This document shows, piece by piece, positions 1 through 64,000 of a DNA stretch of 64,000 nucleotides. This DNA is from Gemmatimonadales bacterium (GTDB lineage Bacteria; Gemmatimonadota; Gemmatimonadetes; Gemmatimonadales; GWC2-71-9): NCBI GenBank assembly GCA_035601235.1, contig DATNOR010000160.1, positions 2,137 through 66,136 of the forward strand, in the 5' to 3' direction. The notes under the pieces were generated by a model, which was not told the origin of the DNA, searched no databases, and saw nothing but the letters and a program-made list of their open reading frames with translations. The position numbers were made by a program, and so were the translations under genes. Positions within the stretch are counted from its first letter, which is position 1. Each line of letters starts with the position of its first letter.

Positions 1-1313
1 GGCGCCGCATGCCGCTCGCCGCGCTCGGCTCGAACAACATCTATCCCAAGGGCGCGCTGGTGCTCCGCATGCTGCGCGAGTACCTGGGTCCCGAGCGGTT
101 CTGGGCCTCGCTGCATCGCTATCTCACCCGCCACGCCCTCGGCAACGCGACGAGCGACGACCTGCGGCAGGCCGCGCTGGACGCGACCGGCGAGAACCTC
201 GACGGCTTCTGGAGCGAGTGGGTGTATGGCGCGGGGCATCCCGCCTTCACCGTCGCGGCGGCGTACGACAGCGCGGCCCGCACGCTCACGCTGAGCGTGA
301 AGCAAACGCAGCGCGACAGCGTCACAGGCGACAGCACCGCGCCGCGCTACCAGACGGCTGCGGTGTTTCACATGCCGCTGAGTATCCGGGTCGGCACGCC
401 GGGCGGTGACGTGGTCCGTCGCGTGCAGCTCACGGCGCGCGAGCAGACGATCTCGTTTCCGGCGCTCGCCGGCCCGCCCACGATGGTGGTGTTCGACGAC
501 GGCAACACGATCCTGAAGGAGCTCAGCTTCGACGAGCCCACCGCCTGGCTCGCGACGCAGCTCGACCGTGATGCCGACCTGTGGAACCGCGAATGGGTAA
601 TCGAGCAGCTCGCCCAGCGGCCGGCCGACGCCGCCGCCCTGGCCGCGCTCGCGCGGGCCGCCACCACCGCCGACTACTTCCTGACCCGCGCCCAGGCGGC
701 GGAGGCACTGGCGCGATTCCCCGCCGCCGGCGCCGCGACCCCACTCGCCGCGGCCCTCGGCGACAGCTCGGCGCAGGTGCGTCGCGCGGCCGTGGCCGCT
801 CTGGGTCGGATCGGCGGTGCGCGCGCGGCCGAGCTGGCCCGCGCGACGTGGCGCAGCGACTCGAGCTACGAGGTGCGGGCTGCCGCGCTCACCGCCCTCG
901 CCACCGCCGATTCGAGCGCGCGCGACAGCGTGGTGGCGTGGGGACTCGCCGCGGCCTCGTACCAGAACGTGATCCAGCAGGCGGCGTATCGCGTCATCGC
1001 GCAGACGGGTGACACCGGCGCGATCCCGCGAGTCGAGACGCGGCTCGGCGCCGACCGCTTTCCCGCCCACGTGCTGGCGGCGCTCGCCGCCCGCGGCAGC
1101 GTACGCGCGCTGTCCCTGCTCACCGCTCACCTCGACGACGACCGCGCCTACGTGCGTCGCTGGGTGATCGAGGCGTTCCGCTTCACGCTGCCGCGTCCCC
1201 TCGCCATCGAGCGCCTGAAGGCCGTCGCGCCCAAGCTCAAGTACCCGAGCACGAAGGACGAAGTGGAGAAGGCGCTGCAACAGCTGGAGAAACCGGGGGC
1301 GGAGCAGGAGTGA
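1..1313 (+). CDS. M1-family aminopeptidase (aminopeptidase N-like), C-terminal part with HEAT-like repeats; 5' end outside the window
   Basis: The frame of ORF 9..1313 is open to the window edge. It has a post-catalytic M1-like segment (NIYPKGALVLRMLREYLG, FWSEWVYGAGHP) followed by Ala-rich HEAT-like repeats (VRRAAVAALG, VRAAALTAL). Confidence 0.75.
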   Translation, partial: RRMPLAALGSNNIYPKGALVLRMLREYLGPERFWASLHRYLTRHALGNATSDDLRQAALDATGENLDGFWSEWVYGAGHPAFTVAAAYDSAARTLTLSVKQTQRDSVTGDSTAPRYQTAAVFHMPLSIRVGTPGGDVVRRVQLTAREQTISFPALAGPPTMVVFDDGNTILKELSFDEPTAWLATQLDRDADLWNREWVIEQLAQRPADAAALAALARAATTADYFLTRAQAAEALARFPAAGAATPLAAALGDSSAQVRRAAVAALGRIGGARAAELARATWRSDSSYEVRAAALTALATADSSARDSVVAWGLAAASYQNVIQQAAYRVIAQTGDTGAIPRVETRLGADRFPAHVLAALAARGSVRALSLLTAHLDDDRAYVRRWVIEAFRFTLPRPLAIERLKAVAPKLKYPSTKDEVEKALQQLEKPGAEQE

Positions 1314-1316
1314 GCG

Positions 1317-2645
1317 TCAGCCCGCTCGACGTCTCCAGAAGTACAGCGGCAGCCCCGCCAGGATCAGCACCGCGCTCATCGCGGCGTCGGCGGGCTGCTC
1401 CCGAGCCGTGTTGAACACCAGCCAGAGCGAGAACAGAATGAAGACGATGGGGGTGACCGGGTAGCCCCAGGTCCGGTACGGCCGGGCCAGGTCGGGGGCG
1501 GTGCGGCGCAGGCGGAGCACCGCGCCGCAGGACATGGCGTAGAAGACGAACTCGGCGAGCACCACGTACGTGAACAGGCGGCTGTACGAATCCTTCCACG
1601 ATGGCTCCGTCGAAATCAGGGTCAGCGCGATCGAGATGACACCCTGCACGGCCAGCGACGGGACGGGAGTGAGAAACCGCGGGTGCACGCCGCCCAGCCA
1701 GCCGGGCAGCAGCCCGTCGCGGGCCATCGCGTACGGCACGCGCGCCGCCGTCAGGACGATGCCGTTGTTCGAGCCGATGGTGGCGATCATGATCGCCGCG
1801 GCGACGAGCCCCGCGCCCGCGTGTCCCAGTGTCACCTGCGCCGCGTCGGAGGCGACGAGCGACGAGGCCGCCATCCTGGCGGGCGACAAGACGTAGGCGA
1901 AGGAGGCCGTGACCAGACAGTACAGCGCCGCACCGATCAGGGTCGAAAGCACGATGGACCGGGGCACGTTGCGCTCCGGGTCTTTCACCTCGCCGCCGAC
2001 GTAGGTGACCTCGATCCACCCGTCGTAGGCCCACAACACGGCCACGAGCGCCACCCCGAACGATGCGATCTGATGTCCCAGTGGGGCGTCGGACCAGAGC
2101 GGCGCCAGGTTCGCCGCATTGCCCCCCGGCAGCACGAATCCGACGACGATGAGCACGGCGAGCAGACCCATCTTGGTCAGGGTGAGCACGTTCTGCGTGA
2201 TGGCGCCAAGTCTGACGCCCAGCGAGTTGAGCAGCGTGAGGCCGACGATCGACACGACGGCCACGGTCTTGATACCGTTGTCGCCGAGCGGCACGAAGAA
2301 CCCGAGGTACGTCGCGAATCCCAGCGCGATGGCCGCGATGGACGCCGGGTTGATCACGACCCCGCTGGTCCAGCCGTAGAGGTAGCCCCACACGGGACCA
2401 TAAGCTTCACGCAGATACACGTAGATCCCGCCGGCCTTGGGCATCGCGGCGCCAAGCTCCGCCACCGACAGTGCGCCGAGCAGCGACACGGCGCCGCCCG
2501 CGATCCACACGAGAATGCTGGGCAGCGAGGCGTGCAGCTCGAGAGCGATGGCGCTCGGCACGATGAAGATCGCCGACGCGATGATCGTCCCGACGTTGAT
2601 CATCGTCGAGTCGAGCAGCCCGAGCTGTCGCTGGAGCTCGGGCAT
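1317..2645 (-). CDS. APC-superfamily amino acid permease
   Basis: 442 aa, about 12 hydrophobic segments, and an N-terminus typical of the APC family (LGLLDSTMINVGTIIASAIF). Its ATG shares one nt with the stop of the upstream Rieske gene. Confidence 0.85.
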   Translation of the reverse strand: MPELQRQLGLLDSTMINVGTIIASAIFIVPSAIALELHASLPSILVWIAGGAVSLLGALSVAELGAAMPKAGGIYVYLREAYGPVWGYLYGWTSGVVINPASIAAIALGFATYLGFFVPLGDNGIKTVAVVSIVGLTLLNSLGVRLGAITQNVLTLTKMGLLAVLIVVGFVLPGGNAANLAPLWSDAPLGHQIASFGVALVAVLWAYDGWIEVTYVGGEVKDPERNVPRSIVLSTLIGAALYCLVTASFAYVLSPARMAASSLVASDAAQVTLGHAGAGLVAAAIMIATIGSNNGIVLTAARVPYAMARDGLLPGWLGGVHPRFLTPVPSLAVQGVISIALTLISTEPSWKDSYSRLFTYVVLAEFVFYAMSCGAVLRLRRTAPDLARPYRTWGYPVTPIVFILFSLWLVFNTAREQPADAAMSAVLILAGLPLYFWRRRAG

Positions 2646-3742
2646 CAGCGCTCGAGCCAGGCGCGATACGCGGCCTTCAGGAGCTTCTGGAAGTGGTAGA
2701 CGCCCTCCTCGAACCGCACGGAGAAGCGGCCTTTGTCGTACGCGCGCGAGGTCAGCCCGCGCTGCACGCGCTCGCAGATCTCGGCGTCTTCCTGCTGCAC
2801 CTTGTCCGAGAAGGCGATGTCCGCCTCGATGCGCTGCGCCGCCGCGGGCGAGGTCACGTCGTCATAGTAGTAGCGAAAGATCACCTTGCAGCGGTCCGGC
2901 GCGACGGGGATCACCACGTTCGATTGCAGCCGTCCCGGCACGACGTTCAACATCAGGTTGGGAAAGATCTGGTAGTACAGGGCATCGCCGCCGCCCGCGG
3001 TGTACACGTTGCGGTCGCCGGTGAGCGGACCGACCTGGACCGAGTACCAGTCGTGCACCTCGGTGACGTAGCCCTCGTAGTCGTACAGTGTGTACAGCTC
3101 GGGGTGGACGTACGGGACGTGATACCCTTCCAGGTAGTTGTCCACGTACACCTTCCAGTTGGCGCGCACGTCGTAATCGATCCGGCGCGCGAACTTGAGG
3201 GTGCCGAGGCGCGTCGGCGCGATGCGCTCGCGAATGTCCTTCAGGTAGCCCTCGAGCGGTTTCGGGCGCTCGGCCAGGGTCACGAACACGAGGCCTTCCC
3301 ACTCGGCGAGGTGCACCGGCGTGAGCCCGTAGTTCCGCTTGTCGAACAGCTCCACGCGATTGAAATGCGGCACGCCGCGCAGCATCCCGTCCAACCGGTA
3401 CGTCCAGCCGTGATATTTGCAGATGAGCATGTCGGCGTTGCCGTCTTTCATGGCGAGCGGACCGCCGCGGTGGCGGCAGACGTTGTAGAACCCCCGCAGG
3501 GCACGGTCGGCGCCGCGCACGACGATGAGCGGCTGCTCCGCGACGTCGGTCACGATGTGATCGCCCGGGTGTGCCAGCTGGTGCGCGTCGGCCACGTATT
3601 GCCAGGTAGTGGCGAACACCGCGTCGCGGTCGAGCTCGTGGCTGCGCGGGTCAGTGTACCACGCCGAGGGTATCGTCTCGGCGCGCGCCAGGGGACGGAC
3701 GCGGAGATCGGCCGGCCGGATCAGGGACCGCCCTGACGTCAC
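2645..3742 (-). CDS. Rieske [2Fe-2S] non-heme-iron oxygenase alpha subunit (choline-monooxygenase/GbcA-like)
   Basis: It has the Rieske motif CRHRGGPL..x..CKYHGWTY and a mononuclear-iron motif NYLEGYHVPYVHP. The GTG start overlaps the upstream stop (GTGA). Confidence 0.8.
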   Translation of the reverse strand: MTSGRSLIRPADLRVRPLARAETIPSAWYTDPRSHELDRDAVFATTWQYVADAHQLAHPGDHIVTDVAEQPLIVVRGADRALRGFYNVCRHRGGPLAMKDGNADMLICKYHGWTYRLDGMLRGVPHFNRVELFDKRNYGLTPVHLAEWEGLVFVTLAERPKPLEGYLKDIRERIAPTRLGTLKFARRIDYDVRANWKVYVDNYLEGYHVPYVHPELYTLYDYEGYVTEVHDWYSVQVGPLTGDRNVYTAGGGDALYYQIFPNLMLNVVPGRLQSNVVIPVAPDRCKVIFRYYYDDVTSPAAAQRIEADIAFSDKVQQEDAEICERVQRGLTSRAYDKGRFSVRFEEGVYHFQKLLKAAYRAWLER

Positions 3743-4926
3743 GGATTGAGCCGGTTGTACTTGCGGAGCACCTCACGCAGCCGGTCGTGCGGCAGCGCGT
3801 ACACCGTGAGGTCGTCGGCGCCGGTCATAGTGTCGGCGGCGAGCATCGCGTTGACGATCGCCTCCTCGGTCGCCTGCACGGTGGCCTCGAACAGCGGCGT
3901 GATGCGCGCGTCGGGGGTCATCACGACCTGGGCGAACCCGGAGTCCCGGGAGGCGCGGGGGTTCGCGGTCGAGAACGCGATGAAGATGTCGCCCGACGAG
4001 TTGGCGGCGAGCCCCCCCATGCGACCCACGCCCAGTGCGGCGCGCTTGGCGATCCGCTTGAGCTGATGCGGGAGCAGCGGGGCATCGGTCGCCACGACGA
4101 TGATGATCGAGCCCACGTCGTCGGCGAGGCGCGCGTCGCGCGCCGATCGCCCCCCGTCTCCCCCGCACGGGGCGCGGCATGGCAGCAGGTCAGCGATCTC
4201 CCGGCCCACCGGCACCCCGGCGATGCGCAGCGGCGCGCGGGCGCCGTAGTTGCACTGTACCAGGACTCCGACCACGTAGCCGTCACCCGCCACGCGGCGC
4301 GACGCCGTCCCGATGCCGCCCTTGAAGCGGTTGCACACCATCCCCGTTCCGCCGCCCACGCTGCCCTCGGCGACCCGGCCCCCGCGCGCGCTGTCGAGCG
4401 CCGCCCAGGCGTCCTGTTTCGTCACGTGGAAGCCGTTGATGTCGTTCAGGCCCCCATCCCACGTCTCGGCCACCACCGGCAGCGACCATTCGTCGTGCTG
4501 CATGCGGCCCTGGCGCACGACCCACTCGATCACCGCGTCGCGCACCACGCCCACCGAATGGGTGTTGGTGATCATCACCGGTCCCCACAGGAACCCGGAT
4601 TCCTCGACCCAGGTGGTCCCGGTCATCTCCCCGTTGCCGTTCATGGCGAACCAGCCCGCGAATACGGGGTCGTCCGAGGCCTTGCCGCGCGGGAAGACGG
4701 CGGTGACGCCGGTGCGCACGGGACCCTTGCCCACGACGAGTTTGCCCGCGCCGGCGATGAGGGTCCGGTGCCCGACCTCGACGCCGGCGACGTCGGTGAT
4801 GGCGTCGAAGGGGCCGGGCGTGCCCTCGAGCGGGATCCCGAGGTCGCGGGCGCGCTCGCGACGCTGCGCCCGCGCCGCGCTGAGTGTGGCGGCGGAGAGC
4901 AGGAGGAGCAGCGCCCGAACTTTCAT
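3739..4926 (-). CDS. P1/S58 (DmpA-type) aminopeptidase, secreted
   Basis: It shows a DmpA/peptidase-S58-like sequence (GVTAVF, GGGTGMV, ATDAPL). I trimmed the start to the ATG at 4926, which gives a signal peptide MKVRALLLLLSAATLSAARAQ. Confidence 0.8.
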   Translation of the reverse strand: MKVRALLLLLSAATLSAARAQRRERARDLGIPLEGTPGPFDAITDVAGVEVGHRTLIAGAGKLVVGKGPVRTGVTAVFPRGKASDDPVFAGWFAMNGNGEMTGTTWVEESGFLWGPVMITNTHSVGVVRDAVIEWVVRQGRMQHDEWSLPVVAETWDGGLNDINGFHVTKQDAWAALDSARGGRVAEGSVGGGTGMVCNRFKGGIGTASRRVAGDGYVVGVLVQCNYGARAPLRIAGVPVGREIADLLPCRAPCGGDGGRSARDARLADDVGSIIIVVATDAPLLPHQLKRIAKRAALGVGRMGGLAANSSGDIFIAFSTANPRASRDSGFAQVVMTPDARITPLFEATVQATEEAIVNAMLAADTMTGADDLTVYALPHDRLREVLRKYNRLNP

Positions 4927-5026
4927 GCGGCCGGTCCGTAAGGGTGGGCTACGATAACCGGCTATTCGAGAGCGCCGCAAGCCGCGCCACGACTGCGCCA
5001 CGACCTGCGATAGATTTCTTGACCCT

Positions 5027-5770
5027 ATGACCGCGCCGTTCTCCGCACCGAGCTCCTACTGGCAGACGAGCCGGGCGCCGCGCTACAGCCTGTCGTTCGC
5101 GTTGCCCCTGTTGCTGTTCTATCAGGTGCTCGCCGTGCTGCTGGCGCACGGCACGCGCTCGGTCCGGAACGGCGCCGACGTCATCCTGCAGAGCCTGTTC
5201 GTCGCGGTCGCGGGCTCGTGGGGCCCGCTCGTGTTCATGGTCTGTCTGATCGGCGTCGGGCTGTGGCTCGTGGCGCGCGATCTCCGCAAGAGCTCGCGGC
5301 TCCGCGCGACCATCTTCTGCGGCATGCTGGCCGAGGCGCTGCTGCTGGCGCTGTTGTTCGGGTTCCTGGTGGGCGGTGTCACGAACGGCGTGCTCGGCGG
5401 GTTGCAGATTCTGGCCCGCCCTGCTGGGGGCGACCTCGACCGCTGGACCCGGCTGATGCTGTCGTTGGGCGCGGGGATTTACGAGGAGCTCCTGTTCCGC
5501 GTGCTGCTCGTTGGCGCGCTCGCCGCGGCGGCGCGCGCTCTACTCGGCTGGCGCCCCCTCACGGCGGGCGTGGCGGCCACACTGCTCGGCGCCGCGATCT
5601 TTTCCGCGTTTCACTACATCGGCCCGTACGGCGACCGGCTGCAGCTCTACTCGTTCGTGTTCCGGATGGTGGCCGGGCTGTTTTTCTCGGCGCTGTACCT
5701 GGCGCGCGGGTTCGGGATCACGGCGTGGACGCATGCGTTGTACGATGTATCACTGCTGCTCTTACACTGA
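5027..5770 (+). CDS. CPBP-family intramembrane glutamic endopeptidase (CAAX protease-like)
   Basis: A multi-TM protein with the CPBP motifs EELLFR and FSAFHY plus a later H (WTHALYD). Confidence 0.7.
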   Translation: MTAPFSAPSSYWQTSRAPRYSLSFALPLLLFYQVLAVLLAHGTRSVRNGADVILQSLFVAVAGSWGPLVFMVCLIGVGLWLVARDLRKSSRLRATIFCGMLAEALLLALLFGFLVGGVTNGVLGGLQILARPAGGDLDRWTRLMLSLGAGIYEELLFRVLLVGALAAAARALLGWRPLTAGVAATLLGAAIFSAFHYIGPYGDRLQLYSFVFRMVAGLFFSALYLARGFGITAWTHALYDVSLLLLH

Positions 5771-5831
5771 GCTCCGCTCTCCATGAGCCCCGCCCGTTTT
5801 CTCCCCTTCCCTTCGCACAGCGAGCGGGCGT

Positions 5832-5930
5832 GTCATCCTGAGCGCCGTAGGCGCGAAGGATCCGCTGCTTGCGCGTCCAGGGCGCGGAGGTCGGCGCAAG
5901 CAGATCCTTCGCCCACCCGTGAGGGTGGGG
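5832..5930. repeat. Structured intergenic REP-like element between convergent genes (two stem-loops)
   Basis: The first stem-loop pairs gaaggat(ccg)ctgcttgcgc with gcgcaagcagatccttc (5856..5910). The second is cccaccc-gtga-gggtggg (5912..5929). They are preceded by gtcatcctgagcgccgtaggcgcgaagg. Confidence 0.4.
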
Positions 5931-5946
5931 CGAACGAGAAGATGAT

Positions 5947-7518
5947 CTAGCTGTTGCCTTTCCTCTCTGGTTCTCTCGCCATCTCCCTTAGCTTGAACCT
6001 CTGAATCTTCCCCGTCGCCGTCTTCGGCAGCTCCTGTACGAACCGGATCCACCGCGGGTACTTGTAGTGGGCGAGCCGCTGTTTGACGAACCCCTGCAGC
6101 TCCGCCTCGAGCGCGGGCCCCGGCGCGTGGCCCCGGGCGAGCACCACGAACGCCACCGGCTTGACGAGCTCGTCTTCGCCCGCGGCGCCGACCACCCCGG
6201 CTTCCACGACCGCCGGGTGCTCCACGAGCGCGCCCTCCACCTCCGCCGGCGAGACCCACATCCCGCCCGCCTTGATCATGTCGTCGCCCCGGCCGGCGTA
6301 CCAGAAGTAGCCGTCCGCGTCGCGCGTGTACTTGTCGCCGGTGCGGACCCACTCGCCCTGGATGGTTTGCTTGGTGCGCTCGTGCTGGTTCCAGTAGCAG
6401 GCGCACGCGCTGTCGCCGCTCACCAGCAGGTTGCCGATCTCGCCCGCGGGCAGCTCCTGTCCCTGGTCGTCCACGATCCTCGCGTCGTAGCCGGGCACGA
6501 GCGTCCCGCTTGAGCCGGGGCGCACCCGGCCCGGGCGGTTGGCGATGAACTGATGACACAGCTCGGTCGACCCGATGCCGTCGAGAATCTCGATGCCGAA
6601 CCGCTCGCGCCAGCGCTCGTAGATCGCCTTCGGCAGGGGCTCTCCCGCGGAAATGCACAAACGCACCGAGCCCAGGTCGCGGGTCAGCGCCGAGTCTGGC
6701 TGCTGCAGCATTGCGGCGTATGCCGTGGGCACGGCGTAGAACAGCGTGGGACGCTCGCGCGCGATCACGTCGAACACCTTGGCGGGCTCGGGACGGCCGG
6801 GAAACAGTACCGTCGCCGCGCCGACGTGGAACGGGAAGTACAATGCGTTCCCCAGGCCGTAGGCGAAGAACAGCTTGGCGACCGAGAACGTGCGGTCGTC
6901 GGGCCCGATCTCGAGCACGTGCCGGCCGAACGTCTCGCAGCATACCTGCATGTCGTGATGCAGGTGTACGGCCGCCTTGGGCGTCCCAGTCGTGCCTGAG
7001 GTGTACAGCCAGAAGGCGACGTCGTCCTTGGTCGTGTCGGCAGGATCGAGCTCGGGCCGCTCGGCACTTACCAGGTCATCGTACGCCAGGTCGCCGGCAG
7101 AGCCCCGGCCGGCGACGACGATGTGCTTCAGGGCCGGCGCGCGCGGCCGGGCCTCCGCCAGCGCCGGCGCCAGGGCGCCGCTCACGATCGCCACCTCAGC
7201 ACGGCTGTCTCTCAGCATGTACTCGTAGTCGTGCGGTGTGAGTAGCGTGTTGGTGGGAATGGGCACGGCTCCGATCTTGAGCGCGCCCCAGAAGCTCCAG
7301 ACGAACTCGGGCGAGTCGTAGAGGAGGAGCACCACCCGCTGCTCCCGCTGCACCCCCAGCCGGCGCAGCGCGTTGCCGAGCCGGTTCGCTCCCGCGGCCA
7401 CGTCGCCGTAGGTGAGGCGGCCGCCCTCGTGGATCACCGCGAGCCGCGCTGCCCGGCCTTCGGCGAGGTGGCGGTCGACGAACCACGTGGCGGCGTTGTA
7501 CTCGCGCGGGATCTCCAT
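5947..7518 (-). CDS. Benzoate-CoA ligase family AMP-dependent aryl-CoA ligase
   Basis: 523 aa with the AMP-binding motif YTSGTTGTPKAA, GEPLP, and C-terminal LPKTATGKIQRFKLR. The N-terminus NAATWFVDRHL is typical of benzoate/4-hydroxybenzoate-CoA ligases. Confidence 0.8.
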   Translation of the reverse strand: MEIPREYNAATWFVDRHLAEGRAARLAVIHEGGRLTYGDVAAGANRLGNALRRLGVQREQRVVLLLYDSPEFVWSFWGALKIGAVPIPTNTLLTPHDYEYMLRDSRAEVAIVSGALAPALAEARPRAPALKHIVVAGRGSAGDLAYDDLVSAERPELDPADTTKDDVAFWLYTSGTTGTPKAAVHLHHDMQVCCETFGRHVLEIGPDDRTFSVAKLFFAYGLGNALYFPFHVGAATVLFPGRPEPAKVFDVIARERPTLFYAVPTAYAAMLQQPDSALTRDLGSVRLCISAGEPLPKAIYERWRERFGIEILDGIGSTELCHQFIANRPGRVRPGSSGTLVPGYDARIVDDQGQELPAGEIGNLLVSGDSACACYWNQHERTKQTIQGEWVRTGDKYTRDADGYFWYAGRGDDMIKAGGMWVSPAEVEGALVEHPAVVEAGVVGAAGEDELVKPVAFVVLARGHAPGPALEAELQGFVKQRLAHYKYPRWIRFVQELPKTATGKIQRFKLREMAREPERKGNS

Positions 7519-7580
7519 CGCGGCGATGTTAGCTCCGGGCGCGGCGCCGTCAAGCTCGCGCGCCAGGCAGGGGCGGCGGT

Positions 7581-9290
7581 ATGTTGGCCGGGAGGACGAT
7601 CATGGCCATGCTCGCAGTGCTGCTGCAGATGCTCGCCGCCGGCAACTCGCAGGCCACGCCCGACTCGGGCGCGATTCTCAAGTCCGCGCGCCGGGCGCAG
7701 GCCGCGTTCGAGAGCACGCGGCGGGCCAGTCTCCCTGAACTCTCCGGCGGTTCGCCCGGCGGGCGCACCGAGATTATCGGCCGTATCACCCTTTCGTTCG
7801 AGAGCGGAGGAGACGACGAAACTGTGGTCCCGGAGCCGCCGCGGATTCGTTCGGCGCGCGCCCGCCTCCTCTCAACATTCCAGGAGGCAAGCGCTGCCCT
7901 CCCAGGAGACGAATGGATCGCCGGCCAGCAGGTGCGGTACCTAATCGAGGACAGCCAGCCCCAGCAAGCGGCCCGCGTCGCCCAGCAGTGTCGGGCCGTA
8001 AGGTGGTGGTGTGACGCACTGATGGGTCTAGTGCGGCACGCGACTGGTGACTACGCGCGTGCGGACAGCGCGTTCACCGCAGCCCTGGCCGAGATGCCCG
8101 ACGAGGAGCGGTGTCGCTGGAACGACATCTCCACTCTCCTCGAGGGCGAGCCGGCGGAGCGCTACCGGACGTTGGACTGCGCTGACCGAGCAGCCTTCGA
8201 GACTCGGTGGTGGTGGCTCGCGCAGCCGTTGTATTCCCTCGCCACCAACGATCGCCGCACTGAGCATTTCGCCCGGGTCGTTAGGGCCCGAATGGAGGAG
8301 GGTCGCCGCACTCCTCACGGTTTGCTCTGGGGTGATGACCTCCGTGAGATCCTGATGCGCTACGGATCGCCGACGTGGTGGACGCGCGATCCGCCGGCGT
8401 ACCTGCTGGTACAATCCGACCCCAAGGTCACCGGACACTATCCGTCGGGCGCAGTGCAGTTCGCGCCTAGCGCACACGCGCTGGTCGACCCCGCCGGGGC
8501 AACACCCGAAGACTGGAACCTCGATCCGCCGAAGACGCGGGAGCAGTACGCACCAGCGTACGCGACGTCGTTTACGTATCTCGAGCATCAGGAAGCCCTG
8601 TTCCGGCGGGGGGACTCGTGCCTCGTGGTCGCCGCCCCTGACCTCTCGGGTGACACACTCTTCGCACAGCGCGCCGTCAGCGTCGCCCTTGCCCTCGCGC
8701 CCGACGAGCACACCATCGTCACCGCACGGGACTCCGGTAGCGCGGCCGCTCCGCGGGCCGTGGTCGCCGCCGCTCCCTGCCAGCCGTACCTGCTCTCCCT
8801 CGAAGCCGTCGCGCCACGCGAGCGCCACGTGGCACGGGCGCGCTACGGCGTGACGCTCAAGCGCCGCACGCTCTTACACCCGGCGATCTCCGATCTGTTG
8901 CTGTTCGACCCGCCGGATTCGCTCCCCGCGACGCTCGACGCCGTCCTGCCGTACGCATACGGATCGACTCGCGTCCCGGCCGACCGCAAGCTGGGCGTGT
9001 TTTGGGAGGTGTATGGGGTCGATCCGGCAGGCGGCGCCGTCGCGGTTTCGCTGACGCTGGCGCGCCAGGGCACGGGGTTCTTGCGTCGGATGCTCGGGCT
9101 CGCGGGGCGGCGCCACGACGTCCGGCTCGAGTGGCAGGACGTGCCGCAGGACTCCTCAGTGGCCCCGCGAGCACTCGCCATCGATCTCGCGGGACTCGCG
9201 CCGGGACGCTATCAGATCGTGGTGGACATCACGCCACCCGGCGGCACGACGCTCGCGGCGCGGCGCGAGATCCGGATCGAGCGACCCTAG
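7581..9290 (+). CDS. Secreted hypothetical protein, possible degenerate GWxTD-type domain
   Basis: It has a signal peptide (MLAGRTIMAMLAVLLQMLAAGNSQA). The segment WWWLAQPL..NDRRTEHFARV..LWGDDLREILMRYGSP resembles the GWxTD domain pattern. There is no other recognisable motif. Confidence 0.5.
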   Translation: MLAGRTIMAMLAVLLQMLAAGNSQATPDSGAILKSARRAQAAFESTRRASLPELSGGSPGGRTEIIGRITLSFESGGDDETVVPEPPRIRSARARLLSTFQEASAALPGDEWIAGQQVRYLIEDSQPQQAARVAQQCRAVRWWCDALMGLVRHATGDYARADSAFTAALAEMPDEERCRWNDISTLLEGEPAERYRTLDCADRAAFETRWWWLAQPLYSLATNDRRTEHFARVVRARMEEGRRTPHGLLWGDDLREILMRYGSPTWWTRDPPAYLLVQSDPKVTGHYPSGAVQFAPSAHALVDPAGATPEDWNLDPPKTREQYAPAYATSFTYLEHQEALFRRGDSCLVVAAPDLSGDTLFAQRAVSVALALAPDEHTIVTARDSGSAAAPRAVVAAAPCQPYLLSLEAVAPRERHVARARYGVTLKRRTLLHPAISDLLLFDPPDSLPATLDAVLPYAYGSTRVPADRKLGVFWEVYGVDPAGGAVAVSLTLARQGTGFLRRMLGLAGRRHDVRLEWQDVPQDSSVAPRALAIDLAGLAPGRYQIVVDITPPGGTTLAARREIRIERP

Positions 9291-11815
9291 GGCCGCCCGG
9301 CGTACACGCCCCGCGCCTCCGCCAGCAGCCGCAGCACGTGCTCCCGCTCCGCTGCCGTGTTCCATCCCTGGTGCGCCTGCGCCGCTTCGTCCAACCGATC
9401 GATCCAGCGCGTGAAGAATTCCGCGTCCTCGGGCGATCGTACGGGCTGGTTCCCGACCGTCACGTACACCGGGCTCGTCGAGCCGAACGGATAGCGATCG
9501 AGCACGGGCAGCTCGGCCCGATCGGCGTAGGCGCGCAGCACGTACCATCCGCTGCCCGCGACCGGGAGCGGGACCGCGGCACTCGCCTGGGTGCGATCGC
9601 CCGTGAGGGGGATCGCAGCCACGACTCGACCGTTGCCGATGATCTCCAGGTGATCGACGGGGACGCTCGAGCGCAGCCGCACGCGCGCCGTGAGCGTCCC
9701 GCCGCCGCGCGGCAGCCGGATCTCGTCGCCGATCTGGCGGCCGTCGAGCGTGAACTCGAGCAGTGGCGCGTTGCTCACGAACGTGCGACCCGCCTTGAGC
9801 CCCGCGAGAAAGGCCCGGCGATCGAGCCTCGTGCCGGCCTGCACGAACACCCGCACCAGGCCGGGGGGCCCGCGCAGCGAAGCAAAGTTGGGGAAGGCAT
9901 CGGTTCCGGCCCCGGCGGGCAACCGAAAGCCGCAGTTCAGCAGGCGGTACCAGATCTCCGACGTGATGAGATGATCGGAGTACCCCATCACCTCGATGTA
10001 GTCGACCTTGCCGAGCGCCACGTCCACCGGGAGCTCGTAGGTGAGCGGGGCGGTCGTGTCGCCCGGATCGGGCTTCGCATCGAAGGGGTGGACATACCCG
10101 AACAGCGCTCCTTGCGCGTGCGCCAGATCCGCCACATCGGCGTTCGCCGGAAACAGGCTGGCGGCGGCGGTGTTGGGATAGCCCGCGTACTCGGGCAGGA
10201 GATAGTGGTCCGTCAGCCCGAGCAGCGCGGTATGGCCCCAATAGCTCGTGTGAAACTCCTGGCTGTGGAGCAGTAGAAAATTCCGGCTCGACGCGGGGTC
10301 CGGGTCGGTTCGGAAGTACGCGATGTCGGGGATGCGCTGCTCCTTGTTCACTACAAGATTCTCGACGACGTGCAGATCCTCAGCGCGGCCCTGGAACGCG
10401 AGATGCTCGGGCGTGTTGCGGTACGCCCCGCCATAGTTCATGTGCACGTGCAGATCCCCGCTCCACCAGCCCTGTGCCGGCAGATCCGCCACGCGATCGA
10501 GGACGATGCGCCGCACCGTCGTGCCGCCGGCCCGTACCGTCGCCTCGGCCCGCCCGACGCGGAATTCGGGCCCGTGCCACGCCGCGACGTGCGCCGGCCC
10601 CGCGGGCACCGTCAGCTCGGCCGGGCCGGACGTGTGGAAGTAGCCGTACTCGAAGCTGCCCTCGCCTCGGTCGAAGGCTTCATCGGCATGACGCCAGGCA
10701 TCGTCCGGGGCATACGCCCGCCCGTCGGGCCGCGTGACCGAGATGCGCGCCGGGAGCGGACGCCCGGCGTGATCGACCACCTCCAGGCGCAGCCGCCCAA
10801 CCGGCCCGTGGTAGCGGCGCCGGGTGGCGAGGATACGCTGCCGCCGTCCCCCCGGCACATCGATCACCCAGAGCGAGGTGTTGCCACCTTCGTTCGAGAC
10901 GTACGCGATCCGCCGGCCGTCGTGCGACCAGCGCGGCGCCGTAGCATCGAACTCCCCGTAGGTGAGCGGAAACGCATCGCCCCCCTCGCTGGTCATGAGC
11001 CACAGCTGATTCCACTGGCGGCCGAGGTAGGAGCTATAGACGACCCGGGTGCCGTCGGGGGACCAGTCGGGGTGAGCTTTCCACGTGGTCTCCTCGTAGC
11101 GGATTTCCCGCAGCGGCGCTCCAGGCGTCGCCGGCATGCGCCAGAACCCGCCGCTGCCGTGGACATGCCCGCGATTCGAGACGAGGACGAGCTCCTTCCC
11201 GTCGGGCGACCAGGTGGGCGAGAGGTAGTGGTCCCAGGTGCTGTAGTAGTAGCGGGGCAGCTTGCTGTCGTTGTCCTCGGTGAGCCGGGTCGACTCGCCC
11301 GGCGTGCCGCCGTCGACCGGCAGCGCGAAGATGTGCCACCGTCCGCTGTACGCGGTGGAGACGAAGGCGATGCGGCCCCCGTCGGGCGACCAGCGCGGCT
11401 CGACGTTCACCGCCCCGTTCGCGGTCACGGGTCGCACGGCGCCGGTCGCCAAATCGAGCAGCTGCAGCTCGATCGCGTCGTTGGCGTAGCGGGCGAACAC
11501 GACGAAGCGTCCGTCCGGGGACCAATCGGGCTGATAGTCGTACCCGGCGTCCCCCGTGACTTGGACGGCTACGCCCGAGCCGATCTGCTGGCGCCAGAGC
11601 GAGCCCTGCATGGAATAGATCAAGTCCCGGCCGTCGGGAGACCACGTGACCGCGCTGGGACCGCTCGTCACCTGCGGCACGTACATCTCGCGCCAGTAAT
11701 AGGGGTGCGGCACGGCCACCTGCTTCAGCACCGGCTCGCGCTGGGCGGCGGCGATTCCGGGAAGGAGCCCCACGCACGCGCTGAGCGTCAGCCACGGGAC
11801 TGGGCGCGGCGTCAT
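9287..11815 (-). CDS. Secreted TolB-like PD40 beta-propeller fused to a CehA/McbA-type PHP metallohydrolase domain
   Basis: I trimmed the start to the ATG at 11815 (ATGA overlap with the CoA-transferase B stop). It has the signal peptide MTPRPVPWLTLSACVGLLPGIAAAQ, repeated WSPDG PD40 motifs, and then a GDLHVHMNYGG PHP-like metal site. Confidence 0.75.
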   Translation of the reverse strand: MTPRPVPWLTLSACVGLLPGIAAAQREPVLKQVAVPHPYYWREMYVPQVTSGPSAVTWSPDGRDLIYSMQGSLWRQQIGSGVAVQVTGDAGYDYQPDWSPDGRFVVFARYANDAIELQLLDLATGAVRPVTANGAVNVEPRWSPDGGRIAFVSTAYSGRWHIFALPVDGGTPGESTRLTEDNDSKLPRYYYSTWDHYLSPTWSPDGKELVLVSNRGHVHGSGGFWRMPATPGAPLREIRYEETTWKAHPDWSPDGTRVVYSSYLGRQWNQLWLMTSEGGDAFPLTYGEFDATAPRWSHDGRRIAYVSNEGGNTSLWVIDVPGGRRQRILATRRRYHGPVGRLRLEVVDHAGRPLPARISVTRPDGRAYAPDDAWRHADEAFDRGEGSFEYGYFHTSGPAELTVPAGPAHVAAWHGPEFRVGRAEATVRAGGTTVRRIVLDRVADLPAQGWWSGDLHVHMNYGGAYRNTPEHLAFQGRAEDLHVVENLVVNKEQRIPDIAYFRTDPDPASSRNFLLLHSQEFHTSYWGHTALLGLTDHYLLPEYAGYPNTAAASLFPANADVADLAHAQGALFGYVHPFDAKPDPGDTTAPLTYELPVDVALGKVDYIEVMGYSDHLITSEIWYRLLNCGFRLPAGAGTDAFPNFASLRGPPGLVRVFVQAGTRLDRRAFLAGLKAGRTFVSNAPLLEFTLDGRQIGDEIRLPRGGGTLTARVRLRSSVPVDHLEIIGNGRVVAAIPLTGDRTQASAAVPLPVAGSGWYVLRAYADRAELPVLDRYPFGSTSPVYVTVGNQPVRSPEDAEFFTRWIDRLDEAAQAHQGWNTAAEREHVLRLLAEARGVYAGRP

Positions 11816-12555
11816 TGCTTCAGGAACAGGCGCTTCGGGTCGAGCACCTCCCGCAGCAGCCGCAGGTCTTGCGTCGTAGGAGGCGCGATGGAGGCGAGCG
11901 TCGACCGGCGGCGGATTGGCCACGCGACGCCGGCCTGCACGTCGGCCACGCTCACGCCGGGGTACAGCGCCGCCAGCACCATCTCCCCCGTCGCCTCGTC
12001 CGGCTCGAGAATGGCCTTGTCCGTGATGACCTTCACCGGTCCCGCGCCGGGCATCCGCAGCTCGCGCCGTGTCCGGCCCGCGGGCCTCTGTCCAGGGCTC
12101 GTCACGAAGTCCACCCGCTCGGGAAAGGCGCGCGGTCCGAGCTTCGCCACGATCAGCGTGCGCCGCGCGTGGATCGCGATCTCCGCGGCTCCACCCGAGC
12201 CAGGCAGCCGGACCTTGGGATGACTGTACGGCCCGATCACCGTGGTGTTGATATTGCCGAAGCGATCCACCTGGGCACCACCCAGGAATCCGACCTCGAT
12301 GCGTCCGTTTTGCAGCATGCACTGGAATACGTCGGCCATCCCGCACACCATGAGTGATCCGGTGACGAGCGCCGGGTCGCCGATGGAGACGGGGAGGCGC
12401 TCCGGGACGGCCCCCACGGCCCCCGACTCGTAGATCAGCACGAGGCGCGGGGCGTGCGTCGCGCGCGCCAGGTTGCAGGCCAGGTTGGGGAGCCCGATGC
12501 CGACGAACACGACCTCGCCGTCCGCGAGCTCGCGCGCGGCCACGGCGGCCATCAT
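11812..12555 (-). CDS. Family-I CoA-transferase subunit B (glutaconate CoA-transferase beta-like)
   Basis: 247 aa with VFVGIGLPNLACNLA and ESGAVG (catalytic Glu region), typical of the beta subunit. Confidence 0.85.
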   Translation of the reverse strand: MMAAVAARELADGEVVFVGIGLPNLACNLARATHAPRLVLIYESGAVGAVPERLPVSIGDPALVTGSLMVCGMADVFQCMLQNGRIEVGFLGGAQVDRFGNINTTVIGPYSHPKVRLPGSGGAAEIAIHARRTLIVAKLGPRAFPERVDFVTSPGQRPAGRTRRELRMPGAGPVKVITDKAILEPDEATGEMVLAALYPGVSVADVQAGVAWPIRRRSTLASIAPPTTQDLRLLREVLDPKRLFLKQ

Positions 12556-12574
12556 CTCGTCGGGCGTGTACCCA

Positions 12575-13495
12575 TCAGTACCCGTAGTTCACCCCGGCGC
12601 ACATGCGTTCTTTCGCCTTGAGCCTCGCGACTTGCGGCTGTTTTTCGAGGTACGCCGCGCGGTCCGGCACGCCGTAGACGAACTCGTCCAGGTAGCGCGC
12701 CAGCCGATCGGGCGAGCGGGAGACGTCCTCCCAAGCGACGTAGAAGTCGTTATCGCGGTCGTAGTAGCCTTGGGCGTACGAGGGGTGGGCACCCCATGGC
12801 TCGACCACCACCGCGTCCACGATCATGCCGGGAATCACGGTCCGATTCGGATCGGATCGGATCACCCGCTCGTCCACCAGCTCCTCCACCACCACGATGA
12901 CGCGCTGCGAGGCGAACGCGGCCTCGCGTTGTACGCCGAGCAGGCCCCAGATCTGGGTGTTGCCGTCGGCGTCGGCGCGCTGCGCGTGGACGATCGTCAC
13001 GTCGGGGTTCAGTGCCGGCACGGTGGCGAGATCCTCCCCGGTGTAGGGACACGTCACGCTGTTGATGCGCGGGTTGACCCCCGGCAAGTCGGTGCCCGTG
13101 TAGTCGCGCAATGGCCAGAAGGGGAGCCGCGCGGCGCCCGCGGCAAAGCGCGCGACCATCCCGAAATGTGAGTATTCCTCGATTTCGAATCCGGAGTCCC
13201 GAGTCCCGACACCCTCCACGGCGCGCCGGAACGCATGCAGCGAGCCCACGCCGGGATTCCCGGCCCACGAAAACACCAGCTTGCGGGCGCATCCCGCGCC
13301 GATCATCTGATCGTAGATCAGGTCCGGGGTGAGGCGCGCCAGCGTGAGGTCGCGCCGCCGCTGGCGGATGATCTCGTGGCCCGCGGCGAAGCAGATGAGG
13401 TGGGTGAACCCCTCGATGACAACGGTGTCGCCGTCGTGGACAAAGCGCGCGACCGCGTCGCGCATGGGCATGACTTTGGAGGCGTGATCGCTCAC
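12575..13495 (-). CDS. Family-I CoA-transferase subunit A (glutaconate CoA-transferase alpha-like)
   Basis: The N-terminus SKVMPMRDAVARFVHDGDTVVIEGF is typical of GctA-like alpha subunits. I chose the start at GTG 13495, 2 nt after the upstream stop. ATG 13522 (25-nt overlap) is an alternative. Confidence 0.8.
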   Translation of the reverse strand: MSDHASKVMPMRDAVARFVHDGDTVVIEGFTHLICFAAGHEIIRQRRRDLTLARLTPDLIYDQMIGAGCARKLVFSWAGNPGVGSLHAFRRAVEGVGTRDSGFEIEEYSHFGMVARFAAGAARLPFWPLRDYTGTDLPGVNPRINSVTCPYTGEDLATVPALNPDVTIVHAQRADADGNTQIWGLLGVQREAAFASQRVIVVVEELVDERVIRSDPNRTVIPGMIVDAVVVEPWGAHPSYAQGYYDRDNDFYVAWEDVSRSPDRLARYLDEFVYGVPDRAAYLEKQPQVARLKAKERMCAGVNYGY

Positions 13496-13497
13496 GC

Positions 13498-14826
13498 CTA
13501 ATCCGTCATCTCGCCCAGGCATTCATCGATGATCCGGAGCGCCGTGTCGACGTCGGCCTCGTCCACTACGAGCGGCGGGGCCAGCCGCAGCGCGCTCTTC
13601 CCCGCCCCGAGCAGCAGCAGACCCTTGCGGAACGCCCGCTCGACCAGCGCGTGCGGCACGTCGGGGGCGGGCTCGCGCGTGACACGGTCTTTCACGAACT
13701 CGACACCGATCATGAGGCCGCGTCCGCGCACGTCGCCGATCGAGCCATACTTCTCCTGCAGCCGCGTGGCCCCGGCGAGCAACCGCTCGCCGAGCCGCGG
13801 CACCCGTGGGAGGAGGTCGTGCTCGACGACGTCGAGCGTCGCCAGCGCCGCCGCGCAGCACACCGGATTGCCGCCGAAGGTGCTGCCGTGCGCGCCGGGC
13901 TGCCATTTCATGATCGACTCTTTGGCGATGATCGCACCGATCGGCATGCCGCTGCCCAGGCCCTTGGCGCTGAGCAGGATGTCGGGCTCGATCCCCTCGT
14001 GCTCCGACGCCCACATCTTCCCGGTGCGTCCCACGCCGCACTGCACCTCGTCGCACACCAGCACGATGCCGTGCCGGTCGCACAGCTCGCGCAGCGCCTT
14101 CACATAACCGGACGGCGGCACGACGTAGCCACCTTCCCCCTGGATCGGCTCCACGAAAATGGCGGCCGTGCTCTTCGGGTCGAGCCGCTTGGCGAACAGG
14201 TCGTCCTCGATGAACGACACGCAGCGCATCGTACAGGCGGTCTCGCCGCGGCAGAAGTCGCAGCGGTAGCGGTAGCCGTAGGGGACGTGGTACACCTCGG
14301 GCAGAAACGGCGCGAACCCGGCGCGCTGTATCGACTTGCTTGCCGTGAGACTCAAGCCACCGTAGCTGCGGCCGTGAAACGCTCCAGTGAAGGCGACGAT
14401 CGCCGGCCGGCCGTTCGAGTGTCGCGCCAGCTTGATGGCCCCTTCCACGGCTTCCGTCCCGGAGTTCGACAGAAATACCCGCTTCTTGCTGGGTCCCGGC
14501 GCGAGACGCGCCAGCCGCTCGCACAGCGCCGCAAAGCTCTCGAAGTAGAAATCGCTGCCGCAGATATGAAGGAAGCGCGCCGCCGCCTCCTGGATCGCCT
14601 GCACCACCTTGGGATGGCCGTACCCGGTCGACGCCACCGCGATGCCCGCCATGAAGTCGAGGTAGCGGTTCCCGTCCACGTCTTCGACCATGGCCCCCGC
14701 GCCCCGGGCGATCGCCAGCGGGTATTCCTTGGGATAGGACGTCGAGGACCAGCGATTCTGTCGCTCGACGATCGCCCGCGCCTTGGGGCCGGGCGGCGCT
14801 ACCACGATGCGCGGGTAGTCCTTCAT
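13498..14826 (-). CDS. Class-III PLP aminotransferase (4-aminobutyrate/omega-amino acid aminotransferase-like)
   Basis: I trimmed the start to ATG 14826 (ATGA overlap with the ALDH stop). The N-terminus MKDYPRIVVAPPGPKA, the DEVQCGVGRTGKMWA motif and the SAKGLG Lys region fit this class. Confidence 0.85.
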   Translation of the reverse strand: MKDYPRIVVAPPGPKARAIVERQNRWSSTSYPKEYPLAIARGAGAMVEDVDGNRYLDFMAGIAVASTGYGHPKVVQAIQEAAARFLHICGSDFYFESFAALCERLARLAPGPSKKRVFLSNSGTEAVEGAIKLARHSNGRPAIVAFTGAFHGRSYGGLSLTASKSIQRAGFAPFLPEVYHVPYGYRYRCDFCRGETACTMRCVSFIEDDLFAKRLDPKSTAAIFVEPIQGEGGYVVPPSGYVKALRELCDRHGIVLVCDEVQCGVGRTGKMWASEHEGIEPDILLSAKGLGSGMPIGAIIAKESIMKWQPGAHGSTFGGNPVCCAAALATLDVVEHDLLPRVPRLGERLLAGATRLQEKYGSIGDVRGRGLMIGVEFVKDRVTREPAPDVPHALVERAFRKGLLLLGAGKSALRLAPPLVVDEADVDTALRIIDECLGEMTD

Positions 14827-16409
14827 CGCGACTCCTCGATCACCGTCCGGCTCTGTTCGCGCAGGAATTGCGCGACGTAGTACGGCCCGCACCCGCCCTT
14901 TCCGGTCGAGCCCGATCCCTTCCACCCGCAGAACGGCTGCGCCCCGGGCCAGGCGCCGGTCGTGGCGCCGGTGCGTTTGTTCACGTAACACACACCCGCG
15001 TCGATCTCATCGAAGAAGCGCTCGATCTCCTCGGGCTTCCTCGAGAAGATGCCGGCGGTGAGGCCGTACTCGACCTTGTTCACTTCGACGATAGCCTCCT
15101 CCAGCCCCGACACCGCGCCCACGGCCAGGATCGGCACGAACAGCTCCTCCCGGAAGAGCGACGAGGAGAGGGGCAGCTCGGCGATCGTGGGGGCGACGTA
15201 GTGCCCGTGGTCGAAGGGCTCACCGCCGAGCTGCTGGCCGCCCAGCACGATCTTCCCCTCGCGGCGCGCCCGCGCCGCCGCTCGCCGGAACCGCTCCACC
15301 GCCGCCGCGTTGATCACCGGCCCGAACACGACATCGCGCTCCGTCGGGTCCCCCAGCTTCAAGGCCTTGGTGCGCTCGACCAGCTTCTCCACGAACGGCT
15401 GGGCCACGCGCTGGTGCACGTAGACGCGAGACGTCGCACTGCACTTCTGGTTCTGGAGGCCGAAGGCCGACCGCGTCACCCCTTCCGCCGCCGCGTCCAG
15501 GTCCGCCGAGTCGAGCACGATCGCCGCGTTCTTGCCGCCCATCTCGAGGAGGCAGGGCTTGATCCAGTCGCGCGAGAGGCCCTGGAAGATGTGCATGCCC
15601 ACGGCCTTCGAGCCCGTGAAGACGACGCCGTCCACACCGGAGTGACGCCACAACGCTTCGCCCGCGACCTCGCCCGATCCGGGGAGATAGTTGAATACGC
15701 CCGGGGGCAACCCCGCGTCACGGTACACTTCATACAGCTTGAGCCCCGTCCACGGCGCTTCCTCCGCGGGCTTGTAGACGACCGCATTTCCCGCGACCAG
15801 CGCCGCCGCGGACATGCCGGTCGAGAGCGCGAGCGGGAAGTTGAACGGCGCGATGCAGGCGAACACGCCGTAGGGCCGGAGCACGTCGGTGTTGCGCTCC
15901 GCCGGCGTGACTTTGGCCATCTGACGGATGAAACCGTTGGCGTCTTCGACCTGCTGGCAATAGTAGTCGAGCAGGTCGGCCGCCTCTTCCGCGTCCCCCA
16001 TCGCTTCGAGCCGGCTCTTGCCCACCTCGAGGCTCATGATCGCAGCGAGCTCGAATTTGCGCTCGCGGATCAGGCCGGCAGCGCCGCGTAGCGTCGCGAC
16101 GCGCACGCGCCACGGAAGGTGGGCCCACGCCTTCTGCGCCGCCTTGGCGGCCGCCACGGCGCGGTCGACGTGCTGCACGCTGGCGGTGGCGAAGCGCCCC
16201 AGGACGATCTCCGTATCGATGGGCGAGGTATCGACGATCGGGGCTGCGGACGAGGTGATCGGCTCCCCTCCGATGTAGAGCGTATAGTCGCGGCCCAGCT
16301 GGCCGCGCACCACGCCCAGGGCCGCGTCGAACTGGCGGTGGAACGCCTCCCAGTCCACGTTGGCCGACGTGTAGGTGACCTTGGACGGTGGCGCGGCGGT
16401 GGTCGTCAT
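14823..16409 (-). CDS. NAD-dependent aldehyde dehydrogenase (L-glutamate gamma-semialdehyde / P5C dehydrogenase-like)
   Basis: 528 aa with the ALDH motifs LEMGGKNAAIV and FGLQNQKCSATSR (catalytic Cys). The length and motifs resemble the PruA/RocA class. Confidence 0.8.
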   Translation of the reverse strand: MTTTAAPPSKVTYTSANVDWEAFHRQFDAALGVVRGQLGRDYTLYIGGEPITSSAAPIVDTSPIDTEIVLGRFATASVQHVDRAVAAAKAAQKAWAHLPWRVRVATLRGAAGLIRERKFELAAIMSLEVGKSRLEAMGDAEEAADLLDYYCQQVEDANGFIRQMAKVTPAERNTDVLRPYGVFACIAPFNFPLALSTGMSAAALVAGNAVVYKPAEEAPWTGLKLYEVYRDAGLPPGVFNYLPGSGEVAGEALWRHSGVDGVVFTGSKAVGMHIFQGLSRDWIKPCLLEMGGKNAAIVLDSADLDAAAEGVTRSAFGLQNQKCSATSRVYVHQRVAQPFVEKLVERTKALKLGDPTERDVVFGPVINAAAVERFRRAAARARREGKIVLGGQQLGGEPFDHGHYVAPTIAELPLSSSLFREELFVPILAVGAVSGLEEAIVEVNKVEYGLTAGIFSRKPEEIERFFDEIDAGVCYVNKRTGATTGAWPGAQPFCGWKGSGSTGKGGCGPYYVAQFLREQSRTVIEESR

Positions 16410-16413
16410 GCCG

Positions 16414-17772
16414 TCAGCGCGCTCCCGCCTTGACGGCCGACACGGCCGCCGCGTGAGCCGTGGTGAAGCGCGTCACGATCTGGTCGATCTCCTGCTCCGT
16501 GATAATGAATGGTGGCGCCACGACGACCAGGTCACCGTTGACGCCGTCGGCGTGCCCCACGTTGGGCCAGACCACGAGCCCGGCCTCCAGCGCGGCCTCG
16601 GTGAACGCCTCGGCGAACCTGGCCGCTCGTGGGAACGGGGCCCGGCTGGTCTTATCCTCCACGAACTCGATGCCCGCAAGCAGGCCCCGCCCCCGGACGT
16701 CCCCCACGTGGGGTAGCCGCGTCAGCGCCGCGAGCCGCTCGTGCAGCACCCGCCCCAGCCTGGCACAGCGCTCCACCAGCCGATCGCGCTTGAGCAGGCG
16801 GACGGCGGCGAGCCCGGCCGCGCATGCCACGGGGTGAAACGAGAAGGTCTGGGCATGCAGGAAGCTCCCCGAGCCCTGCGCGATGACGTCGACGATCCGC
16901 TCGGGCGCGGCGACGGCCGACAGCGGGGCGTAGCCGCCGGAGATCCCCTTCCCCATCGTCATGATGTCGGGCGTCGCACCGTATTGATCGACCGCCCACC
17001 AGGTGCCCGTGCGACCGGCTCCGCACAGGATCTCGTCGGCCACGAACAGCACCTGATAGCGGTCGCAGATCTCCCGGATCATGCGGAAGTACTCCGGGCG
17101 CGGCGTGGACGCCCCCGTTGAGGAGCCGCCCACCGGCTCCGCGATGAACGCGGCCACCGTGTCGGCCCCCGCCCGCCGGATCGCGGCCTCGAGGGCGGTG
17201 CCGCTGCAGGTCGGGCAGGCCGCGTCCGCGCCGCGACAATCGCAGCGGTACGCGTAAGGGGCGGGAATGCGCGTGACGTCCACCAGCCACTCGCGGAACG
17301 GCAGCTTGTACTGCTCGCGCGCCGATGCCGAGAGCGCCAGCAGGGTGTTGCCGTGATAGGAGGGCGCGAGGGCGATGATGCGGTGCTTCCCGGGCTTGCC
17401 GGCCTCGACCCAGTATTGCCGGGCGAGCTTGAGCGCGGCCTCCACGGCCTCCGATCCGCTGGAGAGGAAATACAGCTTGTCGAGATCGCCCGGCAGGGTC
17501 GCCGCCAGCTCGCGGGCGAGCTCTTCCACCGGGCCGTGGGTGAACGCCGTCGCCGAGAGATAACCGAACTCGCGTGCCTGCCGCGCCAGGGCGTCGGCCA
17601 GCTCGGGGTTCGAATGGCCGAGGTTCGCGACGTACGCGCCGCCGACCGCGTCCAGGTAGTCTTTGCCCTGCTCGTCGTACAACCAGCAGCCCTCGCCGCG
17701 CACGATACGCGGGTAGCTGCGGCCGAGCTTCCGGTAGAAGACGTTGCTGTCGGGATAACGGTACGCCGTCAC
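16414..17772 (-). CDS. Class-III PLP aminotransferase (omega-aminotransferase-like)
   Basis: 452 aa with a GTG start preceded by GGGGGAGGA. Motifs include FVADEILCGAGRTGTWWA and TMGKGISGGYAPLSAV. Confidence 0.85.
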   Translation of the reverse strand: MTAYRYPDSNVFYRKLGRSYPRIVRGEGCWLYDEQGKDYLDAVGGAYVANLGHSNPELADALARQAREFGYLSATAFTHGPVEELARELAATLPGDLDKLYFLSSGSEAVEAALKLARQYWVEAGKPGKHRIIALAPSYHGNTLLALSASAREQYKLPFREWLVDVTRIPAPYAYRCDCRGADAACPTCSGTALEAAIRRAGADTVAAFIAEPVGGSSTGASTPRPEYFRMIREICDRYQVLFVADEILCGAGRTGTWWAVDQYGATPDIMTMGKGISGGYAPLSAVAAPERIVDVIAQGSGSFLHAQTFSFHPVACAAGLAAVRLLKRDRLVERCARLGRVLHERLAALTRLPHVGDVRGRGLLAGIEFVEDKTSRAPFPRAARFAEAFTEAALEAGLVVWPNVGHADGVNGDLVVVAPPFIITEQEIDQIVTRFTTAHAAAVSAVKAGAR

Positions 17773-17961
17773 TCCTCCCCCTGTCTTCCTTCAGGCCATA
17801 TGGAACCGCGGAAAGCTACGATGCGGGGCGGCGCCCGGCGAGCGAGCGCCATGCAGGGGATGCCGTAGGGGCGCAGCATGCTGGGCCCCTACACTACATC
17901 TCGCAACCATCCTGACATCGCCGTAGCTTGTTTCGAACCTACCACACCGCTGAGACCCTGT

Positions 17962-19917
17962 ATGCCGATCTGGCTTCGTCTCGTGCTTGTCGTCGCCGCG
18001 CTCGTCCCCAGTCGCGCGTTCGCCCAGACTGGCGCCGCCGCGACGGGGCCCGAGAATCTCGTGATGGACGGGGTGCCGCCGATCCCGTCGCGCATCGCTG
18101 ACGTGGCGCGCCGCTACGGGGAGTTTCGAGCCGCCGACTTCTGGGACTGGCACCCGACGCGACGCGAGATGATCATCGCCACCCGGTTCGGCGACGCGCC
18201 CCAGCTGCACCGCGTCGCGTTTCCGGGCGGGGCGCGCACACAGCTGACGTTCTTCCCCGACCCCGTCTCCGGCGCCTCGTACCAGCCCGTCGACGGCCGC
18301 TACCTCGTGTTCACCAAGGACGTCGGCGGTGCGGAGTTCTTCCAGAAGTACCGCTACGATGTCGCGACCGGTGATATCACCCTGCTGACCGACGGCAAGT
18401 CGCGGAACGTCGGCGGCGCCTGGTCGCACAAGGGCGACCGGTACGCCTACATGTCCACGCGCCGCGACGGACGCGACCTGGACCTGTGGGTGATGGACCC
18501 GTCCGAACCGGCGAGCGACCGCGTGGTGCTCCAGTTGGAGGGCGGCGGCTATGAGCCCGCCGACTGGTCCCCGGACGACCGCCAGATCCTGCTGGCGCAG
18601 GCGATCTCCGTCAACGAAGGCTATCTCTGGCGCGTCGACGTCGCGAGCGGGCAGAAGACACTCCTCACGCCGAAGCAGCCGGGCGACAGCGTCGCGTACG
18701 GCGCGGCCCAGTTCAGTCGCGACGGCAAAGGCCTCTACGTCACGACCGATCGCGGCTCGCAGTTCCAGCGCCTCGCCTACCTGGACCTCGCCACGGGACG
18801 CTATCGGTTCCTCACGAGCGGCATCCCGTGGGACGTGGACGAGTTGGACCTGTCGCCCGACGGACGCTCCATCGCCTTCGTGACCAACGAAGCGGGGATT
18901 AGCGTGCTGCGCGTGATCGACGCCGCGACGGGCAGCGAGCGCCGCCTGCCCAAGCTGCCCACAGGACAGATCTTTGGCATCCGCTGGCGACGCACCGGCG
19001 CCGAGCTGGGGTTCACGCTGACCTCGGCGCGCGCCCCCGCCGACGCCTACTCGCTCGATCTCGGTAGCGGCAAGCTCACGCGCTGGACCGAGAGCGAGAC
19101 CGCGGGCCTCAGCACGCGCGACTTTGCCGAGGCCGAGCTGGTGCACTGGCCCAGCTTCGACGGCCGGGAGATTACCGGCTTCCTCTATAAGCCGCCCGCC
19201 CGATTCGCGGGCCGCCGCCCGGTGATCATCAACATCCACGGCGGGCCCGAGGGACAGTCGCGCCCCGGATTCCTGGGCCGCGACAACTACTACGTCCAGG
19301 AGCTGGGGATCGCGCTCATTTTCCCGAACATCCGGGGCTCGACCGGCTTCGGGAAGACGTTCGTGAAGCTCGACAACGGCGCGCTGCGGGAGGGCGCCTA
19401 CCGCGACATCGGAGCCCTGCTGGAGTGGATCCGCACCCGACCGGACCTCGACCCCGAGCACGTCCTCGTGACGGGCGGCAGCTATGGGGGGCACATGACG
19501 CTCGTCACGGCCACGCGCTATGACGGGCCCATCTGCTGCTCGGTCGACGTGGTGGGGATCTCGAACCTCGCCACCTTCCTGCAGCACACCTCGGGGTATC
19601 GCCAGGACCTGCGGCGCGTCGAGTACGGCGACGAGCGGGACTCGACCACGCGCGCGTGGATGGAGCGCACCGCCCCGCTCAACAATGTGGACAAGGTCAC
19701 GAAGCCGCTCTTCATTATCCAGGGCATGAACGACCCCCGCGTCCCGCGCAGCGAGGCCGAGCAGATGGTCGCCGCCCTCAAGCGGCGCAGCGTCCCCGTG
19801 TGGTATCTGATGGCGAAAGACGAGGGTCACGGCTTCCGCAAGAAGGGCAATCAAGACTTTCAGTTTTCAGCGACGATCCTGTTCACCGAGAGCTACTTGC
19901 TGGGCCTCACCCCCTGA
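17962..19917 (+). CDS. S9-family serine peptidase (prolyl oligopeptidase/DPP-type) with N-terminal PD40 propeller
   Basis: I trimmed the start to ATG 17962, which gives the signal peptide MPIWLRLVLVVAALVPSRAFAQ. It has WSPDD/SPDG repeats, the nucleophile motif GGSYGGHMT, and a C-terminal GHGF. Confidence 0.85.
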   Translation: MPIWLRLVLVVAALVPSRAFAQTGAAATGPENLVMDGVPPIPSRIADVARRYGEFRAADFWDWHPTRREMIIATRFGDAPQLHRVAFPGGARTQLTFFPDPVSGASYQPVDGRYLVFTKDVGGAEFFQKYRYDVATGDITLLTDGKSRNVGGAWSHKGDRYAYMSTRRDGRDLDLWVMDPSEPASDRVVLQLEGGGYEPADWSPDDRQILLAQAISVNEGYLWRVDVASGQKTLLTPKQPGDSVAYGAAQFSRDGKGLYVTTDRGSQFQRLAYLDLATGRYRFLTSGIPWDVDELDLSPDGRSIAFVTNEAGISVLRVIDAATGSERRLPKLPTGQIFGIRWRRTGAELGFTLTSARAPADAYSLDLGSGKLTRWTESETAGLSTRDFAEAELVHWPSFDGREITGFLYKPPARFAGRRPVIINIHGGPEGQSRPGFLGRDNYYVQELGIALIFPNIRGSTGFGKTFVKLDNGALREGAYRDIGALLEWIRTRPDLDPEHVLVTGGSYGGHMTLVTATRYDGPICCSVDVVGISNLATFLQHTSGYRQDLRRVEYGDERDSTTRAWMERTAPLNNVDKVTKPLFIIQGMNDPRVPRSEAEQMVAALKRRSVPVWYLMAKDEGHGFRKKGNQDFQFSATILFTESYLLGLTP

Positions 19918-19946
19918 CCCCTTCTCCACAACGTGGAGAGGGGGGA
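19911..19946. repeat. REP-like hairpin element, copy 1 (also a likely bidirectional terminator)
   Basis: The sequence is ccccTGAcccc-ttctccac-aac-gtggagagggggg. The TGA inside the element is the stop codon of the S9 peptidase. It lies between convergent genes. Confidence 0.55.
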
Positions 19947-19962
19947 CTTAAGAGTGGTCAAG

Positions 19963-20949
<987 letters not shown>

Positions 20950-21028
20950 ACGAACCTCGCTCGGGTGCGATGTAGGACTGCGTTCAACTCCGGGGACGCG
21001 GCCCAGGTTCCGCGGATCTCGTGCCGGC

Positions 21029-21697
21029 TCAGTCGCGGTCCCGCAACAGCCGCCAGGTCACGCCGCCCGAAGTCGAGTCGAGCACCACCAGCGTCTGCGC
21101 TTGCCCATCGCCCAGCACGAGAGCGCCGGTGGCGAGCAGCGTATCTGTCGTCCCGGCGTGCGAAATTACGACGGACCAGCTCCCCGGCGCGGCGTCGAAG
21201 TAGCGCGTCACGGCGCGGAAGTTGAGCGGCGCGGCGGTGCCGAGCAGCGTCGCGCTCCCCGGCTCGGTCCGGTATGCGTCGACCGGAGGCGCGGCGGCGG
21301 CGAAGCTCGCCAGGCGCAGCCGCGCATGCCCCGCTGCCGGTACGGCGCCGCTGTCCGACACCACTATCGGAAGGATGGTCACCGATCCGCTCACCATTGT
21401 GTCGATCGCAAAGCCACTGTAGTTCACGCCTTCCATCGTGTTGAAGAGCAAGATGAGGGAGGGCGTCGCGTCGGCAGGCTGAAGTGTGAGGTCGTGCTCA
21501 CCAGGCGACAGGGAGATGGCTCGGCTCTGCTCACCGAACGCGAGCGCTTGCCCCCGGCCACCGTCCACAAAGACGGTGAGCGGCGGTCCGCCCGGAATGG
21601 TGTGCAGCAGGCGCAACTGAGACGCCTGGGGCGGCGGCGGGCCGCTGCCGTTGTCACACGCCCCAAGCGTGAGAACGGCGACGACGGCGACGAGCAT
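21029..21697 (-). CDS. Lipoprotein, DUF4397-like
   Basis: I trimmed the start to ATG 21697, giving a lipobox VLTLGAC. Repeated beta-rich segments ([37 protein letters not shown]) resemble DUF4397. Confidence 0.55.
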
Positions 21698-21705
21698 CCG
21701 GCCGG

Positions 21706-22482
21706 TCACGCAGGTCCCCGGTCCACCACGTACACGTTGCGCTGCGCCGTCGGCACGAGGATCAGGTCCAGGATATTCACGTGCTCCGGGAGGTTCACGA
21801 TGTAGGCGATCGTGTCGGCCACGTCGTCCGCCGTGAGCGGCTGGAATCCCTGGTACACCGCCTTGGCGCGCTCCCGGTCGCCGTGGAACCGCACCTCGGA
21901 GAACTCCGTCTCCACGAAGCCGGGGTCCACCTCGGAGACGCGGATCGGCGTCCCCGCCACGTCGAGGTTCATCCCTTCCGTCAACGCCCGCACGCCGAAT
22001 TTGGTCGCGTTGTAGACGTTGCCCATCGGATAGGTCTGATGCCCGGCCGTGCTCCCGATGTTCACGACGTGACCCCGGCGCCGCGCCACCATGTGCGGCA
22101 GGAGCGCCCGGGTCACGTTGAGCAGCCCCTTCAGGTTGGTGTCGATCATGCGGTCCCAGTCCTCGGGATCGCCTTCGTGCACCTTGGACAGACCGCTCGC
22201 GAGGCCGGCGTTGTTGATCAGGACGTCGGGCACCTGCCCGGCCGCGACGAGCTGCTCCGCCGCCTGGCTCACCGCGGCGCGATCGCGCACGTCCACCTCG
22301 GCGAGCTGTGGGGCCACGCGATGCTGTTTCTCGAGCGCGCGGGCGAGCGCTTCCAGCCGCGCGCGGCGCCGTGCCCACAGCGCGAGCTGCGCACCCTCGG
22401 CCGCGAAGCGGCGCGCGCACGCCTCGCCAATTCCAGAGCTCGCACCCGTGATCAAGATCAGCTTTCCCTTGATGCGATTCAT
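21706..22482 (-). CDS. Short-chain dehydrogenase/reductase (YdfG/serine 3-dehydrogenase-like)
   Basis: It has TGASSGIGEA (the NAD(P)-binding motif), NNAG, and the catalytic Y..xK (YNATK). Confidence 0.9.
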   Translation of the reverse strand: MNRIKGKLILITGASSGIGEACARRFAAEGAQLALWARRRARLEALARALEKQHRVAPQLAEVDVRDRAAVSQAAEQLVAAGQVPDVLINNAGLASGLSKVHEGDPEDWDRMIDTNLKGLLNVTRALLPHMVARRRGHVVNIGSTAGHQTYPMGNVYNATKFGVRALTEGMNLDVAGTPIRVSEVDPGFVETEFSEVRFHGDRERAKAVYQGFQPLTADDVADTIAYIVNLPEHVNILDLILVPTAQRNVYVVDRGPA

Positions 22483-22548
22483 CCCACCCCTCCCACGATT
22501 CTCCGTGACGTCTCTCCGTGACGCCTTTCCGCGACGTCTTTTTATTCT

Positions 22549-23709
22549 CTATCTCATGTTCCCCGTATGCCCGAGCGAGTATCTGCCCGGCTGCGGCCAG
22601 ACGCATAACCCGTGCGGCTCCCGCCCCACCTTGATGCGGTGCGTCAGGTGGCCCGTCCCCGTGTCAAAAACGTAGACTTCTTCGTCGTAGCGACCCGACA
22701 CCCACAGCTCCTTCCCGTCCGCGGTCACGTTCCCCATGTCCGGGCTGCCGCCGCCCGGCACCGGCCAGGTCGCGACGATCTGCTCGGTGCGCGGATCGAG
22801 CACGGTGACGGAGCCTGGACCGCGCCGCCCACCCGCCGTTGTGTTCCACCCGCGATTCGTGATATAGAGCAGCCGGCCGTCCCGGCTCGGGTAGATGCCG
22901 TGCGTCCCCCGCCCGGTCGGGATGAACCCGACGCGTCGGAACGCCTCCGGGTCCACGAGAAACACGCCGTTCGCTTTCATATCGGCGACGTAGAACACGC
23001 GGCCGTCCGGGGAAGACCGGATGTCCTGCGGCATGGCGGTGCTGTCGAGCCCCCCGGGGTCCAGCGTCAGATATCCCACCACGGCGCGCGCGTCCAGGTC
23101 CACTTTCACGAGCTGGCCCGAGAACTCGCACGTCGCGACGCCGAACCGACCGTCGGCGGTGAACTCCATGTGGTCCACGCCCTTGCACTGAACAGGCAAC
23201 GACTGCACCAACGTCATCGTCCGGGCGTCGCGGAAGTCGAGCCGCCGCCGCCGCTCGGCCACCACGATGGCGAACCGGCCGTCGGGCGTGAAGTACAGGT
23301 TGTAGGGATCGTCCACCGGTACGCTCGCGCCTTCCTGACCGGTGGTGGGATCGATCGGTGTGAGCGTGCCGCCGAGATTGTTCGCGACCCAGAGCGTCGT
23401 GAGGTCGTACGCGGGCACCACGTGCTGCGGCAGCGCTCCCGTCGGGAACGTCCGCAGCACGCGATAGCTAGGCGCGTCGATCACGGTCACCGTTCCGTCC
23501 TTCGAGTTCGGGACGTAGACCAGCGGGCGCGCCTGCGCCGCCCGCGGCGAGAGACGGTTCGCGCCTGCGGCGGCGTACAGGTTCACGGTATCGGTACGCG
23601 CCGCCGTGTCGGGAGCCGCGACGCGCCCGGCGGGCGCCGGCCGCCGCTCCCCCCGGCACGAGGCGGCGAGCACGAGCGCCCCGACGGCTGCGACTAGTCG
23701 CGTGGCCAT
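22549..23709 (-). CDS. Secreted YVTN-type beta-propeller repeat protein
   Basis: It has a signal/lipobox-like N-terminus (LVLAASC) and repeated V..PDG...YV.N-type blades. Confidence 0.65.
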   Translation of the reverse strand: MATRLVAAVGALVLAASCRGERRPAPAGRVAAPDTAARTDTVNLYAAAGANRLSPRAAQARPLVYVPNSKDGTVTVIDAPSYRVLRTFPTGALPQHVVPAYDLTTLWVANNLGGTLTPIDPTTGQEGASVPVDDPYNLYFTPDGRFAIVVAERRRRLDFRDARTMTLVQSLPVQCKGVDHMEFTADGRFGVATCEFSGQLVKVDLDARAVVGYLTLDPGGLDSTAMPQDIRSSPDGRVFYVADMKANGVFLVDPEAFRRVGFIPTGRGTHGIYPSRDGRLLYITNRGWNTTAGGRRGPGSVTVLDPRTEQIVATWPVPGGGSPDMGNVTADGKELWVSGRYDEEVYVFDTGTGHLTHRIKVGREPHGLCVWPQPGRYSLGHTGNMR

Positions 23710-24659
23710 GCGATCAGGATCTTGCCGACGTTGCGGTTCTCCCGCATGCGCTGGAACGCCTCGGCCGCCCGGTCGACCGGGAACACCGAGTCCACGGGCA
23801 CCCGCAGCTCGCCCGACGCGAACCCGGGAAGAATCTCCCGCGTGAAGCGCGCCACGATCGCCCCCTTCTCCGCGCGGCTCCGCGCGCGCAGCGTCGAGCC
23901 CAGCAACCGCGCGCGCTTGTGCATCAGGAGGGTGAGACCGAGCTCGGCGTGCGCACCCCCCATGGTCGAGATGAATACGACCCGCCCCCGCCCCCCGGTC
24001 GCCAGGACGCGCATATCGCCCGCGAGGCTCGGCGCGCCGATGGGATCGAGCACGACATCCACCGCGTCGCGCCCCCAGCGCTCCTCGATCTGCTCGGCGA
24101 AATCCTGCCGCCCCGTATCGATCACCAGATCCGCCCCCGCGCTTGTCAGGGCCACCAACTTTTCAGAGGTCCGCGTCGTGGCCGCGACCCGGGTGCCCAG
24201 CAGCTTTCCGAGCTGAATCGCCGCCAGGCCGACTCCCGACGCGCCCGCGTGCACCAGCAGCGTCTCGCCCCGGCGAAGCCCTGCTTCCATGACCAGGTTG
24301 ACGAACGCCGTGAGAAAGGCCTCGGGGATGCCCGCGGCGGTGACCAGGTCCAAACGCGTGGGCGCCGGGAACAGCTGGCCCGCCGGGGCGGCCACGTAGT
24401 CGGCGTGGCCGCCCCCGGCGACCAGGGCGCACACCGCCTCTCCAGTCGCGTCGCTGGTTCCCGACAGCTCGAGCCCGATGATGTCCGGCTCACCCGCCGG
24501 AGGCGGGTAGCGCCCGGCGATCTGCAGCAGGTCGGCGCGGTTCACTCCGGAAGCCGCGACGCGCACCAGGACCTCGCCGTCGCGCGGCACCGGCCGCGCG
24601 GCCTCCGCCAGCGAGGCGACGTAGCGACCCTCGAGCTCGCTGACCTGGAGGAACCTCAT
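23694..24659 (-). CDS. NAD(P)H:quinone oxidoreductase (MDR/zeta-crystallin family)
   Basis: 321 aa with GVNRADL, HAGASGVGLAAIQL and a C-terminal GKILI pattern typical of Qor. Confidence 0.85.
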   Translation of the reverse strand: MRFLQVSELEGRYVASLAEAARPVPRDGEVLVRVAASGVNRADLLQIAGRYPPPAGEPDIIGLELSGTSDATGEAVCALVAGGGHADYVAAPAGQLFPAPTRLDLVTAAGIPEAFLTAFVNLVMEAGLRRGETLLVHAGASGVGLAAIQLGKLLGTRVAATTRTSEKLVALTSAGADLVIDTGRQDFAEQIEERWGRDAVDVVLDPIGAPSLAGDMRVLATGGRGRVVFISTMGGAHAELGLTLLMHKRARLLGSTLRARSRAEKGAIVARFTREILPGFASGELRVPVDSVFPVDRAAEAFQRMRENRNVGKILIAWPRD

Positions 24660-24780
24660 GGCGCGAATACTAGTGCCGTTCCAACATCATGGGAGTGGGC
24701 ATCGGTCGCTCGCGTTCGCATCACAAATCGTTGGAACGGCACTAGCCGGACGGGGCACGTCCGTGCAAAATTCCGGCGCC

Positions 24781-25404
24781 ATGAAACGACGCTGCTGGGC
24801 CGGGGACGACGCCGAGCCGTTGATGCTCGCCTACCACGACGAGGAGTGGGGTGTCCCGCTGCACGGCGATCGGGAGCTGTTCGCCAAGCTCGTGCTCGAC
24901 GGCTTCCAGGCCGGCCTCTCGTGGCGCGTGATCCTCAACAAGCGGGCGCGCTTTCTCGAAGCGTTCGATGGGTTCGACCCGGAGCGCATGGCGCGCTACG
25001 ACCGCAAGAAGATCGGCCAGCTGCTCAAGGATCCGGGCATCGTCCGCAACCGTCAGAAGGTCGCGGCCGCGGTGTCCAACGCCCGGGCCTTTCTCCAGTT
25101 CTCTCCGCGCGAGGGGCCGTTCGGCCGCTTTCTCTGGAGTTTCGTGGGGGGCCTCCCCAAACAGAACCGGCGCCGCAGCCTGCGCGAGCTGCCGGCGCGC
25201 ACCCGTGAATCCGACGCCATGAGCGAAGCCCTGGTCGACCGCGGCTTCCGCTTCGTCGGGCCGACCATCTGCTACGCCTTCATGCAGGCGGTCGGGATGG
25301 TCAACGACCACCTCATCACGTGCTTCCGTCACGCAGAAGTCCGGCGGCTCAGCGTTCCCCCTCTCCCGAAGGGAGAGGGGGTCAGGGGGCGAGGACCGCG
25401 GTAG
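24781..25404 (+). CDS. tag: DNA-3-methyladenine glycosylase I
   Basis: I trimmed the start to ATG 24781. It has the strong Tag signature YHDEEWGVP..D...F..L.L.GFQAGLSW..IL.KR. The C-terminal tail runs into REP copy 2. Confidence 0.85.
   Translation: MKRRCWAGDDAEPLMLAYHDEEWGVPLHGDRELFAKLVLDGFQAGLSWRVILNKRARFLEAFDGFDPERMARYDRKKIGQLLKDPGIVRNRQKVAAAVSNARAFLQFSPREGPFGRFLWSFVGGLPKQNRRRSLRELPARTRESDAMSEALVDRGFRFVGPTICYAFMQAVGMVNDHLITCFRHAEVRRLSVPPLPKGEGVRGRGPR
25357..25389. repeat. REP-like hairpin element, copy 2 (inverted relative to copy 1)
   Basis: The sequence is cccctctccc-gaa-gggagagggg-gTCAgggg. The reverse complement matches copy 1 (ccccTGAcccc.tctcc..ggagagggg). Its TGA is the stop of the amidase on the minus strand. 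Confidence 0.55.
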
Positions 25405-27001
25405 GCAGGAATCGCGGAGACCGCCGAGCCTTCATCGCCTGCTCGAACGCGTACGCGAACTTGATCAGGGCCGCCTCGCTCCAGGGACGCCCCACGAACG
25501 ACAGCCCCACCGGCAACCCAGCCACGTAGCCCATCGGCACCGTCACGTGTGGATAGCCGGCCACGGCCGCGGGACTGGAAAAGCTGCCGCCACCGCCCGG
25601 GTCCCCGTTCACCAGGTCGATGAGCGAGGGCGGGCCGCCCGTGGGGGCGACCAGCGCATCCAGCTGGTGCTCTGCCATCACGACGTCGATCCCCTGGGTG
25701 CGCGCCAGCAGGTGATTCTTGTCCAGCGCCCGCAGGTAGTCCTGATCGGTGAGCGGCCCCTTCGCCTCGGCCTGCGTGAAGATCTCCTGCCCGAAGTAGG
25801 GCATCTCCTGTCCCTTGTTGCGGTCGTTGAACGCGATCAGGTCAGCCAACGTCTTCGCGGTCGCTCCCGGCGCCCATTCGGCGAGGTACCGGTTCAGGTC
25901 CGCCTTGAACTCGTACAGCAGCACGGCGAACTCGCTGTCGTCGAATTGGCCGACGGTGGCGATGTCGGCGGGATCGACGATCACTGCCCCGAGCCGTTTG
26001 AGCGCATCGATCGCGCTCTCCATCAAGGCGTCGGTACCGGGGCTGTTGCCCATGAAGTGGGAGCGGCACACGCCGAGGCGGGCGCCCTTGAGGCCGGCGG
26101 AGTCGAGCGATGAGGAATAATCCGAGGCCGAATGGCCGGCGCTCGCCGCCGTCGCATCATCGTGGGGATCCACGCCGGTGAGCGCGCCCAGCAGGGTCGC
26201 CGCGTCGGCGACCGTGCGGGCCATGGGGCCCGCGGTGTCCTGGTTGTGGGCGATGGGGATGACGCCGGCCCGGCTCACGAGGCCGAGCGTCGGCTTAATG
26301 CCCACGATCGAGCAGCAGGTCGAGGGCGACACGATGGAGCCGTCGGTCTCGGTCCCGATGGCCGCCGCGCACAGGCTCGCCGCCACGGCGACCCCGGACC
26401 CCGAGCTCGAGCCGGACGGCGTGCGATCGAGCGCGTAGGGGTTGCGACACTGCCCTCCCCGCCCGCTCCAGCCGCTCGACGAGTGGGTCGAGCGGAAGTT
26501 GGCCCACTCGGACAAGTTCGCTTTGCCGAGCAGCACCGCACCCGCCGCGCGCAGCCGCTCCACCAGGAACGCGTCACGCGGCGGGGACACGCCCACCAGC
26601 GCGAGCGAGCCCGCCGTGCTCTGCATGCGGTCGCGCGTCGCCACATTATCCTTCACGAGGATGGGGATGCCGTGCAGCGGCCCCCGCGGGCCCTTGGCCT
26701 TGCGCTCCGCATCGAGCGCCGTGGCCTGAGTGAGCGCGTCGGGATTGGTCTCCAGCACCGAGCGCAGTCCCGGCCCCTTCCTGTCCAGGGCTTCGATCCG
26801 CTGCAGATACGCGGTGGTGATGGAACGGGCGGTGTACTTCCCGGACGCCATCCCCGCCTGCAGCTCCGCGATGGTCGCGTCCTCGAGCTCGAACGGAGCA
26901 GGTGGACTGACCCCGGGCGCAAACCCGGGGATCACGGAGCTGATACTGGCGACCCCCGCCAACTCGACGAACGCACGACGGTCCATCACCGATCGGGTCA
27001 T
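25382..27001 (-). CDS. Amidase-signature family amidase, Tat-exported
   Basis: It has the amidase signature GGSSSGSGVAVAA with upstream K (ILVKDN) and Ser residues. The N-terminus has a twin-arginine motif, MTRSVMDRRAFVELAG. GTG 27025 is an alternative start. Confidence 0.85.
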   Translation of the reverse strand: MTRSVMDRRAFVELAGVASISSVIPGFAPGVSPPAPFELEDATIAELQAGMASGKYTARSITTAYLQRIEALDRKGPGLRSVLETNPDALTQATALDAERKAKGPRGPLHGIPILVKDNVATRDRMQSTAGSLALVGVSPPRDAFLVERLRAAGAVLLGKANLSEWANFRSTHSSSGWSGRGGQCRNPYALDRTPSGSSSGSGVAVAASLCAAAIGTETDGSIVSPSTCCSIVGIKPTLGLVSRAGVIPIAHNQDTAGPMARTVADAATLLGALTGVDPHDDATAASAGHSASDYSSSLDSAGLKGARLGVCRSHFMGNSPGTDALMESAIDALKRLGAVIVDPADIATVGQFDDSEFAVLLYEFKADLNRYLAEWAPGATAKTLADLIAFNDRNKGQEMPYFGQEIFTQAEAKGPLTDQDYLRALDKNHLLARTQGIDVVMAEHQLDALVAPTGGPPSLIDLVNGDPGGGGSFSSPAAVAGYPHVTVPMGYVAGLPVGLSFVGRPWSEAALIKFAYAFEQAMKARRSPRFLPTAVLAP

Positions 27002-27078
27002 TGGCCGCTCCCGCGTGAATGACACAGGGTGGGTGGGCGGCTAAACTTGCTGCCACCCTTGCCGGACGGCCAGCGACG

Positions 27079-27960
27079 ATGCGGGTGGGCGGACAGTCGG
27101 AAGTCGGGAGGCTCCTCTCGGTGGCGATCAAGCCCGCGGGCGACGCGTTCCAGAGCGCGGCCGCGGTCGATCGCCAGTGGCGCGACCTGGGCTACACGGC
27201 GCCGCCGGAGCTCGGGGCAGCTAGCCCCGAGTACCGGGCGTTTCTCGCCCTGCTCGAGACCGCGGGGGCAGAGATCCTGTGCCTTCCGCCGGACGACAGC
27301 GTCGGTCTCGACTCGCTGTACGCCCGGGACGCCTCGATCGTGTGCGATGCCGGCGTGATCCTCTGTAACATGGGAAAGCCGCAGCGTCGCACCGAGCCCG
27401 CCGCTCAGGAGGCGGCGCTGCGCGCGGCCAGCGTGCCGATTCGCGGCCGCATCACCGGCGACGGCCGCCTCGAGGGCGGAGACGTCTGCTGGATCGACCA
27501 GCGCACGCTGGCGGTGGGCCGGGGTTACCGAACCAACGATGCGGGGATCAGCCAGCTGCGAGACTTGGTGGCGGGATGCGTGGACGAGGTGATCGTCGTG
27601 GCCCTGCCGCACTGGCGCGGGCCGGAGGACGTGTTTCACCTCATGTCGATCGTGAGTCCAATCGCCCGCGACCTGTTCCTCGTCTACGCCCCGCTCCTGC
27701 CGGTGCCGTTCCGCGAGGCCCTGCTCGCGCGGGGCATCGAGCTGGTGGAGGTGCCTGCGCCGGAGTTCGAGACGCTGGGCTGCAACGTGCTCGCGATCGC
27801 GGAGCGCGAGGTTCTGATGGTGGCGGGGAACCCGGCGACGCGGGCCCGGTTGGAGCAGGCCGGCGTGACCGTGCACGAGTTCGCGGGGCGGGAGATCTGC
27901 CTCAAGGGGGGCGGGGGGCCCACCTGTCTGACGCGGCCGCTGGCGCGGCAGGTCGGATGA
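27079..27960 (+). CDS. Amidinotransferase-fold enzyme (dimethylarginine dimethylaminohydrolase / arginine deiminase-like)
   Basis: I trimmed the start to ATG 27079. The C-terminal GGGGPTCLTRPL contains the catalytic Cys typical of the guanidino-modifying fold. It also has the FHLMS motif. Confidence 0.7.
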   Translation: MRVGGQSEVGRLLSVAIKPAGDAFQSAAAVDRQWRDLGYTAPPELGAASPEYRAFLALLETAGAEILCLPPDDSVGLDSLYARDASIVCDAGVILCNMGKPQRRTEPAAQEAALRAASVPIRGRITGDGRLEGGDVCWIDQRTLAVGRGYRTNDAGISQLRDLVAGCVDEVIVVALPHWRGPEDVFHLMSIVSPIARDLFLVYAPLLPVPFREALLARGIELVEVPAPEFETLGCNVLAIAEREVLMVAGNPATRARLEQAGVTVHEFAGREICLKGGGGPTCLTRPLARQVG

Positions 27961-28016
27961 CCCCACGGCGCCGCCGGTGGCCTTATATTGGCACAACCCC
28001 GCTCTTGGAGGCCCGC

Positions 28017-28214
28017 ATGACGAGGACCATCCTGGCAGCCGTAGGGTTGATCGGATTGGCCGCCTGTGGCGGCGGCAGCCATCGGACGACGAGGACGAAC
28101 ACGGCAACGCCGCCCAGGACCGAGTCCCGGGCGACCAGGGCGACCTCGCAGAAGCGCAAGGGTGCCGCCCGGCGTGACACGACCACCCAGCGGAACCCGC
28201 TCACCAACCGCTAG
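28017..28214 (+). CDS. Small (65 aa) basic lipoprotein, hypothetical
   Basis: ATG 28017 is preceded by GGAGG at a 5-nt spacing. It has a lipobox LIGLAAC followed by a Thr/Arg-rich low-complexity tail. Confidence 0.45.
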   Translation: MTRTILAAVGLIGLAACGGGSHRTTRTNTATPPRTESRATRATSQKRKGAARRDTTTQRNPLTNR

Positions 28215-28223
28215 CCCCGCACC

Positions 28224-29519
28224 TCAGGCGGACATCGCCCGCAGCTCGGCGTCTACGCGCTCCCGCTCGACGGCTTCGCCCAGCGAGTCGAACAGCTCGC
28301 GGGCGCGCTCGAGGTAGGCGCGAGCTTCTTCATGCTGGCCGAGCCGGCTGCGGAACAGCCCGTAGGCGTGGTATACCTGCGCTTCCGCGCCGGGAGAGCG
28401 CTCCACCGCGCGGGCGAGCTCGATCGCCTGCTCGAAGAACACGAATCCGGTCTCATCCTGCTGGGCGCCGCGCAGCTTCCCCATCAGCGTGTAGATCTGG
28501 GCCAGCCGGCCCGCCAGATTGGCCGCGATCGCCACCTGCTCCGCCCGGCGCAGCTCCCCTTCGGCGTCGAGCCAGCGCTCCATCTCGAGGTCGAGCTCAG
28601 CGAGATTCAAGCGGATCGCCAGCTCCAGCCCCGGCGCCCGGGGCTCTCGCTGTGCCCAGGCGAGCGCCTCCCGGTACGCCGCGTCGGCGGCGGTATGCCT
28701 CCCGAGCTGGGCGTCGAGCCGCCCCTGGGCGTCCAGCACGCGCGCCATCTCGTCGGCGCGTCCCGCCGCTTCGAACCGCTCGCGCGCGCGCCGCAGATAG
28801 TCACCGGCGGTGGCGAGATCGCCCTGCTTGCGGGCCAGCACGCCGAGCCGGCGCTCCAGCCGCCCCATCTGCCCCTCGTCACCCGACGCCTCGGCGAGGC
28901 GCAGCCCGCGACCGTACCATGCCAGGGCCCCCCCCCACTCGCCCTGGGCGCGCGACACGTCGCCCAGTCCCTCGCACGCCGCGATCGTGCCCGCCTGATC
29001 GAACTCCGCTTCCGCGAGGGCGAAGGCGCGCTGGAACTGACGGGCGCCTTCGACATACTGGCCGAGCCGGAGGCACAGATAGCCGAGGGCGCGCAGGGCG
29101 TCCACTTCGGGACGGCGGTCCTGCAGGCCTTCTGCCACGCTGAGCGCGAGCTCGTACCACGCTCGCGCCTGGGGGAACCGCCCCACTTCCTCCTCGAGAT
29201 GGCCGCCCCGCACGAGCGCGCCCACGACGCCCGCCGCGTCACCGCGTTGCCGGGCTTCGAGCGCCTCCACGTACGTCTTGCAGAGCGCCTGCACGTGCTC
29301 GGCGATGCGGTGCAGCGCATGGGGCAGACGGCGCCGCAGCTCGTCGGGGTCGACGCCGCGCTTGCCCAGCGTGAGGTACGGCCCCGAGCTCGACCACAAG
29401 GCCCGCTCGTCGGGGCGCGCAATCGAGATCAGCAGCGCGCGCAGCGGGGCGAGTGCCTCGAGCTCGGGCATGAGCTCCAGCGCCTTTTCGACGCGCACCG
29501 GAGGAAGCGGCGAGCTCAC
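28224..29519 (-). CDS. Tetratricopeptide-repeat (TPR) protein, last gene of the stressosome/EBP operon
   Basis: The body is all-helical with repeated A..Y..AL...G..G.A TPR-like units. The GTG start at 29519 overlaps the EBP stop (GTGA). Upstream ORF extension is rejected because it overlaps the EBP gene. Confidence 0.7.
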   Translation of the reverse strand: MSSPLPPVRVEKALELMPELEALAPLRALLISIARPDERALWSSSGPYLTLGKRGVDPDELRRRLPHALHRIAEHVQALCKTYVEALEARQRGDAAGVVGALVRGGHLEEEVGRFPQARAWYELALSVAEGLQDRRPEVDALRALGYLCLRLGQYVEGARQFQRAFALAEAEFDQAGTIAACEGLGDVSRAQGEWGGALAWYGRGLRLAEASGDEGQMGRLERRLGVLARKQGDLATAGDYLRRARERFEAAGRADEMARVLDAQGRLDAQLGRHTAADAAYREALAWAQREPRAPGLELAIRLNLAELDLEMERWLDAEGELRRAEQVAIAANLAGRLAQIYTLMGKLRGAQQDETGFVFFEQAIELARAVERSPGAEAQVYHAYGLFRSRLGQHEEARAYLERARELFDSLGEAVERERVDAELRAMSA

Positions 29520-30934
29520 AACCCGTACTCCTTCATCTTCCTGGTCAGGGTGTTGCGATGAATGCCCAGGATCTCGGCCGCCGCGCCGATCTGCCCGTTG
29601 GTGTGCGCGAGCACGCGCGCGATGTAGCGGGCCTCCACTTCCGCGAGCGCGAGCAGGCCGCCCTGCGGGCGGTCCGTCAGCGCCGTCTCTTCGCCGCGGA
29701 TCTCGTCCGGCAGGTGCTCGGCGCGCAGCGTGTCGTCGTTCGCGACGATGACGCCCCGCTCGATCACGTTGCGCAGCTCGCGCACGTTGCCGACCCACGC
29801 GTGGGCACGCAGCAGGTCCATGGCCCGGTCCGAGATCGCGATGATGCGCTTGCCGTAGCGCTCGGCGAACTGGCGGATGAAGAACGCGGTCAGCAGCAGC
29901 AGATCCTCGCCGCGCTCCGCCAGCTTCGGCAGACGGATCGTGATCACCGCCAGGCGGTAGTACAGGTCCTCCCGGAACCGGCCCTGCTTGATTGCTTCCT
30001 TGAGATCGCGGTTCGTCGCCGCAATGAGGCGCACGTCCACCGGGATCGTGTCCGTGCCGCCCACCCGCTCGATCTCCCGCTCCTGCACCGCCCGCAGGAT
30101 CTTGGCCTGGAGGGCGAGGCTCATGTCGGCGATTTCATCGAGGAACAGGGTCCCGCCGGCGGCGTGCTCGAAGCGGCCGACCTTGCGGGTCACCGCGCCC
30201 GTAAACGCGCCCTTCTCGTGGCCGAACAGCTCACTCTCGAGCAGGTTTTCCGGTATGGCGGCGCAGTTCACTGCCACGAACGCGCCGGTGGCCTTGGGGC
30301 CGTGCAGGTGCACGGCGCGGGCGACCACCTCTTTGCCCGTCCCCGATTCGCCCTGAATGAGCACGGTGGCGGTGCTGGCAGCGACGCGCGCCAGCAGCTT
30401 GTAGACGTCGAGCATGGCGGGACTCTGCCCGACCAGCGCATTCGGGCCGACGGCGTGATGCTCGACTACGGGAAGCGGAATCGTCGTGTCCCGGGCCGCG
30501 GAGCGCAGCCGCTCCAAGGCGCGGATCAGGTCGTCACGGCGCAGCGGCAGGGCGAGCACGTCCAGCACGCCGAGCTTCTCGGCGCGCAGCGCCAGTCCCA
30601 TCGACGGCGTCTGCGCCGCCGCGATCAACCGCGGGCCACCCGTGGCGGCGCGCAACGCGTCGGCCCACCACCCCAGCTCCTCGTCGGGGCGCTCGCCCAG
30701 CGCGGCGAGGACGACGTCCCACCGCTGGCCCGCCAACAGACGCACCGCCCGCGGCAGATCGGGCGCCGCGTCCACCTCCAGCCGGCCGTCGTCCGCCCAC
30801 TGCCGCAGACTCTGGAGCAGGGCGGCGCTCCCCGCACCCTCACCCGCGACGACGAGAATCCGCAAGCGCGCTGCGTCCTCCTTCCGCGGCACCGCGGGCA
30901 GAGGCGAAGGCTCCATCCCGATCGGAGGGGTCAT
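29516..30934 (-). CDS. Sigma-54-dependent transcriptional activator (bEBP) with degenerate N-terminal receiver-like domain
   Basis: It has the AAA+ Walker A GESGTGKE, the sigma-54 contact loop GAFTGA, Walker B LFLDEI, the R-finger region, and a C-terminal Fis-type HTH (AAEILGIHRNTLTRKMKEYGL). The ATGA overlap joins it to the rsbX-like stop. Confidence 0.9.
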   Translation of the reverse strand: MTPPIGMEPSPLPAVPRKEDAARLRILVVAGEGAGSAALLQSLRQWADDGRLEVDAAPDLPRAVRLLAGQRWDVVLAALGERPDEELGWWADALRAATGGPRLIAAAQTPSMGLALRAEKLGVLDVLALPLRRDDLIRALERLRSAARDTTIPLPVVEHHAVGPNALVGQSPAMLDVYKLLARVAASTATVLIQGESGTGKEVVARAVHLHGPKATGAFVAVNCAAIPENLLESELFGHEKGAFTGAVTRKVGRFEHAAGGTLFLDEIADMSLALQAKILRAVQEREIERVGGTDTIPVDVRLIAATNRDLKEAIKQGRFREDLYYRLAVITIRLPKLAERGEDLLLLTAFFIRQFAERYGKRIIAISDRAMDLLRAHAWVGNVRELRNVIERGVIVANDDTLRAEHLPDEIRGEETALTDRPQGGLLALAEVEARYIARVLAHTNGQIGAAAEILGIHRNTLTRKMKEYGL

Positions 30935-31572
30935 CCGCTCGTCCGGGTGCCGCCCCGATAGCGAGCCACCAGCACTAGGGCATCATCCGTGCCCTTGCCG
31001 TGCTGGCTCAGGATGTGCTCGGCGAGCTGTTGCGGGGGTGCCTCGAGCTGCAGCCCGTCGCTGAACCCTTCCCGGATCCCGTCGGTGGCGAAGATGAGCA
31101 CGTCTCCGCGGGCCAGGGGGACTACCTGCGCGCGGACCTCTGGCAGCTCGGATCCGACAATGCCGCCCCGCGTGACCAGACCGGCGCGCGTCGGCTTGGC
31201 CGACGGGGCCGCGCCGACATGGAACAGCATGCAGTCCACGTTGCCGACACCGGCCCACGTCAGGGCGTTCTGGTGGCGGTTGGCGAACGCGAGGCTCATC
31301 ACCACGCCGCGCGAGCCCTTGAGCGCCACGTGGCAGCGCTCGAGCAGCGCCAACACCGATTCGGACGCGTGCTCATCCAGCGTATTCACGGCCGTGCGGG
31401 CTGCAGTCGCCGCTTCCGTGCCGTGGCCTAGCCCATCCACGACCGCGACGAGCACGCCGGTGGCGACCGGCTTGACCAGGTGCAGGTCCCCGGACTGGGC
31501 CTGGCCCGGCAGCGCCGACGCGGCGACGCCCCAGTCGATCAGGGCCGAGGCGTCCACCGACGCCCTAGGCAT
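30931..31572 (-). CDS. rsbX: PP2C/SpoIIE-type serine phosphatase, RsbX-like
   Basis: 213 aa with GDLHLV..VAVVDGLGHG and FATDGI metal-binding Asp motifs. Its position directly after the rsbT homologue matches the canonical RsbRSTX module. Confidence 0.75.
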   Translation of the reverse strand: MPRASVDASALIDWGVAASALPGQAQSGDLHLVKPVATGVLVAVVDGLGHGTEAATAARTAVNTLDEHASESVLALLERCHVALKGSRGVVMSLAFANRHQNALTWAGVGNVDCMLFHVGAAPSAKPTRAGLVTRGGIVGSELPEVRAQVVPLARGDVLIFATDGIREGFSDGLQLEAPPQQLAEHILSQHGKGTDDALVLVARYRGGTRTSG

Positions 31573-31975
31573 TCATGCGCCGCCATTTCTTCATCGTCAC
31601 GGTGGTCCCCTTGCCCGCATCGGAGACCACCTCGAAATCGTCCATCAGACGGCGGGCGCCGGGCAGCCCGAGACCCAAACCCCCGGACGTGGAGTACCCG
31701 TCCTGCATGGCGCGGGGCACGTCGCGGATCCCGGGCCCCTGATCGCGCGCCACGACAATGACGCCCTGACGGTCGCCGTTCGCCACGACGCTGAGGGCGA
31801 TTTCGCCACGCTTGGCGTACATCAGGATGTTGCGCGCGATCTCGGAGATGGCGGCGGCGATCACGGTCTGGTCGCCGCTCGAGAATCCCGCCTCCGCGGC
31901 CAGGTCGCGCCCCCGCTGCCGGGCGGTGACGACGTCCACATCCGCCGCGATCGGGATCAGCAAGTCGTCAGCCAC
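31565..31975 (-). CDS. rsbT: RsbT-like GHKL serine/threonine kinase (anti-sigma-regulatory-factor family)
   Basis: 136 aa with a GTG start. It has the HATPase_c_2 motifs EIARNILMYA, DQGPGI and GLGLGLPG, with 8-nt overlaps on both sides. Confidence 0.85.
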   Translation of the reverse strand: MADDLLIPIAADVDVVTARQRGRDLAAEAGFSSGDQTVIAAAISEIARNILMYAKRGEIALSVVANGDRQGVIVVARDQGPGIRDVPRAMQDGYSTSGGLGLGLPGARRLMDDFEVVSDAGKGTTVTMKKWRRMNA

Positions 31976-32363
31976 GGTCGAGACGTCCCGGTCCGCCGCG
32001 CTCGATTCGGATCTGGGTCTGGACGTTGAGGAACGCCAGGCCTTCCTCCAGGTCGAGGGCGGTCGACACCCCCTTGAGCGTCAGCCCGAGCTGCACCATC
32101 GCGAACGCGACCTCGGGCTGGATGCCCACGATCACCGTTTCCGCACCGCGCAGCCGCGCCATGTGCGCGATGTCGCGCAGCGTGCGGACGGCGAACGAAT
32201 CCATCACGTCGAGCGCCGTGACGTCCACGATGACCCCGCGCGCCCGAAACCGCCCCACGCGCTCGATCAACGCCTCACGCAGCTGCGACAGATCGGCGTC
32301 GGTCAGCGCCGACTGGATGGACGCGATCAGGTAGTGACCCTGCTTCAGAATGGGAACTTCCAC
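31968..32363 (-). CDS. rsbS: Single-domain STAS protein, RsbS-like stressosome scaffold
   Basis: 131 aa with a GTG start. The STAS fold includes DVTALDVMDSFAVR, which carries the conserved phosphorylatable Ser in the DS context. Confidence 0.85.
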   Translation of the reverse strand: MEVPILKQGHYLIASIQSALTDADLSQLREALIERVGRFRARGVIVDVTALDVMDSFAVRTLRDIAHMARLRGAETVIVGIQPEVAFAMVQLGLTLKGVSTALDLEEGLAFLNVQTQIRIERGGPGRLDRG

Positions 32364-32394
32364 ACGCCCCCCGTCGACGGAGTGGTGTGCCGGC

Positions 32395-33303
32395 TCACGC
32401 CTTCGGAGTCAGCTCTTCCAGCGGCACGACCTTGTACCCCAGCAGCCGCTCCGCCTCCTCGATGCCCCCCTGCAGATCGCCCACCGTCGCCATCTCGCTC
32501 AAGTCGACGCCGATCGTCACGAGTGTCTGCGCGATTTCGGGCGAGAGACCCGTCACGATCACCATGGCACCTAGCAGGCGCGACGCTTCGACCGTCTGCA
32601 CGAGGTGGTTCGCCACGTTTGAGTCCATGGCCGCAACGCCCGTGATGTCGATCACGACCACCTTGGCGCGGTTGGTCCGGATGGCCCGCAACAGCTGCTC
32701 GGTGAGCTGGCGCGCGCGCTGCGGATCGATCACGCCGATGATCGGCAAGATCAAGAGCCGCTCGCGCACCTGCAACACCGGCGTCGATAGCTCCCGGATC
32801 GCCTCCTGCTGCTGGCGGATGATGCGCTCGCGCTCTTGCACGAAGCCGACCGCCACCGTGTTGGCGATGCGGTTGGCGGCCGGCTCGTAGGCGTCGAGGA
32901 TGCGGTTGAGTTTGTCGAAATCCTCGTGGTATTTGCCGAACAGCGAGCGGGCGAGCACGTCGCGCAACAGCAGCACGATTCCGACCACTTCGTGCGTCTC
33001 GACCCCTCGCGGGATGATGCGCTCCGACAGGTTGCGCGCGTAGGCCTGCAGGGCCTCGAACGTCCCCGTCTCGAGCGCTTCGACGTAGTTGTCGTACACC
33101 GAGGTCGCTTCGGCGAAGATTTCCTCCTCGGTCATCGCCGTGAGCAGCTGGGCTCGCGTGATGCGCCGGGCCCATTCCTCACGCAACTGGGTGCGATTCT
33201 GCCGGAGGTGCGCCACCAGCTCGCGCAACAGCGCCGCGGTGGATTCCGTCTGTGCTTGGGAGTCAGGCAGCGGCGACTGTGCGTCTTTTCCTTTGGTGGC
33301 CAT
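32395..33303 (-). CDS. rsbR: RsbR-like stressosome sensor (N-terminal helical/globin-like sensor domain plus C-terminal STAS)
   Basis: 302 aa. The C-terminal ELSTPVLQV..LLILPIIGVID..IDITGVAAMDS matches the RsbR STAS domain, including positions equivalent to the two phospho-acceptor sites. Confidence 0.85.
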   Translation of the reverse strand: MATKGKDAQSPLPDSQAQTESTAALLRELVAHLRQNRTQLREEWARRITRAQLLTAMTEEEIFAEATSVYDNYVEALETGTFEALQAYARNLSERIIPRGVETHEVVGIVLLLRDVLARSLFGKYHEDFDKLNRILDAYEPAANRIANTVAVGFVQERERIIRQQQEAIRELSTPVLQVRERLLILPIIGVIDPQRARQLTEQLLRAIRTNRAKVVVIDITGVAAMDSNVANHLVQTVEASRLLGAMVIVTGLSPEIAQTLVTIGVDLSEMATVGDLQGGIEEAERLLGYKVVPLEELTPKA

Positions 33304-33346
33304 GGCTGGCGCTCCCCGCCTGGTCGAATGTTGCCGCGGCGCAACA

Positions 33347-33361
33347 GCAAGGCTAGTGCCA
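33347..33361 (-). promoter_or_regulatory. Sigma-54 (-24/-12) promoter of the stressosome operon
   Basis: The minus strand reads tTGGCACtagccTTGCt, a full match to TGGCAC-N5-TTGC(W). The -12 C lies 44 nt upstream of the rsbR ATG, with a GGGGAG Shine-Dalgarno in between. Confidence 0.7.
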
Positions 33362-33799
33362 ACTTGTTGGATCGGCTCGACTACCGTAACTGACGACTCC
33401 CAAGAGCGTTACAAATCTACTCGCTGTACGAGGAGAGCGTCAGTGCAACACTTCGAGGCGCGCGCGTGCGGCTTGATGCACAAAAAAAAGGCGCAGGGGA
33501 GCGAGCCACCATCGGGGCCCACCCGCCCGCGCGCTGCAGTCGGGTGGACGCAATCCGCGAATGGTCAGCTCAGTTGGCCCGCTTCCCCGCGTACATGTCC
33601 TGCGTATCGTCGTGGCGCGCCGCATCGCGGCACCCACGCTACTACGGGTCCCTTCGCAAGACGGATGCCGCGCGCGGTGCCTTGATTCGTGTTACTCGAG
33701 CGGGACGCGGGGCGGCCCCATGTGGTCGGAATGCAGCATCATGCCGCACGAATTGTACGACGCAGTCGCAGCGCCGCCGCGGAGCTTAGGGAGAGCGCC

Positions 33800-33829
33800 G
33801 CGGGGAGCGGCGTGCGGTCCGCTCCCCGC
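33800..33829 (-). terminator. GC-rich stem-loop downstream of wecB (putative operon terminator, no U-tract)
   Basis: A perfect 11-bp stem, gcggggagcgg / ccgctccccgc, with an 8-nt loop, about 75 nt after the wecB stop. Confidence 0.45.
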
Positions 33830-33902
33830 CGGGCTCTGCATCGGTCATTCGCTGACCTCCGGGTTAGGCACACTGTTGCGACGGCTCATCTGCGTGCGAC
33901 GC

Positions 33903-35072
33903 TCAGCCGGTGCCGAGCGGGTGCGGGATCGCGACCGCGCGGCGGGGGGTGTGGGGCGAGGTCGCCGCCAGCGGGACGTCGAGCTCGAACCGCTCCTCGT
34001 CGCAGAGGACGCGGGCGATGCGTTCGGCCGCCCGGCCGTCCCACCGCTCGATGACCGGTCGCGCCGGCGAGCGGCGCGCCAGCGCCCGCTCGGCGGCCGC
34101 GAGGATCGCGTCGCGCTTGGGGAGTACGAGACGGTTCGTGCCGTGGGTGCAGGTGATGGGACGCTCGGTGCTGGGCCGCACCGTGAGACACGGCACGCCC
34201 AGGAACGACGTCTCCTCCTGGAGCCCGCCCGAATCGGTCACCACGAGCGCCGCGCCCGCCACCAGGCTGAGCATCTCCATATACCCGAGCGGCTCGAGCA
34301 CCTGCAGCGGGCCGTCATCCGGGAGCCGGAGTCCGTGCGCCTGGAGGCGCTGGCGCGTACGAGGGTGCATCGGGAACAGGACCACCACTCGCTCCGCCAG
34401 CAGGACTAGGGCCTCGACCAGCTCCCGGAAGACGACGGGGTCGTCGACGTTGCCCGGCCGGTGCAACGTCACCATGGCGAACCGCTTCCCGCTCAGCCCG
34501 CGGCGCGCCGGGACTTCCAGCGCCAGCGCCTGCGGCAGCGCCCAGCTGAGCGTATCGATCATGACGTTCCCCACGAAGTGCATCCGATCGAGCCCAATCC
34601 CCTCGCCGGCGAGATTGGCTGCGGCGTCGCGCGATGGCAGGAACAGCAGGTCCGACAGGCGGTCCGTGACCACCCGGTTGATCTCCTCGGGCATCGTCCA
34701 GTCGCCGCTGCGCAACCCAGATTCAACGTGACCGATGCGCACCCCGAGTTTGGCGGCCACGAGGGCGGCGGCCAGGGTGGAGTTGACGTCGCCGTAGACC
34801 AGCAGGATCTCGGGCCGGAGCTCCGCTAGGATGGGCTCAAGGCGCTGCATCACTTCGGCTGTCTGGCGCGCGTGCGAACCCGAGCCGACCCCGAGATGGT
34901 GGTCGGGCGCCGGGATCCACAGCTCTTCAAAGAACGCGTCCGACATGTCCCGGTCGTAGTGTTGTCCGGTGTGCACGATCACGTGCTCGATGCCGCGCTT
35001 CACCAGCTCGCGATCGACCGGTGCGAGCTTCATGAAGTTGGGGCGCGCGCCCACCACGGAGAGAACTCGCAT
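33903..35072 (-). CDS. wecB: UDP-N-acetylglucosamine 2-epimerase (non-hydrolysing)
   Basis: I trimmed the start to ATG 35072. The N-terminus MRVLSVVGARPNFMKLAPV, plus HTGQHYD, VHVESGLRS and DSGGLQEE motifs, fit WecB. Confidence 0.9.
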   Translation of the reverse strand: MRVLSVVGARPNFMKLAPVDRELVKRGIEHVIVHTGQHYDRDMSDAFFEELWIPAPDHHLGVGSGSHARQTAEVMQRLEPILAELRPEILLVYGDVNSTLAAALVAAKLGVRIGHVESGLRSGDWTMPEEINRVVTDRLSDLLFLPSRDAAANLAGEGIGLDRMHFVGNVMIDTLSWALPQALALEVPARRGLSGKRFAMVTLHRPGNVDDPVVFRELVEALVLLAERVVVLFPMHPRTRQRLQAHGLRLPDDGPLQVLEPLGYMEMLSLVAGAALVVTDSGGLQEETSFLGVPCLTVRPSTERPITCTHGTNRLVLPKRDAILAAAERALARRSPARPVIERWDGRAAERIARVLCDEERFELDVPLAATSPHTPRRAVAIPHPLGTG

Positions 35073-35077
35073 TCGGC

Positions 35078-35710
35078 TCAGCGCATGTGCGTCGCGATCA
35101 GAATCGCCGCTGGGATCCCCGCGAGGATCGCGATGATCCGCCACTTGGATTCGGGGTCGGCGCGCCGGGGCACGATGATCTGATCGCCCGAGCGCAATCC
35201 CATGCCGTCGACGGTCGCGCCGCGCGCGATCGCCTCCTGCAGATCACTGCCCGTCACGCCGTCCCGTCCGATCCGGTCGATGCGCGTGCCGGTGAATTTC
35301 GCGTCCTTCGTGGGTCCTCCGGCCGCCATCAACGCGTCCGACACCGGGGCGTCGGCCGCGACCGGGTAGAACCCTGGGTGCTCCACTTCGCCCAGCACCG
35401 ACAGCCGCACCAGCACCTTGGCATGGACGACGGGATCCTTCATGTAGCGTTTGAGCTGGTCCCTGAGGTACGTCTCCACCTGCGCGCGCCGCACCCCCGC
35501 GAGCGGGATGGGGCCGATCACCGGGAGCATCAGGGCCGGTCCGGGACCGACCGTGAAGGCCTTGGTGAACTGGCTGTCCCCCTCCACCTCGAGCTGGATC
35601 TGGTCGTTGATCTGGAAGTCGCTGGTCGCGGCCCCGTTTGCCGTCTGGGCGGCGGCGGGACCTGCCAGGAGCATCAGCGCCACGAGGCGCACGATCGTCT
35701 TGGCTATCAT
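35078..35710 (-). CDS. Polysaccharide export protein (Wza/Poly_export plus SLBB type)
   Basis: It has a signal peptide, a Poly_export-like segment (INDQIQLEV..FTVGPGPALMLPVIGPIPLAG) and an SLBB-like C-terminal part (GDQIIVP). Confidence 0.75.
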   Translation of the reverse strand: MIAKTIVRLVALMLLAGPAAAQTANGAATSDFQINDQIQLEVEGDSQFTKAFTVGPGPALMLPVIGPIPLAGVRRAQVETYLRDQLKRYMKDPVVHAKVLVRLSVLGEVEHPGFYPVAADAPVSDALMAAGGPTKDAKFTGTRIDRIGRDGVTGSDLQEAIARGATVDGMGLRSGDQIIVPRRADPESKWRIIAILAGIPAAILIATHMR

Positions 35711-35714
35711 GGTA

Positions 35715-37541
35715 TCACTCGACTGTTACGCTTTTCGCCAGGTTGCGCGGCCGATCCACGTCGCAGCCACGCAGCACGGCGATATGATAGGCCAGCAGCT
35801 GCAGCGGGATGACCGTCAGCACCGGCGCCAACAGGGGTGAGCTCGCCGGCACCGCGATCTGGTAGTCCACGAGCCGCCCGAGATCACCGTTGCCCTCGCT
35901 CGTAATCGCGATGATGCGGCCGCCCCGTGCCTTCACTTCTTGCATGTTGGATACCACCTTGGCATAGACCGAGTCCTTCGGCGCGAGACACACGACCGGC
36001 ATGTTCTCGTCGATCAGGGCGATGGGCCCGTGCTTCATCTCCGCCGCGGGGTAGCCCTCCGCGTGGATGTAGGAAATCTCCTTCAGCTTCAGGGCTCCCT
36101 CGAGCGCCACCGGGAAGTTGACGCCACGCCCCAGATACAGGGCGTTGCGCGCCTCGGCATAGCGCTCGGCGAGGGCGCGGATTTGGGGCTCCATCTGGAG
36201 GGTCCGCGCCACGAGATCCGGCAAGCCCAACAGCTCCGTGACCATGGCACGCCCCTCATCGACCGACATGCCGCGCTGGCGTCCCAGCCACAGGCCCAGC
36301 AGCAACAGCGCCACCACCTGGGCGGTGAACGCCTTGGTGGAGGCGACCCCGATCTCCGGACCGGCGTGCAGGTAGATGCCGCCGTCCGCCTCCCGCGCGA
36401 TCGTGGAGCCCACCACGTTGACCAGACCGATCACGGTCGAGCCCGCCGCCTTGGCAGCGCGCAGCGCCTCCAACGTGTCGGCCGTCTCGCCCGACTGCGA
36501 AATCGCGATGGTGAGCGTCCCCGGGATGCGCAGCTCGCGCCGGTAGCGATACTCCGACGCGTACTCGACCGACACCGGGATCTCGCTCAGCTCCTCGAGG
36601 ATGTGACGGCCGACCAGCCCGGCGTGCCACGACGTCCCGCATGCCACGATCACGATGCGCCGGATGCGGCTGCACTGCGACGGCGTCAGGTTCAAACCGT
36701 TGAGGCGCGCCGTCCCCTCGCCGGCGAGCAACCGTCCCCGCAGCGTGCTCCGCACCGTCTCCGCCTGCTCGCAGATCTCCTTCAGCATGAAGTGCGGGTA
36801 CCCGCCCAGGGCGATGGCGTCGAGGTCCCATTCGATGTCGTCCACCGCTCGATCCTGCTCCTGGGCGTGACTGTCGAGCACGCGATACCCGGACCGCGTC
36901 ACCACGGCGACGTCGCCGTCGTTGAGGTAGACCACCGATCGCGTATGGGCGAGCACGGCGCTCGCATCAGACGCCACGAGGAATTCGCCGTCCCCGACCC
37001 CGAGCAACACCGGCGAGCCGCGCCGGGCGACCACGATCTTCCCGGGATCCGCCTCGGAGACGACCGCGATGCCGTAGGTCCCCTCGACATGGGCGAGGGC
37101 CGCCATGACGCGCTCCTCGAGCGTCTCGCCCACGGAGTCTTCGATCAGGTGCGCCAGCGTTTCGGTGTCGGTGTCGGTCGTGAAGCGGTGGCCCTCGCGC
37201 TCGAGCCGCGTGCGCAGCACGTCGGCGTTTTCGATGATCCCGTTGTGGACCAGGGCGAGCGTGCCGCTGCAGTCGCTGTGGGGGTGCGCGTTACACTCGG
37301 TCGGCGCGCCATGCGTCGCCCAGCGCGTGTGGCCGATGCCGCAGCTGCCGTGCAGCGGCGCCTCCGACAGCAGGTCCCGCAGGCGCGCGATGCGTCCCGC
37401 AAGCTTGCGGGTCTCGACCCCACCCCCGTTCAGGACCGCGACTCCGGCGGAGTCGTAACCGCGATACTCGAGCCGGCTCAATCCTTCCACCAGCACCGAC
37501 GCCGCTTCTCTCGGCCCGACGTACCCGACGATTCCACACAT
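35715..37541 (-). CDS. glmS: Glutamine--fructose-6-phosphate aminotransferase (isomerising)
   Basis: 608 aa with N-terminal MCGIVGYVG (Ntn Cys), two SIS domains and a C-terminal AKSVTVE. Confidence 0.95.
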   Translation of the reverse strand: MCGIVGYVGPREAASVLVEGLSRLEYRGYDSAGVAVLNGGGVETRKLAGRIARLRDLLSEAPLHGSCGIGHTRWATHGAPTECNAHPHSDCSGTLALVHNGIIENADVLRTRLEREGHRFTTDTDTETLAHLIEDSVGETLEERVMAALAHVEGTYGIAVVSEADPGKIVVARRGSPVLLGVGDGEFLVASDASAVLAHTRSVVYLNDGDVAVVTRSGYRVLDSHAQEQDRAVDDIEWDLDAIALGGYPHFMLKEICEQAETVRSTLRGRLLAGEGTARLNGLNLTPSQCSRIRRIVIVACGTSWHAGLVGRHILEELSEIPVSVEYASEYRYRRELRIPGTLTIAISQSGETADTLEALRAAKAAGSTVIGLVNVVGSTIAREADGGIYLHAGPEIGVASTKAFTAQVVALLLLGLWLGRQRGMSVDEGRAMVTELLGLPDLVARTLQMEPQIRALAERYAEARNALYLGRGVNFPVALEGALKLKEISYIHAEGYPAAEMKHGPIALIDENMPVVCLAPKDSVYAKVVSNMQEVKARGGRIIAITSEGNGDLGRLVDYQIAVPASSPLLAPVLTVIPLQLLAYHIAVLRGCDVDRPRNLAKSVTVE

Positions 37542-37560
37542 CGCTCACGCGTCCTTTGTT

Positions 37561-37586
37561 TTGAGTTCCAGTGTCTTGAGTTCCAG
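37561..37586. repeat. Perfect 11-nt direct repeat (x2, 4-nt spacer) immediately upstream of glmS
   Basis: The plus strand reads ttgagttccag-tgtc-ttgagttccag, which is CTGGAACTCAA x2 on the glmS strand. It lies 20-45 nt upstream of the glmS ATG. Confidence 0.6.
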
Positions 37587-37956
37587 CAGTGGCTTCCCCG
37601 TGATCGCGAGACCGAACCGGGCGAGCTGGGCGAGCCCGGTCCGGCGCACAAACCCGGGCGGGGCGCGCCGGCGGCGCGGTTGCCCGCGGCGCCAGATGCG
37701 ACGGAGGCTCAGGGTCCTCAACTGCGCGCTCGTCCGATCCACGTCCCATCTGCTCCCTTCAAGTTTGAGGCCCGGCCGCGTTCCGGCGCCCTGACGACGT
37801 CGCTACCGATTCACCGGCACAATGGGTTAGCGATGGTGCGCCTGGCTCGCGCGTGCGGCGCTGCGACCGCGTGTCCGTTGCGCTCGCGCGGCAGGCCCGC
37901 CGCGCGGCGGCCGCGCTTTGGCGGCGCGACTGAGGCTCAGCACGGCACACGCACGA

Positions 37957-37972
37957 CGGCCCCGTGTTTGCA
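37957..37972 (+). promoter_or_regulatory. Candidate sigma-54 promoter upstream of the RR-GGDEF-like gene
   Basis: cGGCCCcgtgtTTGCA has correct GG-N10-GC spacing and a full TTGCA -12 box. It lies 59 nt upstream of ATG 38030, with a G-rich SD in between. Confidence 0.35.
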
Positions 37973-38029
37973 GATAGCACCAGTGCCCTAACGGGTTATC
38001 CCGACACGCTGTTCGGGGGGGAGCGAAGC

Positions 38030-38989
38030 ATGAGCGAGCGAATGCCACAAGCCGGATTGCCGCTGGTCCTACTCGGCGGTGACGGCCAGGAGGCCACGCG
38101 GTGGCTGAAGAGCCTGCTGGAAGGCGGCGGCTACGCCGTGCTCCAGGAGCGCTTGGCTCAGCACGTGCTCGAGCGCGCTCGTAGCACGGAGCCGGACCTC
38201 ATCATCGTCGACGCGGAGCTCCCCGACATGCCGGGCGCCGACCTGTGTCGCACGCTCCGCACCGACCCGCGGGTCTCGAGCAGCACGCCGATCTTGCTCG
38301 CCGTGCGTGAACCGGCCAGCCGGGCCCAGCGGCTCGCCGCGCTGCGCGCCGGCGCGTGGGAATGCATCACGCCGCCGCACGACGCCGACGAGATTCTGCT
38401 CAAACTCGGCGCCTACGTGCGCGCCAAGCTCGATGCCGATCGCGCCCGAGCGGAGGGGCTACTCGATTCCACGGGACTCTACAACCGGCAGGGACTCGCC
38501 CGTCGCGCGCGCGAACTCGGCTCCCAGGCGTTCCGCGATCATGGGCCCCTGGCGTGCGTCGTGCTCGTGGTCGACCTCGAGCCCCAGGACCTCGCCCCGG
38601 GTCAGCAAGGGAGCGGCATCGTGGGGCGGTGCGTGCAGGCGCTCAAGGCCTCCGCGCGTCTGTCGGACGTGATCGGGCGGTTGAGCCCGACGGAGTTCGC
38701 GGTGTTGGCCCCGGGCACGGACGCCGTGGGAGCGCGCCGGCTCGCCGAGCGGCTGGCGAGCTCTGTGTCCACACCGAACACCACGGGGGAACTGGCGACC
38801 GCGGGCTCGACCGTCACGCCGTCGCCTCGGGTCCGCTGCGGCTACGAGGCCGTCGCGAACGTGGGGTACGCGCCGATCGAGCCGGTCGATCTACTGGTTC
38901 GGGCCGCGGCCGCCGTCCGCACCGGAAAGACGGATTCCGGGAGCTGGCTGCGGCGCTTCGACGAAGGAATCGGTACCGCCGCTTCTTAG
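38030..38989 (+). CDS. Response regulator with degenerate GGDEF output domain (SPTEF) that retains an RxxD I-site
   Basis: I trimmed the start to ATG 38030. The receiver has DLIIVDAELPDMPG. The GGDEF-like domain has LDSTGLYNRQGL, then RLSD-VIGRL-SPTEFAVL in place of RxxD-x5-GG(D/E)EF. Confidence 0.75.
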   Translation: MSERMPQAGLPLVLLGGDGQEATRWLKSLLEGGGYAVLQERLAQHVLERARSTEPDLIIVDAELPDMPGADLCRTLRTDPRVSSSTPILLAVREPASRAQRLAALRAGAWECITPPHDADEILLKLGAYVRAKLDADRARAEGLLDSTGLYNRQGLARRARELGSQAFRDHGPLACVVLVVDLEPQDLAPGQQGSGIVGRCVQALKASARLSDVIGRLSPTEFAVLAPGTDAVGARRLAERLASSVSTPNTTGELATAGSTVTPSPRVRCGYEAVANVGYAPIEPVDLLVRAAAAVRTGKTDSGSWLRRFDEGIGTAAS

Positions 38990-41388
38990 ACCGGAACCCG
39001 GGGCGACCCGCTGTTCTCGTCCATCGCTTCATACCCCGGCAGATAATAGGAATAGTACCGGTAGGCGCCGCCTGCCGGTACGTCGTTCAGCACCGCTCCG
39101 AGCATACGTACCGGCAGCCGCTGCAGCACCTCCAGCTTGGCCGCCGCCACGTCACGGTGGCTGTAGCCCGTGCGCAGAACCAGGGCGAGCGTCCCGGTCA
39201 GGGTGCTGAGGATGAGGGGGTCCACTCCGGCAGCGAGCGGCGGGCTGTCGATCAATACCACATCGTAGCCCGACCGCAGGCCGTTCACCAGTGACGTCAT
39301 CGCCGGCGAGCCAAGCAACTCCGGCGCGTTGTAGGCGCGTGTCCCACAGCCGATCAGCGAGAGTGCCGGGAACTGCGTCGCCTGCACGATGGCGTCGAGC
39401 TGCGCCTCGCCGCGCAGGAAGTCGCTCAAGCCGGGCCGGCGGCGCACGCTCAGCCGGCGGTGCAGTACGCCCCGCCGGATGTCCGCGTCGATCAGCAGCG
39501 TGCGGTGCCCGCCGTCGGCGAAGGTGTGCGCCAGGTTCGCCGCGATGAACGACTTGCCGTCGCCTGCGCCGGGACTGGTGATCGTCACCAGCAGCGGGGC
39601 CCGGCCGCCGTGGGCGTACACGAGGTTCAGGCACACGCCGCGCAGGGCCTCGACGACTTCGTTGACGTCGTCCGGCACGCGGGCGCCGCCGCCCCGGCCG
39701 CCACGCGGCAGGTTGCGGAGATGGGGGACCGCACCCAGGATCGGGATTCCCAGTCCGCGCGAGACCTGGTCGGGATAGCGCACCTTGGGGTCGATTCGAT
39801 CGAGCACCACGGCGCCGCACAGCCCCAGCGCCAGGCTGGCGGCGAATCCCAGGAAAATCACGCGCGGCGCCGTATTCCGCACCGGATCCTGCGGCATGAC
39901 GGCGTGATCGAGAATGCGCGCGTCGGGAACGGCACTCTCTTCGGCGAGGCGCGCTTCGTCGTAGTTCTTTTGCAGGTTGGTATACAAGTTCTCCGCCAGC
40001 GTCACCTGGCGCTGCAGCCGCGCCTCGTCGATGGCGCGCGGTGGGACCGCCTGCAGCGTGCGCGAGTCCGCGGTCACCCGGCGCCCCAGCTCAGCTTCCC
40101 GGCCGGAGAGCTCGGCCCGCAGCTGGCGCGCCAGGTTCGGGATCGTCTGCCGTTGCAGCGTGGCGATTTCGCCGAGCCGCTTCTGCACCAGGGGGTACGC
40201 GTCCGCGTACTTGTATCGCAGCGCGCGGAGCTCCGCCTGTTTCGTGGTCAGCTCCGCCAGCGCCTGGGTGAGCTGCACGTTCTGCTGCACCGACCCGACG
40301 ACCGCCAGCGCTTCCGCCGACAGTCCCGAGTCTCCCGACTGCGCCAGCACCCGCTCGAGTGCCTCCCGATCACGCTGCACCTGGTCGCGATCGACCTGCA
40401 TCTTGAAGAAGCTCGTGAAGGCCGGATCGTCGGTTCCGCCGGCCTTGGGAATCTGCGAGGGCCGCGCGATCGTGTTCACCTGGAACCGCTCCAGCGCCTG
40501 TTCGGCGTCGAGCAGGTTCTGGTGCGCCCCCGCCAGCTGCTGGTCGAGAATCTTCGTCAGCTCCGTGAGCTTCTGCCGACGCAACTCCGCCGCGACCTGC
40601 ACAAAACGCTCGGCGATCGCGTTGATCGTCGAGGTGATGCGTGCGGCGTCCGCGCCCTTCAAGTGCATCCGCAGGAAGTTGCCCGCGGGATCAGTCGCCA
40701 CCTCGAGCTCGTCACTCAACGCCCGCGCGGAATCGCGCACCGTCGCCACCGAGAACTCGATGGTGCGGCCGGCGGGGATGGTGCCGGCTGGCGGGGCCCA
40801 GCTGAACCCCAAGCGGACGCCGATCGAGTCGCCCACAGCCCCGTGCTCCACCTCGACGCCCTTGTCGGTCGACAGCGTGAAGTTCCGTCCCCTGCCGTCC
40901 ACGGTCAGACGGTACACTCCCGGTCGATACTGGTCCGCCACCCGGAACGTCTCGAGCAGGGGAGCGTCCTCCCGCTCCTTGGGCGTCAGGAACAGGCGCC
41001 GGTCGCGCACCACTTGGTCGAGCACGCGGTAGGACTTGAGCAGGTCGAGCCAGGCCTCGGGCTCGAGCGGCTGCCCCGCGCGAATCGGGCCGCGATCCAC
41101 GCCGCCGCGCTGATCGGGCTGATCGATCCACAACGTCGCCTGAACCATGTACTGCGGCTTGATGAAGCGGGTCGCCGCCAGACCGCCGACCGTACCCAGG
41201 ATCGTTACCACTGCAATCAGCCACTTGAAGCGCGCGACCGCGCTCCACACGCGGCGCCAGTCGACGCCGGTCTCCGGCTGGGCGAATCCCTGGCCGAACC
41301 CCATGTCGGCGCCCACGGGCGGCGCGGCTGCGGGGGCCACGGCGGGCAACGAGGAGCCGGCATGAAGGGGGAGGGGACTGGTGCTCAT
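38986..41388 (-). CDS. Wzc/GumC-type polysaccharide co-polymerase fused to a BY tyrosine autokinase
   Basis: I trimmed the start to ATG 41388. It has an N-terminal Wzz-like domain with TM segments and a long coiled coil. Motifs are Walker A SPGAGDGKS, A' LLIDADIRRG, Walker B DVVLIDSPP, and a C-terminal Tyr cluster YRYYSYYLPGY. Confidence 0.85.
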   Translation of the reverse strand: MSTSPLPLHAGSSLPAVAPAAAPPVGADMGFGQGFAQPETGVDWRRVWSAVARFKWLIAVVTILGTVGGLAATRFIKPQYMVQATLWIDQPDQRGGVDRGPIRAGQPLEPEAWLDLLKSYRVLDQVVRDRRLFLTPKEREDAPLLETFRVADQYRPGVYRLTVDGRGRNFTLSTDKGVEVEHGAVGDSIGVRLGFSWAPPAGTIPAGRTIEFSVATVRDSARALSDELEVATDPAGNFLRMHLKGADAARITSTINAIAERFVQVAAELRRQKLTELTKILDQQLAGAHQNLLDAEQALERFQVNTIARPSQIPKAGGTDDPAFTSFFKMQVDRDQVQRDREALERVLAQSGDSGLSAEALAVVGSVQQNVQLTQALAELTTKQAELRALRYKYADAYPLVQKRLGEIATLQRQTIPNLARQLRAELSGREAELGRRVTADSRTLQAVPPRAIDEARLQRQVTLAENLYTNLQKNYDEARLAEESAVPDARILDHAVMPQDPVRNTAPRVIFLGFAASLALGLCGAVVLDRIDPKVRYPDQVSRGLGIPILGAVPHLRNLPRGGRGGGARVPDDVNEVVEALRGVCLNLVYAHGGRAPLLVTITSPGAGDGKSFIAANLAHTFADGGHRTLLIDADIRRGVLHRRLSVRRRPGLSDFLRGEAQLDAIVQATQFPALSLIGCGTRAYNAPELLGSPAMTSLVNGLRSGYDVVLIDSPPLAAGVDPLILSTLTGTLALVLRTGYSHRDVAAAKLEVLQRLPVRMLGAVLNDVPAGGAYRYYSYYLPGYEAMDENSGSPRVPV

Positions 41389-41633
41389 CGGAACGCGTAC
41401 CTCCACTTGTGGTGGCAGGCCGCGCCGGGTGACGCGGTCGACGCGCCTTCCCTGTGGCAAGTCCGATACCGCGCGGCACGGAGCCAACACCATCCTCATG
41501 CCGCAAATCGGTGCACGGCATCCAGACGCCGGATGCACCTTGGTGCGGGGCCGACGCCTCTAACGACCGTGTGACACTCAGAATTCGTTGTCGTTGTGCG
41601 GAGAATCGCTGCCGCTGCGGCCTTGCGACAGGT

Positions 41634-41649
41634 TGGCCCGAACCCTGCG
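41634..41649 (+). promoter_or_regulatory. Candidate sigma-54 promoter upstream of the NtrC-type regulator
   Basis: tTGGCCCGaacccTGCg has correct GG-N10-GC spacing. It lies 37 nt upstream of ATG 41685, with a GAGGA SD in between. Confidence 0.35.
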
Positions 41650-41684
41650 TAGGGTGGGGTCAACCGGAAATCGAGGACGCCCCG

Positions 41685-43310
41685 ATGTCGATACCGCTTG
41701 CTCAAGACGGCGTGACCCCCTCTGGCGAGGGACGGGAAGCGTCGGCCATGCTCGCCATCGGGCCGGAGGCCAAGGCCCGCGTGCGGATTCTGGTGGTCGA
41801 TGACGAACACACGCTGCGAGAGAGCTGCGCGGCGGTGCTGCGCCACGAAGGCTACGACGTGACCGTCTGCAGCCGGGGGCAGGAAGCCCTCGACCTGCTG
41901 AAGCGCCGCGCCTTCGACCTCGTGCTCGTGGACCTGTACATGTCGCAGGTCGATGGCCTTACCCTCCTGCGCACCGCGCTCGGGACCAATCACGACACGA
42001 TGGTGATCGTGATGACGGGCAACCCCAGCGTCGAGTCGAGCGTCGAGGCGCTGCGGCAAGGTGCCTTCGACTATCTGCCCAAGCCATTCTCCGCGTCGCA
42101 CCTGCAGGTGCTGATCGGGCGAGCGGTGCACACCCTGCTGGTCGCGCGTGAGACGCGCGAGCAGCGCGATACGCTTGACCAGCTGCAGGTCCATTCGGAC
42201 AAGATCACGCTGCTGGGCACCGCGCCCTCGTTCCGGCGCGCCATCGAGCTGGCCCGCAAGGTGGCGCCGACCGACGCGTCCGTGTTCATCACGGGCGAGA
42301 GCGGCAGCGGCAAGGAGATGATCGCGCAGTTCATCCATCACCACAGCCGTCGCTCCAGCCGGCCGTTCATCGCCGTGAACTGCGCCGCCCTCCCCGAGGG
42401 TCTGCTCGAGTCCGAAATGTTCGGCCATCGCAAGGGCGCTTTCACGGGTGCGGTGCGCGACAAACCCGGCCTGCTCGAAGCCGCCAACGGCGGCACGCTG
42501 TTCCTCGACGAGCTGATCGAGATGCCGAAGCCGATCCAGGCGAAGCTGCTGCGGGTGATCCAGGACGGCGTCGTGCGACGCGTGGGCAGCGAGACGACGG
42601 ACGCCGTCGTGAACGTGCGCTTCATCGCCGCCACCAACGGCGACCCCGAGTCGTCGGTCGAATCGGGCGATATGCGGGAAGACCTGTACTACCGCCTGAA
42701 GGTCGTGCCGATTCACGTGCCGGCGCTGCGCGAGCGCCCGGAGGACATCCCCCTGCTCGCCGACTACTTCCTGTCGACGTACTGGGTGCGGCATCGCCGC
42801 AAGGGCGCCCCGTTCCCGCGTCTCACGGATGCGGCGCTGCGCACGCTGTGCAGTCATCCCTGGCGGGGCAACGTGCGAGAGCTGCAGAACGTGATCGAGC
42901 ACGTCGCCGTCGTGGTGGAGCCGGGCGCGGAGATCCGCCCCGAGGACCTGCAGCTCACCGGTGAGCCGACCCCGACCGCGGGCTCGAACCCGGCGTCGCT
43001 CATCTCCACGCTGCTCGAGGAGAGCTATCACGCCGCCCGCGATCGCGTGATCGCCCAATTCGAGCGCCAGTACCTGACGTGGCTGGTCAACCGGGCGAGC
43101 GGCAACATGTCCAAGGCGGCGCGGATCGCCGGCGTCGATCGGACCACGTTGTACCGGTTGATGGAGCGTCACGGCCTGCAGCGCAGTCCGACGGCAGGCT
43201 GGGTGGTCGAGCGGGAGTCCGCCCCGGGCGCCGAGTCAGCGGAGCCCGTGGAGCCAATGGACGCGGTGACCGCTGATGCGACCGCCCACAAGGCGCCGGC
43301 GACCTCATGA
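41685..43310 (+). CDS. Sigma-54-dependent response regulator (NtrC family; PrsR-like by context)
   Basis: It has a canonical receiver ([24 protein letters not shown]), an AAA+ domain with GESGSGKE and GAFTGA, and a C-terminal HTH ([21 protein letters not shown]). Confidence 0.9.
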
Positions 43311-44152
43311 TAACGAATACCGCTACCGCCGAGCGGCTCGACTGGCCCGCCGTGGAGACCGCGATCGCGACCGTCACGGACCGGCTCCCCGAACCCGAGC
43401 CGGCGCCCCTTCCCGAGCTCGAGCCGCCCGATCTCGCGGCGTGTCTGTCGGGCCCGCACGGGCTGGATCTCGTGGTGGAGCTGGCGCATGACCTGCGCTC
43501 GCCCCTCACGTCGATCCTGTTCCTCGCGGAGGCGCTGCAACAGGGCCAGGGAGGACCGGTCACGGCGGAGCAGTCCAGGCAGCTGGGGCTGGTCTACAGC
43601 GCCGCGCTGTGCCTGTGCGCCACCGCGAGCGACGTTCTCGAGCTGGCCCGGGGCGGGCAGCGCCTCGTGGACCGCGCGCCGGCGCCGTTCTCCGTGGCGG
43701 AAGTGTTCGGGTCCGTCCGGAGCATGATCCTGCCCATCGCGGAGGAGAAGCGCCTCGAGGTCCGCCTAGTGCATCCCGTGCCCGAGCGGCGGACCGGACA
43801 CGAGCGCGCGCTGTCGCGCGTGCTGCTCAACCTGGCCACCAATGCCGTCAAGTTCACCGACACGGGCTTCGTGGAGATCGCGGCGTTGCCGGTGGGCGCG
43901 CGGCGCCTCGAGTTCTCGGTGCGCGACACCGGGAGCGGCATCGACGCCGCGCGGCTCCGCTTGCTGTATCAGCCCGTGCGGCGGCCCCCGGCCGCCCAGC
44001 GCGAGCATTTCTCCAGCTCGGGGCTGGGGCTCACCATCTGCCGCAAGCTGGTGCGGGCGATGGGGTCGGAATTGCAAATCGAAACGCGGCCGCAGTGGGG
44101 CACCCGCTTCTACTTCGAAGTGGACGCTCCCGTGGGTAGCGCGGCCGCTTGA
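43307..44152 (+). CDS. Soluble histidine kinase with DHp and CA domains only, no sensor domain
   Basis: ATGA overlap with the regulator. It has the H-box ELAHDLRSPLTSI, N-box LLNLATNAVKFT, G1 VRDTGSGI and G2 SGLGLTICRKLV. No TM or PAS/GAF segment is evident. Confidence 0.85.
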   Translation: MITNTATAERLDWPAVETAIATVTDRLPEPEPAPLPELEPPDLAACLSGPHGLDLVVELAHDLRSPLTSILFLAEALQQGQGGPVTAEQSRQLGLVYSAALCLCATASDVLELARGGQRLVDRAPAPFSVAEVFGSVRSMILPIAEEKRLEVRLVHPVPERRTGHERALSRVLLNLATNAVKFTDTGFVEIAALPVGARRLEFSVRDTGSGIDAARLRLLYQPVRRPPAAQREHFSSSGLGLTICRKLVRAMGSELQIETRPQWGTRFYFEVDAPVGSAAA

Positions 44153-44263
44153 CGCCGCAGCCCCCCGTGGCAGCCGCTCCACACACGACGCCAGGTCGCC
44201 ATATGACCGCACGCATGGAGAGCCAAAACCGCGCTGGGGCGCGCCCGCGCACGGTCTTTGCGA

Positions 44264-44995
44264 ATGTCTGAGGCCATGAGCACCACTCTCGAACTCCGAC
44301 CCTCTCGCCCGGCGAGGATCTCGCTGTCGCACCGTGCGCCATTCGGCGCGCTCGACCGCGAGCATGCCGCACGCCGGGCCCTCAACATCGTCGTCGCCGC
44401 GGTCGGCCTGGTCGTGGCCTTCCCGCTCATGTTGCTGATCGCCGTGGTGATCAAGCTGACCTCGCGCGGACCCGTCCTGTTCACGCAAACGCGCGTCGGG
44501 TTGGACCGCCGGTCGCTCTCGGGAGCCGGGGGGAATACACGGCGCCACACCGACTTGGGCGGCTCGCCGTTCACGATGTACAAGTTCCGCACGATGCGCC
44601 CGGCCGACGAGACCAACTCGGCGGTGTGGGCGCAGCCGGAGGACGACCGCGTCACCCCGCTCGGCCGGGTCCTGCGCAAGCTGCGGCTCGACGAGCTGCC
44701 TCAGCTCTTCAACGTGCTGAAGGGCGACATGAACATGGTGGGTCCGCGGCCCGAGCAGCCGACCATCTTCGTGTTTCTGCGGGAGCAGATCGAAGGGTAT
44801 CAGCGGCGCCAGCGGGTTCGCCCCGGCATCACGGGGTGGGCCCAGATCAACCAGGGGTACGACACCTCGGTGGATGACGTGCGCCACAAGGTGCGGTACG
44901 ACCTCGAGTACATCCGCCGCCAGTCGGCGCTCGAAGATCTGCGCATCATGGCCCGCACGCTGCCCGTGATGCTGCGGCGCCGCGGCGCCTGGTAG
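44264..44995 (+). CDS. Initiating polyprenyl-phosphate sugar phosphotransferase (bacterial sugar transferase, EpsB/WbaP C-terminal type)
   Basis: It has one TM segment, then KLTSRGPVLF.Q.RVG, F.MYKFRTM, DELPQLFNVLKGDMNMVGPRP and GITGWAQ motifs. The start is uncertain (TTG 44258, ATG 44264 or ATG 44276). Confidence 0.85.
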   Translation: MSEAMSTTLELRPSRPARISLSHRAPFGALDREHAARRALNIVVAAVGLVVAFPLMLLIAVVIKLTSRGPVLFTQTRVGLDRRSLSGAGGNTRRHTDLGGSPFTMYKFRTMRPADETNSAVWAQPEDDRVTPLGRVLRKLRLDELPQLFNVLKGDMNMVGPRPEQPTIFVFLREQIEGYQRRQRVRPGITGWAQINQGYDTSVDDVRHKVRYDLEYIRRQSALEDLRIMARTLPVMLRRRGAW

Positions 44996-45011
44996 GGTGT
45001 CGCCCTCGCCG

Positions 45012-46043
45012 CTAGGCGAGCACCAGCGCTGCCGTCGTCTCCTCCACTAAGCCTCGCGCGATCCGCTCGTCGCGAATCAGGGCGTCGACAAGGAACTTGG
45101 TGGCAGTGATCGTACCCTCCCGACGGCGCGCGGACGTGAGCACGCGCAGCACCGGTCGCACGGGCTCGAGCCACACTCGGGCGCCAGTGATCTCATAGAG
45201 GCGCAGCCAGACGTTCGCCATGTGGGCCTGGCCGACCGGACAGCACGAAGAGCCGGCGGGCTGCCAGCCGGGTGCGAATCGGTCGGGCAACCGCCCCTCC
45301 CGCCCCTGGGCGGCCGCCACACCAGCCGCCGACCGCGCGGCCAGCGCGATAAGCCGCTCGTCTCTCAGCAGGCGACCCCCCTCGAGCAGCCCGCGAATCG
45401 CGTCTGCGAGGTCCGCAAGCCCGCGAGAGCGCTCCGGGAAGCGGGCATCCGGCATCCAGCCGTCGTCGTGCTGCAGCCGCGCCACGGTGCGCAGATGCTT
45501 CGCCGCTGCCACCCGGAATTCGGGCGCGCCCAGCCGGCGCCCGGCCTCCGCCAGTGCCCATGCGGTTCGCGGGCAGTACGCCACGTCGTGCCGCCACAGT
45601 CCGTCCTCGTCGAGCCTGGCGAGGAGGAAGCGGCCCGCCCGCCGGGAGGCCCCAGCGAACACGCCCCACCCAGTCTCGCTGAACGCGGCGACCCACCCCA
45701 GCAGGGCCTGCCCCGTTCCGACCACTCCTCCCCGCGCGGCGCCCGACGGCAACTGCATTTCCACCCCCCATCGCGCGGCCTCGCCGGCCCGCTGGGCGAG
45801 GTCAGGACGACCGAGATGCTGCGCGGCGAGATAAAACGTGGGGATCACGCGGCCGGTGGTTTCCGGGCAAGCGCACCGCGCGCCGTTAGAGGCGGCGTCG
45901 GGGCCTCCGCCGAGTGGGTGCGCCCGCGCGAGCGCGCCGTTCCCCATCGCGTCCTGTGCGCGCATCAGCCAGTCGACCCCGGCGGCAAGGTGTGTCGACC
46001 CATCTGCGCTGCGATGGGCGAGTACGCCGTCGCGTGCTGTCAT
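45012..46043 (-). CDS. Hypothetical protein, Ala/Trp-rich helical repeats (possibly an alpha/alpha-toroid, prenyltransferase/terpenoid-cyclase-like fold)
   Basis: 343 aa with no catalytic motif recognised. Recurrent A..W.....Q..DGGW-like segments are present (LQHDDGWMPD, LDEDGLWRHD). Confidence 0.4.
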   Translation of the reverse strand: MTARDGVLAHRSADGSTHLAAGVDWLMRAQDAMGNGALARAHPLGGGPDAASNGARCACPETTGRVIPTFYLAAQHLGRPDLAQRAGEAARWGVEMQLPSGAARGGVVGTGQALLGWVAAFSETGWGVFAGASRRAGRFLLARLDEDGLWRHDVAYCPRTAWALAEAGRRLGAPEFRVAAAKHLRTVARLQHDDGWMPDARFPERSRGLADLADAIRGLLEGGRLLRDERLIALAARSAAGVAAAQGREGRLPDRFAPGWQPAGSSCCPVGQAHMANVWLRLYEITGARVWLEPVRPVLRVLTSARRREGTITATKFLVDALIRDERIARGLVEETTAALVLA

Positions 46044-46351
46044 CTCGAACTACACCTCCCCAAGGGTAGGCCTAATGGCGCAACGGCCGTGCCGCCACCA
46101 GTTGTTGCGTGAACGCCACGGGGCACCGCGTGACCATGAGCTGTAGGGAGTCCGGGCCGCCACACGACGAGTGTGCTTCTTGCAGAGGTGGCTGCGCGCA
46201 CCCGCCCAGTCCCGAACAGGAGCAGGCATCTCAGTGACGTCCCCAAAGCCCCCAATCACGTGACCATCTGCGCCGCGCTCTTTTGCGGTCGGTGTGTGCC
46301 GTGGCGGGCACCACGCTGAGTCCCCTGGCTCCACCCGAGGAGCCGTCGGTC

Positions 46352-47821
46352 GTGCAGAGCGAGCCTTCCCCGGCGCGCGAGCTTGACCGCTCGCTGGTGC
46401 GGGGTCTCGCGTGGACCGGTACGACGCGCTGGGCCACGCAGATCCTCACTTGGGCCTCGACCTTGGTGGTCGCCAAGCTGTTGGCGCCGACCGACTACGG
46501 CCTGGTGGGCATGGCCATGGTCTACCTCGGGCTCATGCAGCTCGTGAACGACTTCGGGTTGGGCCTCACGATCGTGCAGCGCCGGGACTTGGACGGCGAC
46601 CAGATCGCCCGGCTGGGCGGCTTTGCTCTGGTGATCGGCTGCGTGTTGATCGGGCTTTCGGCGGCCCTGTCCGGAGCGGTGGCGCGGTTCTTCGGGGAGC
46701 CAGCCGTCGGACCGATCGTCGTGGTGTGGAGCCTGGCATTCCTTATGGCGGCGGCCCAAACGGTGCCGCGAGCGCTGTTGCGACGCGATCTCGACTTTCG
46801 CAGGCTCGCCTGGGCGGATGGCGCGGAGGCGTTCGCGGCCACGGTCACGACGCTAACGCTCGCCGCAACGGGATTTCGCTACTGGGCCCTCGTCTTCGGG
46901 ACCCTCGCCGGCCGGCTCACGAGCACGATCCTCACCTGCGTGTGGCGACCGCATCGTGTCGCATGGCCGAGCCGCTTCGGCTCCATCGCCACGGCCGTCA
47001 CGTTTGGCTGGCACGTGGTCGTCGGCACGCTCGCCTGGTATTTCTACGACAACGCCGACTTCGCGATTGTGGGCCGTGTACTCGGCAAGGCTGCGTTGGG
47101 GGCCTACACCTTGGGCTGGACGATCGCCAGCATCCCCGTGGACCGCGTGACCGCGCTGGTCGGCAGCGTGACCCTCCCGGTGTTCTCCGCGGTGCAACAC
47201 GACCGGCCGGCCCTGCAGCGCTATCTTCGCAACCTCACTGAGGCCCTCGCACTCATCACGTTCCCGGCGGCCGTGGGCATCGCCCTGGTGGCCGACGAGT
47301 TCGTGCTACTCGCACTGGGTGACCGCTGGCGACCCGCGATCCTGCCGCTACGGCTGCTCGCGCTCGCGGCCGCGTCCAGATCGATCAGCGCGCTGCTCCC
47401 GCAGGTGATCATCGCTACGGGTCACTCCAAGCGTAGCATGCAGTTCACGATTCTCGCAGCGCTCGTCCTCCCGGCCCTGTTCTACTTCGGGTCGCATTGG
47501 GGAGCCGCGGGCGTCGCGGCGGCCTGGCTGGTGGGGCACCCCCTTCTCGTGATGCCGTTGGTCCTCGTGTACGCGCTGCGTCTCACCGACCTGTCGCTCG
47601 GGGGATATCTGCGGTCGCTCCGGCCGGCCGCAGGCGCGACGCTGGCAATGGCCGCCGCCGTGCTCGCCGTGCGCTGGAGCACACCGCTAAGCTGGCCGCT
47701 GAGCGTGCGCCTCGCCGCCCATGTGCTGGTCGGGGTCGCGGTCTATGCGGCCGTGGTATACGGCGCACACCGCCGCCGCGTGCAGGCCCTGTGGGCCGTG
47801 GTCCGCGCCGTGCGTGAGTGA
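46352..47821 (+). CDS. MOP-superfamily polysaccharide flippase (Wzx-like)
   Basis: It has about 12-14 TM segments and an N-terminus LVRGLAWTG..W..Q......T.VVAKLL.P.DYGL typical of the Wzx/PST family. I chose the GTG 46352 start, which has GAGGAG 9 nt upstream. The ORF is open from TTG 46283. Confidence 0.8.
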   Translation: MQSEPSPARELDRSLVRGLAWTGTTRWATQILTWASTLVVAKLLAPTDYGLVGMAMVYLGLMQLVNDFGLGLTIVQRRDLDGDQIARLGGFALVIGCVLIGLSAALSGAVARFFGEPAVGPIVVVWSLAFLMAAAQTVPRALLRRDLDFRRLAWADGAEAFAATVTTLTLAATGFRYWALVFGTLAGRLTSTILTCVWRPHRVAWPSRFGSIATAVTFGWHVVVGTLAWYFYDNADFAIVGRVLGKAALGAYTLGWTIASIPVDRVTALVGSVTLPVFSAVQHDRPALQRYLRNLTEALALITFPAAVGIALVADEFVLLALGDRWRPAILPLRLLALAAASRSISALLPQVIIATGHSKRSMQFTILAALVLPALFYFGSHWGAAGVAAAWLVGHPLLVMPLVLVYALRLTDLSLGGYLRSLRPAAGATLAMAAAVLAVRWSTPLSWPLSVRLAAHVLVGVAVYAAVVYGAHRRRVQALWAVVRAVRE

Positions 47822-47825
47822 TCCG

Positions 47826-48968
47826 ATGTCGGCGACAGGAGCCAACGTTGAGATAGTGCCTGCTGCAGAGACCGTCGTGACCTGCCTGCCCCTCGTGCAA
47901 ACGCTCGCCGACGAGCAGGGCTGGGAGGGGCTGCGGGCTTGCTCGCCCGCTGCCTCGCCGTTTGCGGGCTGGGCGTGGCATCGGGCATGGTTCTCCGCCG
48001 CTCCGGCGGAGGAGTTGCACGCCACACGCACGATACTGCTGCGTGGTGCGGGGCACGCCGTAGAGGCGATCCTCCCGCTGGCGCTTCGGACGGTCGAGTT
48101 TCGGCGCCAGCGCACCGCTGCGCTGACGTGGGCGATCGGCGATCTCGGCTGTCCCGACCACCTGGATGTCCTGGCCCGACCGGAAGCGGACCTCGACGCC
48201 GTGATTCCCGCGTTGACGTCCCTCCCGTGGGAGCTGCTCGTTCTGGGGAACTTGGCGCCCGGAGCGCCGAACGCAACCCGGTTGGCGCAAGGCCTGGCGC
48301 GCGCCGGCTGCGCGGTTCGCTGGAACGCCGCCTGGCCCTGCCCCTACCTCCAGCTGCCGGCCAGCTGGGACGAGTACTTGTCTTCGTTGAGCTCGAACCG
48401 ACGTCAGGTCCTGCGCCGCCGCGAGCGCGTCCTACGCCGCGAGCATGCCCTGACGCTGGCCGACTACGACGCCGGCCGACTGGACCAGGGTTGGGAGCAC
48501 CTGGTGGCCCTCCACAACAAGCGGTGGGGCGCCGCCGGTGTGTTCAACGACCCCCGGATGGATCGTCTGCATCGCACGTTCGCGCACGAGCTCGCCGTGC
48601 GGGGGCAGCTCTGGCTGACGACTCTGGATCTCGACGGTGTGCCCGTGGCCGCGTGGTATGGCTTCGCCGACGGCGACACGGTCTACTTCTATCAGAGCGG
48701 CCGGGATCCACGCTGGGAGGAAAAGAGCGTCGGCGTCGCGCTCATGGTGGAGATGATCCGCCGCGCCATCGAGCGCGGCTACCGGCGGTTTGACTTCTTG
48801 CGCGGCGACGAGGCGTACAAGCGGCAGTGGACCGCGTCGCAGCGCGTGACGCAGGAACTGGTGGCGTTTCGGTCCAGCTGGCGAGGGCATTGGCTCCGCG
48901 GCCTCGACTGGGCGGGTCGCCTCCGTGCCCGGCTGCGGGGCGGGGACGGGAGGGACGCGGCCGGATGA
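47826..48968 (+). CDS. GNAT-fold acyltransferase (CelD/BioF2-like, FemAB-related type)
   Basis: I trimmed the start to ATG 47826. The C-terminal half (W..L..LH..RW.....F........F...........L..L..DG.PVAA.YGF.....VYFYQSG) is typical of the CelD-like Acetyltransf_6 family. Confidence 0.65.
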   Translation: MSATGANVEIVPAAETVVTCLPLVQTLADEQGWEGLRACSPAASPFAGWAWHRAWFSAAPAEELHATRTILLRGAGHAVEAILPLALRTVEFRRQRTAALTWAIGDLGCPDHLDVLARPEADLDAVIPALTSLPWELLVLGNLAPGAPNATRLAQGLARAGCAVRWNAAWPCPYLQLPASWDEYLSSLSSNRRQVLRRRERVLRREHALTLADYDAGRLDQGWEHLVALHNKRWGAAGVFNDPRMDRLHRTFAHELAVRGQLWLTTLDLDGVPVAAWYGFADGDTVYFYQSGRDPRWEEKSVGVALMVEMIRRAIERGYRRFDFLRGDEAYKRQWTASQRVTQELVAFRSSWRGHWLRGLDWAGRLRARLRGGDGRDAAG

Positions 48969-49981
48969 CCGAGCCGACGCTCCTGATCGTTTCGATCGAC
49001 ACCGAGGAGGACAATTGGCGCCCGCGTCGTGACGGTGTGACGGTCGAGAACATCCGCGAACTGCCACGTCTCGATGGGCTATTTCAAAGACTCGGCGTGC
49101 GGGCGACGTACTTCAGCACCTACCAGGTCGCGATCCGCGACTGGGCGGCGCCCATCTTGCGGGAGCTCCACGGCGGCGGAGCGGAGCTGGGCGCACACCT
49201 GCATCCCTGGAACACACCACCGCTGGACGAGCCCTTCGCCCCTCGCAACACCATGCTCAAGAACCTGCCGGCTGCGCTGCAGCTCGCCAAGCTCGAGCGT
49301 CTCACGGCGACCCTGCGCGAGGCGTTTGGTGGGCGCCCGGTGTCGTTCCGCGCAGGCCGCTACGGGCTCGGCCCCGACTCCGTCACTGCCCTGATCCGCT
49401 GCGGCTACCGCGTCGACTCGAGCGTTACGCCGTTCGTGAGCTGGGAGGAGTACGACGATGGGCCCACCTTCATCGGAGCGCCGCTCGACTCATATCGCCT
49501 GGCCGGAGGCGCCGACGTGCGGATCCCGCAGCCCGAGGGGCCGCTGGTGGAGCTTCCCATGTCGGTTGGCTACAATCGTCCTCCGTCAGGGGCGTGGGCG
49601 AGACTGTACCGGGCCCTGTCGACCCCGGCGCTGCGGCCGCTGCATCTGCGCGGCATCGCGTCGCGCGCGGGAATCGTCAAACGCATTGCCTTGAGCCCGG
49701 AGACCGACTCGGTACCCGACATGCTGACGCTGTCACGCCGCCTGGTAGACGCGGGCGTGCGCCATCTCCACCTGTTCTTTCACAGCCCCAGTCTCAGCCC
49801 CGGCTTGAGCCCGTTCGCTCCCGACGGGGCGGGCGTCGAGCGGATGTATCGCTCGATCGCGACGTACATCGAGGGCCTCGCCCGCGTGACCGCGCTGCGC
49901 TTCGTAACGGTCTCGGAGGCCGCGACCCTGCTCCAGACCGCGCCGTGGCACCACTCCGCTGCCGCGGCCTCCCCCTCTTAG
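48965..49981 (+). CDS. Polysaccharide deacetylase-like protein (WalW-like)
   Basis: ATGA overlap with the upstream gene. It has an N-terminal LLIVSIDTEEDNW, ATYF and ELGAHLHPW His-rich metal-site-like motifs. Confidence 0.65.
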   Translation: MTEPTLLIVSIDTEEDNWRPRRDGVTVENIRELPRLDGLFQRLGVRATYFSTYQVAIRDWAAPILRELHGGGAELGAHLHPWNTPPLDEPFAPRNTMLKNLPAALQLAKLERLTATLREAFGGRPVSFRAGRYGLGPDSVTALIRCGYRVDSSVTPFVSWEEYDDGPTFIGAPLDSYRLAGGADVRIPQPEGPLVELPMSVGYNRPPSGAWARLYRALSTPALRPLHLRGIASRAGIVKRIALSPETDSVPDMLTLSRRLVDAGVRHLHLFFHSPSLSPGLSPFAPDGAGVERMYRSIATYIEGLARVTALRFVTVSEAATLLQTAPWHHSAAAASPS

Positions 49982-49988
49982 CGGCGCG

Positions 49989-51167
49989 TTACGCCGCCCG
50001 CACGCCTTCGCGACGGGTCGGTTCCCACACGGGGGTGCGTTCGCCCTTGATGGCCCGGACCGAGGCGGACAGGGCCGCCACGTTCCCCACCACCAGATAG
50101 GCGGGGAGCGCGACAACCTTGGGCAGGCGGCGGTCCTCGGGCCACCACCACGCCAGTGCGGCGCACAGGCCGGCCGTGGCCGCGAGCCCGGCGCCCCATC
50201 GTGCCCACCAGAACGTCTGCGCCAGACACACCAGCGCGACCAACGCCGGCAGGGCCACGTGGGGGATGACCCAGCGACAGACCTTGTGGCTCGCGAGAAT
50301 CCACGCGAACAGCCCGTGGCGGAACGGGTTCAACAGCGCGCGCTTGAAGTGCAGCGTGTGCCAACCGCGCACGATCGTGCGCACTTTGCGGCGGTATTCC
50401 TTCCGGAGCGACGGCACCCGGGGCACGGTGCACACGGCGCCCTCGACGGAGACGGTGCGCAGCCCCTGCTCGCGGGCGAGCAAGGCCGCGGCGAAGTCGC
50501 GACTGATCTCCTCCGGCAGGACGCGCAGATGGATCGGTGCGCGAACAGCGTGGAAACATCCCGCCGCCCCCGGGATACCCGCGACGCGCGTCTCGAGCTG
50601 ACGCACCCACATGTCGTAGCCGACGTACCAGGACTCGCCGTGGTTGGCGTGCCCGTCCACCCGCGCCACGCTCACGTAGTGTCCGGAAGCGACGCCGACC
50701 GTGGGATCGGCGAAGCTCGCGATCAGCGCCTTGAGGGCCCCCCGCTCCGGACGGGCCGACGCATCGGTGGTGACGATGATGTCCCCCCGCAAGAGCGGCA
50801 GTGCGGCGTTCTCGGCGGCCGTCTTCCCTCCCCGGCGGGGCAGCCGCAGCAGCTCGACGCCCCGGCCGGCGTACTCGCGCACGATGGCGTCGGTCCGATC
50901 GGTCGAGGCGTCCGACAACACGAGAATCTGCCGCCGATCCGCGGGATATTCGAGCTGCAGCAGGTTGTCGAGTGTTTGGCGGACCACGGCTTCTTCGTTG
51001 TAGACCGGGAGCACGATACTGATCGCCGGCCACTCGGCCGGCAACGCGGCGGGGGGTCGGCCCCGCCGGAAGAGTCCGGTCAGCCCCAGCAACAGCGGAT
51101 AGCCCACGTAGGTATAGGCGGCAAATGCCAGCGCGATAACGAGCAGCCAAACACAGATTGCGGTCAT
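49989..51167 (-). CDS. Family-2 glycosyltransferase, membrane-anchored
   Basis: I trimmed the start to ATG 51167 (ATGA overlap). It has an N-terminal TM segment, ISIVLPVYNEE, VLSDASTD and TTDAS (DxD-like) motifs, and C-terminal TM segments. Confidence 0.85.
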   Translation of the reverse strand: MTAICVWLLVIALAFAAYTYVGYPLLLGLTGLFRRGRPPAALPAEWPAISIVLPVYNEEAVVRQTLDNLLQLEYPADRRQILVLSDASTDRTDAIVREYAGRGVELLRLPRRGGKTAAENAALPLLRGDIIVTTDASARPERGALKALIASFADPTVGVASGHYVSVARVDGHANHGESWYVGYDMWVRQLETRVAGIPGAAGCFHAVRAPIHLRVLPEEISRDFAAALLAREQGLRTVSVEGAVCTVPRVPSLRKEYRRKVRTIVRGWHTLHFKRALLNPFRHGLFAWILASHKVCRWVIPHVALPALVALVCLAQTFWWARWGAGLAATAGLCAALAWWWPEDRRLPKVVALPAYLVVGNVAALSASVRAIKGERTPVWEPTRREGVRAA

Positions 51168-52321
51168 CCCACACTCCGATAGATGCGTTCGTACCGCTCC
51201 AACCAGGGACCGGGGGCGAAGTCGCTCGCCAGCCGCTCGTTTGCCAGCCGCGCCCGGTGCGCTGCCGCCGCCGGATCCGCGTGCACCGATCGGATCGCCT
51301 GCGCCAATGCCGCGGGATCGTCCGCTGTGACCAGCAGCGCCTCCGCGGGCGAGACGACGTCGGGGACGCCCCCGACGGCGCTCGCCACGATCGGCGTGCA
51401 CGCCGCCATCGCCTCGAACAGCACGATCGGCGTGCCTTCCATGCGGGAGCTGAGCGCGAACACGTCGAATGCCGCAAACAGCCGCGCCGCCTCGACCACG
51501 TTGCCCAGCCAGCGCACGCGGTCGCCCAAGCCCAGGCGCGCGGCCAGTTGCTCGAGCGCGGGTCGCCCGCGCCCGTCGCCCACGACCGACGCGACCACCG
51601 GCAGGTCCGTGAGCCGGGCTAGCGCCGCGAGCAGCACATCGGCGCCCTTCTCCGGTCTGAGCCGCCCCACCCAGCCGAGGTGGAATCGCCCGTCGGGAAC
51701 GGCGAGCTGCGCGCGTGCCTGCTCCCGTGGCAGCGGAGGCGGGTCGTTCGCGGGCCACGCGTTGGGGACGATGTGCACGCGCGCGGCTGGCACGCCCGTC
51801 CGCTCCAGGTCGCGGGCCAGCGGGCGCGACACGGCGACCACGGCATCGAAGCGGCGAAACGCCCGCCGCTGCAGCCGCTCGTAGATCCAGTTCTTCCAGT
51901 CGCCCCCGGTGAACCCGTGCACCGTCGTCACCGTCGGGACACCCGCGCGGCGGGCGGCGCCCGCGTCCACCACGTCGACATGGTAGCCGTGGGTGTGCAT
52001 GACGTCCGGCCGGAGCCGGCGACACAGCTCTGCAATCTCGGTTCGCTCGCGGCCGTAGGCCCGAGGCGGGACCCGGAGCGGAATCGTCTCCACGCCGGCC
52101 TGCTCGAGGGGCGCCAGGAAGGGGTGGCGGTCGGCCCCGTTTGTCAGAACGGCGACCACCCACACATCATGCCCAGCCCGGTGCTGACCGGTCGCCAGCG
52201 TGTGCACGACGCGCTCCGCACCGCCCACGTCCGCGGGAGCGATGACGTGCAGCACGGACAGCCTGTCTCGCGATGTCACACGACCACCTGGAACAATCTC
52301 CGTGCCTGAGTCACCGGGCAT
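51164..52321 (-). CDS. Family-4 (GT-B, Glycos_transf_1) glycosyltransferase
   Basis: It has LSVLHVIAPADVGGAERVV at the N-terminus and a C-terminal EGTPIVLFEAMAACTPIVAS motif. Confidence 0.85.
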   Translation of the reverse strand: MPGDSGTEIVPGGRVTSRDRLSVLHVIAPADVGGAERVVHTLATGQHRAGHDVWVVAVLTNGADRHPFLAPLEQAGVETIPLRVPPRAYGRERTEIAELCRRLRPDVMHTHGYHVDVVDAGAARRAGVPTVTTVHGFTGGDWKNWIYERLQRRAFRRFDAVVAVSRPLARDLERTGVPAARVHIVPNAWPANDPPPLPREQARAQLAVPDGRFHLGWVGRLRPEKGADVLLAALARLTDLPVVASVVGDGRGRPALEQLAARLGLGDRVRWLGNVVEAARLFAAFDVFALSSRMEGTPIVLFEAMAACTPIVASAVGGVPDVVSPAEALLVTADDPAALAQAIRSVHADPAAAAHRARLANERLASDFAPGPWLERYERIYRSVG

Positions 52322-52405
52322 GCCGGAGCGGGCGGGTGCTGCGTGGGCGCAACGCCTGGGTGGCTGTGCTCTACAGTCGGACTGGTGTAGACCGGGGCGC
52401 CCGCG

Positions 52406-52421
52406 CGGCCTCCCTCTTGCT
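52406..52421 (+). promoter_or_regulatory. Candidate sigma-54 promoter upstream of asnB-type gene
   Basis: cGGCCTccctcTTGCT has correct GG-N10-GC spacing and a full TTGCT box. The -12 C is only 18 nt from ATG 52438. Confidence 0.3.
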
Positions 52422-52437
52422 CCAGACGCCGACGCTC

Positions 52438-54345
52438 ATGTGCGGCATCGTCGGCATCGTCCACGCGGACCCGGCCCGGCCCGTCTCCCCTGCCCTGATC
52501 CGGCGGATGTGCGAGGCGATCCGGCACCGGGGCCCCGACGACGAGGGCGTCCACGTCGACGGGTCCGTCGGCCTGGGCATGCGTCGCCTCAGCATCATCG
52601 ACCTCGCGGGCGGGCACCAGCCGATCTTGAACGAGGATCGGTCGGCGGTGATCGTGTTCAACGGCGAGATCTACAACTACGCGGAGTTGCGCCGCGGACT
52701 AGTCGCCCGCGGACATACGTTCGCGACCCACGGGGACACGGAAACCATCCTGCATCTGTACGAGGAGGAAGGCCCCGACTGCGTCGCGCGGCTGCGGGGC
52801 ATGTTTGCCTTCGCCATCTGGGACGCCAAGGCGGGGACGCTGCTGCTCGCGCGCGACCGCTTCGGGATCAAGCCGTTGTACATCGCCACCGCGCCCTGGG
52901 GGATCGCGTTCGCGTCCGAGCTGAAGGCGCTGCACGCGGCGGGCCTGGTGGACCGCACGCTCGACTGGGATGCGCTCGACATGTATTTCCAGCTCGGGTA
53001 CATCCCCGCCCCGGCGACGCCGTTCGCGGGCGTCACCAAGCTCGAGCCGGGCCACACAGCGCTGTGGCACTCCCGGCGCGGCGTGTCGACCAGACAGTAC
53101 TGGGACCTCCCCCGGGAGCGTGTGGCGGCGCCGCGCGACGCGGACGAGCGGGTCAGGGAGTGGCTGGACGAGTCGGTGCGGGCGCACCTCGTGAGCGACG
53201 TGCCGGTGGCGGCGTTCCTCTCCGGCGGGCTCGATTCGTCGGCCGTGGTCTCGAGCTGGGCGCTGGCGAGCGACGCTCCGCACGCGTTCACGGCACGGTA
53301 CTTCGGCTCAGGGGCCGCCAGCGCCGACGAGACGGACCTGGCCCGCCGACTCGCCGCCAAGTACGGCGTCAAACTGACCGAGGTGGACATCCACCCCGAC
53401 GTGCGCGACCTGCTCGAGCCGATCACGCACGCCCTCGACGAGCCTCATGCGGACCAGTCGGCCGTGCCGACGTGGTTGCTGTCGCAGGCGGTGGGTGCGT
53501 CCTACAAGGTCGCCCTCACCGGGATCGGGGGCGACGAGCTGTTCGCGGGCTACCGTCGTCACATCGGTCTGCTGGCGGGAGAGCGCTACGCGCGGCTGCC
53601 GCATGCCGTGCAGCGCGGCTTGAGCGGGCTCGCGAACCAGCTGCGTGAGCCGCGTGGCGCGTCGCTGTCGGTCGATCGGTTCAAGCGCTTCCTGCAGCCC
53701 GGCAACGGGTCCTCCGCCGATCGGTTTCTCGGGTACGTCAGCAGACTGGCCGACAGTGGGCGACGGCAGCTGTATGTCGCGGGCCTATGGGACCAGTTGC
53801 GCGGCCCTCCTGCCGGCGCGCGCTTCCGGGAGCTCCACTCCGCTCACGGGACTCCGTCCGGTCTGACCGCGGCGTTGTATCTCGACTACAAGACCTTTCT
53901 TCCCGACGACGTACTGGCGCTGAGCGACCGCTTGGCCATGGCGCACTCGCTCGAGATTCGGGTCCCGTTCGTGGACCACGTGCTCGTCGAGCGGGTGTTT
54001 CCGCTGCCGGATCGGACCAAGATCGGCTGGTGGCAGAACAAGCGGCTGCTCAAGCGCGCGCTGCGCGGCCGCCTCCCGCGGCAGCATCTGCGGGCGCCGA
54101 AGCGGGGGTTCGTGGGTCCCACCGCCGAGTGGTTGCGTCACGAGCTGCGTGGCGTGATCGAGGACGAGCTCGCACCCGACCGGCTGCGCCGACTTGGGTA
54201 CTTCGAGCCGGCCATCGTGCGCGGGCTGCTCGACGATCATTTCGCTCGCCGCCACAACCGCGAGGGCATCTTGTGGGGCTTGCTGTGCTTTTCGGTCTGG
54301 CACCGGCTGTACGTCGAGGACGGCGCGGCGGTGCCAGTCCCGTGA
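52438..54345 (+). CDS. asnB: Asparagine synthase (glutamine-hydrolysing) family amidotransferase, EPS-locus type
   Basis: I trimmed the start to ATG 52438, giving N-terminal MCGIVG (Ntn Cys). It has the PP-loop AFLSGGLDSS, and the length (635 aa) fits AsnB-like proteins. Confidence 0.9.
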   Translation: MCGIVGIVHADPARPVSPALIRRMCEAIRHRGPDDEGVHVDGSVGLGMRRLSIIDLAGGHQPILNEDRSAVIVFNGEIYNYAELRRGLVARGHTFATHGDTETILHLYEEEGPDCVARLRGMFAFAIWDAKAGTLLLARDRFGIKPLYIATAPWGIAFASELKALHAAGLVDRTLDWDALDMYFQLGYIPAPATPFAGVTKLEPGHTALWHSRRGVSTRQYWDLPRERVAAPRDADERVREWLDESVRAHLVSDVPVAAFLSGGLDSSAVVSSWALASDAPHAFTARYFGSGAASADETDLARRLAAKYGVKLTEVDIHPDVRDLLEPITHALDEPHADQSAVPTWLLSQAVGASYKVALTGIGGDELFAGYRRHIGLLAGERYARLPHAVQRGLSGLANQLREPRGASLSVDRFKRFLQPGNGSSADRFLGYVSRLADSGRRQLYVAGLWDQLRGPPAGARFRELHSAHGTPSGLTAALYLDYKTFLPDDVLALSDRLAMAHSLEIRVPFVDHVLVERVFPLPDRTKIGWWQNKRLLKRALRGRLPRQHLRAPKRGFVGPTAEWLRHELRGVIEDELAPDRLRRLGYFEPAIVRGLLDDHFARRHNREGILWGLLCFSVWHRLYVEDGAAVPVP

Positions 54346-55796
54346 CGCTCCCGAGCGTAGCGCGTACCGGTCCGCGGGTCCACCAAGGCGCGCGACCCGA
54401 GGGGCGCCGGCTGCTCCTGATCAGCTACCATTTTCCTCCCAGCCGGGAGGTCGGGGCCGTGCGGTGGCAGCGGCTGGCAAAGTATGCCGTCGAGCGGGGG
54501 TGGGAGCTGGACGTCGTCACCCTTGACCCCGCGAGTCAGGTAGCACCCGATTGGGACGCTCTCGCGGACCTTCCGGCCAGGGTGAACGTGTACGGCGTCC
54601 CACAACGAGCGCTGCCGGTGGACCGGCTGGTGCAACGCCTGATCGCGCTGCGGCGCAGGCTCTGGGCACGGAGCCCGGCGCGGGGCGCGGCCGTCGCCCG
54701 GGTCCGGGCGGCACGGCGATCCGACTCGATCAGCCTCACGGAGCTGCGGTCGCCGCTCCACAGCGCGCGCGATGTTCTGCGGGCGTTTCACGTCTGGCGC
54801 GACTACGTCCAGGGAATGACGTGGTCACATGCGGCTGGGCGTGTGGCGCGTCGGCTGCTCCGGACTGGCGCGTACGGCGGGGTGGTCAGCTGCGGCCCGC
54901 CGCACTGGGTCCACGATGCCGGGCGGATGCTCCGGCAAAGCCGCGGCCTGCCCTTGATCATCGACATGCGCGATCCCTGGAGTCTTACTCCGGTGCTGCA
55001 GGAGCCGGTCGCGAGCCCGCTATGGCTTTTTCTGTCGCGGCGGCACGAGCGCCGCGCCGTCGCCGCAGCCACTCTCATCATCACCAATACCGAGCACTCA
55101 CGCGACGCGCTGCAGGCCGCCTATCCCGATGCACGCGAGCGTATTATCGCGATCATGAACGGCTACGACGAAGATCCCCTCCCGCCGAAGGAACGCGCCG
55201 ACTGTTTCATCATCGCCTATGCCGGGTCCATCTACCTCGACCGAGATCCGCATCCGCTGCTCCGGGCAGCTGCGCGCGTCATCCGCGAAGCTGGCCTGAG
55301 GCCCGACCAGCTCCGACTCGAGTTCATGGGCGCGGAGACGGGACACAGGCCGACCCTCGCGCAGCTCGCCGAGCAAGAGGGGATCGGGGACTACGTCCGG
55401 GCGCACGCCGCGCGTCCCCGCGCGGAAGCGAAGCAGTTCCTTGCCCGCGCAGCGATGCTGGTAAGCTTCAGCGCCGTCGGGAAAACCGGGGGGGCCGACC
55501 CATTCATCCCCGCCAAGGTCTTCGAGTACGCGCGGTTCCATGCCTGGCTGCTGGCGCTCGCCAACCCCGGGAGCGCGACCGCGGCCTTGCTCGACGGCAC
55601 TGGCGCCGACGTGGTTCCTCCCCACGACGTCGACGGGATCGCGGCCGTCATCCGGGCACGCTACGCCGCCTTCGCGCGAGGCACGGCCCCGGAACGACCC
55701 CGCCTACCGGAACGCTACAGCCGCCGCGCTCAGGCGCAGCTCCTGTTCGACGAGCTCGAGCGCCGTTTGCCGGCCTGTCACGCTGCTCCGCGATAG
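54342..55796 (+). CDS. GT-B glycosyltransferase (GT4-like)
   Basis: The GTG start overlaps the asnB stop (GTGA). The N-terminus RLLLISYHFPPSREVGAVRWQRLAKY is typical of this GT4 subgroup. The C-terminal FIPAKVFEY is an E-x7-E-like motif. Confidence 0.7.
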   Translation: MTLPSVARTGPRVHQGARPEGRRLLLISYHFPPSREVGAVRWQRLAKYAVERGWELDVVTLDPASQVAPDWDALADLPARVNVYGVPQRALPVDRLVQRLIALRRRLWARSPARGAAVARVRAARRSDSISLTELRSPLHSARDVLRAFHVWRDYVQGMTWSHAAGRVARRLLRTGAYGGVVSCGPPHWVHDAGRMLRQSRGLPLIIDMRDPWSLTPVLQEPVASPLWLFLSRRHERRAVAAATLIITNTEHSRDALQAAYPDARERIIAIMNGYDEDPLPPKERADCFIIAYAGSIYLDRDPHPLLRAAARVIREAGLRPDQLRLEFMGAETGHRPTLAQLAEQEGIGDYVRAHAARPRAEAKQFLARAAMLVSFSAVGKTGGADPFIPAKVFEYARFHAWLLALANPGSATAALLDGTGADVVPPHDVDGIAAVIRARYAAFARGTAPERPRLPERYSRRAQAQLLFDELERRLPACHAAPR

Positions 55797-56896
55797 ATCC
55801 GCGCGTAGTGCCGCACCATCGCGTCGATCGCGAAGGCCTGCTTGACGCGCTGCCGCGCGACCGCCGCGTCCTCGACGCGGCGCCGATCGTCGGTCAGGGC
55901 ATTGCGCCAGGCGGCCGCCAGGGCCGCCGGATCTCCCGCCGGCACGAGGCGGTGTCGGAGCCGCTCGCCCAGCGCCGCAGGTGACCCGCCGACGGCCGTC
56001 ACCACCGGGCAGACGCCGCTGCTCATGGCTTCCAGCAGGCCGAGCGACGTGCCCTCGCTCCAGGACGACAGCGTGAACACGTCGAACACTGGATAGAGGC
56101 GCTCGACGTCCTTGCGCCACCCCACCAGGCGGGCGGCGTCGCGCAATCCTTCCCGTTCGATCACGGCGCTGAGCCGCGCGCGTTCAGGCCCGTCTCCCAC
56201 GAGCACGAGGGCCGGTGGCGCTCCCTGGGCGTCACTCCAGTCGGCGCGCAACCGCGCGAACGCCTGCAGCATCACGTCGTAGGCCTTGATCGGATCGAGG
56301 CGCCCGATGCTGCCGATGATGGGCGCGCCAGCAGGAAGCCTCAGCTCCCCACGGAGCGATCCGTTGACCGACTGCGGCCGGAAGAGGTCCGTGTCGATCC
56401 CGTTCACGACCACGCGAATGCGCGAGGGGCGGGGAATCAGCGTCTCGGTCATCTGACGTCGCAGGGCGTCCGAGACGGCCACGACCACGTCCGCCCGCCG
56501 GGCGGCGAGCCCGTCGAGCAGCCGGCCCGGGAGCGAGTCCGGGTACGGTCGCCCGTGATCGGTGTGCACGAGGCGCGGCACGCCCGCCCGGCGCGCCGCC
56601 AGGGACGCCTTGAACCAGACGCCGCTGTGCGTGTGCACGACATCGGGCGCGAGCGCGCGGATCGTCCGGGTCAAGCGGCGCGGCCAGATCATGGAGAGGT
56701 GCGGCAGGGACCGGTCCTGATGGAGCTGCGCGTGCGCGGCGAGGCCCTCCGCGAAGCGTCCGAAGTCGCTGAGCGTCAGGATGTGGCTCTCGAACTGGTC
56801 GGGGGGGAGGAGCTGGACGAGGGCGGCGACGAGCCGTTGCAGGCCGCCGTAATCGAGCTTGTGCACCACATGGAGAATCTTGAGACGTCGCGTCAC
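55778..56896 (-). CDS. Family-4 glycosyltransferase
   Basis: The GTG start overlaps the upstream deacetylase stop (GTGA). It has LKILHVVHKLDYGGLQR at the N-terminus and SWSEGTSLGLLEAMSSGVCPVVTAVGG. Confidence 0.85.
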   Translation of the reverse strand: MTRRLKILHVVHKLDYGGLQRLVAALVQLLPPDQFESHILTLSDFGRFAEGLAAHAQLHQDRSLPHLSMIWPRRLTRTIRALAPDVVHTHSGVWFKASLAARRAGVPRLVHTDHGRPYPDSLPGRLLDGLAARRADVVVAVSDALRRQMTETLIPRPSRIRVVVNGIDTDLFRPQSVNGSLRGELRLPAGAPIIGSIGRLDPIKAYDVMLQAFARLRADWSDAQGAPPALVLVGDGPERARLSAVIEREGLRDAARLVGWRKDVERLYPVFDVFTLSSWSEGTSLGLLEAMSSGVCPVVTAVGGSPAALGERLRHRLVPAGDPAALAAAWRNALTDDRRRVEDAAVARQRVKQAFAIDAMVRHYARIYRGAA

Positions 56897-57795
56897 AGGC
56901 CCGAGGATCGAATGACGAACCCGTTCTCCGACAACCCCGAGGGAATGTTCTCCCGCGGCACGGCCCAGCGGTTTACGCGCGTGGGGAGGAACCATCCGCC
57001 GCCGAGGGCGAGCGCGGCGGTGTAGCCCGCCTCCTGCGCGGCGGTCTCCACGGCCGGCGTTGCCAGCCCGTACGGATAACTCAGCCACGGGATCGCGCTC
57101 GTGAAGCGCTCCCGCAGCCACACGAGCGGCCACCTCAGCTCCTCCCGCAGCGCGGCGTCCCTCAGCCGCGCCAGGTTTGGGTGCGTCCACGTGTGCGATC
57201 CGAGCGTGATGCCGGAATGCCGGGTGGCGCCCCGCAGCTCCTCTTCCGACGCGACGAGCGCCCATTCCGGAACCGCCGCCGACGGGATCCGCTCGCGCGC
57301 GGCCCAGCCGCGGACCTCCTGATCTTTGCCCCGCAGCTCGTCCAGGGCGCGGGCCCGCAGCGCGGGATCCACCCCGCGCTCCGCCGCCAAGGCATCCCAC
57401 CAGAACGGGCCCTTCCCCACGAAACTGGGAACAACGAACAGGGTCGCGGGAACGCCGCGCTTCGCGAGCTCCGCCACGCCGAGCAACACGGCCCCCCGAT
57501 AGCCGTCGTCGAAGGTGATCGCCGCCCGCGGACGACGCCCGGCTACCGGCGCGTCGAGCACCTGTTCCAGCGGGACGACGGTGTGGGTGGCGAGCAGGCT
57601 CTCGAGCTGACGCACCAACAGCCCGCGCGGGAGGTGGAGCGAGCGATCGCCGAACGCCGGGTAGGAGTCGGGCACGACGTTGTGGTAGGCAAGCACGAGC
57701 GCCCGTCGTGCCCGCGCCGCCCGGTGGAGCGCGGGCACGCCGCTCCGCACCAGTCCGGCCTCGAAGCACGCTTTGAGCGCCGCGCGCGCGCTCAT
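56893..57795 (-). CDS. Polysaccharide deacetylase (NodB-homology, CE4-like)
   Basis: It has the ITFDDGY motif, ATLFVV and LGSHTWTH His motifs. Confidence 0.8.
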   Translation of the reverse strand: MSARAALKACFEAGLVRSGVPALHRAARARRALVLAYHNVVPDSYPAFGDRSLHLPRGLLVRQLESLLATHTVVPLEQVLDAPVAGRRPRAAITFDDGYRGAVLLGVAELAKRGVPATLFVVPSFVGKGPFWWDALAAERGVDPALRARALDELRGKDQEVRGWAARERIPSAAVPEWALVASEEELRGATRHSGITLGSHTWTHPNLARLRDAALREELRWPLVWLRERFTSAIPWLSYPYGLATPAVETAAQEAGYTAALALGGGWFLPTRVNRWAVPRENIPSGLSENGFVIRSSGL

Positions 57796-59114
57796 CCCAG
57801 AGGCCGGGCGACGGCCGAAGGGACCGGCACCGGCGGCCGCGCAAACGACGCGCTCTTCGCGAGCCCCAGCACCATCCCGAGGAGCGTATACAAGTAGGCG
57901 GAGTACGCCTGGGAGAGGAAGGAGGCAGTCACCACAAACGCGACCAGACTGGCGGTGAAGATTTGCGCGGTCACGGCAATCTCGGGCAACGGTGCCCGCC
58001 GCAATCGCGCCAGCGTTCGGAAGGCGGCAGTCAACAGCGCGATGAACAGGATGAGGCCCCCGACGCCCAGTTCAGCGCCGATCTGGATGAACGAATTGTG
58101 CGCCGCCGACCACTTGAAGCCTCGTCCGTAACGCTGCCGCTCGAGGGCTTCGGGAGCGAGCGTGCCCTCTGCCACCGGAAACGCAGCGGCCCCGACTCCG
58201 AGCAAGGGATGATCGAGCATGTACCCGAGGCCGCGTCTCCAGACCTCCATGCGCCCGGTCTCCGACTTGCCACTCCAGTTGTAATCTTGCCGCAACTGCA
58301 GGATCGACCCGATGCGGTCGAAGTACTTGTCGCTGGCTAGCCCGACGAGCAAGGTCGCGAGCAGCGCTACCGTACCAACGCGTTGCCATGCGGAGACGCC
58401 GCGCAGGCGCAGCAGCAAGTATCCCCCCACCGCGAGCAGGCCCAGGAAGGCGCCGCGAGAGCCGGTCTTTCCCAGCGTTACGATGAGGAACACCGTGGCG
58501 GCCGCCAGCAGCGCCCGCGACCAGGGCCGCGCCGGCTTACGCCACAGATACAGCACCAACGGAAGCGTGCACACGATCAGCATCGCCAGGTCGTTGACGT
58601 CATAGTAAGCGACATCCCGCAGACGACCATCCGCCCCCATCTGCGCGCGCGCCAGGATGACGGCGGAGAACAGCGTGACGCCCCCGAGCTGGAGCCACGC
58701 GAAACGGCGCAGGTCGGCGAACCCGCGAACGCTCGCAGCGATCAACAGCATCAGGATCACCGTGCGGACATAGTCCTTGAGCACTTGGTTCAAACTGAGT
58801 CCGGGGTATAGGCTCCCGGGAATCGATAGCCCTGCGAGCAGGAGGATGCCGAGCGCGCTGCGCACCAGCGGCACGTCCAGCGTGGCGAGGCGACGGCGGG
58901 GATCGCGCCCCAACAGCAGCAGGGTCCCGGCCACGACCGTCATGAGAATGGGTAGCCCATGGATCGCGAGGCTTGGGACCAACTCGTGGACGCGCCACAC
59001 CTGGAGGGACACGAGGACCATCAGCGCCAACAGCAAGGAGTCCCACGGCAATCGGTGCGAGACGGGGGACTGCACCTGGTTGAGCTGTCCGAAACCGCCG
59101 AGCGGCATGGTCAT
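57792..59114 (-). CDS. O-antigen ligase/Wzy-type polymerase family membrane protein
   Basis: 440 aa with about 10-12 TM segments and a large loop containing GSRGAFLG and AAHNSFIQIGAELG (Wzy_C-like). ATGA overlap with the downstream gene. Confidence 0.75.
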   Translation of the reverse strand: MTMPLGGFGQLNQVQSPVSHRLPWDSLLLALMVLVSLQVWRVHELVPSLAIHGLPILMTVVAGTLLLLGRDPRRRLATLDVPLVRSALGILLLAGLSIPGSLYPGLSLNQVLKDYVRTVILMLLIAASVRGFADLRRFAWLQLGGVTLFSAVILARAQMGADGRLRDVAYYDVNDLAMLIVCTLPLVLYLWRKPARPWSRALLAAATVFLIVTLGKTGSRGAFLGLLAVGGYLLLRLRGVSAWQRVGTVALLATLLVGLASDKYFDRIGSILQLRQDYNWSGKSETGRMEVWRRGLGYMLDHPLLGVGAAAFPVAEGTLAPEALERQRYGRGFKWSAAHNSFIQIGAELGVGGLILFIALLTAAFRTLARLRRAPLPEIAVTAQIFTASLVAFVVTASFLSQAYSAYLYTLLGMVLGLAKSASFARPPVPVPSAVARPLG

Positions 59115-59264
59115 GGCGAGCAGTGTATCTGTCGATGAGCAAGTTTCGGGCTCACAGCCTGCTCCCGTGTCCCGTCCACTAGAAGGCCACGGCCCGTCTC
59201 GTGTTGCGCGAGTGCGACAGGCGTGCTGGCCAATGCGCGGACGCCCTCACGGCGTTGGAGCCCT

Positions 59265-60533
59265 TCAGGATCCCCGGGCGACTGGAAGAGGCGCCGCCTG
59301 GCACTCCCGGCGGAGGGCATCGTACAGCTCCAGCATGGGCTCGCCGATGCGCTCCCAGCTATACTGCTGCTCCACGGTGTGCCGCGCCGCCGCGCCGAGC
59401 CGTCGCCGCAGGGGCTCGTCACGCAGCACGTCGCACACCGCCTGAGCGAAGCCGTCCGGATCGTCTCGAACCAGAATGTTCCGCCCGTCCTGGGCGGCCA
59501 ACCCCTCGCAACCCACTGAGGTGCTCACCACTGCCTTCCCCATGGCCCAGGCATCGAGAATCTTGAGCCGGGTCCCTCCGCCCACCCGCAGCGGCACAAC
59601 ATAGCACGCCGCGTCGTGAACGTAGGGACGGACGTCGGGCACGTAACCCGTGAGCTCGATCGCCGAGCGATGGCCATACTGGCGACGGGCGTCATCGGAT
59701 ACCCGGCCGACCCACCGGATCGGCGTCTCACCGTGCAGGGCGCGCACGCGGGGCAGGATTTCGTCATGGAAGAACTGGAGCGCGTCGAGATTCGGGAACC
59801 AGGTCAGCTCCCCGACGAACACGAGGCCTTCCTCTCGCCCGACGCCGGGCCGAAACGTGTCGATGTCCACGCCGTTCGGCACGACCGCCGATTTCACTCC
59901 AGGTACGATGCGCCCGAGCTCGACGGCGTCGCTCTCAGAAACCACGACATTGAGGGCGCAGCGCCTGCACCAGCGTCGCTCCTCGCGCTCCATCAGGCGA
60001 GCCTGGTGTCCAAGGTACTGGCGTCGCCAAGGGTTGCGCTCTACGCCCGCGCGACGGTCGAGTAGGAGTGACTCGACATTGTGGTGGACGCACACGACCG
60101 GGGCGGCGCCGACCAGCGGGAGGTAACGCGACAGGGCGAGTGAGTCCAAGTGGATCAAGGCGAAGCGACGTTCCCTGAGCAGCTGCGTCACGCGAGCCCG
60201 GACCGCGGCCGAGTCGAACGCGAACGTCGTGTGCGCGCGCTGCCGACCGACGCTGCGGAGGTGATCCCACGCGAGGCGCCAGCGGCTGTGCTCCTGGGGC
60301 ACAGGAAACGCCTCGACCTCGGCGATAGAGCGCAAGGCCTCGAGCCGCTGGGTAAGGTCATCCGGGGATACCGCCCCACCCTTCCGGCGATAGAAGCACA
60401 ACGCCGTTACGTCGAACCGACGTGCCAGCATGCGCAGCACATGATAGCTGCGGATTGCCACGCCCGAGTCGGGCGGGTATGGCACGGTCTGGCACAAGAA
60501 GAGCAGACGCGGGCGTCGGCTCACCGTCAGCAC
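59265..60533 (-). CDS. Family-4 glycosyltransferase (resembles PEP-CTERM/EpsH1-associated sugar transferases)
   Basis: The N-terminus RLLFLCQTVPYPPDSGVAIRSYHVLRML is typical of that subgroup. The C-terminal GGGTRLKILDAWAMGKAVVST fits too. The start is GTG 60533 or GTG 60524. Confidence 0.8.
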   Translation of the reverse strand: MLTVSRRPRLLFLCQTVPYPPDSGVAIRSYHVLRMLARRFDVTALCFYRRKGGAVSPDDLTQRLEALRSIAEVEAFPVPQEHSRWRLAWDHLRSVGRQRAHTTFAFDSAAVRARVTQLLRERRFALIHLDSLALSRYLPLVGAAPVVCVHHNVESLLLDRRAGVERNPWRRQYLGHQARLMEREERRWCRRCALNVVVSESDAVELGRIVPGVKSAVVPNGVDIDTFRPGVGREEGLVFVGELTWFPNLDALQFFHDEILPRVRALHGETPIRWVGRVSDDARRQYGHRSAIELTGYVPDVRPYVHDAACYVVPLRVGGGTRLKILDAWAMGKAVVSTSVGCEGLAAQDGRNILVRDDPDGFAQAVCDVLRDEPLRRRLGAAARHTVEQQYSWERIGEPMLELYDALRRECQAAPLPVARGS

Positions 60534-61429
60534 CCGATCCGCTCGGTGCTCACGACGATGTTGTCGAGGTCCCGCTCCTGTGCGGCGGGCGCTCCGTCGT
60601 TCCAGTAATTCTCGAAGAACACGGCGTTGATCCCGTACGCCGTAAAGCCCCCCACGAAGTTCAGGCCGTCCTCGCGCGCCTCGAGGTCGCCGTTCACCCA
60701 GTACTCGAACACGCCGTCTGATTGCGCCGGGTCGTTGAGCTTGGCATGAGCCTCGACGCAATACCATTGACCCACGTGGGCCGCATCGCCCAGCGGCGTG
60801 GTGCCGCGCTTCTTACCGAGCCAGTGGAACCGGGGAAAGTCGTTGTATTTCGTCGCCCGCACGTTGCCCAGGCCGTCCGTACTGGAGACCGGATCCAGCT
60901 GCAGGTAATTCGTGTCGGGTGCGTCACCGCCCCACAGGTGCGCCACCATCGCCTCGGTCCACTTCGAGCTCGTGAAGACCATCGCGCGGGTGAGCTTGTA
61001 CCCCACCCCTCCTACCCAACCCGGCTGAGAGCGGACGTACAATCGCCAATACAGATTCCGATACTTCGCGGTTCCGGCGTCCACCGGACGAAAATACGGG
61101 TCGGGCAGTTTGCCGAGCGCGAGATGGAGCGCGCCCGCCGACACCTGCCCCCGACTGAACCGTGCCCGCATGCCCGACGATCCCCTCACGCCCACGCCCG
61201 CCGCGCGCACGAAGCTTCCGGAAGCATCTTCATATTCGAAGTATTGGTGCAGCCGGTCCTGCTCGAAATCGTCGCACCAGACCCAACCCGGCTTCAGAGT
61301 CGCGCACTCGTTCACCAGCGGAGGCCTCTCGGCGTGGCTGTCCGCGGGAGACTCCTGGCCTGCGGCCCCGACCGCCGGGGCCCCGATGCCTGCCAGCGCC
61401 AACAGGACCGCCGTCACGGACCGGGTCAT
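60527..61429 (-). CDS. Secreted hypothetical protein, jelly-roll/polysaccharide-lyase-like
   Basis: I trimmed the start to ATG 61429 (ATGA overlap), giving a signal peptide MTRSVTAVLLALAGIGAPAVGAAG. The body is a Trp/Tyr-rich beta-type sequence (YWRLYV, WYCVEAHAKLN, FEYWVNG, FFENYWNDG) reminiscent of the Polysacc_lyase/concanavalin-like fold. Confidence 0.45.
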   Translation of the reverse strand: MTRSVTAVLLALAGIGAPAVGAAGQESPADSHAERPPLVNECATLKPGWVWCDDFEQDRLHQYFEYEDASGSFVRAAGVGVRGSSGMRARFSRGQVSAGALHLALGKLPDPYFRPVDAGTAKYRNLYWRLYVRSQPGWVGGVGYKLTRAMVFTSSKWTEAMVAHLWGGDAPDTNYLQLDPVSSTDGLGNVRATKYNDFPRFHWLGKKRGTTPLGDAAHVGQWYCVEAHAKLNDPAQSDGVFEYWVNGDLEAREDGLNFVGGFTAYGINAVFFENYWNDGAPAAQERDLDNIVVSTERIGC

Positions 61430-62718
61430 CGGCCGATGTGGGCCTGTATGGCCGGCTCGACGAGACGCTCGAATAGGTCGTGGCCCTCCAGGCTCAAATG
61501 CGGGTCCACAGTCCCATACAGATGGCTGCCGCCTCGCTCGGCGCGGCGGAAGTCGGGTAGCACATCGACCACGTCGAGCCGGTAGGCACCCATGGCTCCG
61601 CTGAGCAGGCGCTCCGGCTGCTCGAGATCCACGGCTGCCGCGTCGATCTTGAAGCCCTTCAAGGCCCGGTAGAACGCGGCAGTGTCCACCTGGAATGGAG
61701 CGGGAATCAGCACGAACACGGTCGCGGCGCCGCGTGCCAGAGCTAGGTCCCTGATGTCGCGGCAGATCTGCGCGGTGACCGTCCACCGAGAAGAGTTCGC
61801 TTCGCGTCGCAGCAGCTCCTCGGGAAAGTATTCCGCCGTCAAGCCGAGCCGCATCCGCAGCGTGGACGCTTGCGTTTTGACCAGGATGAACAGGTGGGAG
61901 CGTGCTTTCAGAAAGTCGTTGATCGGATAGAAAACCGCGTCCACGAGCTCGGCGTATGTGATGTGCCGGGGCAGCCGCAGTCGGTGGAACGGAGCGTCGA
62001 CGGGCGGTCCCGGTGCATACCGCTCGACGCGTCGGGTAACGACGTCATTCCCCAGGTACACGGACACGAGCACGACGTCGAACCGTTCGCGAGCAAGCTC
62101 GCGCCGTGCTTCCATGAGGTACTGCGGCGGGTCCCAGCCCCCGACACCGCTGTTCCGTACGGCCACAGTCTCGCCCAGACGCGTGCCTAGGCGCGCCTCC
62201 AGCAGTCCCGCGAGGCTCTGCTCGTACTCGACCTGCAGCGCCTCCATGAACGAGTCGCCCAGGAGAAGGACCCGTCGCTTGCTCTCGACGCGCCCAGCGC
62301 GTCCGACGCGGAATCCATCGCCGTCTGTGAAGACGTGCACCGTGCGCTCGCCGGTGTTGATGGTGGTGGTGACGTCGGGACGATGGATCCAGCCCAGGGT
62401 ATCCACGGGCTGCCAGATGTCCGGACGCTTCACGATGAGCTGCTGCGGCGCGAGGATACGCACCGACACCTCGCCTACCAGGTACGCCAGCCCCAACGAG
62501 GTGCACAGCATCACGCTATTGACCAAGGCGCCGCGCAGTCTCGCAGCGAGGGGGGTGGACACGACGCCGTCGGAAGCGAGGGGGATGGAAGGCGCGGACA
62601 CGTGAGTGGGGCGACGCAACGGGCGTGCCCGGCCGCAAACGATGGTGTCAACGGCAAGCCGCGTAAGAAGAGCAGCACTTGTCGCGGACACGCCACATCC
62701 GTGACGCAACGAGCGCAT
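61426..62718 (-). CDS. SGNH/GDSL-family hydrolase or O-acyl-transfer accessory protein, N-terminally membrane-anchored
   Basis: It has block I VLLLGDSFMEA, a later GGWDP (block II-like) and GNDV (block III-like). The start is uncertain. ATG 62718 is given, and GTG 62601 or 62562 are alternatives. The ORF-track start 62781 would overlap the divergent gene. Confidence 0.65.
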   Translation of the reverse strand: MRSLRHGCGVSATSAALLTRLAVDTIVCGRARPLRRPTHVSAPSIPLASDGVVSTPLAARLRGALVNSVMLCTSLGLAYLVGEVSVRILAPQQLIVKRPDIWQPVDTLGWIHRPDVTTTINTGERTVHVFTDGDGFRVGRAGRVESKRRVLLLGDSFMEALQVEYEQSLAGLLEARLGTRLGETVAVRNSGVGGWDPPQYLMEARRELARERFDVVLVSVYLGNDVVTRRVERYAPGPPVDAPFHRLRLPRHITYAELVDAVFYPINDFLKARSHLFILVKTQASTLRMRLGLTAEYFPEELLRREANSSRWTVTAQICRDIRDLALARGAATVFVLIPAPFQVDTAAFYRALKGFKIDAAAVDLEQPERLLSGAMGAYRLDVVDVLPDFRRAERGGSHLYGTVDPHLSLEGHDLFERLVEPAIQAHIGR

Positions 62719-62747
62719 CGCCTGTGCGCGCCCACTCGCCGCGGATC

Positions 62748-62763
62748 TGGCACCCGCCGTGCA
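62748..62763 (+). promoter_or_regulatory. Candidate sigma-54 promoter upstream of the carbamoyltransferase gene
   Basis: cTGGCACccgccgTGCA has a full -24 hexamer and correct spacing to GC. The -12 C is 18 nt upstream of ATG 62780. Confidence 0.45.
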
Positions 62764-62779
62764 ACAACGCCAGGCGACC

Positions 62780-64000
62780 ATGCCCGACTGCTACGTTCTC
62801 GGTATCTCGGCGTTCTATCACGACAGCGCCGCCTGCCTTTTGCGGGAAGGCGAGATCGTCGCCGCCGCGCAGGAGGAGCGTTTCACGCGCAAAAAGGGGG
62901 ACGCGGCTTTTCCGCTCCAGGCTGCCCGCTACTGTCTCGCCGCAGGAGGCATAACTGCCTCCGACCTTGCGTACGTCGGCTTCTACGACAAGCCGCTCAC
63001 CAAGTTCGAGCGGATCCTCGAGACGTACCTGGGCGTCGCCCCCCGCGGATTCAGCCAGTTCCGCATGGCGGGTCCCTTGTGGATGAAGGAGAAACTGTTT
63101 CTCGACCGCGAAATCCGCCGCGCGCTCGCCTACGACGGCGAGATTCTCTACGCCGAGCACCATGAGTCCCACGCCGCCAGCGCGTTCTTCCCATCGCCGT
63201 TCGAGGATGCCGCCATCCTGACGATCGACGGAGTCGGGGAATGGGCGACCGCGGCGGTCGGCGTCGGCCGGGGCAACGATTTCGAGCTGCTGAAGGAGCT
63301 GCAGTGGCCCGATTCGCTTGGGCTCTTGTACTCGGCCTTCACCTACTTCACGGGCTTCAAGGTGAACTCGGGCGAGTACAAGGTCATGGGTCTCGCGCCC
63401 TACGGAGAGCCCAAGTACGTGGATCTCATTTATCGCGAGCTCGTGAACCTGCGGGAGGACGGCTCGTTCACACTCAACCAGAAGTACTTCGAGTACCTGA
63501 CGGGCCTCACGATGACCAACGGGGCCTTTTCGCAATTGTTCGGCGGTCCGCCCCGCGTGCCCGAGTCCAAGCTGACGCAGCGGGAGATGGACCTCGCCAA
63601 GTCGGTCCAGGTCGTGTGCGAGGAAATCATGCTCCGCATGGCGCGGACCGCGCATCGTGAGACGGGGCTCGAGAACCTCTGTCTGGCGGGCGGGGTGGCG
63701 TTGAACTGCGTCGCCAACGGGCGGGTCCTGCGCGAGGGCCCGTTCAAGCGACTGTGGATCCAGCCGGCCGCGGGGGACGCCGGCGGCGCCCTGGGCGTCG
63801 CGCAGCTCATCTGGCACCGGTACTGCAAGCAGGCCCGCTCGGTGACGCCCGGCACCGATGGCATGCGCGGGGCCTATCTGGGGCCGGACTTCACACCCGA
63901 CGAAATCGCGGCCTTTTTGCAATCGGTCGGGGCCCCCGCCGAGCGGCTTGATCGCGACGTGCTCCTGCGACGCGTGGCCGAGCTCCTGGCCGGCGAGAAG
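62780..64000 (+). CDS. NodU/CmcH-family carbamoyltransferase; 3' end outside the window
   Basis: This ORF is absent from the ORF track because it runs off the window. My own translation from ATG 62780 reads MPDCYVLGISAFYHDSAACLLREGEIVAAAQEERFTRKKGDAAFP...EHHESHAASAFF...LCLAGGVALNCVANG, which is the carbamoyltransferase signature. Confidence 0.85.
   Translation, partial: MPDCYVLGISAFYHDSAACLLREGEIVAAAQEERFTRKKGDAAFPLQAARYCLAAGGITASDLAYVGFYDKPLTKFERILETYLGVAPRGFSQFRMAGPLWMKEKLFLDREIRRALAYDGEILYAEHHESHAASAFFPSPFEDAAILTIDGVGEWATAAVGVGRGNDFELLKELQWPDSLGLLYSAFTYFTGFKVNSGEYKVMGLAPYGEPKYVDLIYRELVNLREDGSFTLNQKYFEYLTGLTMTNGAFSQLFGGPPRVPESKLTQREMDLAKSVQVVCEEIMLRMARTAHRETGLENLCLAGGVALNCVANGRVLREGPFKRLWIQPAAGDAGGALGVAQLIWHRYCKQARSVTPGTDGMRGAYLGPDFTPDEIAAFLQSVGAPAERLDRDVLLRRVAELLAGEK

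Follow-up and report, generated by a model that had tools for sequence, protein, structure and literature searches.

A conserved operon of soil Gemmatimonadota encoding a minimal stressosome, a pseudo-receiver sigma-54 activator and a TPR protein

In a 64,000-nucleotide stretch of DNA from a Gemmatimonadota bacterium (hereafter the window), six co-directional genes on the minus strand at 28224-33303, in the order rsbR-rsbS-rsbT-rsbX-EBP-TPR, encode stressosome proteins followed by a sigma-54 enhancer-binding protein (EBP) and a TPR protein. This operon is widespread in soil Gemmatimonadota, and since the same six-gene order occurs in every related locus that is long enough, the arrangement is not due to chance. 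We rate it an even chance (a probability of roughly 0.5) that this conserved operon couples a minimal stressosome, RsbR-S-T-X, to a downstream module consisting of a pseudo-receiver EBP and a dedicated TPR protein. A downstream module of the EBP and TPR type is not described in the stressosome literature that was searched, in keeping with the first-pass annotation of this DNA, which had regarded the wiring as having no prior experimental characterisation. The six genes named there were all found where it had placed them, and Pfam profile searches agree with their content. In operon order, the genes are as follows.

32395-33303, minus strand: rsbR-like gene, 302 aa, with an N-terminal RsbR-type sensor and a C-terminal STAS domain
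31968-32363, minus strand: rsbS-like gene, 131 aa, a single STAS domain with a phosphorylatable serine (VMDSFAV)
31565-31975, minus strand: rsbT-like gene, 136 aa, a GHKL serine kinase
30931-31572, minus strand: rsbX-like gene, 213 aa, a single-domain PP2C phosphatase directly 3' of rsbT
29516-30934, minus strand: EBP gene, 472 aa, with a pseudo-receiver, an AAA+ domain with GAFTGA, and HTH_8
28224-29519, minus strand: TPR protein gene, 431 aa, with a GTG start (29519) inside the GTGA overlap with the EBP stop codon

The genes are tightly packed. A 31-nt gap separates rsbR from rsbS, and every later junction is an overlap: 8 nt between rsbS and rsbT (GTGGCTGA), 8 nt between rsbT and rsbX (ATGCCTAG), 4 nt between rsbX and the EBP gene (ATGA) and 4 nt between the EBP and TPR genes (GTGA). 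These overlapping stop and start codons indicate that expression within the operon is coupled. The 4-8 nt overlaps and the gap after rsbR had been noticed at first pass and were borne out on checking, but ATGA or GTGA had been assigned to three junctions, which is wrong, as the 4-nt type occurs at two junctions only.

The four upstream genes have the hallmarks of a stressosome, and profile searches agree with the STAS, RsbT-like GHKL and RsbX-like PP2C assignments of the first reading. RsbR matches Pfam STAS (4e-15), its N-terminal part alone scores 25.6 bits against RsbRD_N (cut-off 24.3), and Listeria RsbR aligns with it over the full length at E = 1.6e-34. Its residues 26-290 are 94-100% identical between loci, while third codon positions are only 63-71% identical. 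Two phospho-site contexts, STP and DS, had been proposed for this protein. The equivalent of T205 of Bacillus RsbRA is a serine (AMDSNVA vs VVDTMVA). The STP context is no phospho-site, and the equivalent of T171 is a proline (IGVIDPQRA vs IGTIDTERA), so that of the two Bacillus sites one is missing. RsbS matches Pfam STAS (1e-14) as well as the Listeria and Bacillus RsbS proteins (E = 2e-27); the equivalent of Bacillus S59 is retained, with VMDSFAV aligned to FIDSFIA of Listeria and MIDSFIA of Bacillus, so the DS motif first noted in this protein is indeed the expected serine. RsbT matches HATPase_c_2 (4e-12), and its N (EIARN), G1 (DQGPGI) and G2 (GGLGLGLPG) boxes are kept in all orthologues, where the alignment has single substitutions only, at non-critical positions. 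RsbX matches SpoIIE/PP2C (2e-14), and the motifs LGHG, ATDG and GTDDAL, which are metal-binding motifs, are invariant in its orthologues. Near-identical relatives of RsbT carry the JGI name 'serine/threonine-protein kinase RsbT', and relatives of RsbX are likewise named RsbX by JGI.

The fifth gene encodes a genuine sigma-54 activator with an unusual N-terminus. Sigma54_activat (3e-73, 245 bits), AAA_lid_14 and HTH_8 (9e-15) are all matched, and the GESGTGKE and GAFTGA motifs reported earlier are both present. An AlphaFold2 model (pLDDT 73.6) gives the N-terminal domain a receiver fold; the Foldseek matches of this domain are receiver and atypical receiver domains, and it scores 13.8 bits against Pfam Response_reg (cut-off 30.2). 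No orthologue has the acceptor Asp, where Ala, Val, Leu, Ile or Pro is found instead, and all of them lack the conserved receiver Lys as well. With no Asp to accept it, a phosphoryl group from a His-Asp relay cannot serve as input to the EBP, and no histidine kinase gene is adjacent to the operon. This N-terminal domain defines a very small family, with 65 matches in 1.84 billion representative proteins, and every member with a readable context lies inside an rsbRSTX-EBP-TPR operon.

The TPR protein is similarly tied to the operon: wherever a locus extends far enough, its gene comes right after that of the EBP, and its family is found in the rsbRSTX-EBP-TPR context only. The protein matches TPR_12 (1e-23), has an invariant GFVFFE motif, and is close to the 430 aa first estimated; it had been called all-TPR, but roughly its first 90 residues match nothing in Pfam.

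All eight loci from Gemmatimonadota genomes (EBP identity 64-96%) keep the order R-S-T-X-EBP-TPR, and so do 8 further contigs, every metagenome locus of sufficient length and three distant members whose N-terminal domains are 35-47% identical. For other phyla, the comparison drew on the literature and on loci of related EBPs, and none of the 72 loci there that encode the most similar EBPs has the operon. As had been stated before, genes for RsbU, RsbV, RsbW or a sigma factor are found neither among the operon genes nor among the eight flanking genes. The operon lies at the edge of an exopolysaccharide locus.

The region upstream of rsbR contains the following elements.

33330-33345, minus strand: inverted repeat GTTGC-N6-GCAAC, directly after the -12 element of P2
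33347-33361, minus strand: P2, a sigma-54 promoter (TGGCACTAGCCTTGC), 44 nt upstream of the rsbR ATG
33443-33451: second conserved element near P2 (GTGTTGCAC)
33478-33494, minus strand: candidate upstream activator site for P2, dyad GCGCC-T8-GTGC
33482-33644, minus strand: candidate sigma-54-dependent structured RNA, ~160 nt
33656-33670, minus strand: P1, a second sigma-54-type promoter (CGGCATCCGTCTTGC)

P2 is an exact TGGCAC-N5-TTGC, the sole exact match within the window (0.08 expected by chance); an rpoN gene was not found within the window. The promoter is identical in L001-L006, in L081-L088 and in 23 of the 27 metagenome loci that reach it, and its variants retain the GG and GC elements, so that P2 is near-invariant over about 40 related loci although its flanks diverge. 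The inverted repeat that follows keeps its arms and varies in its spacer. Because P2 is a perfect and conserved sigma-54 promoter, the operon is probably sigma-54-dependent and self-activated. Farther upstream, the GTGC half-site of the dyad is fixed at -120 to -122 from P2 in seven of eight diverged upstream regions, and the distant locus L117 has a perfect TTGCACC-N5-GGTGCAA upstream of its promoter. The C-terminal end of the EBP, including HTH_8, is highly similar even in the most distant members, which fits a conserved dyad, a putative binding site of the EBP.

The interval between wecB and rsbR has a site of the P1 type, GGCA(C/T)-N5-(T/C)TGC, at a matching position in 24 of 28 metagenome loci, and L002, L004, L006, L081 and L085 have one as well; the upstream elements of P1 and P2 are not clearly one motif. 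Behind P1 lies the candidate RNA, which consists of a 5' hairpin, a long hairpin of ~100 nt (33493-33590) and a T run. Of the 28 pairs in its consensus fold, 10 show compensatory changes, and one-nucleotide indels are tolerated, indicating that the region is not coding. A search of region 27000-36000 against Rfam 15 gave no match at E <= 0.1. Twenty-eight metagenome loci carry the motif, and in 27 of them it adjoins rsbR; in the 28th, L102, the contig ends right after the motif and is too short for rsbR. L005 has a diverged copy of the RNA behind another sigma-54 promoter, and in other genomes P1 is followed by two secreted-protein genes in place of the RNA.

How might the two halves of the operon work together? 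As in the homologous complexes of Bacillus, Listeria and Vibrio, RsbR and RsbS would form a STAS core that holds RsbT. A signal would be sensed by the extremely conserved N-terminal domain of RsbR, whereupon RsbT would phosphorylate RsbS at its serine and RsbR at its one remaining serine site, and be released. Gene linkage leads us to infer that the EBP or the TPR protein receives the signal of RsbT; free RsbT would then act on this pair, and not on an RsbU-type phosphatase. It might bind or phosphorylate a pseudo-receiver that otherwise keeps the AAA+ domain inactive, or, alternatively, displace a TPR protein acting as an anti-activator. The active EBP, bound to the dyad about 120 bp upstream, would drive both P1 and P2. 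Firing of P2 would feed back positively on the operon itself, with RsbX as the reset, and firing of P1 would yield the structured RNA next to the operon, replaced in other genomes by the two secreted proteins. This fuller scheme, in which RsbT directly gates a sigma-54 AAA+ activator via a dead receiver or a TPR anti-activator, the circuit amplifies itself, and sigma-54-dependent structured RNA or secreted proteins are its local output, is put forward tentatively, as somewhat less likely than not. If true, stressosome signalling would here reach transcription without partner switching of the sigma-B type, the first such case, and the structured RNA would be a previously undescribed dedicated local output of a stressosome.

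The conserved sigma-54 promoter on the operon also means that at least part of the wiring is probably reversed, the stressosome genes being turned on by the EBP. If this were its whole role, the EBP and the TPR protein would be an independent sensor-activator pair that turns on the rsbRSTX operon and the RNA, and the target of RsbT would be encoded elsewhere or be non-transcriptional. We regard this as rather unlikely. The conserved promoter and the candidate activator sites do lie directly upstream of rsbR, but the EBP and TPR genes sit inside the very operon they would control, translationally coupled to rsbX. TPR proteins can themselves be sensors or anti-activators, and an RsbU_N-like domain for RsbT docking was not detected by Pfam in the EBP or the TPR protein, even at E = 10; the restriction of the pseudo-receiver family to the rsbRSTX-EBP-TPR context nonetheless speaks for a tie to the stressosome. 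Precedents point both ways: SypG of Vibrio fischeri drives a locus whose STAS protein and kinase/phosphatase act at another step (PMC4517449), and the modules found right after rsbX in other rsbRSTX systems are taken as the output (PMC9237108).

Improbable, in our view, is that P1 and P2 are served by another activator and that the operon EBP regulates unlinked genes. The same polysaccharide locus does encode, at a distance of 12 kb, a second EBP with an intact, normal receiver (41454-43310; 93 bits for the receiver) together with a histidine kinase (43307-44152), and the activator sites are candidates with no protein assigned to them. However, P2 and the dyad travel with the operon even where its surroundings differ, as in L117 and L119, and it is the operon EBP whose well-conserved C-terminal end fits the dyad. 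That two unrelated modules merely share a transcript with no functional coupling can practically be dismissed, given that gene order and overlaps are kept between loci of 35-96% identity and that both the TPR family and the EBP N-terminal domain family are found in no other context.

The reading of the operon as a stressosome coupled to an EBP-TPR module can be set against several known systems. In the known stressosomes, RsbR and RsbS form a pseudo-icosahedral complex of ~1.8 MDa that sequesters RsbT. In Bacillus subtilis and Listeria monocytogenes, RsbR-RsbS-RsbT act through RsbU on RsbV-RsbW and finally sigma-B, with RsbX as a feedback phosphatase. The operon described here shares with these systems the sensor-STAS architecture of RsbR, the RsbS serine, an RsbT with intact ATP-binding boxes, a PP2C of the RsbX type and the gene order R-S-T. 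In contrast to them, it has no RsbU, RsbV, RsbW or sigma-B beside it, rsbX directly follows rsbT, the T171 equivalent of RsbR is Pro, a sigma-54 promoter precedes the operon, and a sigma-54 activator and a TPR protein are encoded downstream.

Closer in layout are the rsbRSTX modules of Gram-negative bacteria. That of Vibrio vulnificus continues into D1/D2, a two-component, c-di-GMP module (PMC9237108, PMC10014275), and the downstream types described in this group comprise PP2C phosphatases, c-di-GMP enzymes and HisKA/REC phosphorelays (PMC9237108). As in V. vulnificus, R-S-T-X here is followed at once by a variable signalling module, and the downstream proteins lack an RsbU_N domain in both cases. 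The difference is that the downstream module here is a pseudo-receiver sigma-54 AAA+ activator with a TPR protein; moreover, compared with the V. vulnificus module, the RsbR sensor here matches the RsbRD_N/Listeria RsbR type.

The syp locus of V. fischeri encodes the STAS protein SypA, the kinase/phosphatase SypE and the sigma-54 response regulator SypG (PMC4517449). A STAS protein, serine kinase and PP2C activities and a sigma-54 activator are thus encoded together there as they are here, and both syp, whose kinase is RsbW-like, and the operon lie in or beside a polysaccharide locus and have sigma-54 promoters. The receiver of SypG, unlike that of the EBP here, is functional and gets its input from a phosphorelay, and SypE and SypA act at a separate, post-transcription step. 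The syp locus also lacks a stressosome core of RsbR and RsbS, as well as a TPR protein as partner.

Sigma-54 activators that are controlled by a partner and take no phosphorylation input include PspF (by PspA), NifA (by NifL), HrpS (by HrpV and HrpG) and FleQ (by FleN), and HrpV/HrpG is a true partner switch on a sigma-54 activator. The EBP here, also devoid of a phospho-acceptor, would similarly be held and released by a partner encoded alongside, although to our knowledge none of PspA, NifL, HrpV/HrpG and FleN is a TPR protein of the operon's family or a stressosome kinase; the resemblance would be one of logic and not of homology.

Finally, Vibrio LuxO is a sigma-54 activator with adjacent sigma-54-dependent Qrr small RNAs. 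The RNA described here resembles neither Qrr nor any Rfam family, and it could represent a leader instead of acting in trans. What the two systems have in common is an activator gene next to a small structured RNA gene that has a sigma-54 promoter of its own, here a predicted one.

We found that six co-directional genes on the minus strand form the operon, in the order rsbR-rsbS-rsbT-rsbX-EBP-TPR (EBP denotes a sigma-54 enhancer-binding protein).

32395-33303, minus strand, rsbR-like gene (ORF listing and sequence; Pfam STAS)
31968-32363, minus strand, rsbS-like gene (ORF listing and sequence; Pfam STAS)
31565-31975, minus strand, rsbT-like gene (ORF listing and sequence; Pfam HATPase_c_2)
30931-31572, minus strand, rsbX-like gene (ORF listing and sequence; Pfam SpoIIE)
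29516-30934, minus strand, EBP gene, sigma-54 activator (Pfam Sigma54_activat, AAA_lid_14, HTH_8)
28224-29519, minus strand, TPR gene, 431 aa, with a GTG start within a GTGA overlap (Pfam TPR_12)

The first-pass annotation had described such an operon; ORF listing and sequence agree on it, and profile searches back all six assignments, with matches to STAS, STAS, HATPase_c_2, SpoIIE, Sigma54_activat and TPR_12, respectively. The gene architecture thus stands as described, and small corrections were needed in the junction count and the phospho-site contexts. Reading from 5' to 3', rsbR is separated from rsbS by 31 nt, and the genes at the four later junctions overlap by 8, 8, 4 and 4 nt. The reported absence of RsbU, RsbV, RsbW and sigma-factor genes beside the operon was borne out by the eight flanking genes checked, all of which are housekeeping or polysaccharide genes. 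Simple scans of 27800-34000 found neither a sigma-70-type promoter nor a minus-strand terminator.

For sensing, the operon has a minimal stressosome of the standard kind. Against solved structures, the operon's RsbR aligned with Listeria RsbR over its full length (E = 1.6e-34), and its N-terminal part, scanned alone, exceeded the RsbRD_N cut-off; a serine occupies the equivalent of phospho-site T205, and a proline that of T171. RsbS matched the Listeria and Bacillus RsbS structures (E = 2e-27) and keeps the phosphorylatable serine. Orthologues also keep the ATP-binding boxes of RsbT and the PP2C metal motifs of RsbX. The sole match of RsbT among solved structures was SpoIIAB (E = 3e-6), no RsbT chain being matched at E <= 0.001, and RsbT is putatively assigned from its motifs, its size, its position and the naming in the sources. 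Identity across genomes is 94-100% for RsbR residues 26-290, a stretch that takes in the sensor domain, while RsbX, the EBP and the TPR protein of the same genomes are just 47-80% identical. Since the third codon positions of rsbR are only 63-71% identical, the near-identity of the protein points to unusually strong purifying selection on the stressosome sensor.

The EBP carries an atypical N-terminal domain. Residues 24-148 adopt a (beta/alpha)5 fold in an AlphaFold2 model built with 33 homologues, and Foldseek placed this model among receiver domains, the matches including the atypical receivers CpaE2/TadZ, AmiR and HP1043. The protein aligns with NtrC-family response regulators, with an alanine at the position of the acceptor aspartate. 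Every orthologue, the three distant ones included, has Ala, Val, Leu, Ile or Pro there and also lacks the conserved Lys. Pfam Response_reg scored only 13.8 bits on this domain, and 93 bits on the second EBP of the window (41454-43310), which has a histidine kinase beside it. With the N-terminal domain as query, phmmer returned only 65 matches among 1.84 billion representative proteins. Among full-length members, the three with the greatest divergence (47, 40 and 35% identity) each follow rsbR-S-T-X directly, and in both of those whose contigs continue the TPR gene comes next. Thus, the pseudo-receiver is a small family whose observed contexts are all stressosome operons, and nothing else in the sequence argues as strongly for functional coupling. 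For the TPR protein, a single-sequence model scored 58.9 in pLDDT and less than 50 over its first 170 residues, short of the quality that a fold search needs.

In a scan for the EBP with one genome per species, the window fell among soil Gemmatimonadales MAGs. A check of synteny found the order maintained across Gemmatimonadota loci, further contigs and metagenome loci alike: R-S-T-X-EBP-TPR is kept in 8/8 Gemmatimonadota loci, as far as contigs reach (EBP identity 64-96%), and the same operon recurs with its wider synteny in 16 further contigs and about 20 metagenome loci, the shared order being GlmS, polysaccharide export, WecB, a variable insert, the operon, a DDAH-like gene, an amidase and a glycosylase. 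Beyond Gemmatimonadota, the survey took the indirect route of loci of related EBPs from other phyla, and in none of the 72 such loci, which encode the most similar EBPs, did a stressosome or TPR homologue occur in the vicinity. Soil metagenomes contain very many relatives of RsbT and RsbX. The best 120 matches to each were all at least 82% (RsbT) or at least 64% (RsbX) identical, and every organism-named relative among them belongs to Gemmatimonadota; these matches speak to abundance and do not extend to other phyla. Among soil Gemmatimonadota, the operon is abundant. A locus with a split rsbR, an apparently fused kinase-phosphatase and a garbled or weak AAA+ region (L117, 4572-8395) was rejected as a real variant, as it looks like the product of frameshift errors in a long-contig assembly.

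Two sigma-54 promoters and a candidate structured RNA lie between wecB and the rsbR start.

33347-33361, minus strand, sigma-54 promoter P2, TGGCACTAGCCTTGC, 44 nt 5' of the rsbR start codon
33482-33644, minus strand, candidate structured RNA of about 160 nt
33656-33670, minus strand, sigma-54-type promoter P1, CGGCATCCGTCTTGC

P2 is the sole exact TGGCAC-N5-TTGC within the window (0.08 expected by chance). It is identical in every close locus while the flanking intergenic sequence diverges, and its GG and GC elements are retained in distant loci. A dyad (GCRCC, a T-rich spacer and GGTGC) has its GTGC half at -120 to -122 from P2 in 7/8 diverged upstream regions, a conserved TGTTGCA-like element lies about 31 nt beyond it, and a perfect TTGCACC-N5-GGTGCAA stands 5' of the promoter in the distant locus L117. 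The dyad and the TGTTGCA-like element look like activator sites, and the simplest reading would be that the operon's own EBP binds these candidate sites, resulting in positive autoregulation. Directly after the -12 element of P2, at roughly -10 to +6, there is an inverted repeat, GTTGC-N6-GCAAC (33330-33345, minus strand), with arms conserved across loci and a variable spacer; this repeat could be an operator.

The conserved element after P1 was considered as a small gene and rejected: orthologues differ by 1-nt indels that leave no reading frame intact while the base pairs are kept, and an element tolerating such indels is not coding. RNAalifold, applied to 17 distinct sequences, gave a hairpin of about 100 nt with 28 pairs, 10 of them with compensatory changes, and a variable apical stem. 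The 5' hairpin covaries as well, most copies end in a T run, and Rfam gave no match. The element is a candidate for a new RNA family. A pattern search of metagenomes found it 28 times, in 27 of which it adjoins rsbR on the same strand, about 275 nt 5' of its start codon; in the remaining case the contig stops just past the element and does not extend to rsbR. P1 was recognizable in 24 of these 28 loci. A search for complements of the conserved loops within the window, as possible targets, gave only the RNA itself and scattered 9-mers. Related features were found in other compared loci.

L005 9467-9596, minus strand, diverged RNA copy (covariance model, 40.9 bits, E = 1e-5)
L081 334-1716 and L085 2478-4007, secreted-protein/lipoprotein gene pair, 193-225 aa and 237-239 aa (no Pfam match)

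The copy in L005 lies on the operon's far side, 30 nt 3' of another sigma-54 promoter (TGGCACGCAGCTTGC) and 5' of an ORF for 278 aa (8489-9325) that takes the place of the DDAH-like gene in the synteny; this arrangement suggests a possible leader role for the RNA in some contexts, next to the alternative of an RNA acting in trans. In L081 and L085, a P1-type promoter instead precedes the gene pair in the wecB-rsbR gap, and in L003 and L005 this gap is empty. With a P1-type promoter before either the RNA or secreted-protein genes, the operon seems to come with a local sigma-54 regulon that is small and variable. Just after wecB, a conserved hairpin, GGGGAGCGG-ACCGCACG-CCGCTCCCC (33802-33827, minus strand), shows a compensatory change in L085 and overlaps a short ORF (about 20 codons) whose ribosome-binding site (MTDAEPGGERTARRSPRRSP) is good; its possible roles are terminator, stabilizer or small peptide gene.

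The operon sits beside an exopolysaccharide locus.

33903-37541, GlmS, Poly_export and WecB genes
37964-38989, REC-GGDEF gene
38986-41538, Wzz/GNVR tyrosine-kinase-like gene
41454-44152, plus strand, sigma-54 activator with a canonical receiver (93 bits), then a HisKA/HATPase_c kinase
46283-47821, flippase gene
47721-48968, acetyltransferase gene

Inside this locus, a one-mismatch sigma-54-like site, CGGCACGGCCGTTGC (46080-46094, minus strand), occurs 37 nt 5' of ORF 45012-46043, which encodes 343 aa with no Pfam match.

The best-supported model would comprise four steps. By homology to studied stressosomes, RsbT would be sequestered by the RsbR/RsbS core and then freed by a signal. Free RsbT would act on the pseudo-receiver or the TPR protein to render the EBP active, as suggested by gene linkage, the dead receiver and the occurrence of both downstream families only in this operon. 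Finally, the EBP would drive P2 and P1, and rsbX, induced along with the operon, would serve as the reset; promoter and dyad conservation point to this step. The main rival holds that the EBP and TPR protein control just stressosome expression and that RsbT signals elsewhere. Sequence cannot separate this explanation from the four-step model.

For the study of stressosome signalling outside Bacillales, this operon provides a compact example under strong conservation. The candidate RsbT targets are obvious, namely a receiver that is not phosphorylatable on Asp and a dedicated TPR protein, and two adjacent sigma-54 promoters provide a simple read-out. Action of RsbT on the EBP, if real, would join stressosomes to sigma-54 transcription, both of them large regulatory systems, and would amount to a new mode of controlling enhancer-binding proteins. 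Gemmatimonadota is a major yet poorly understood soil phylum; given its abundance in soil Gemmatimonadota and its exopolysaccharide neighbourhood, the operon may bear on how these bacteria answer soil stresses.

The first-pass annotation took this wiring to be experimentally uncharacterized, and the literature searched contains no such report. Full-text searches found no link of stressosomes or RsbT with sigma-54 activators and nothing on Gemmatimonadota stressosomes, the 2005 and 2017 reviews of Pane-Farre and colleagues lying outside their scope. What is new here are the predicted downstream module, its pseudo-receiver, the putatively autoregulatory sigma-54 promoter and the associated RNA. 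The rsbRSTX genes are widespread, and their downstream partners are mostly without the RsbU_N docking domain, with no RsbT target shown for them; the most detailed survey of such modules lists PP2C phosphatases, c-di-GMP enzymes and HisKA/REC phosphorelays (PMC9237108). Although SypG has a working receiver and syp is without a stressosome core, the syp locus of Vibrio fischeri is the nearest analogue in logic: a polysaccharide locus that brings together a STAS protein, a kinase/phosphatase and SypG, its sigma-54 regulator (PMC4517449).
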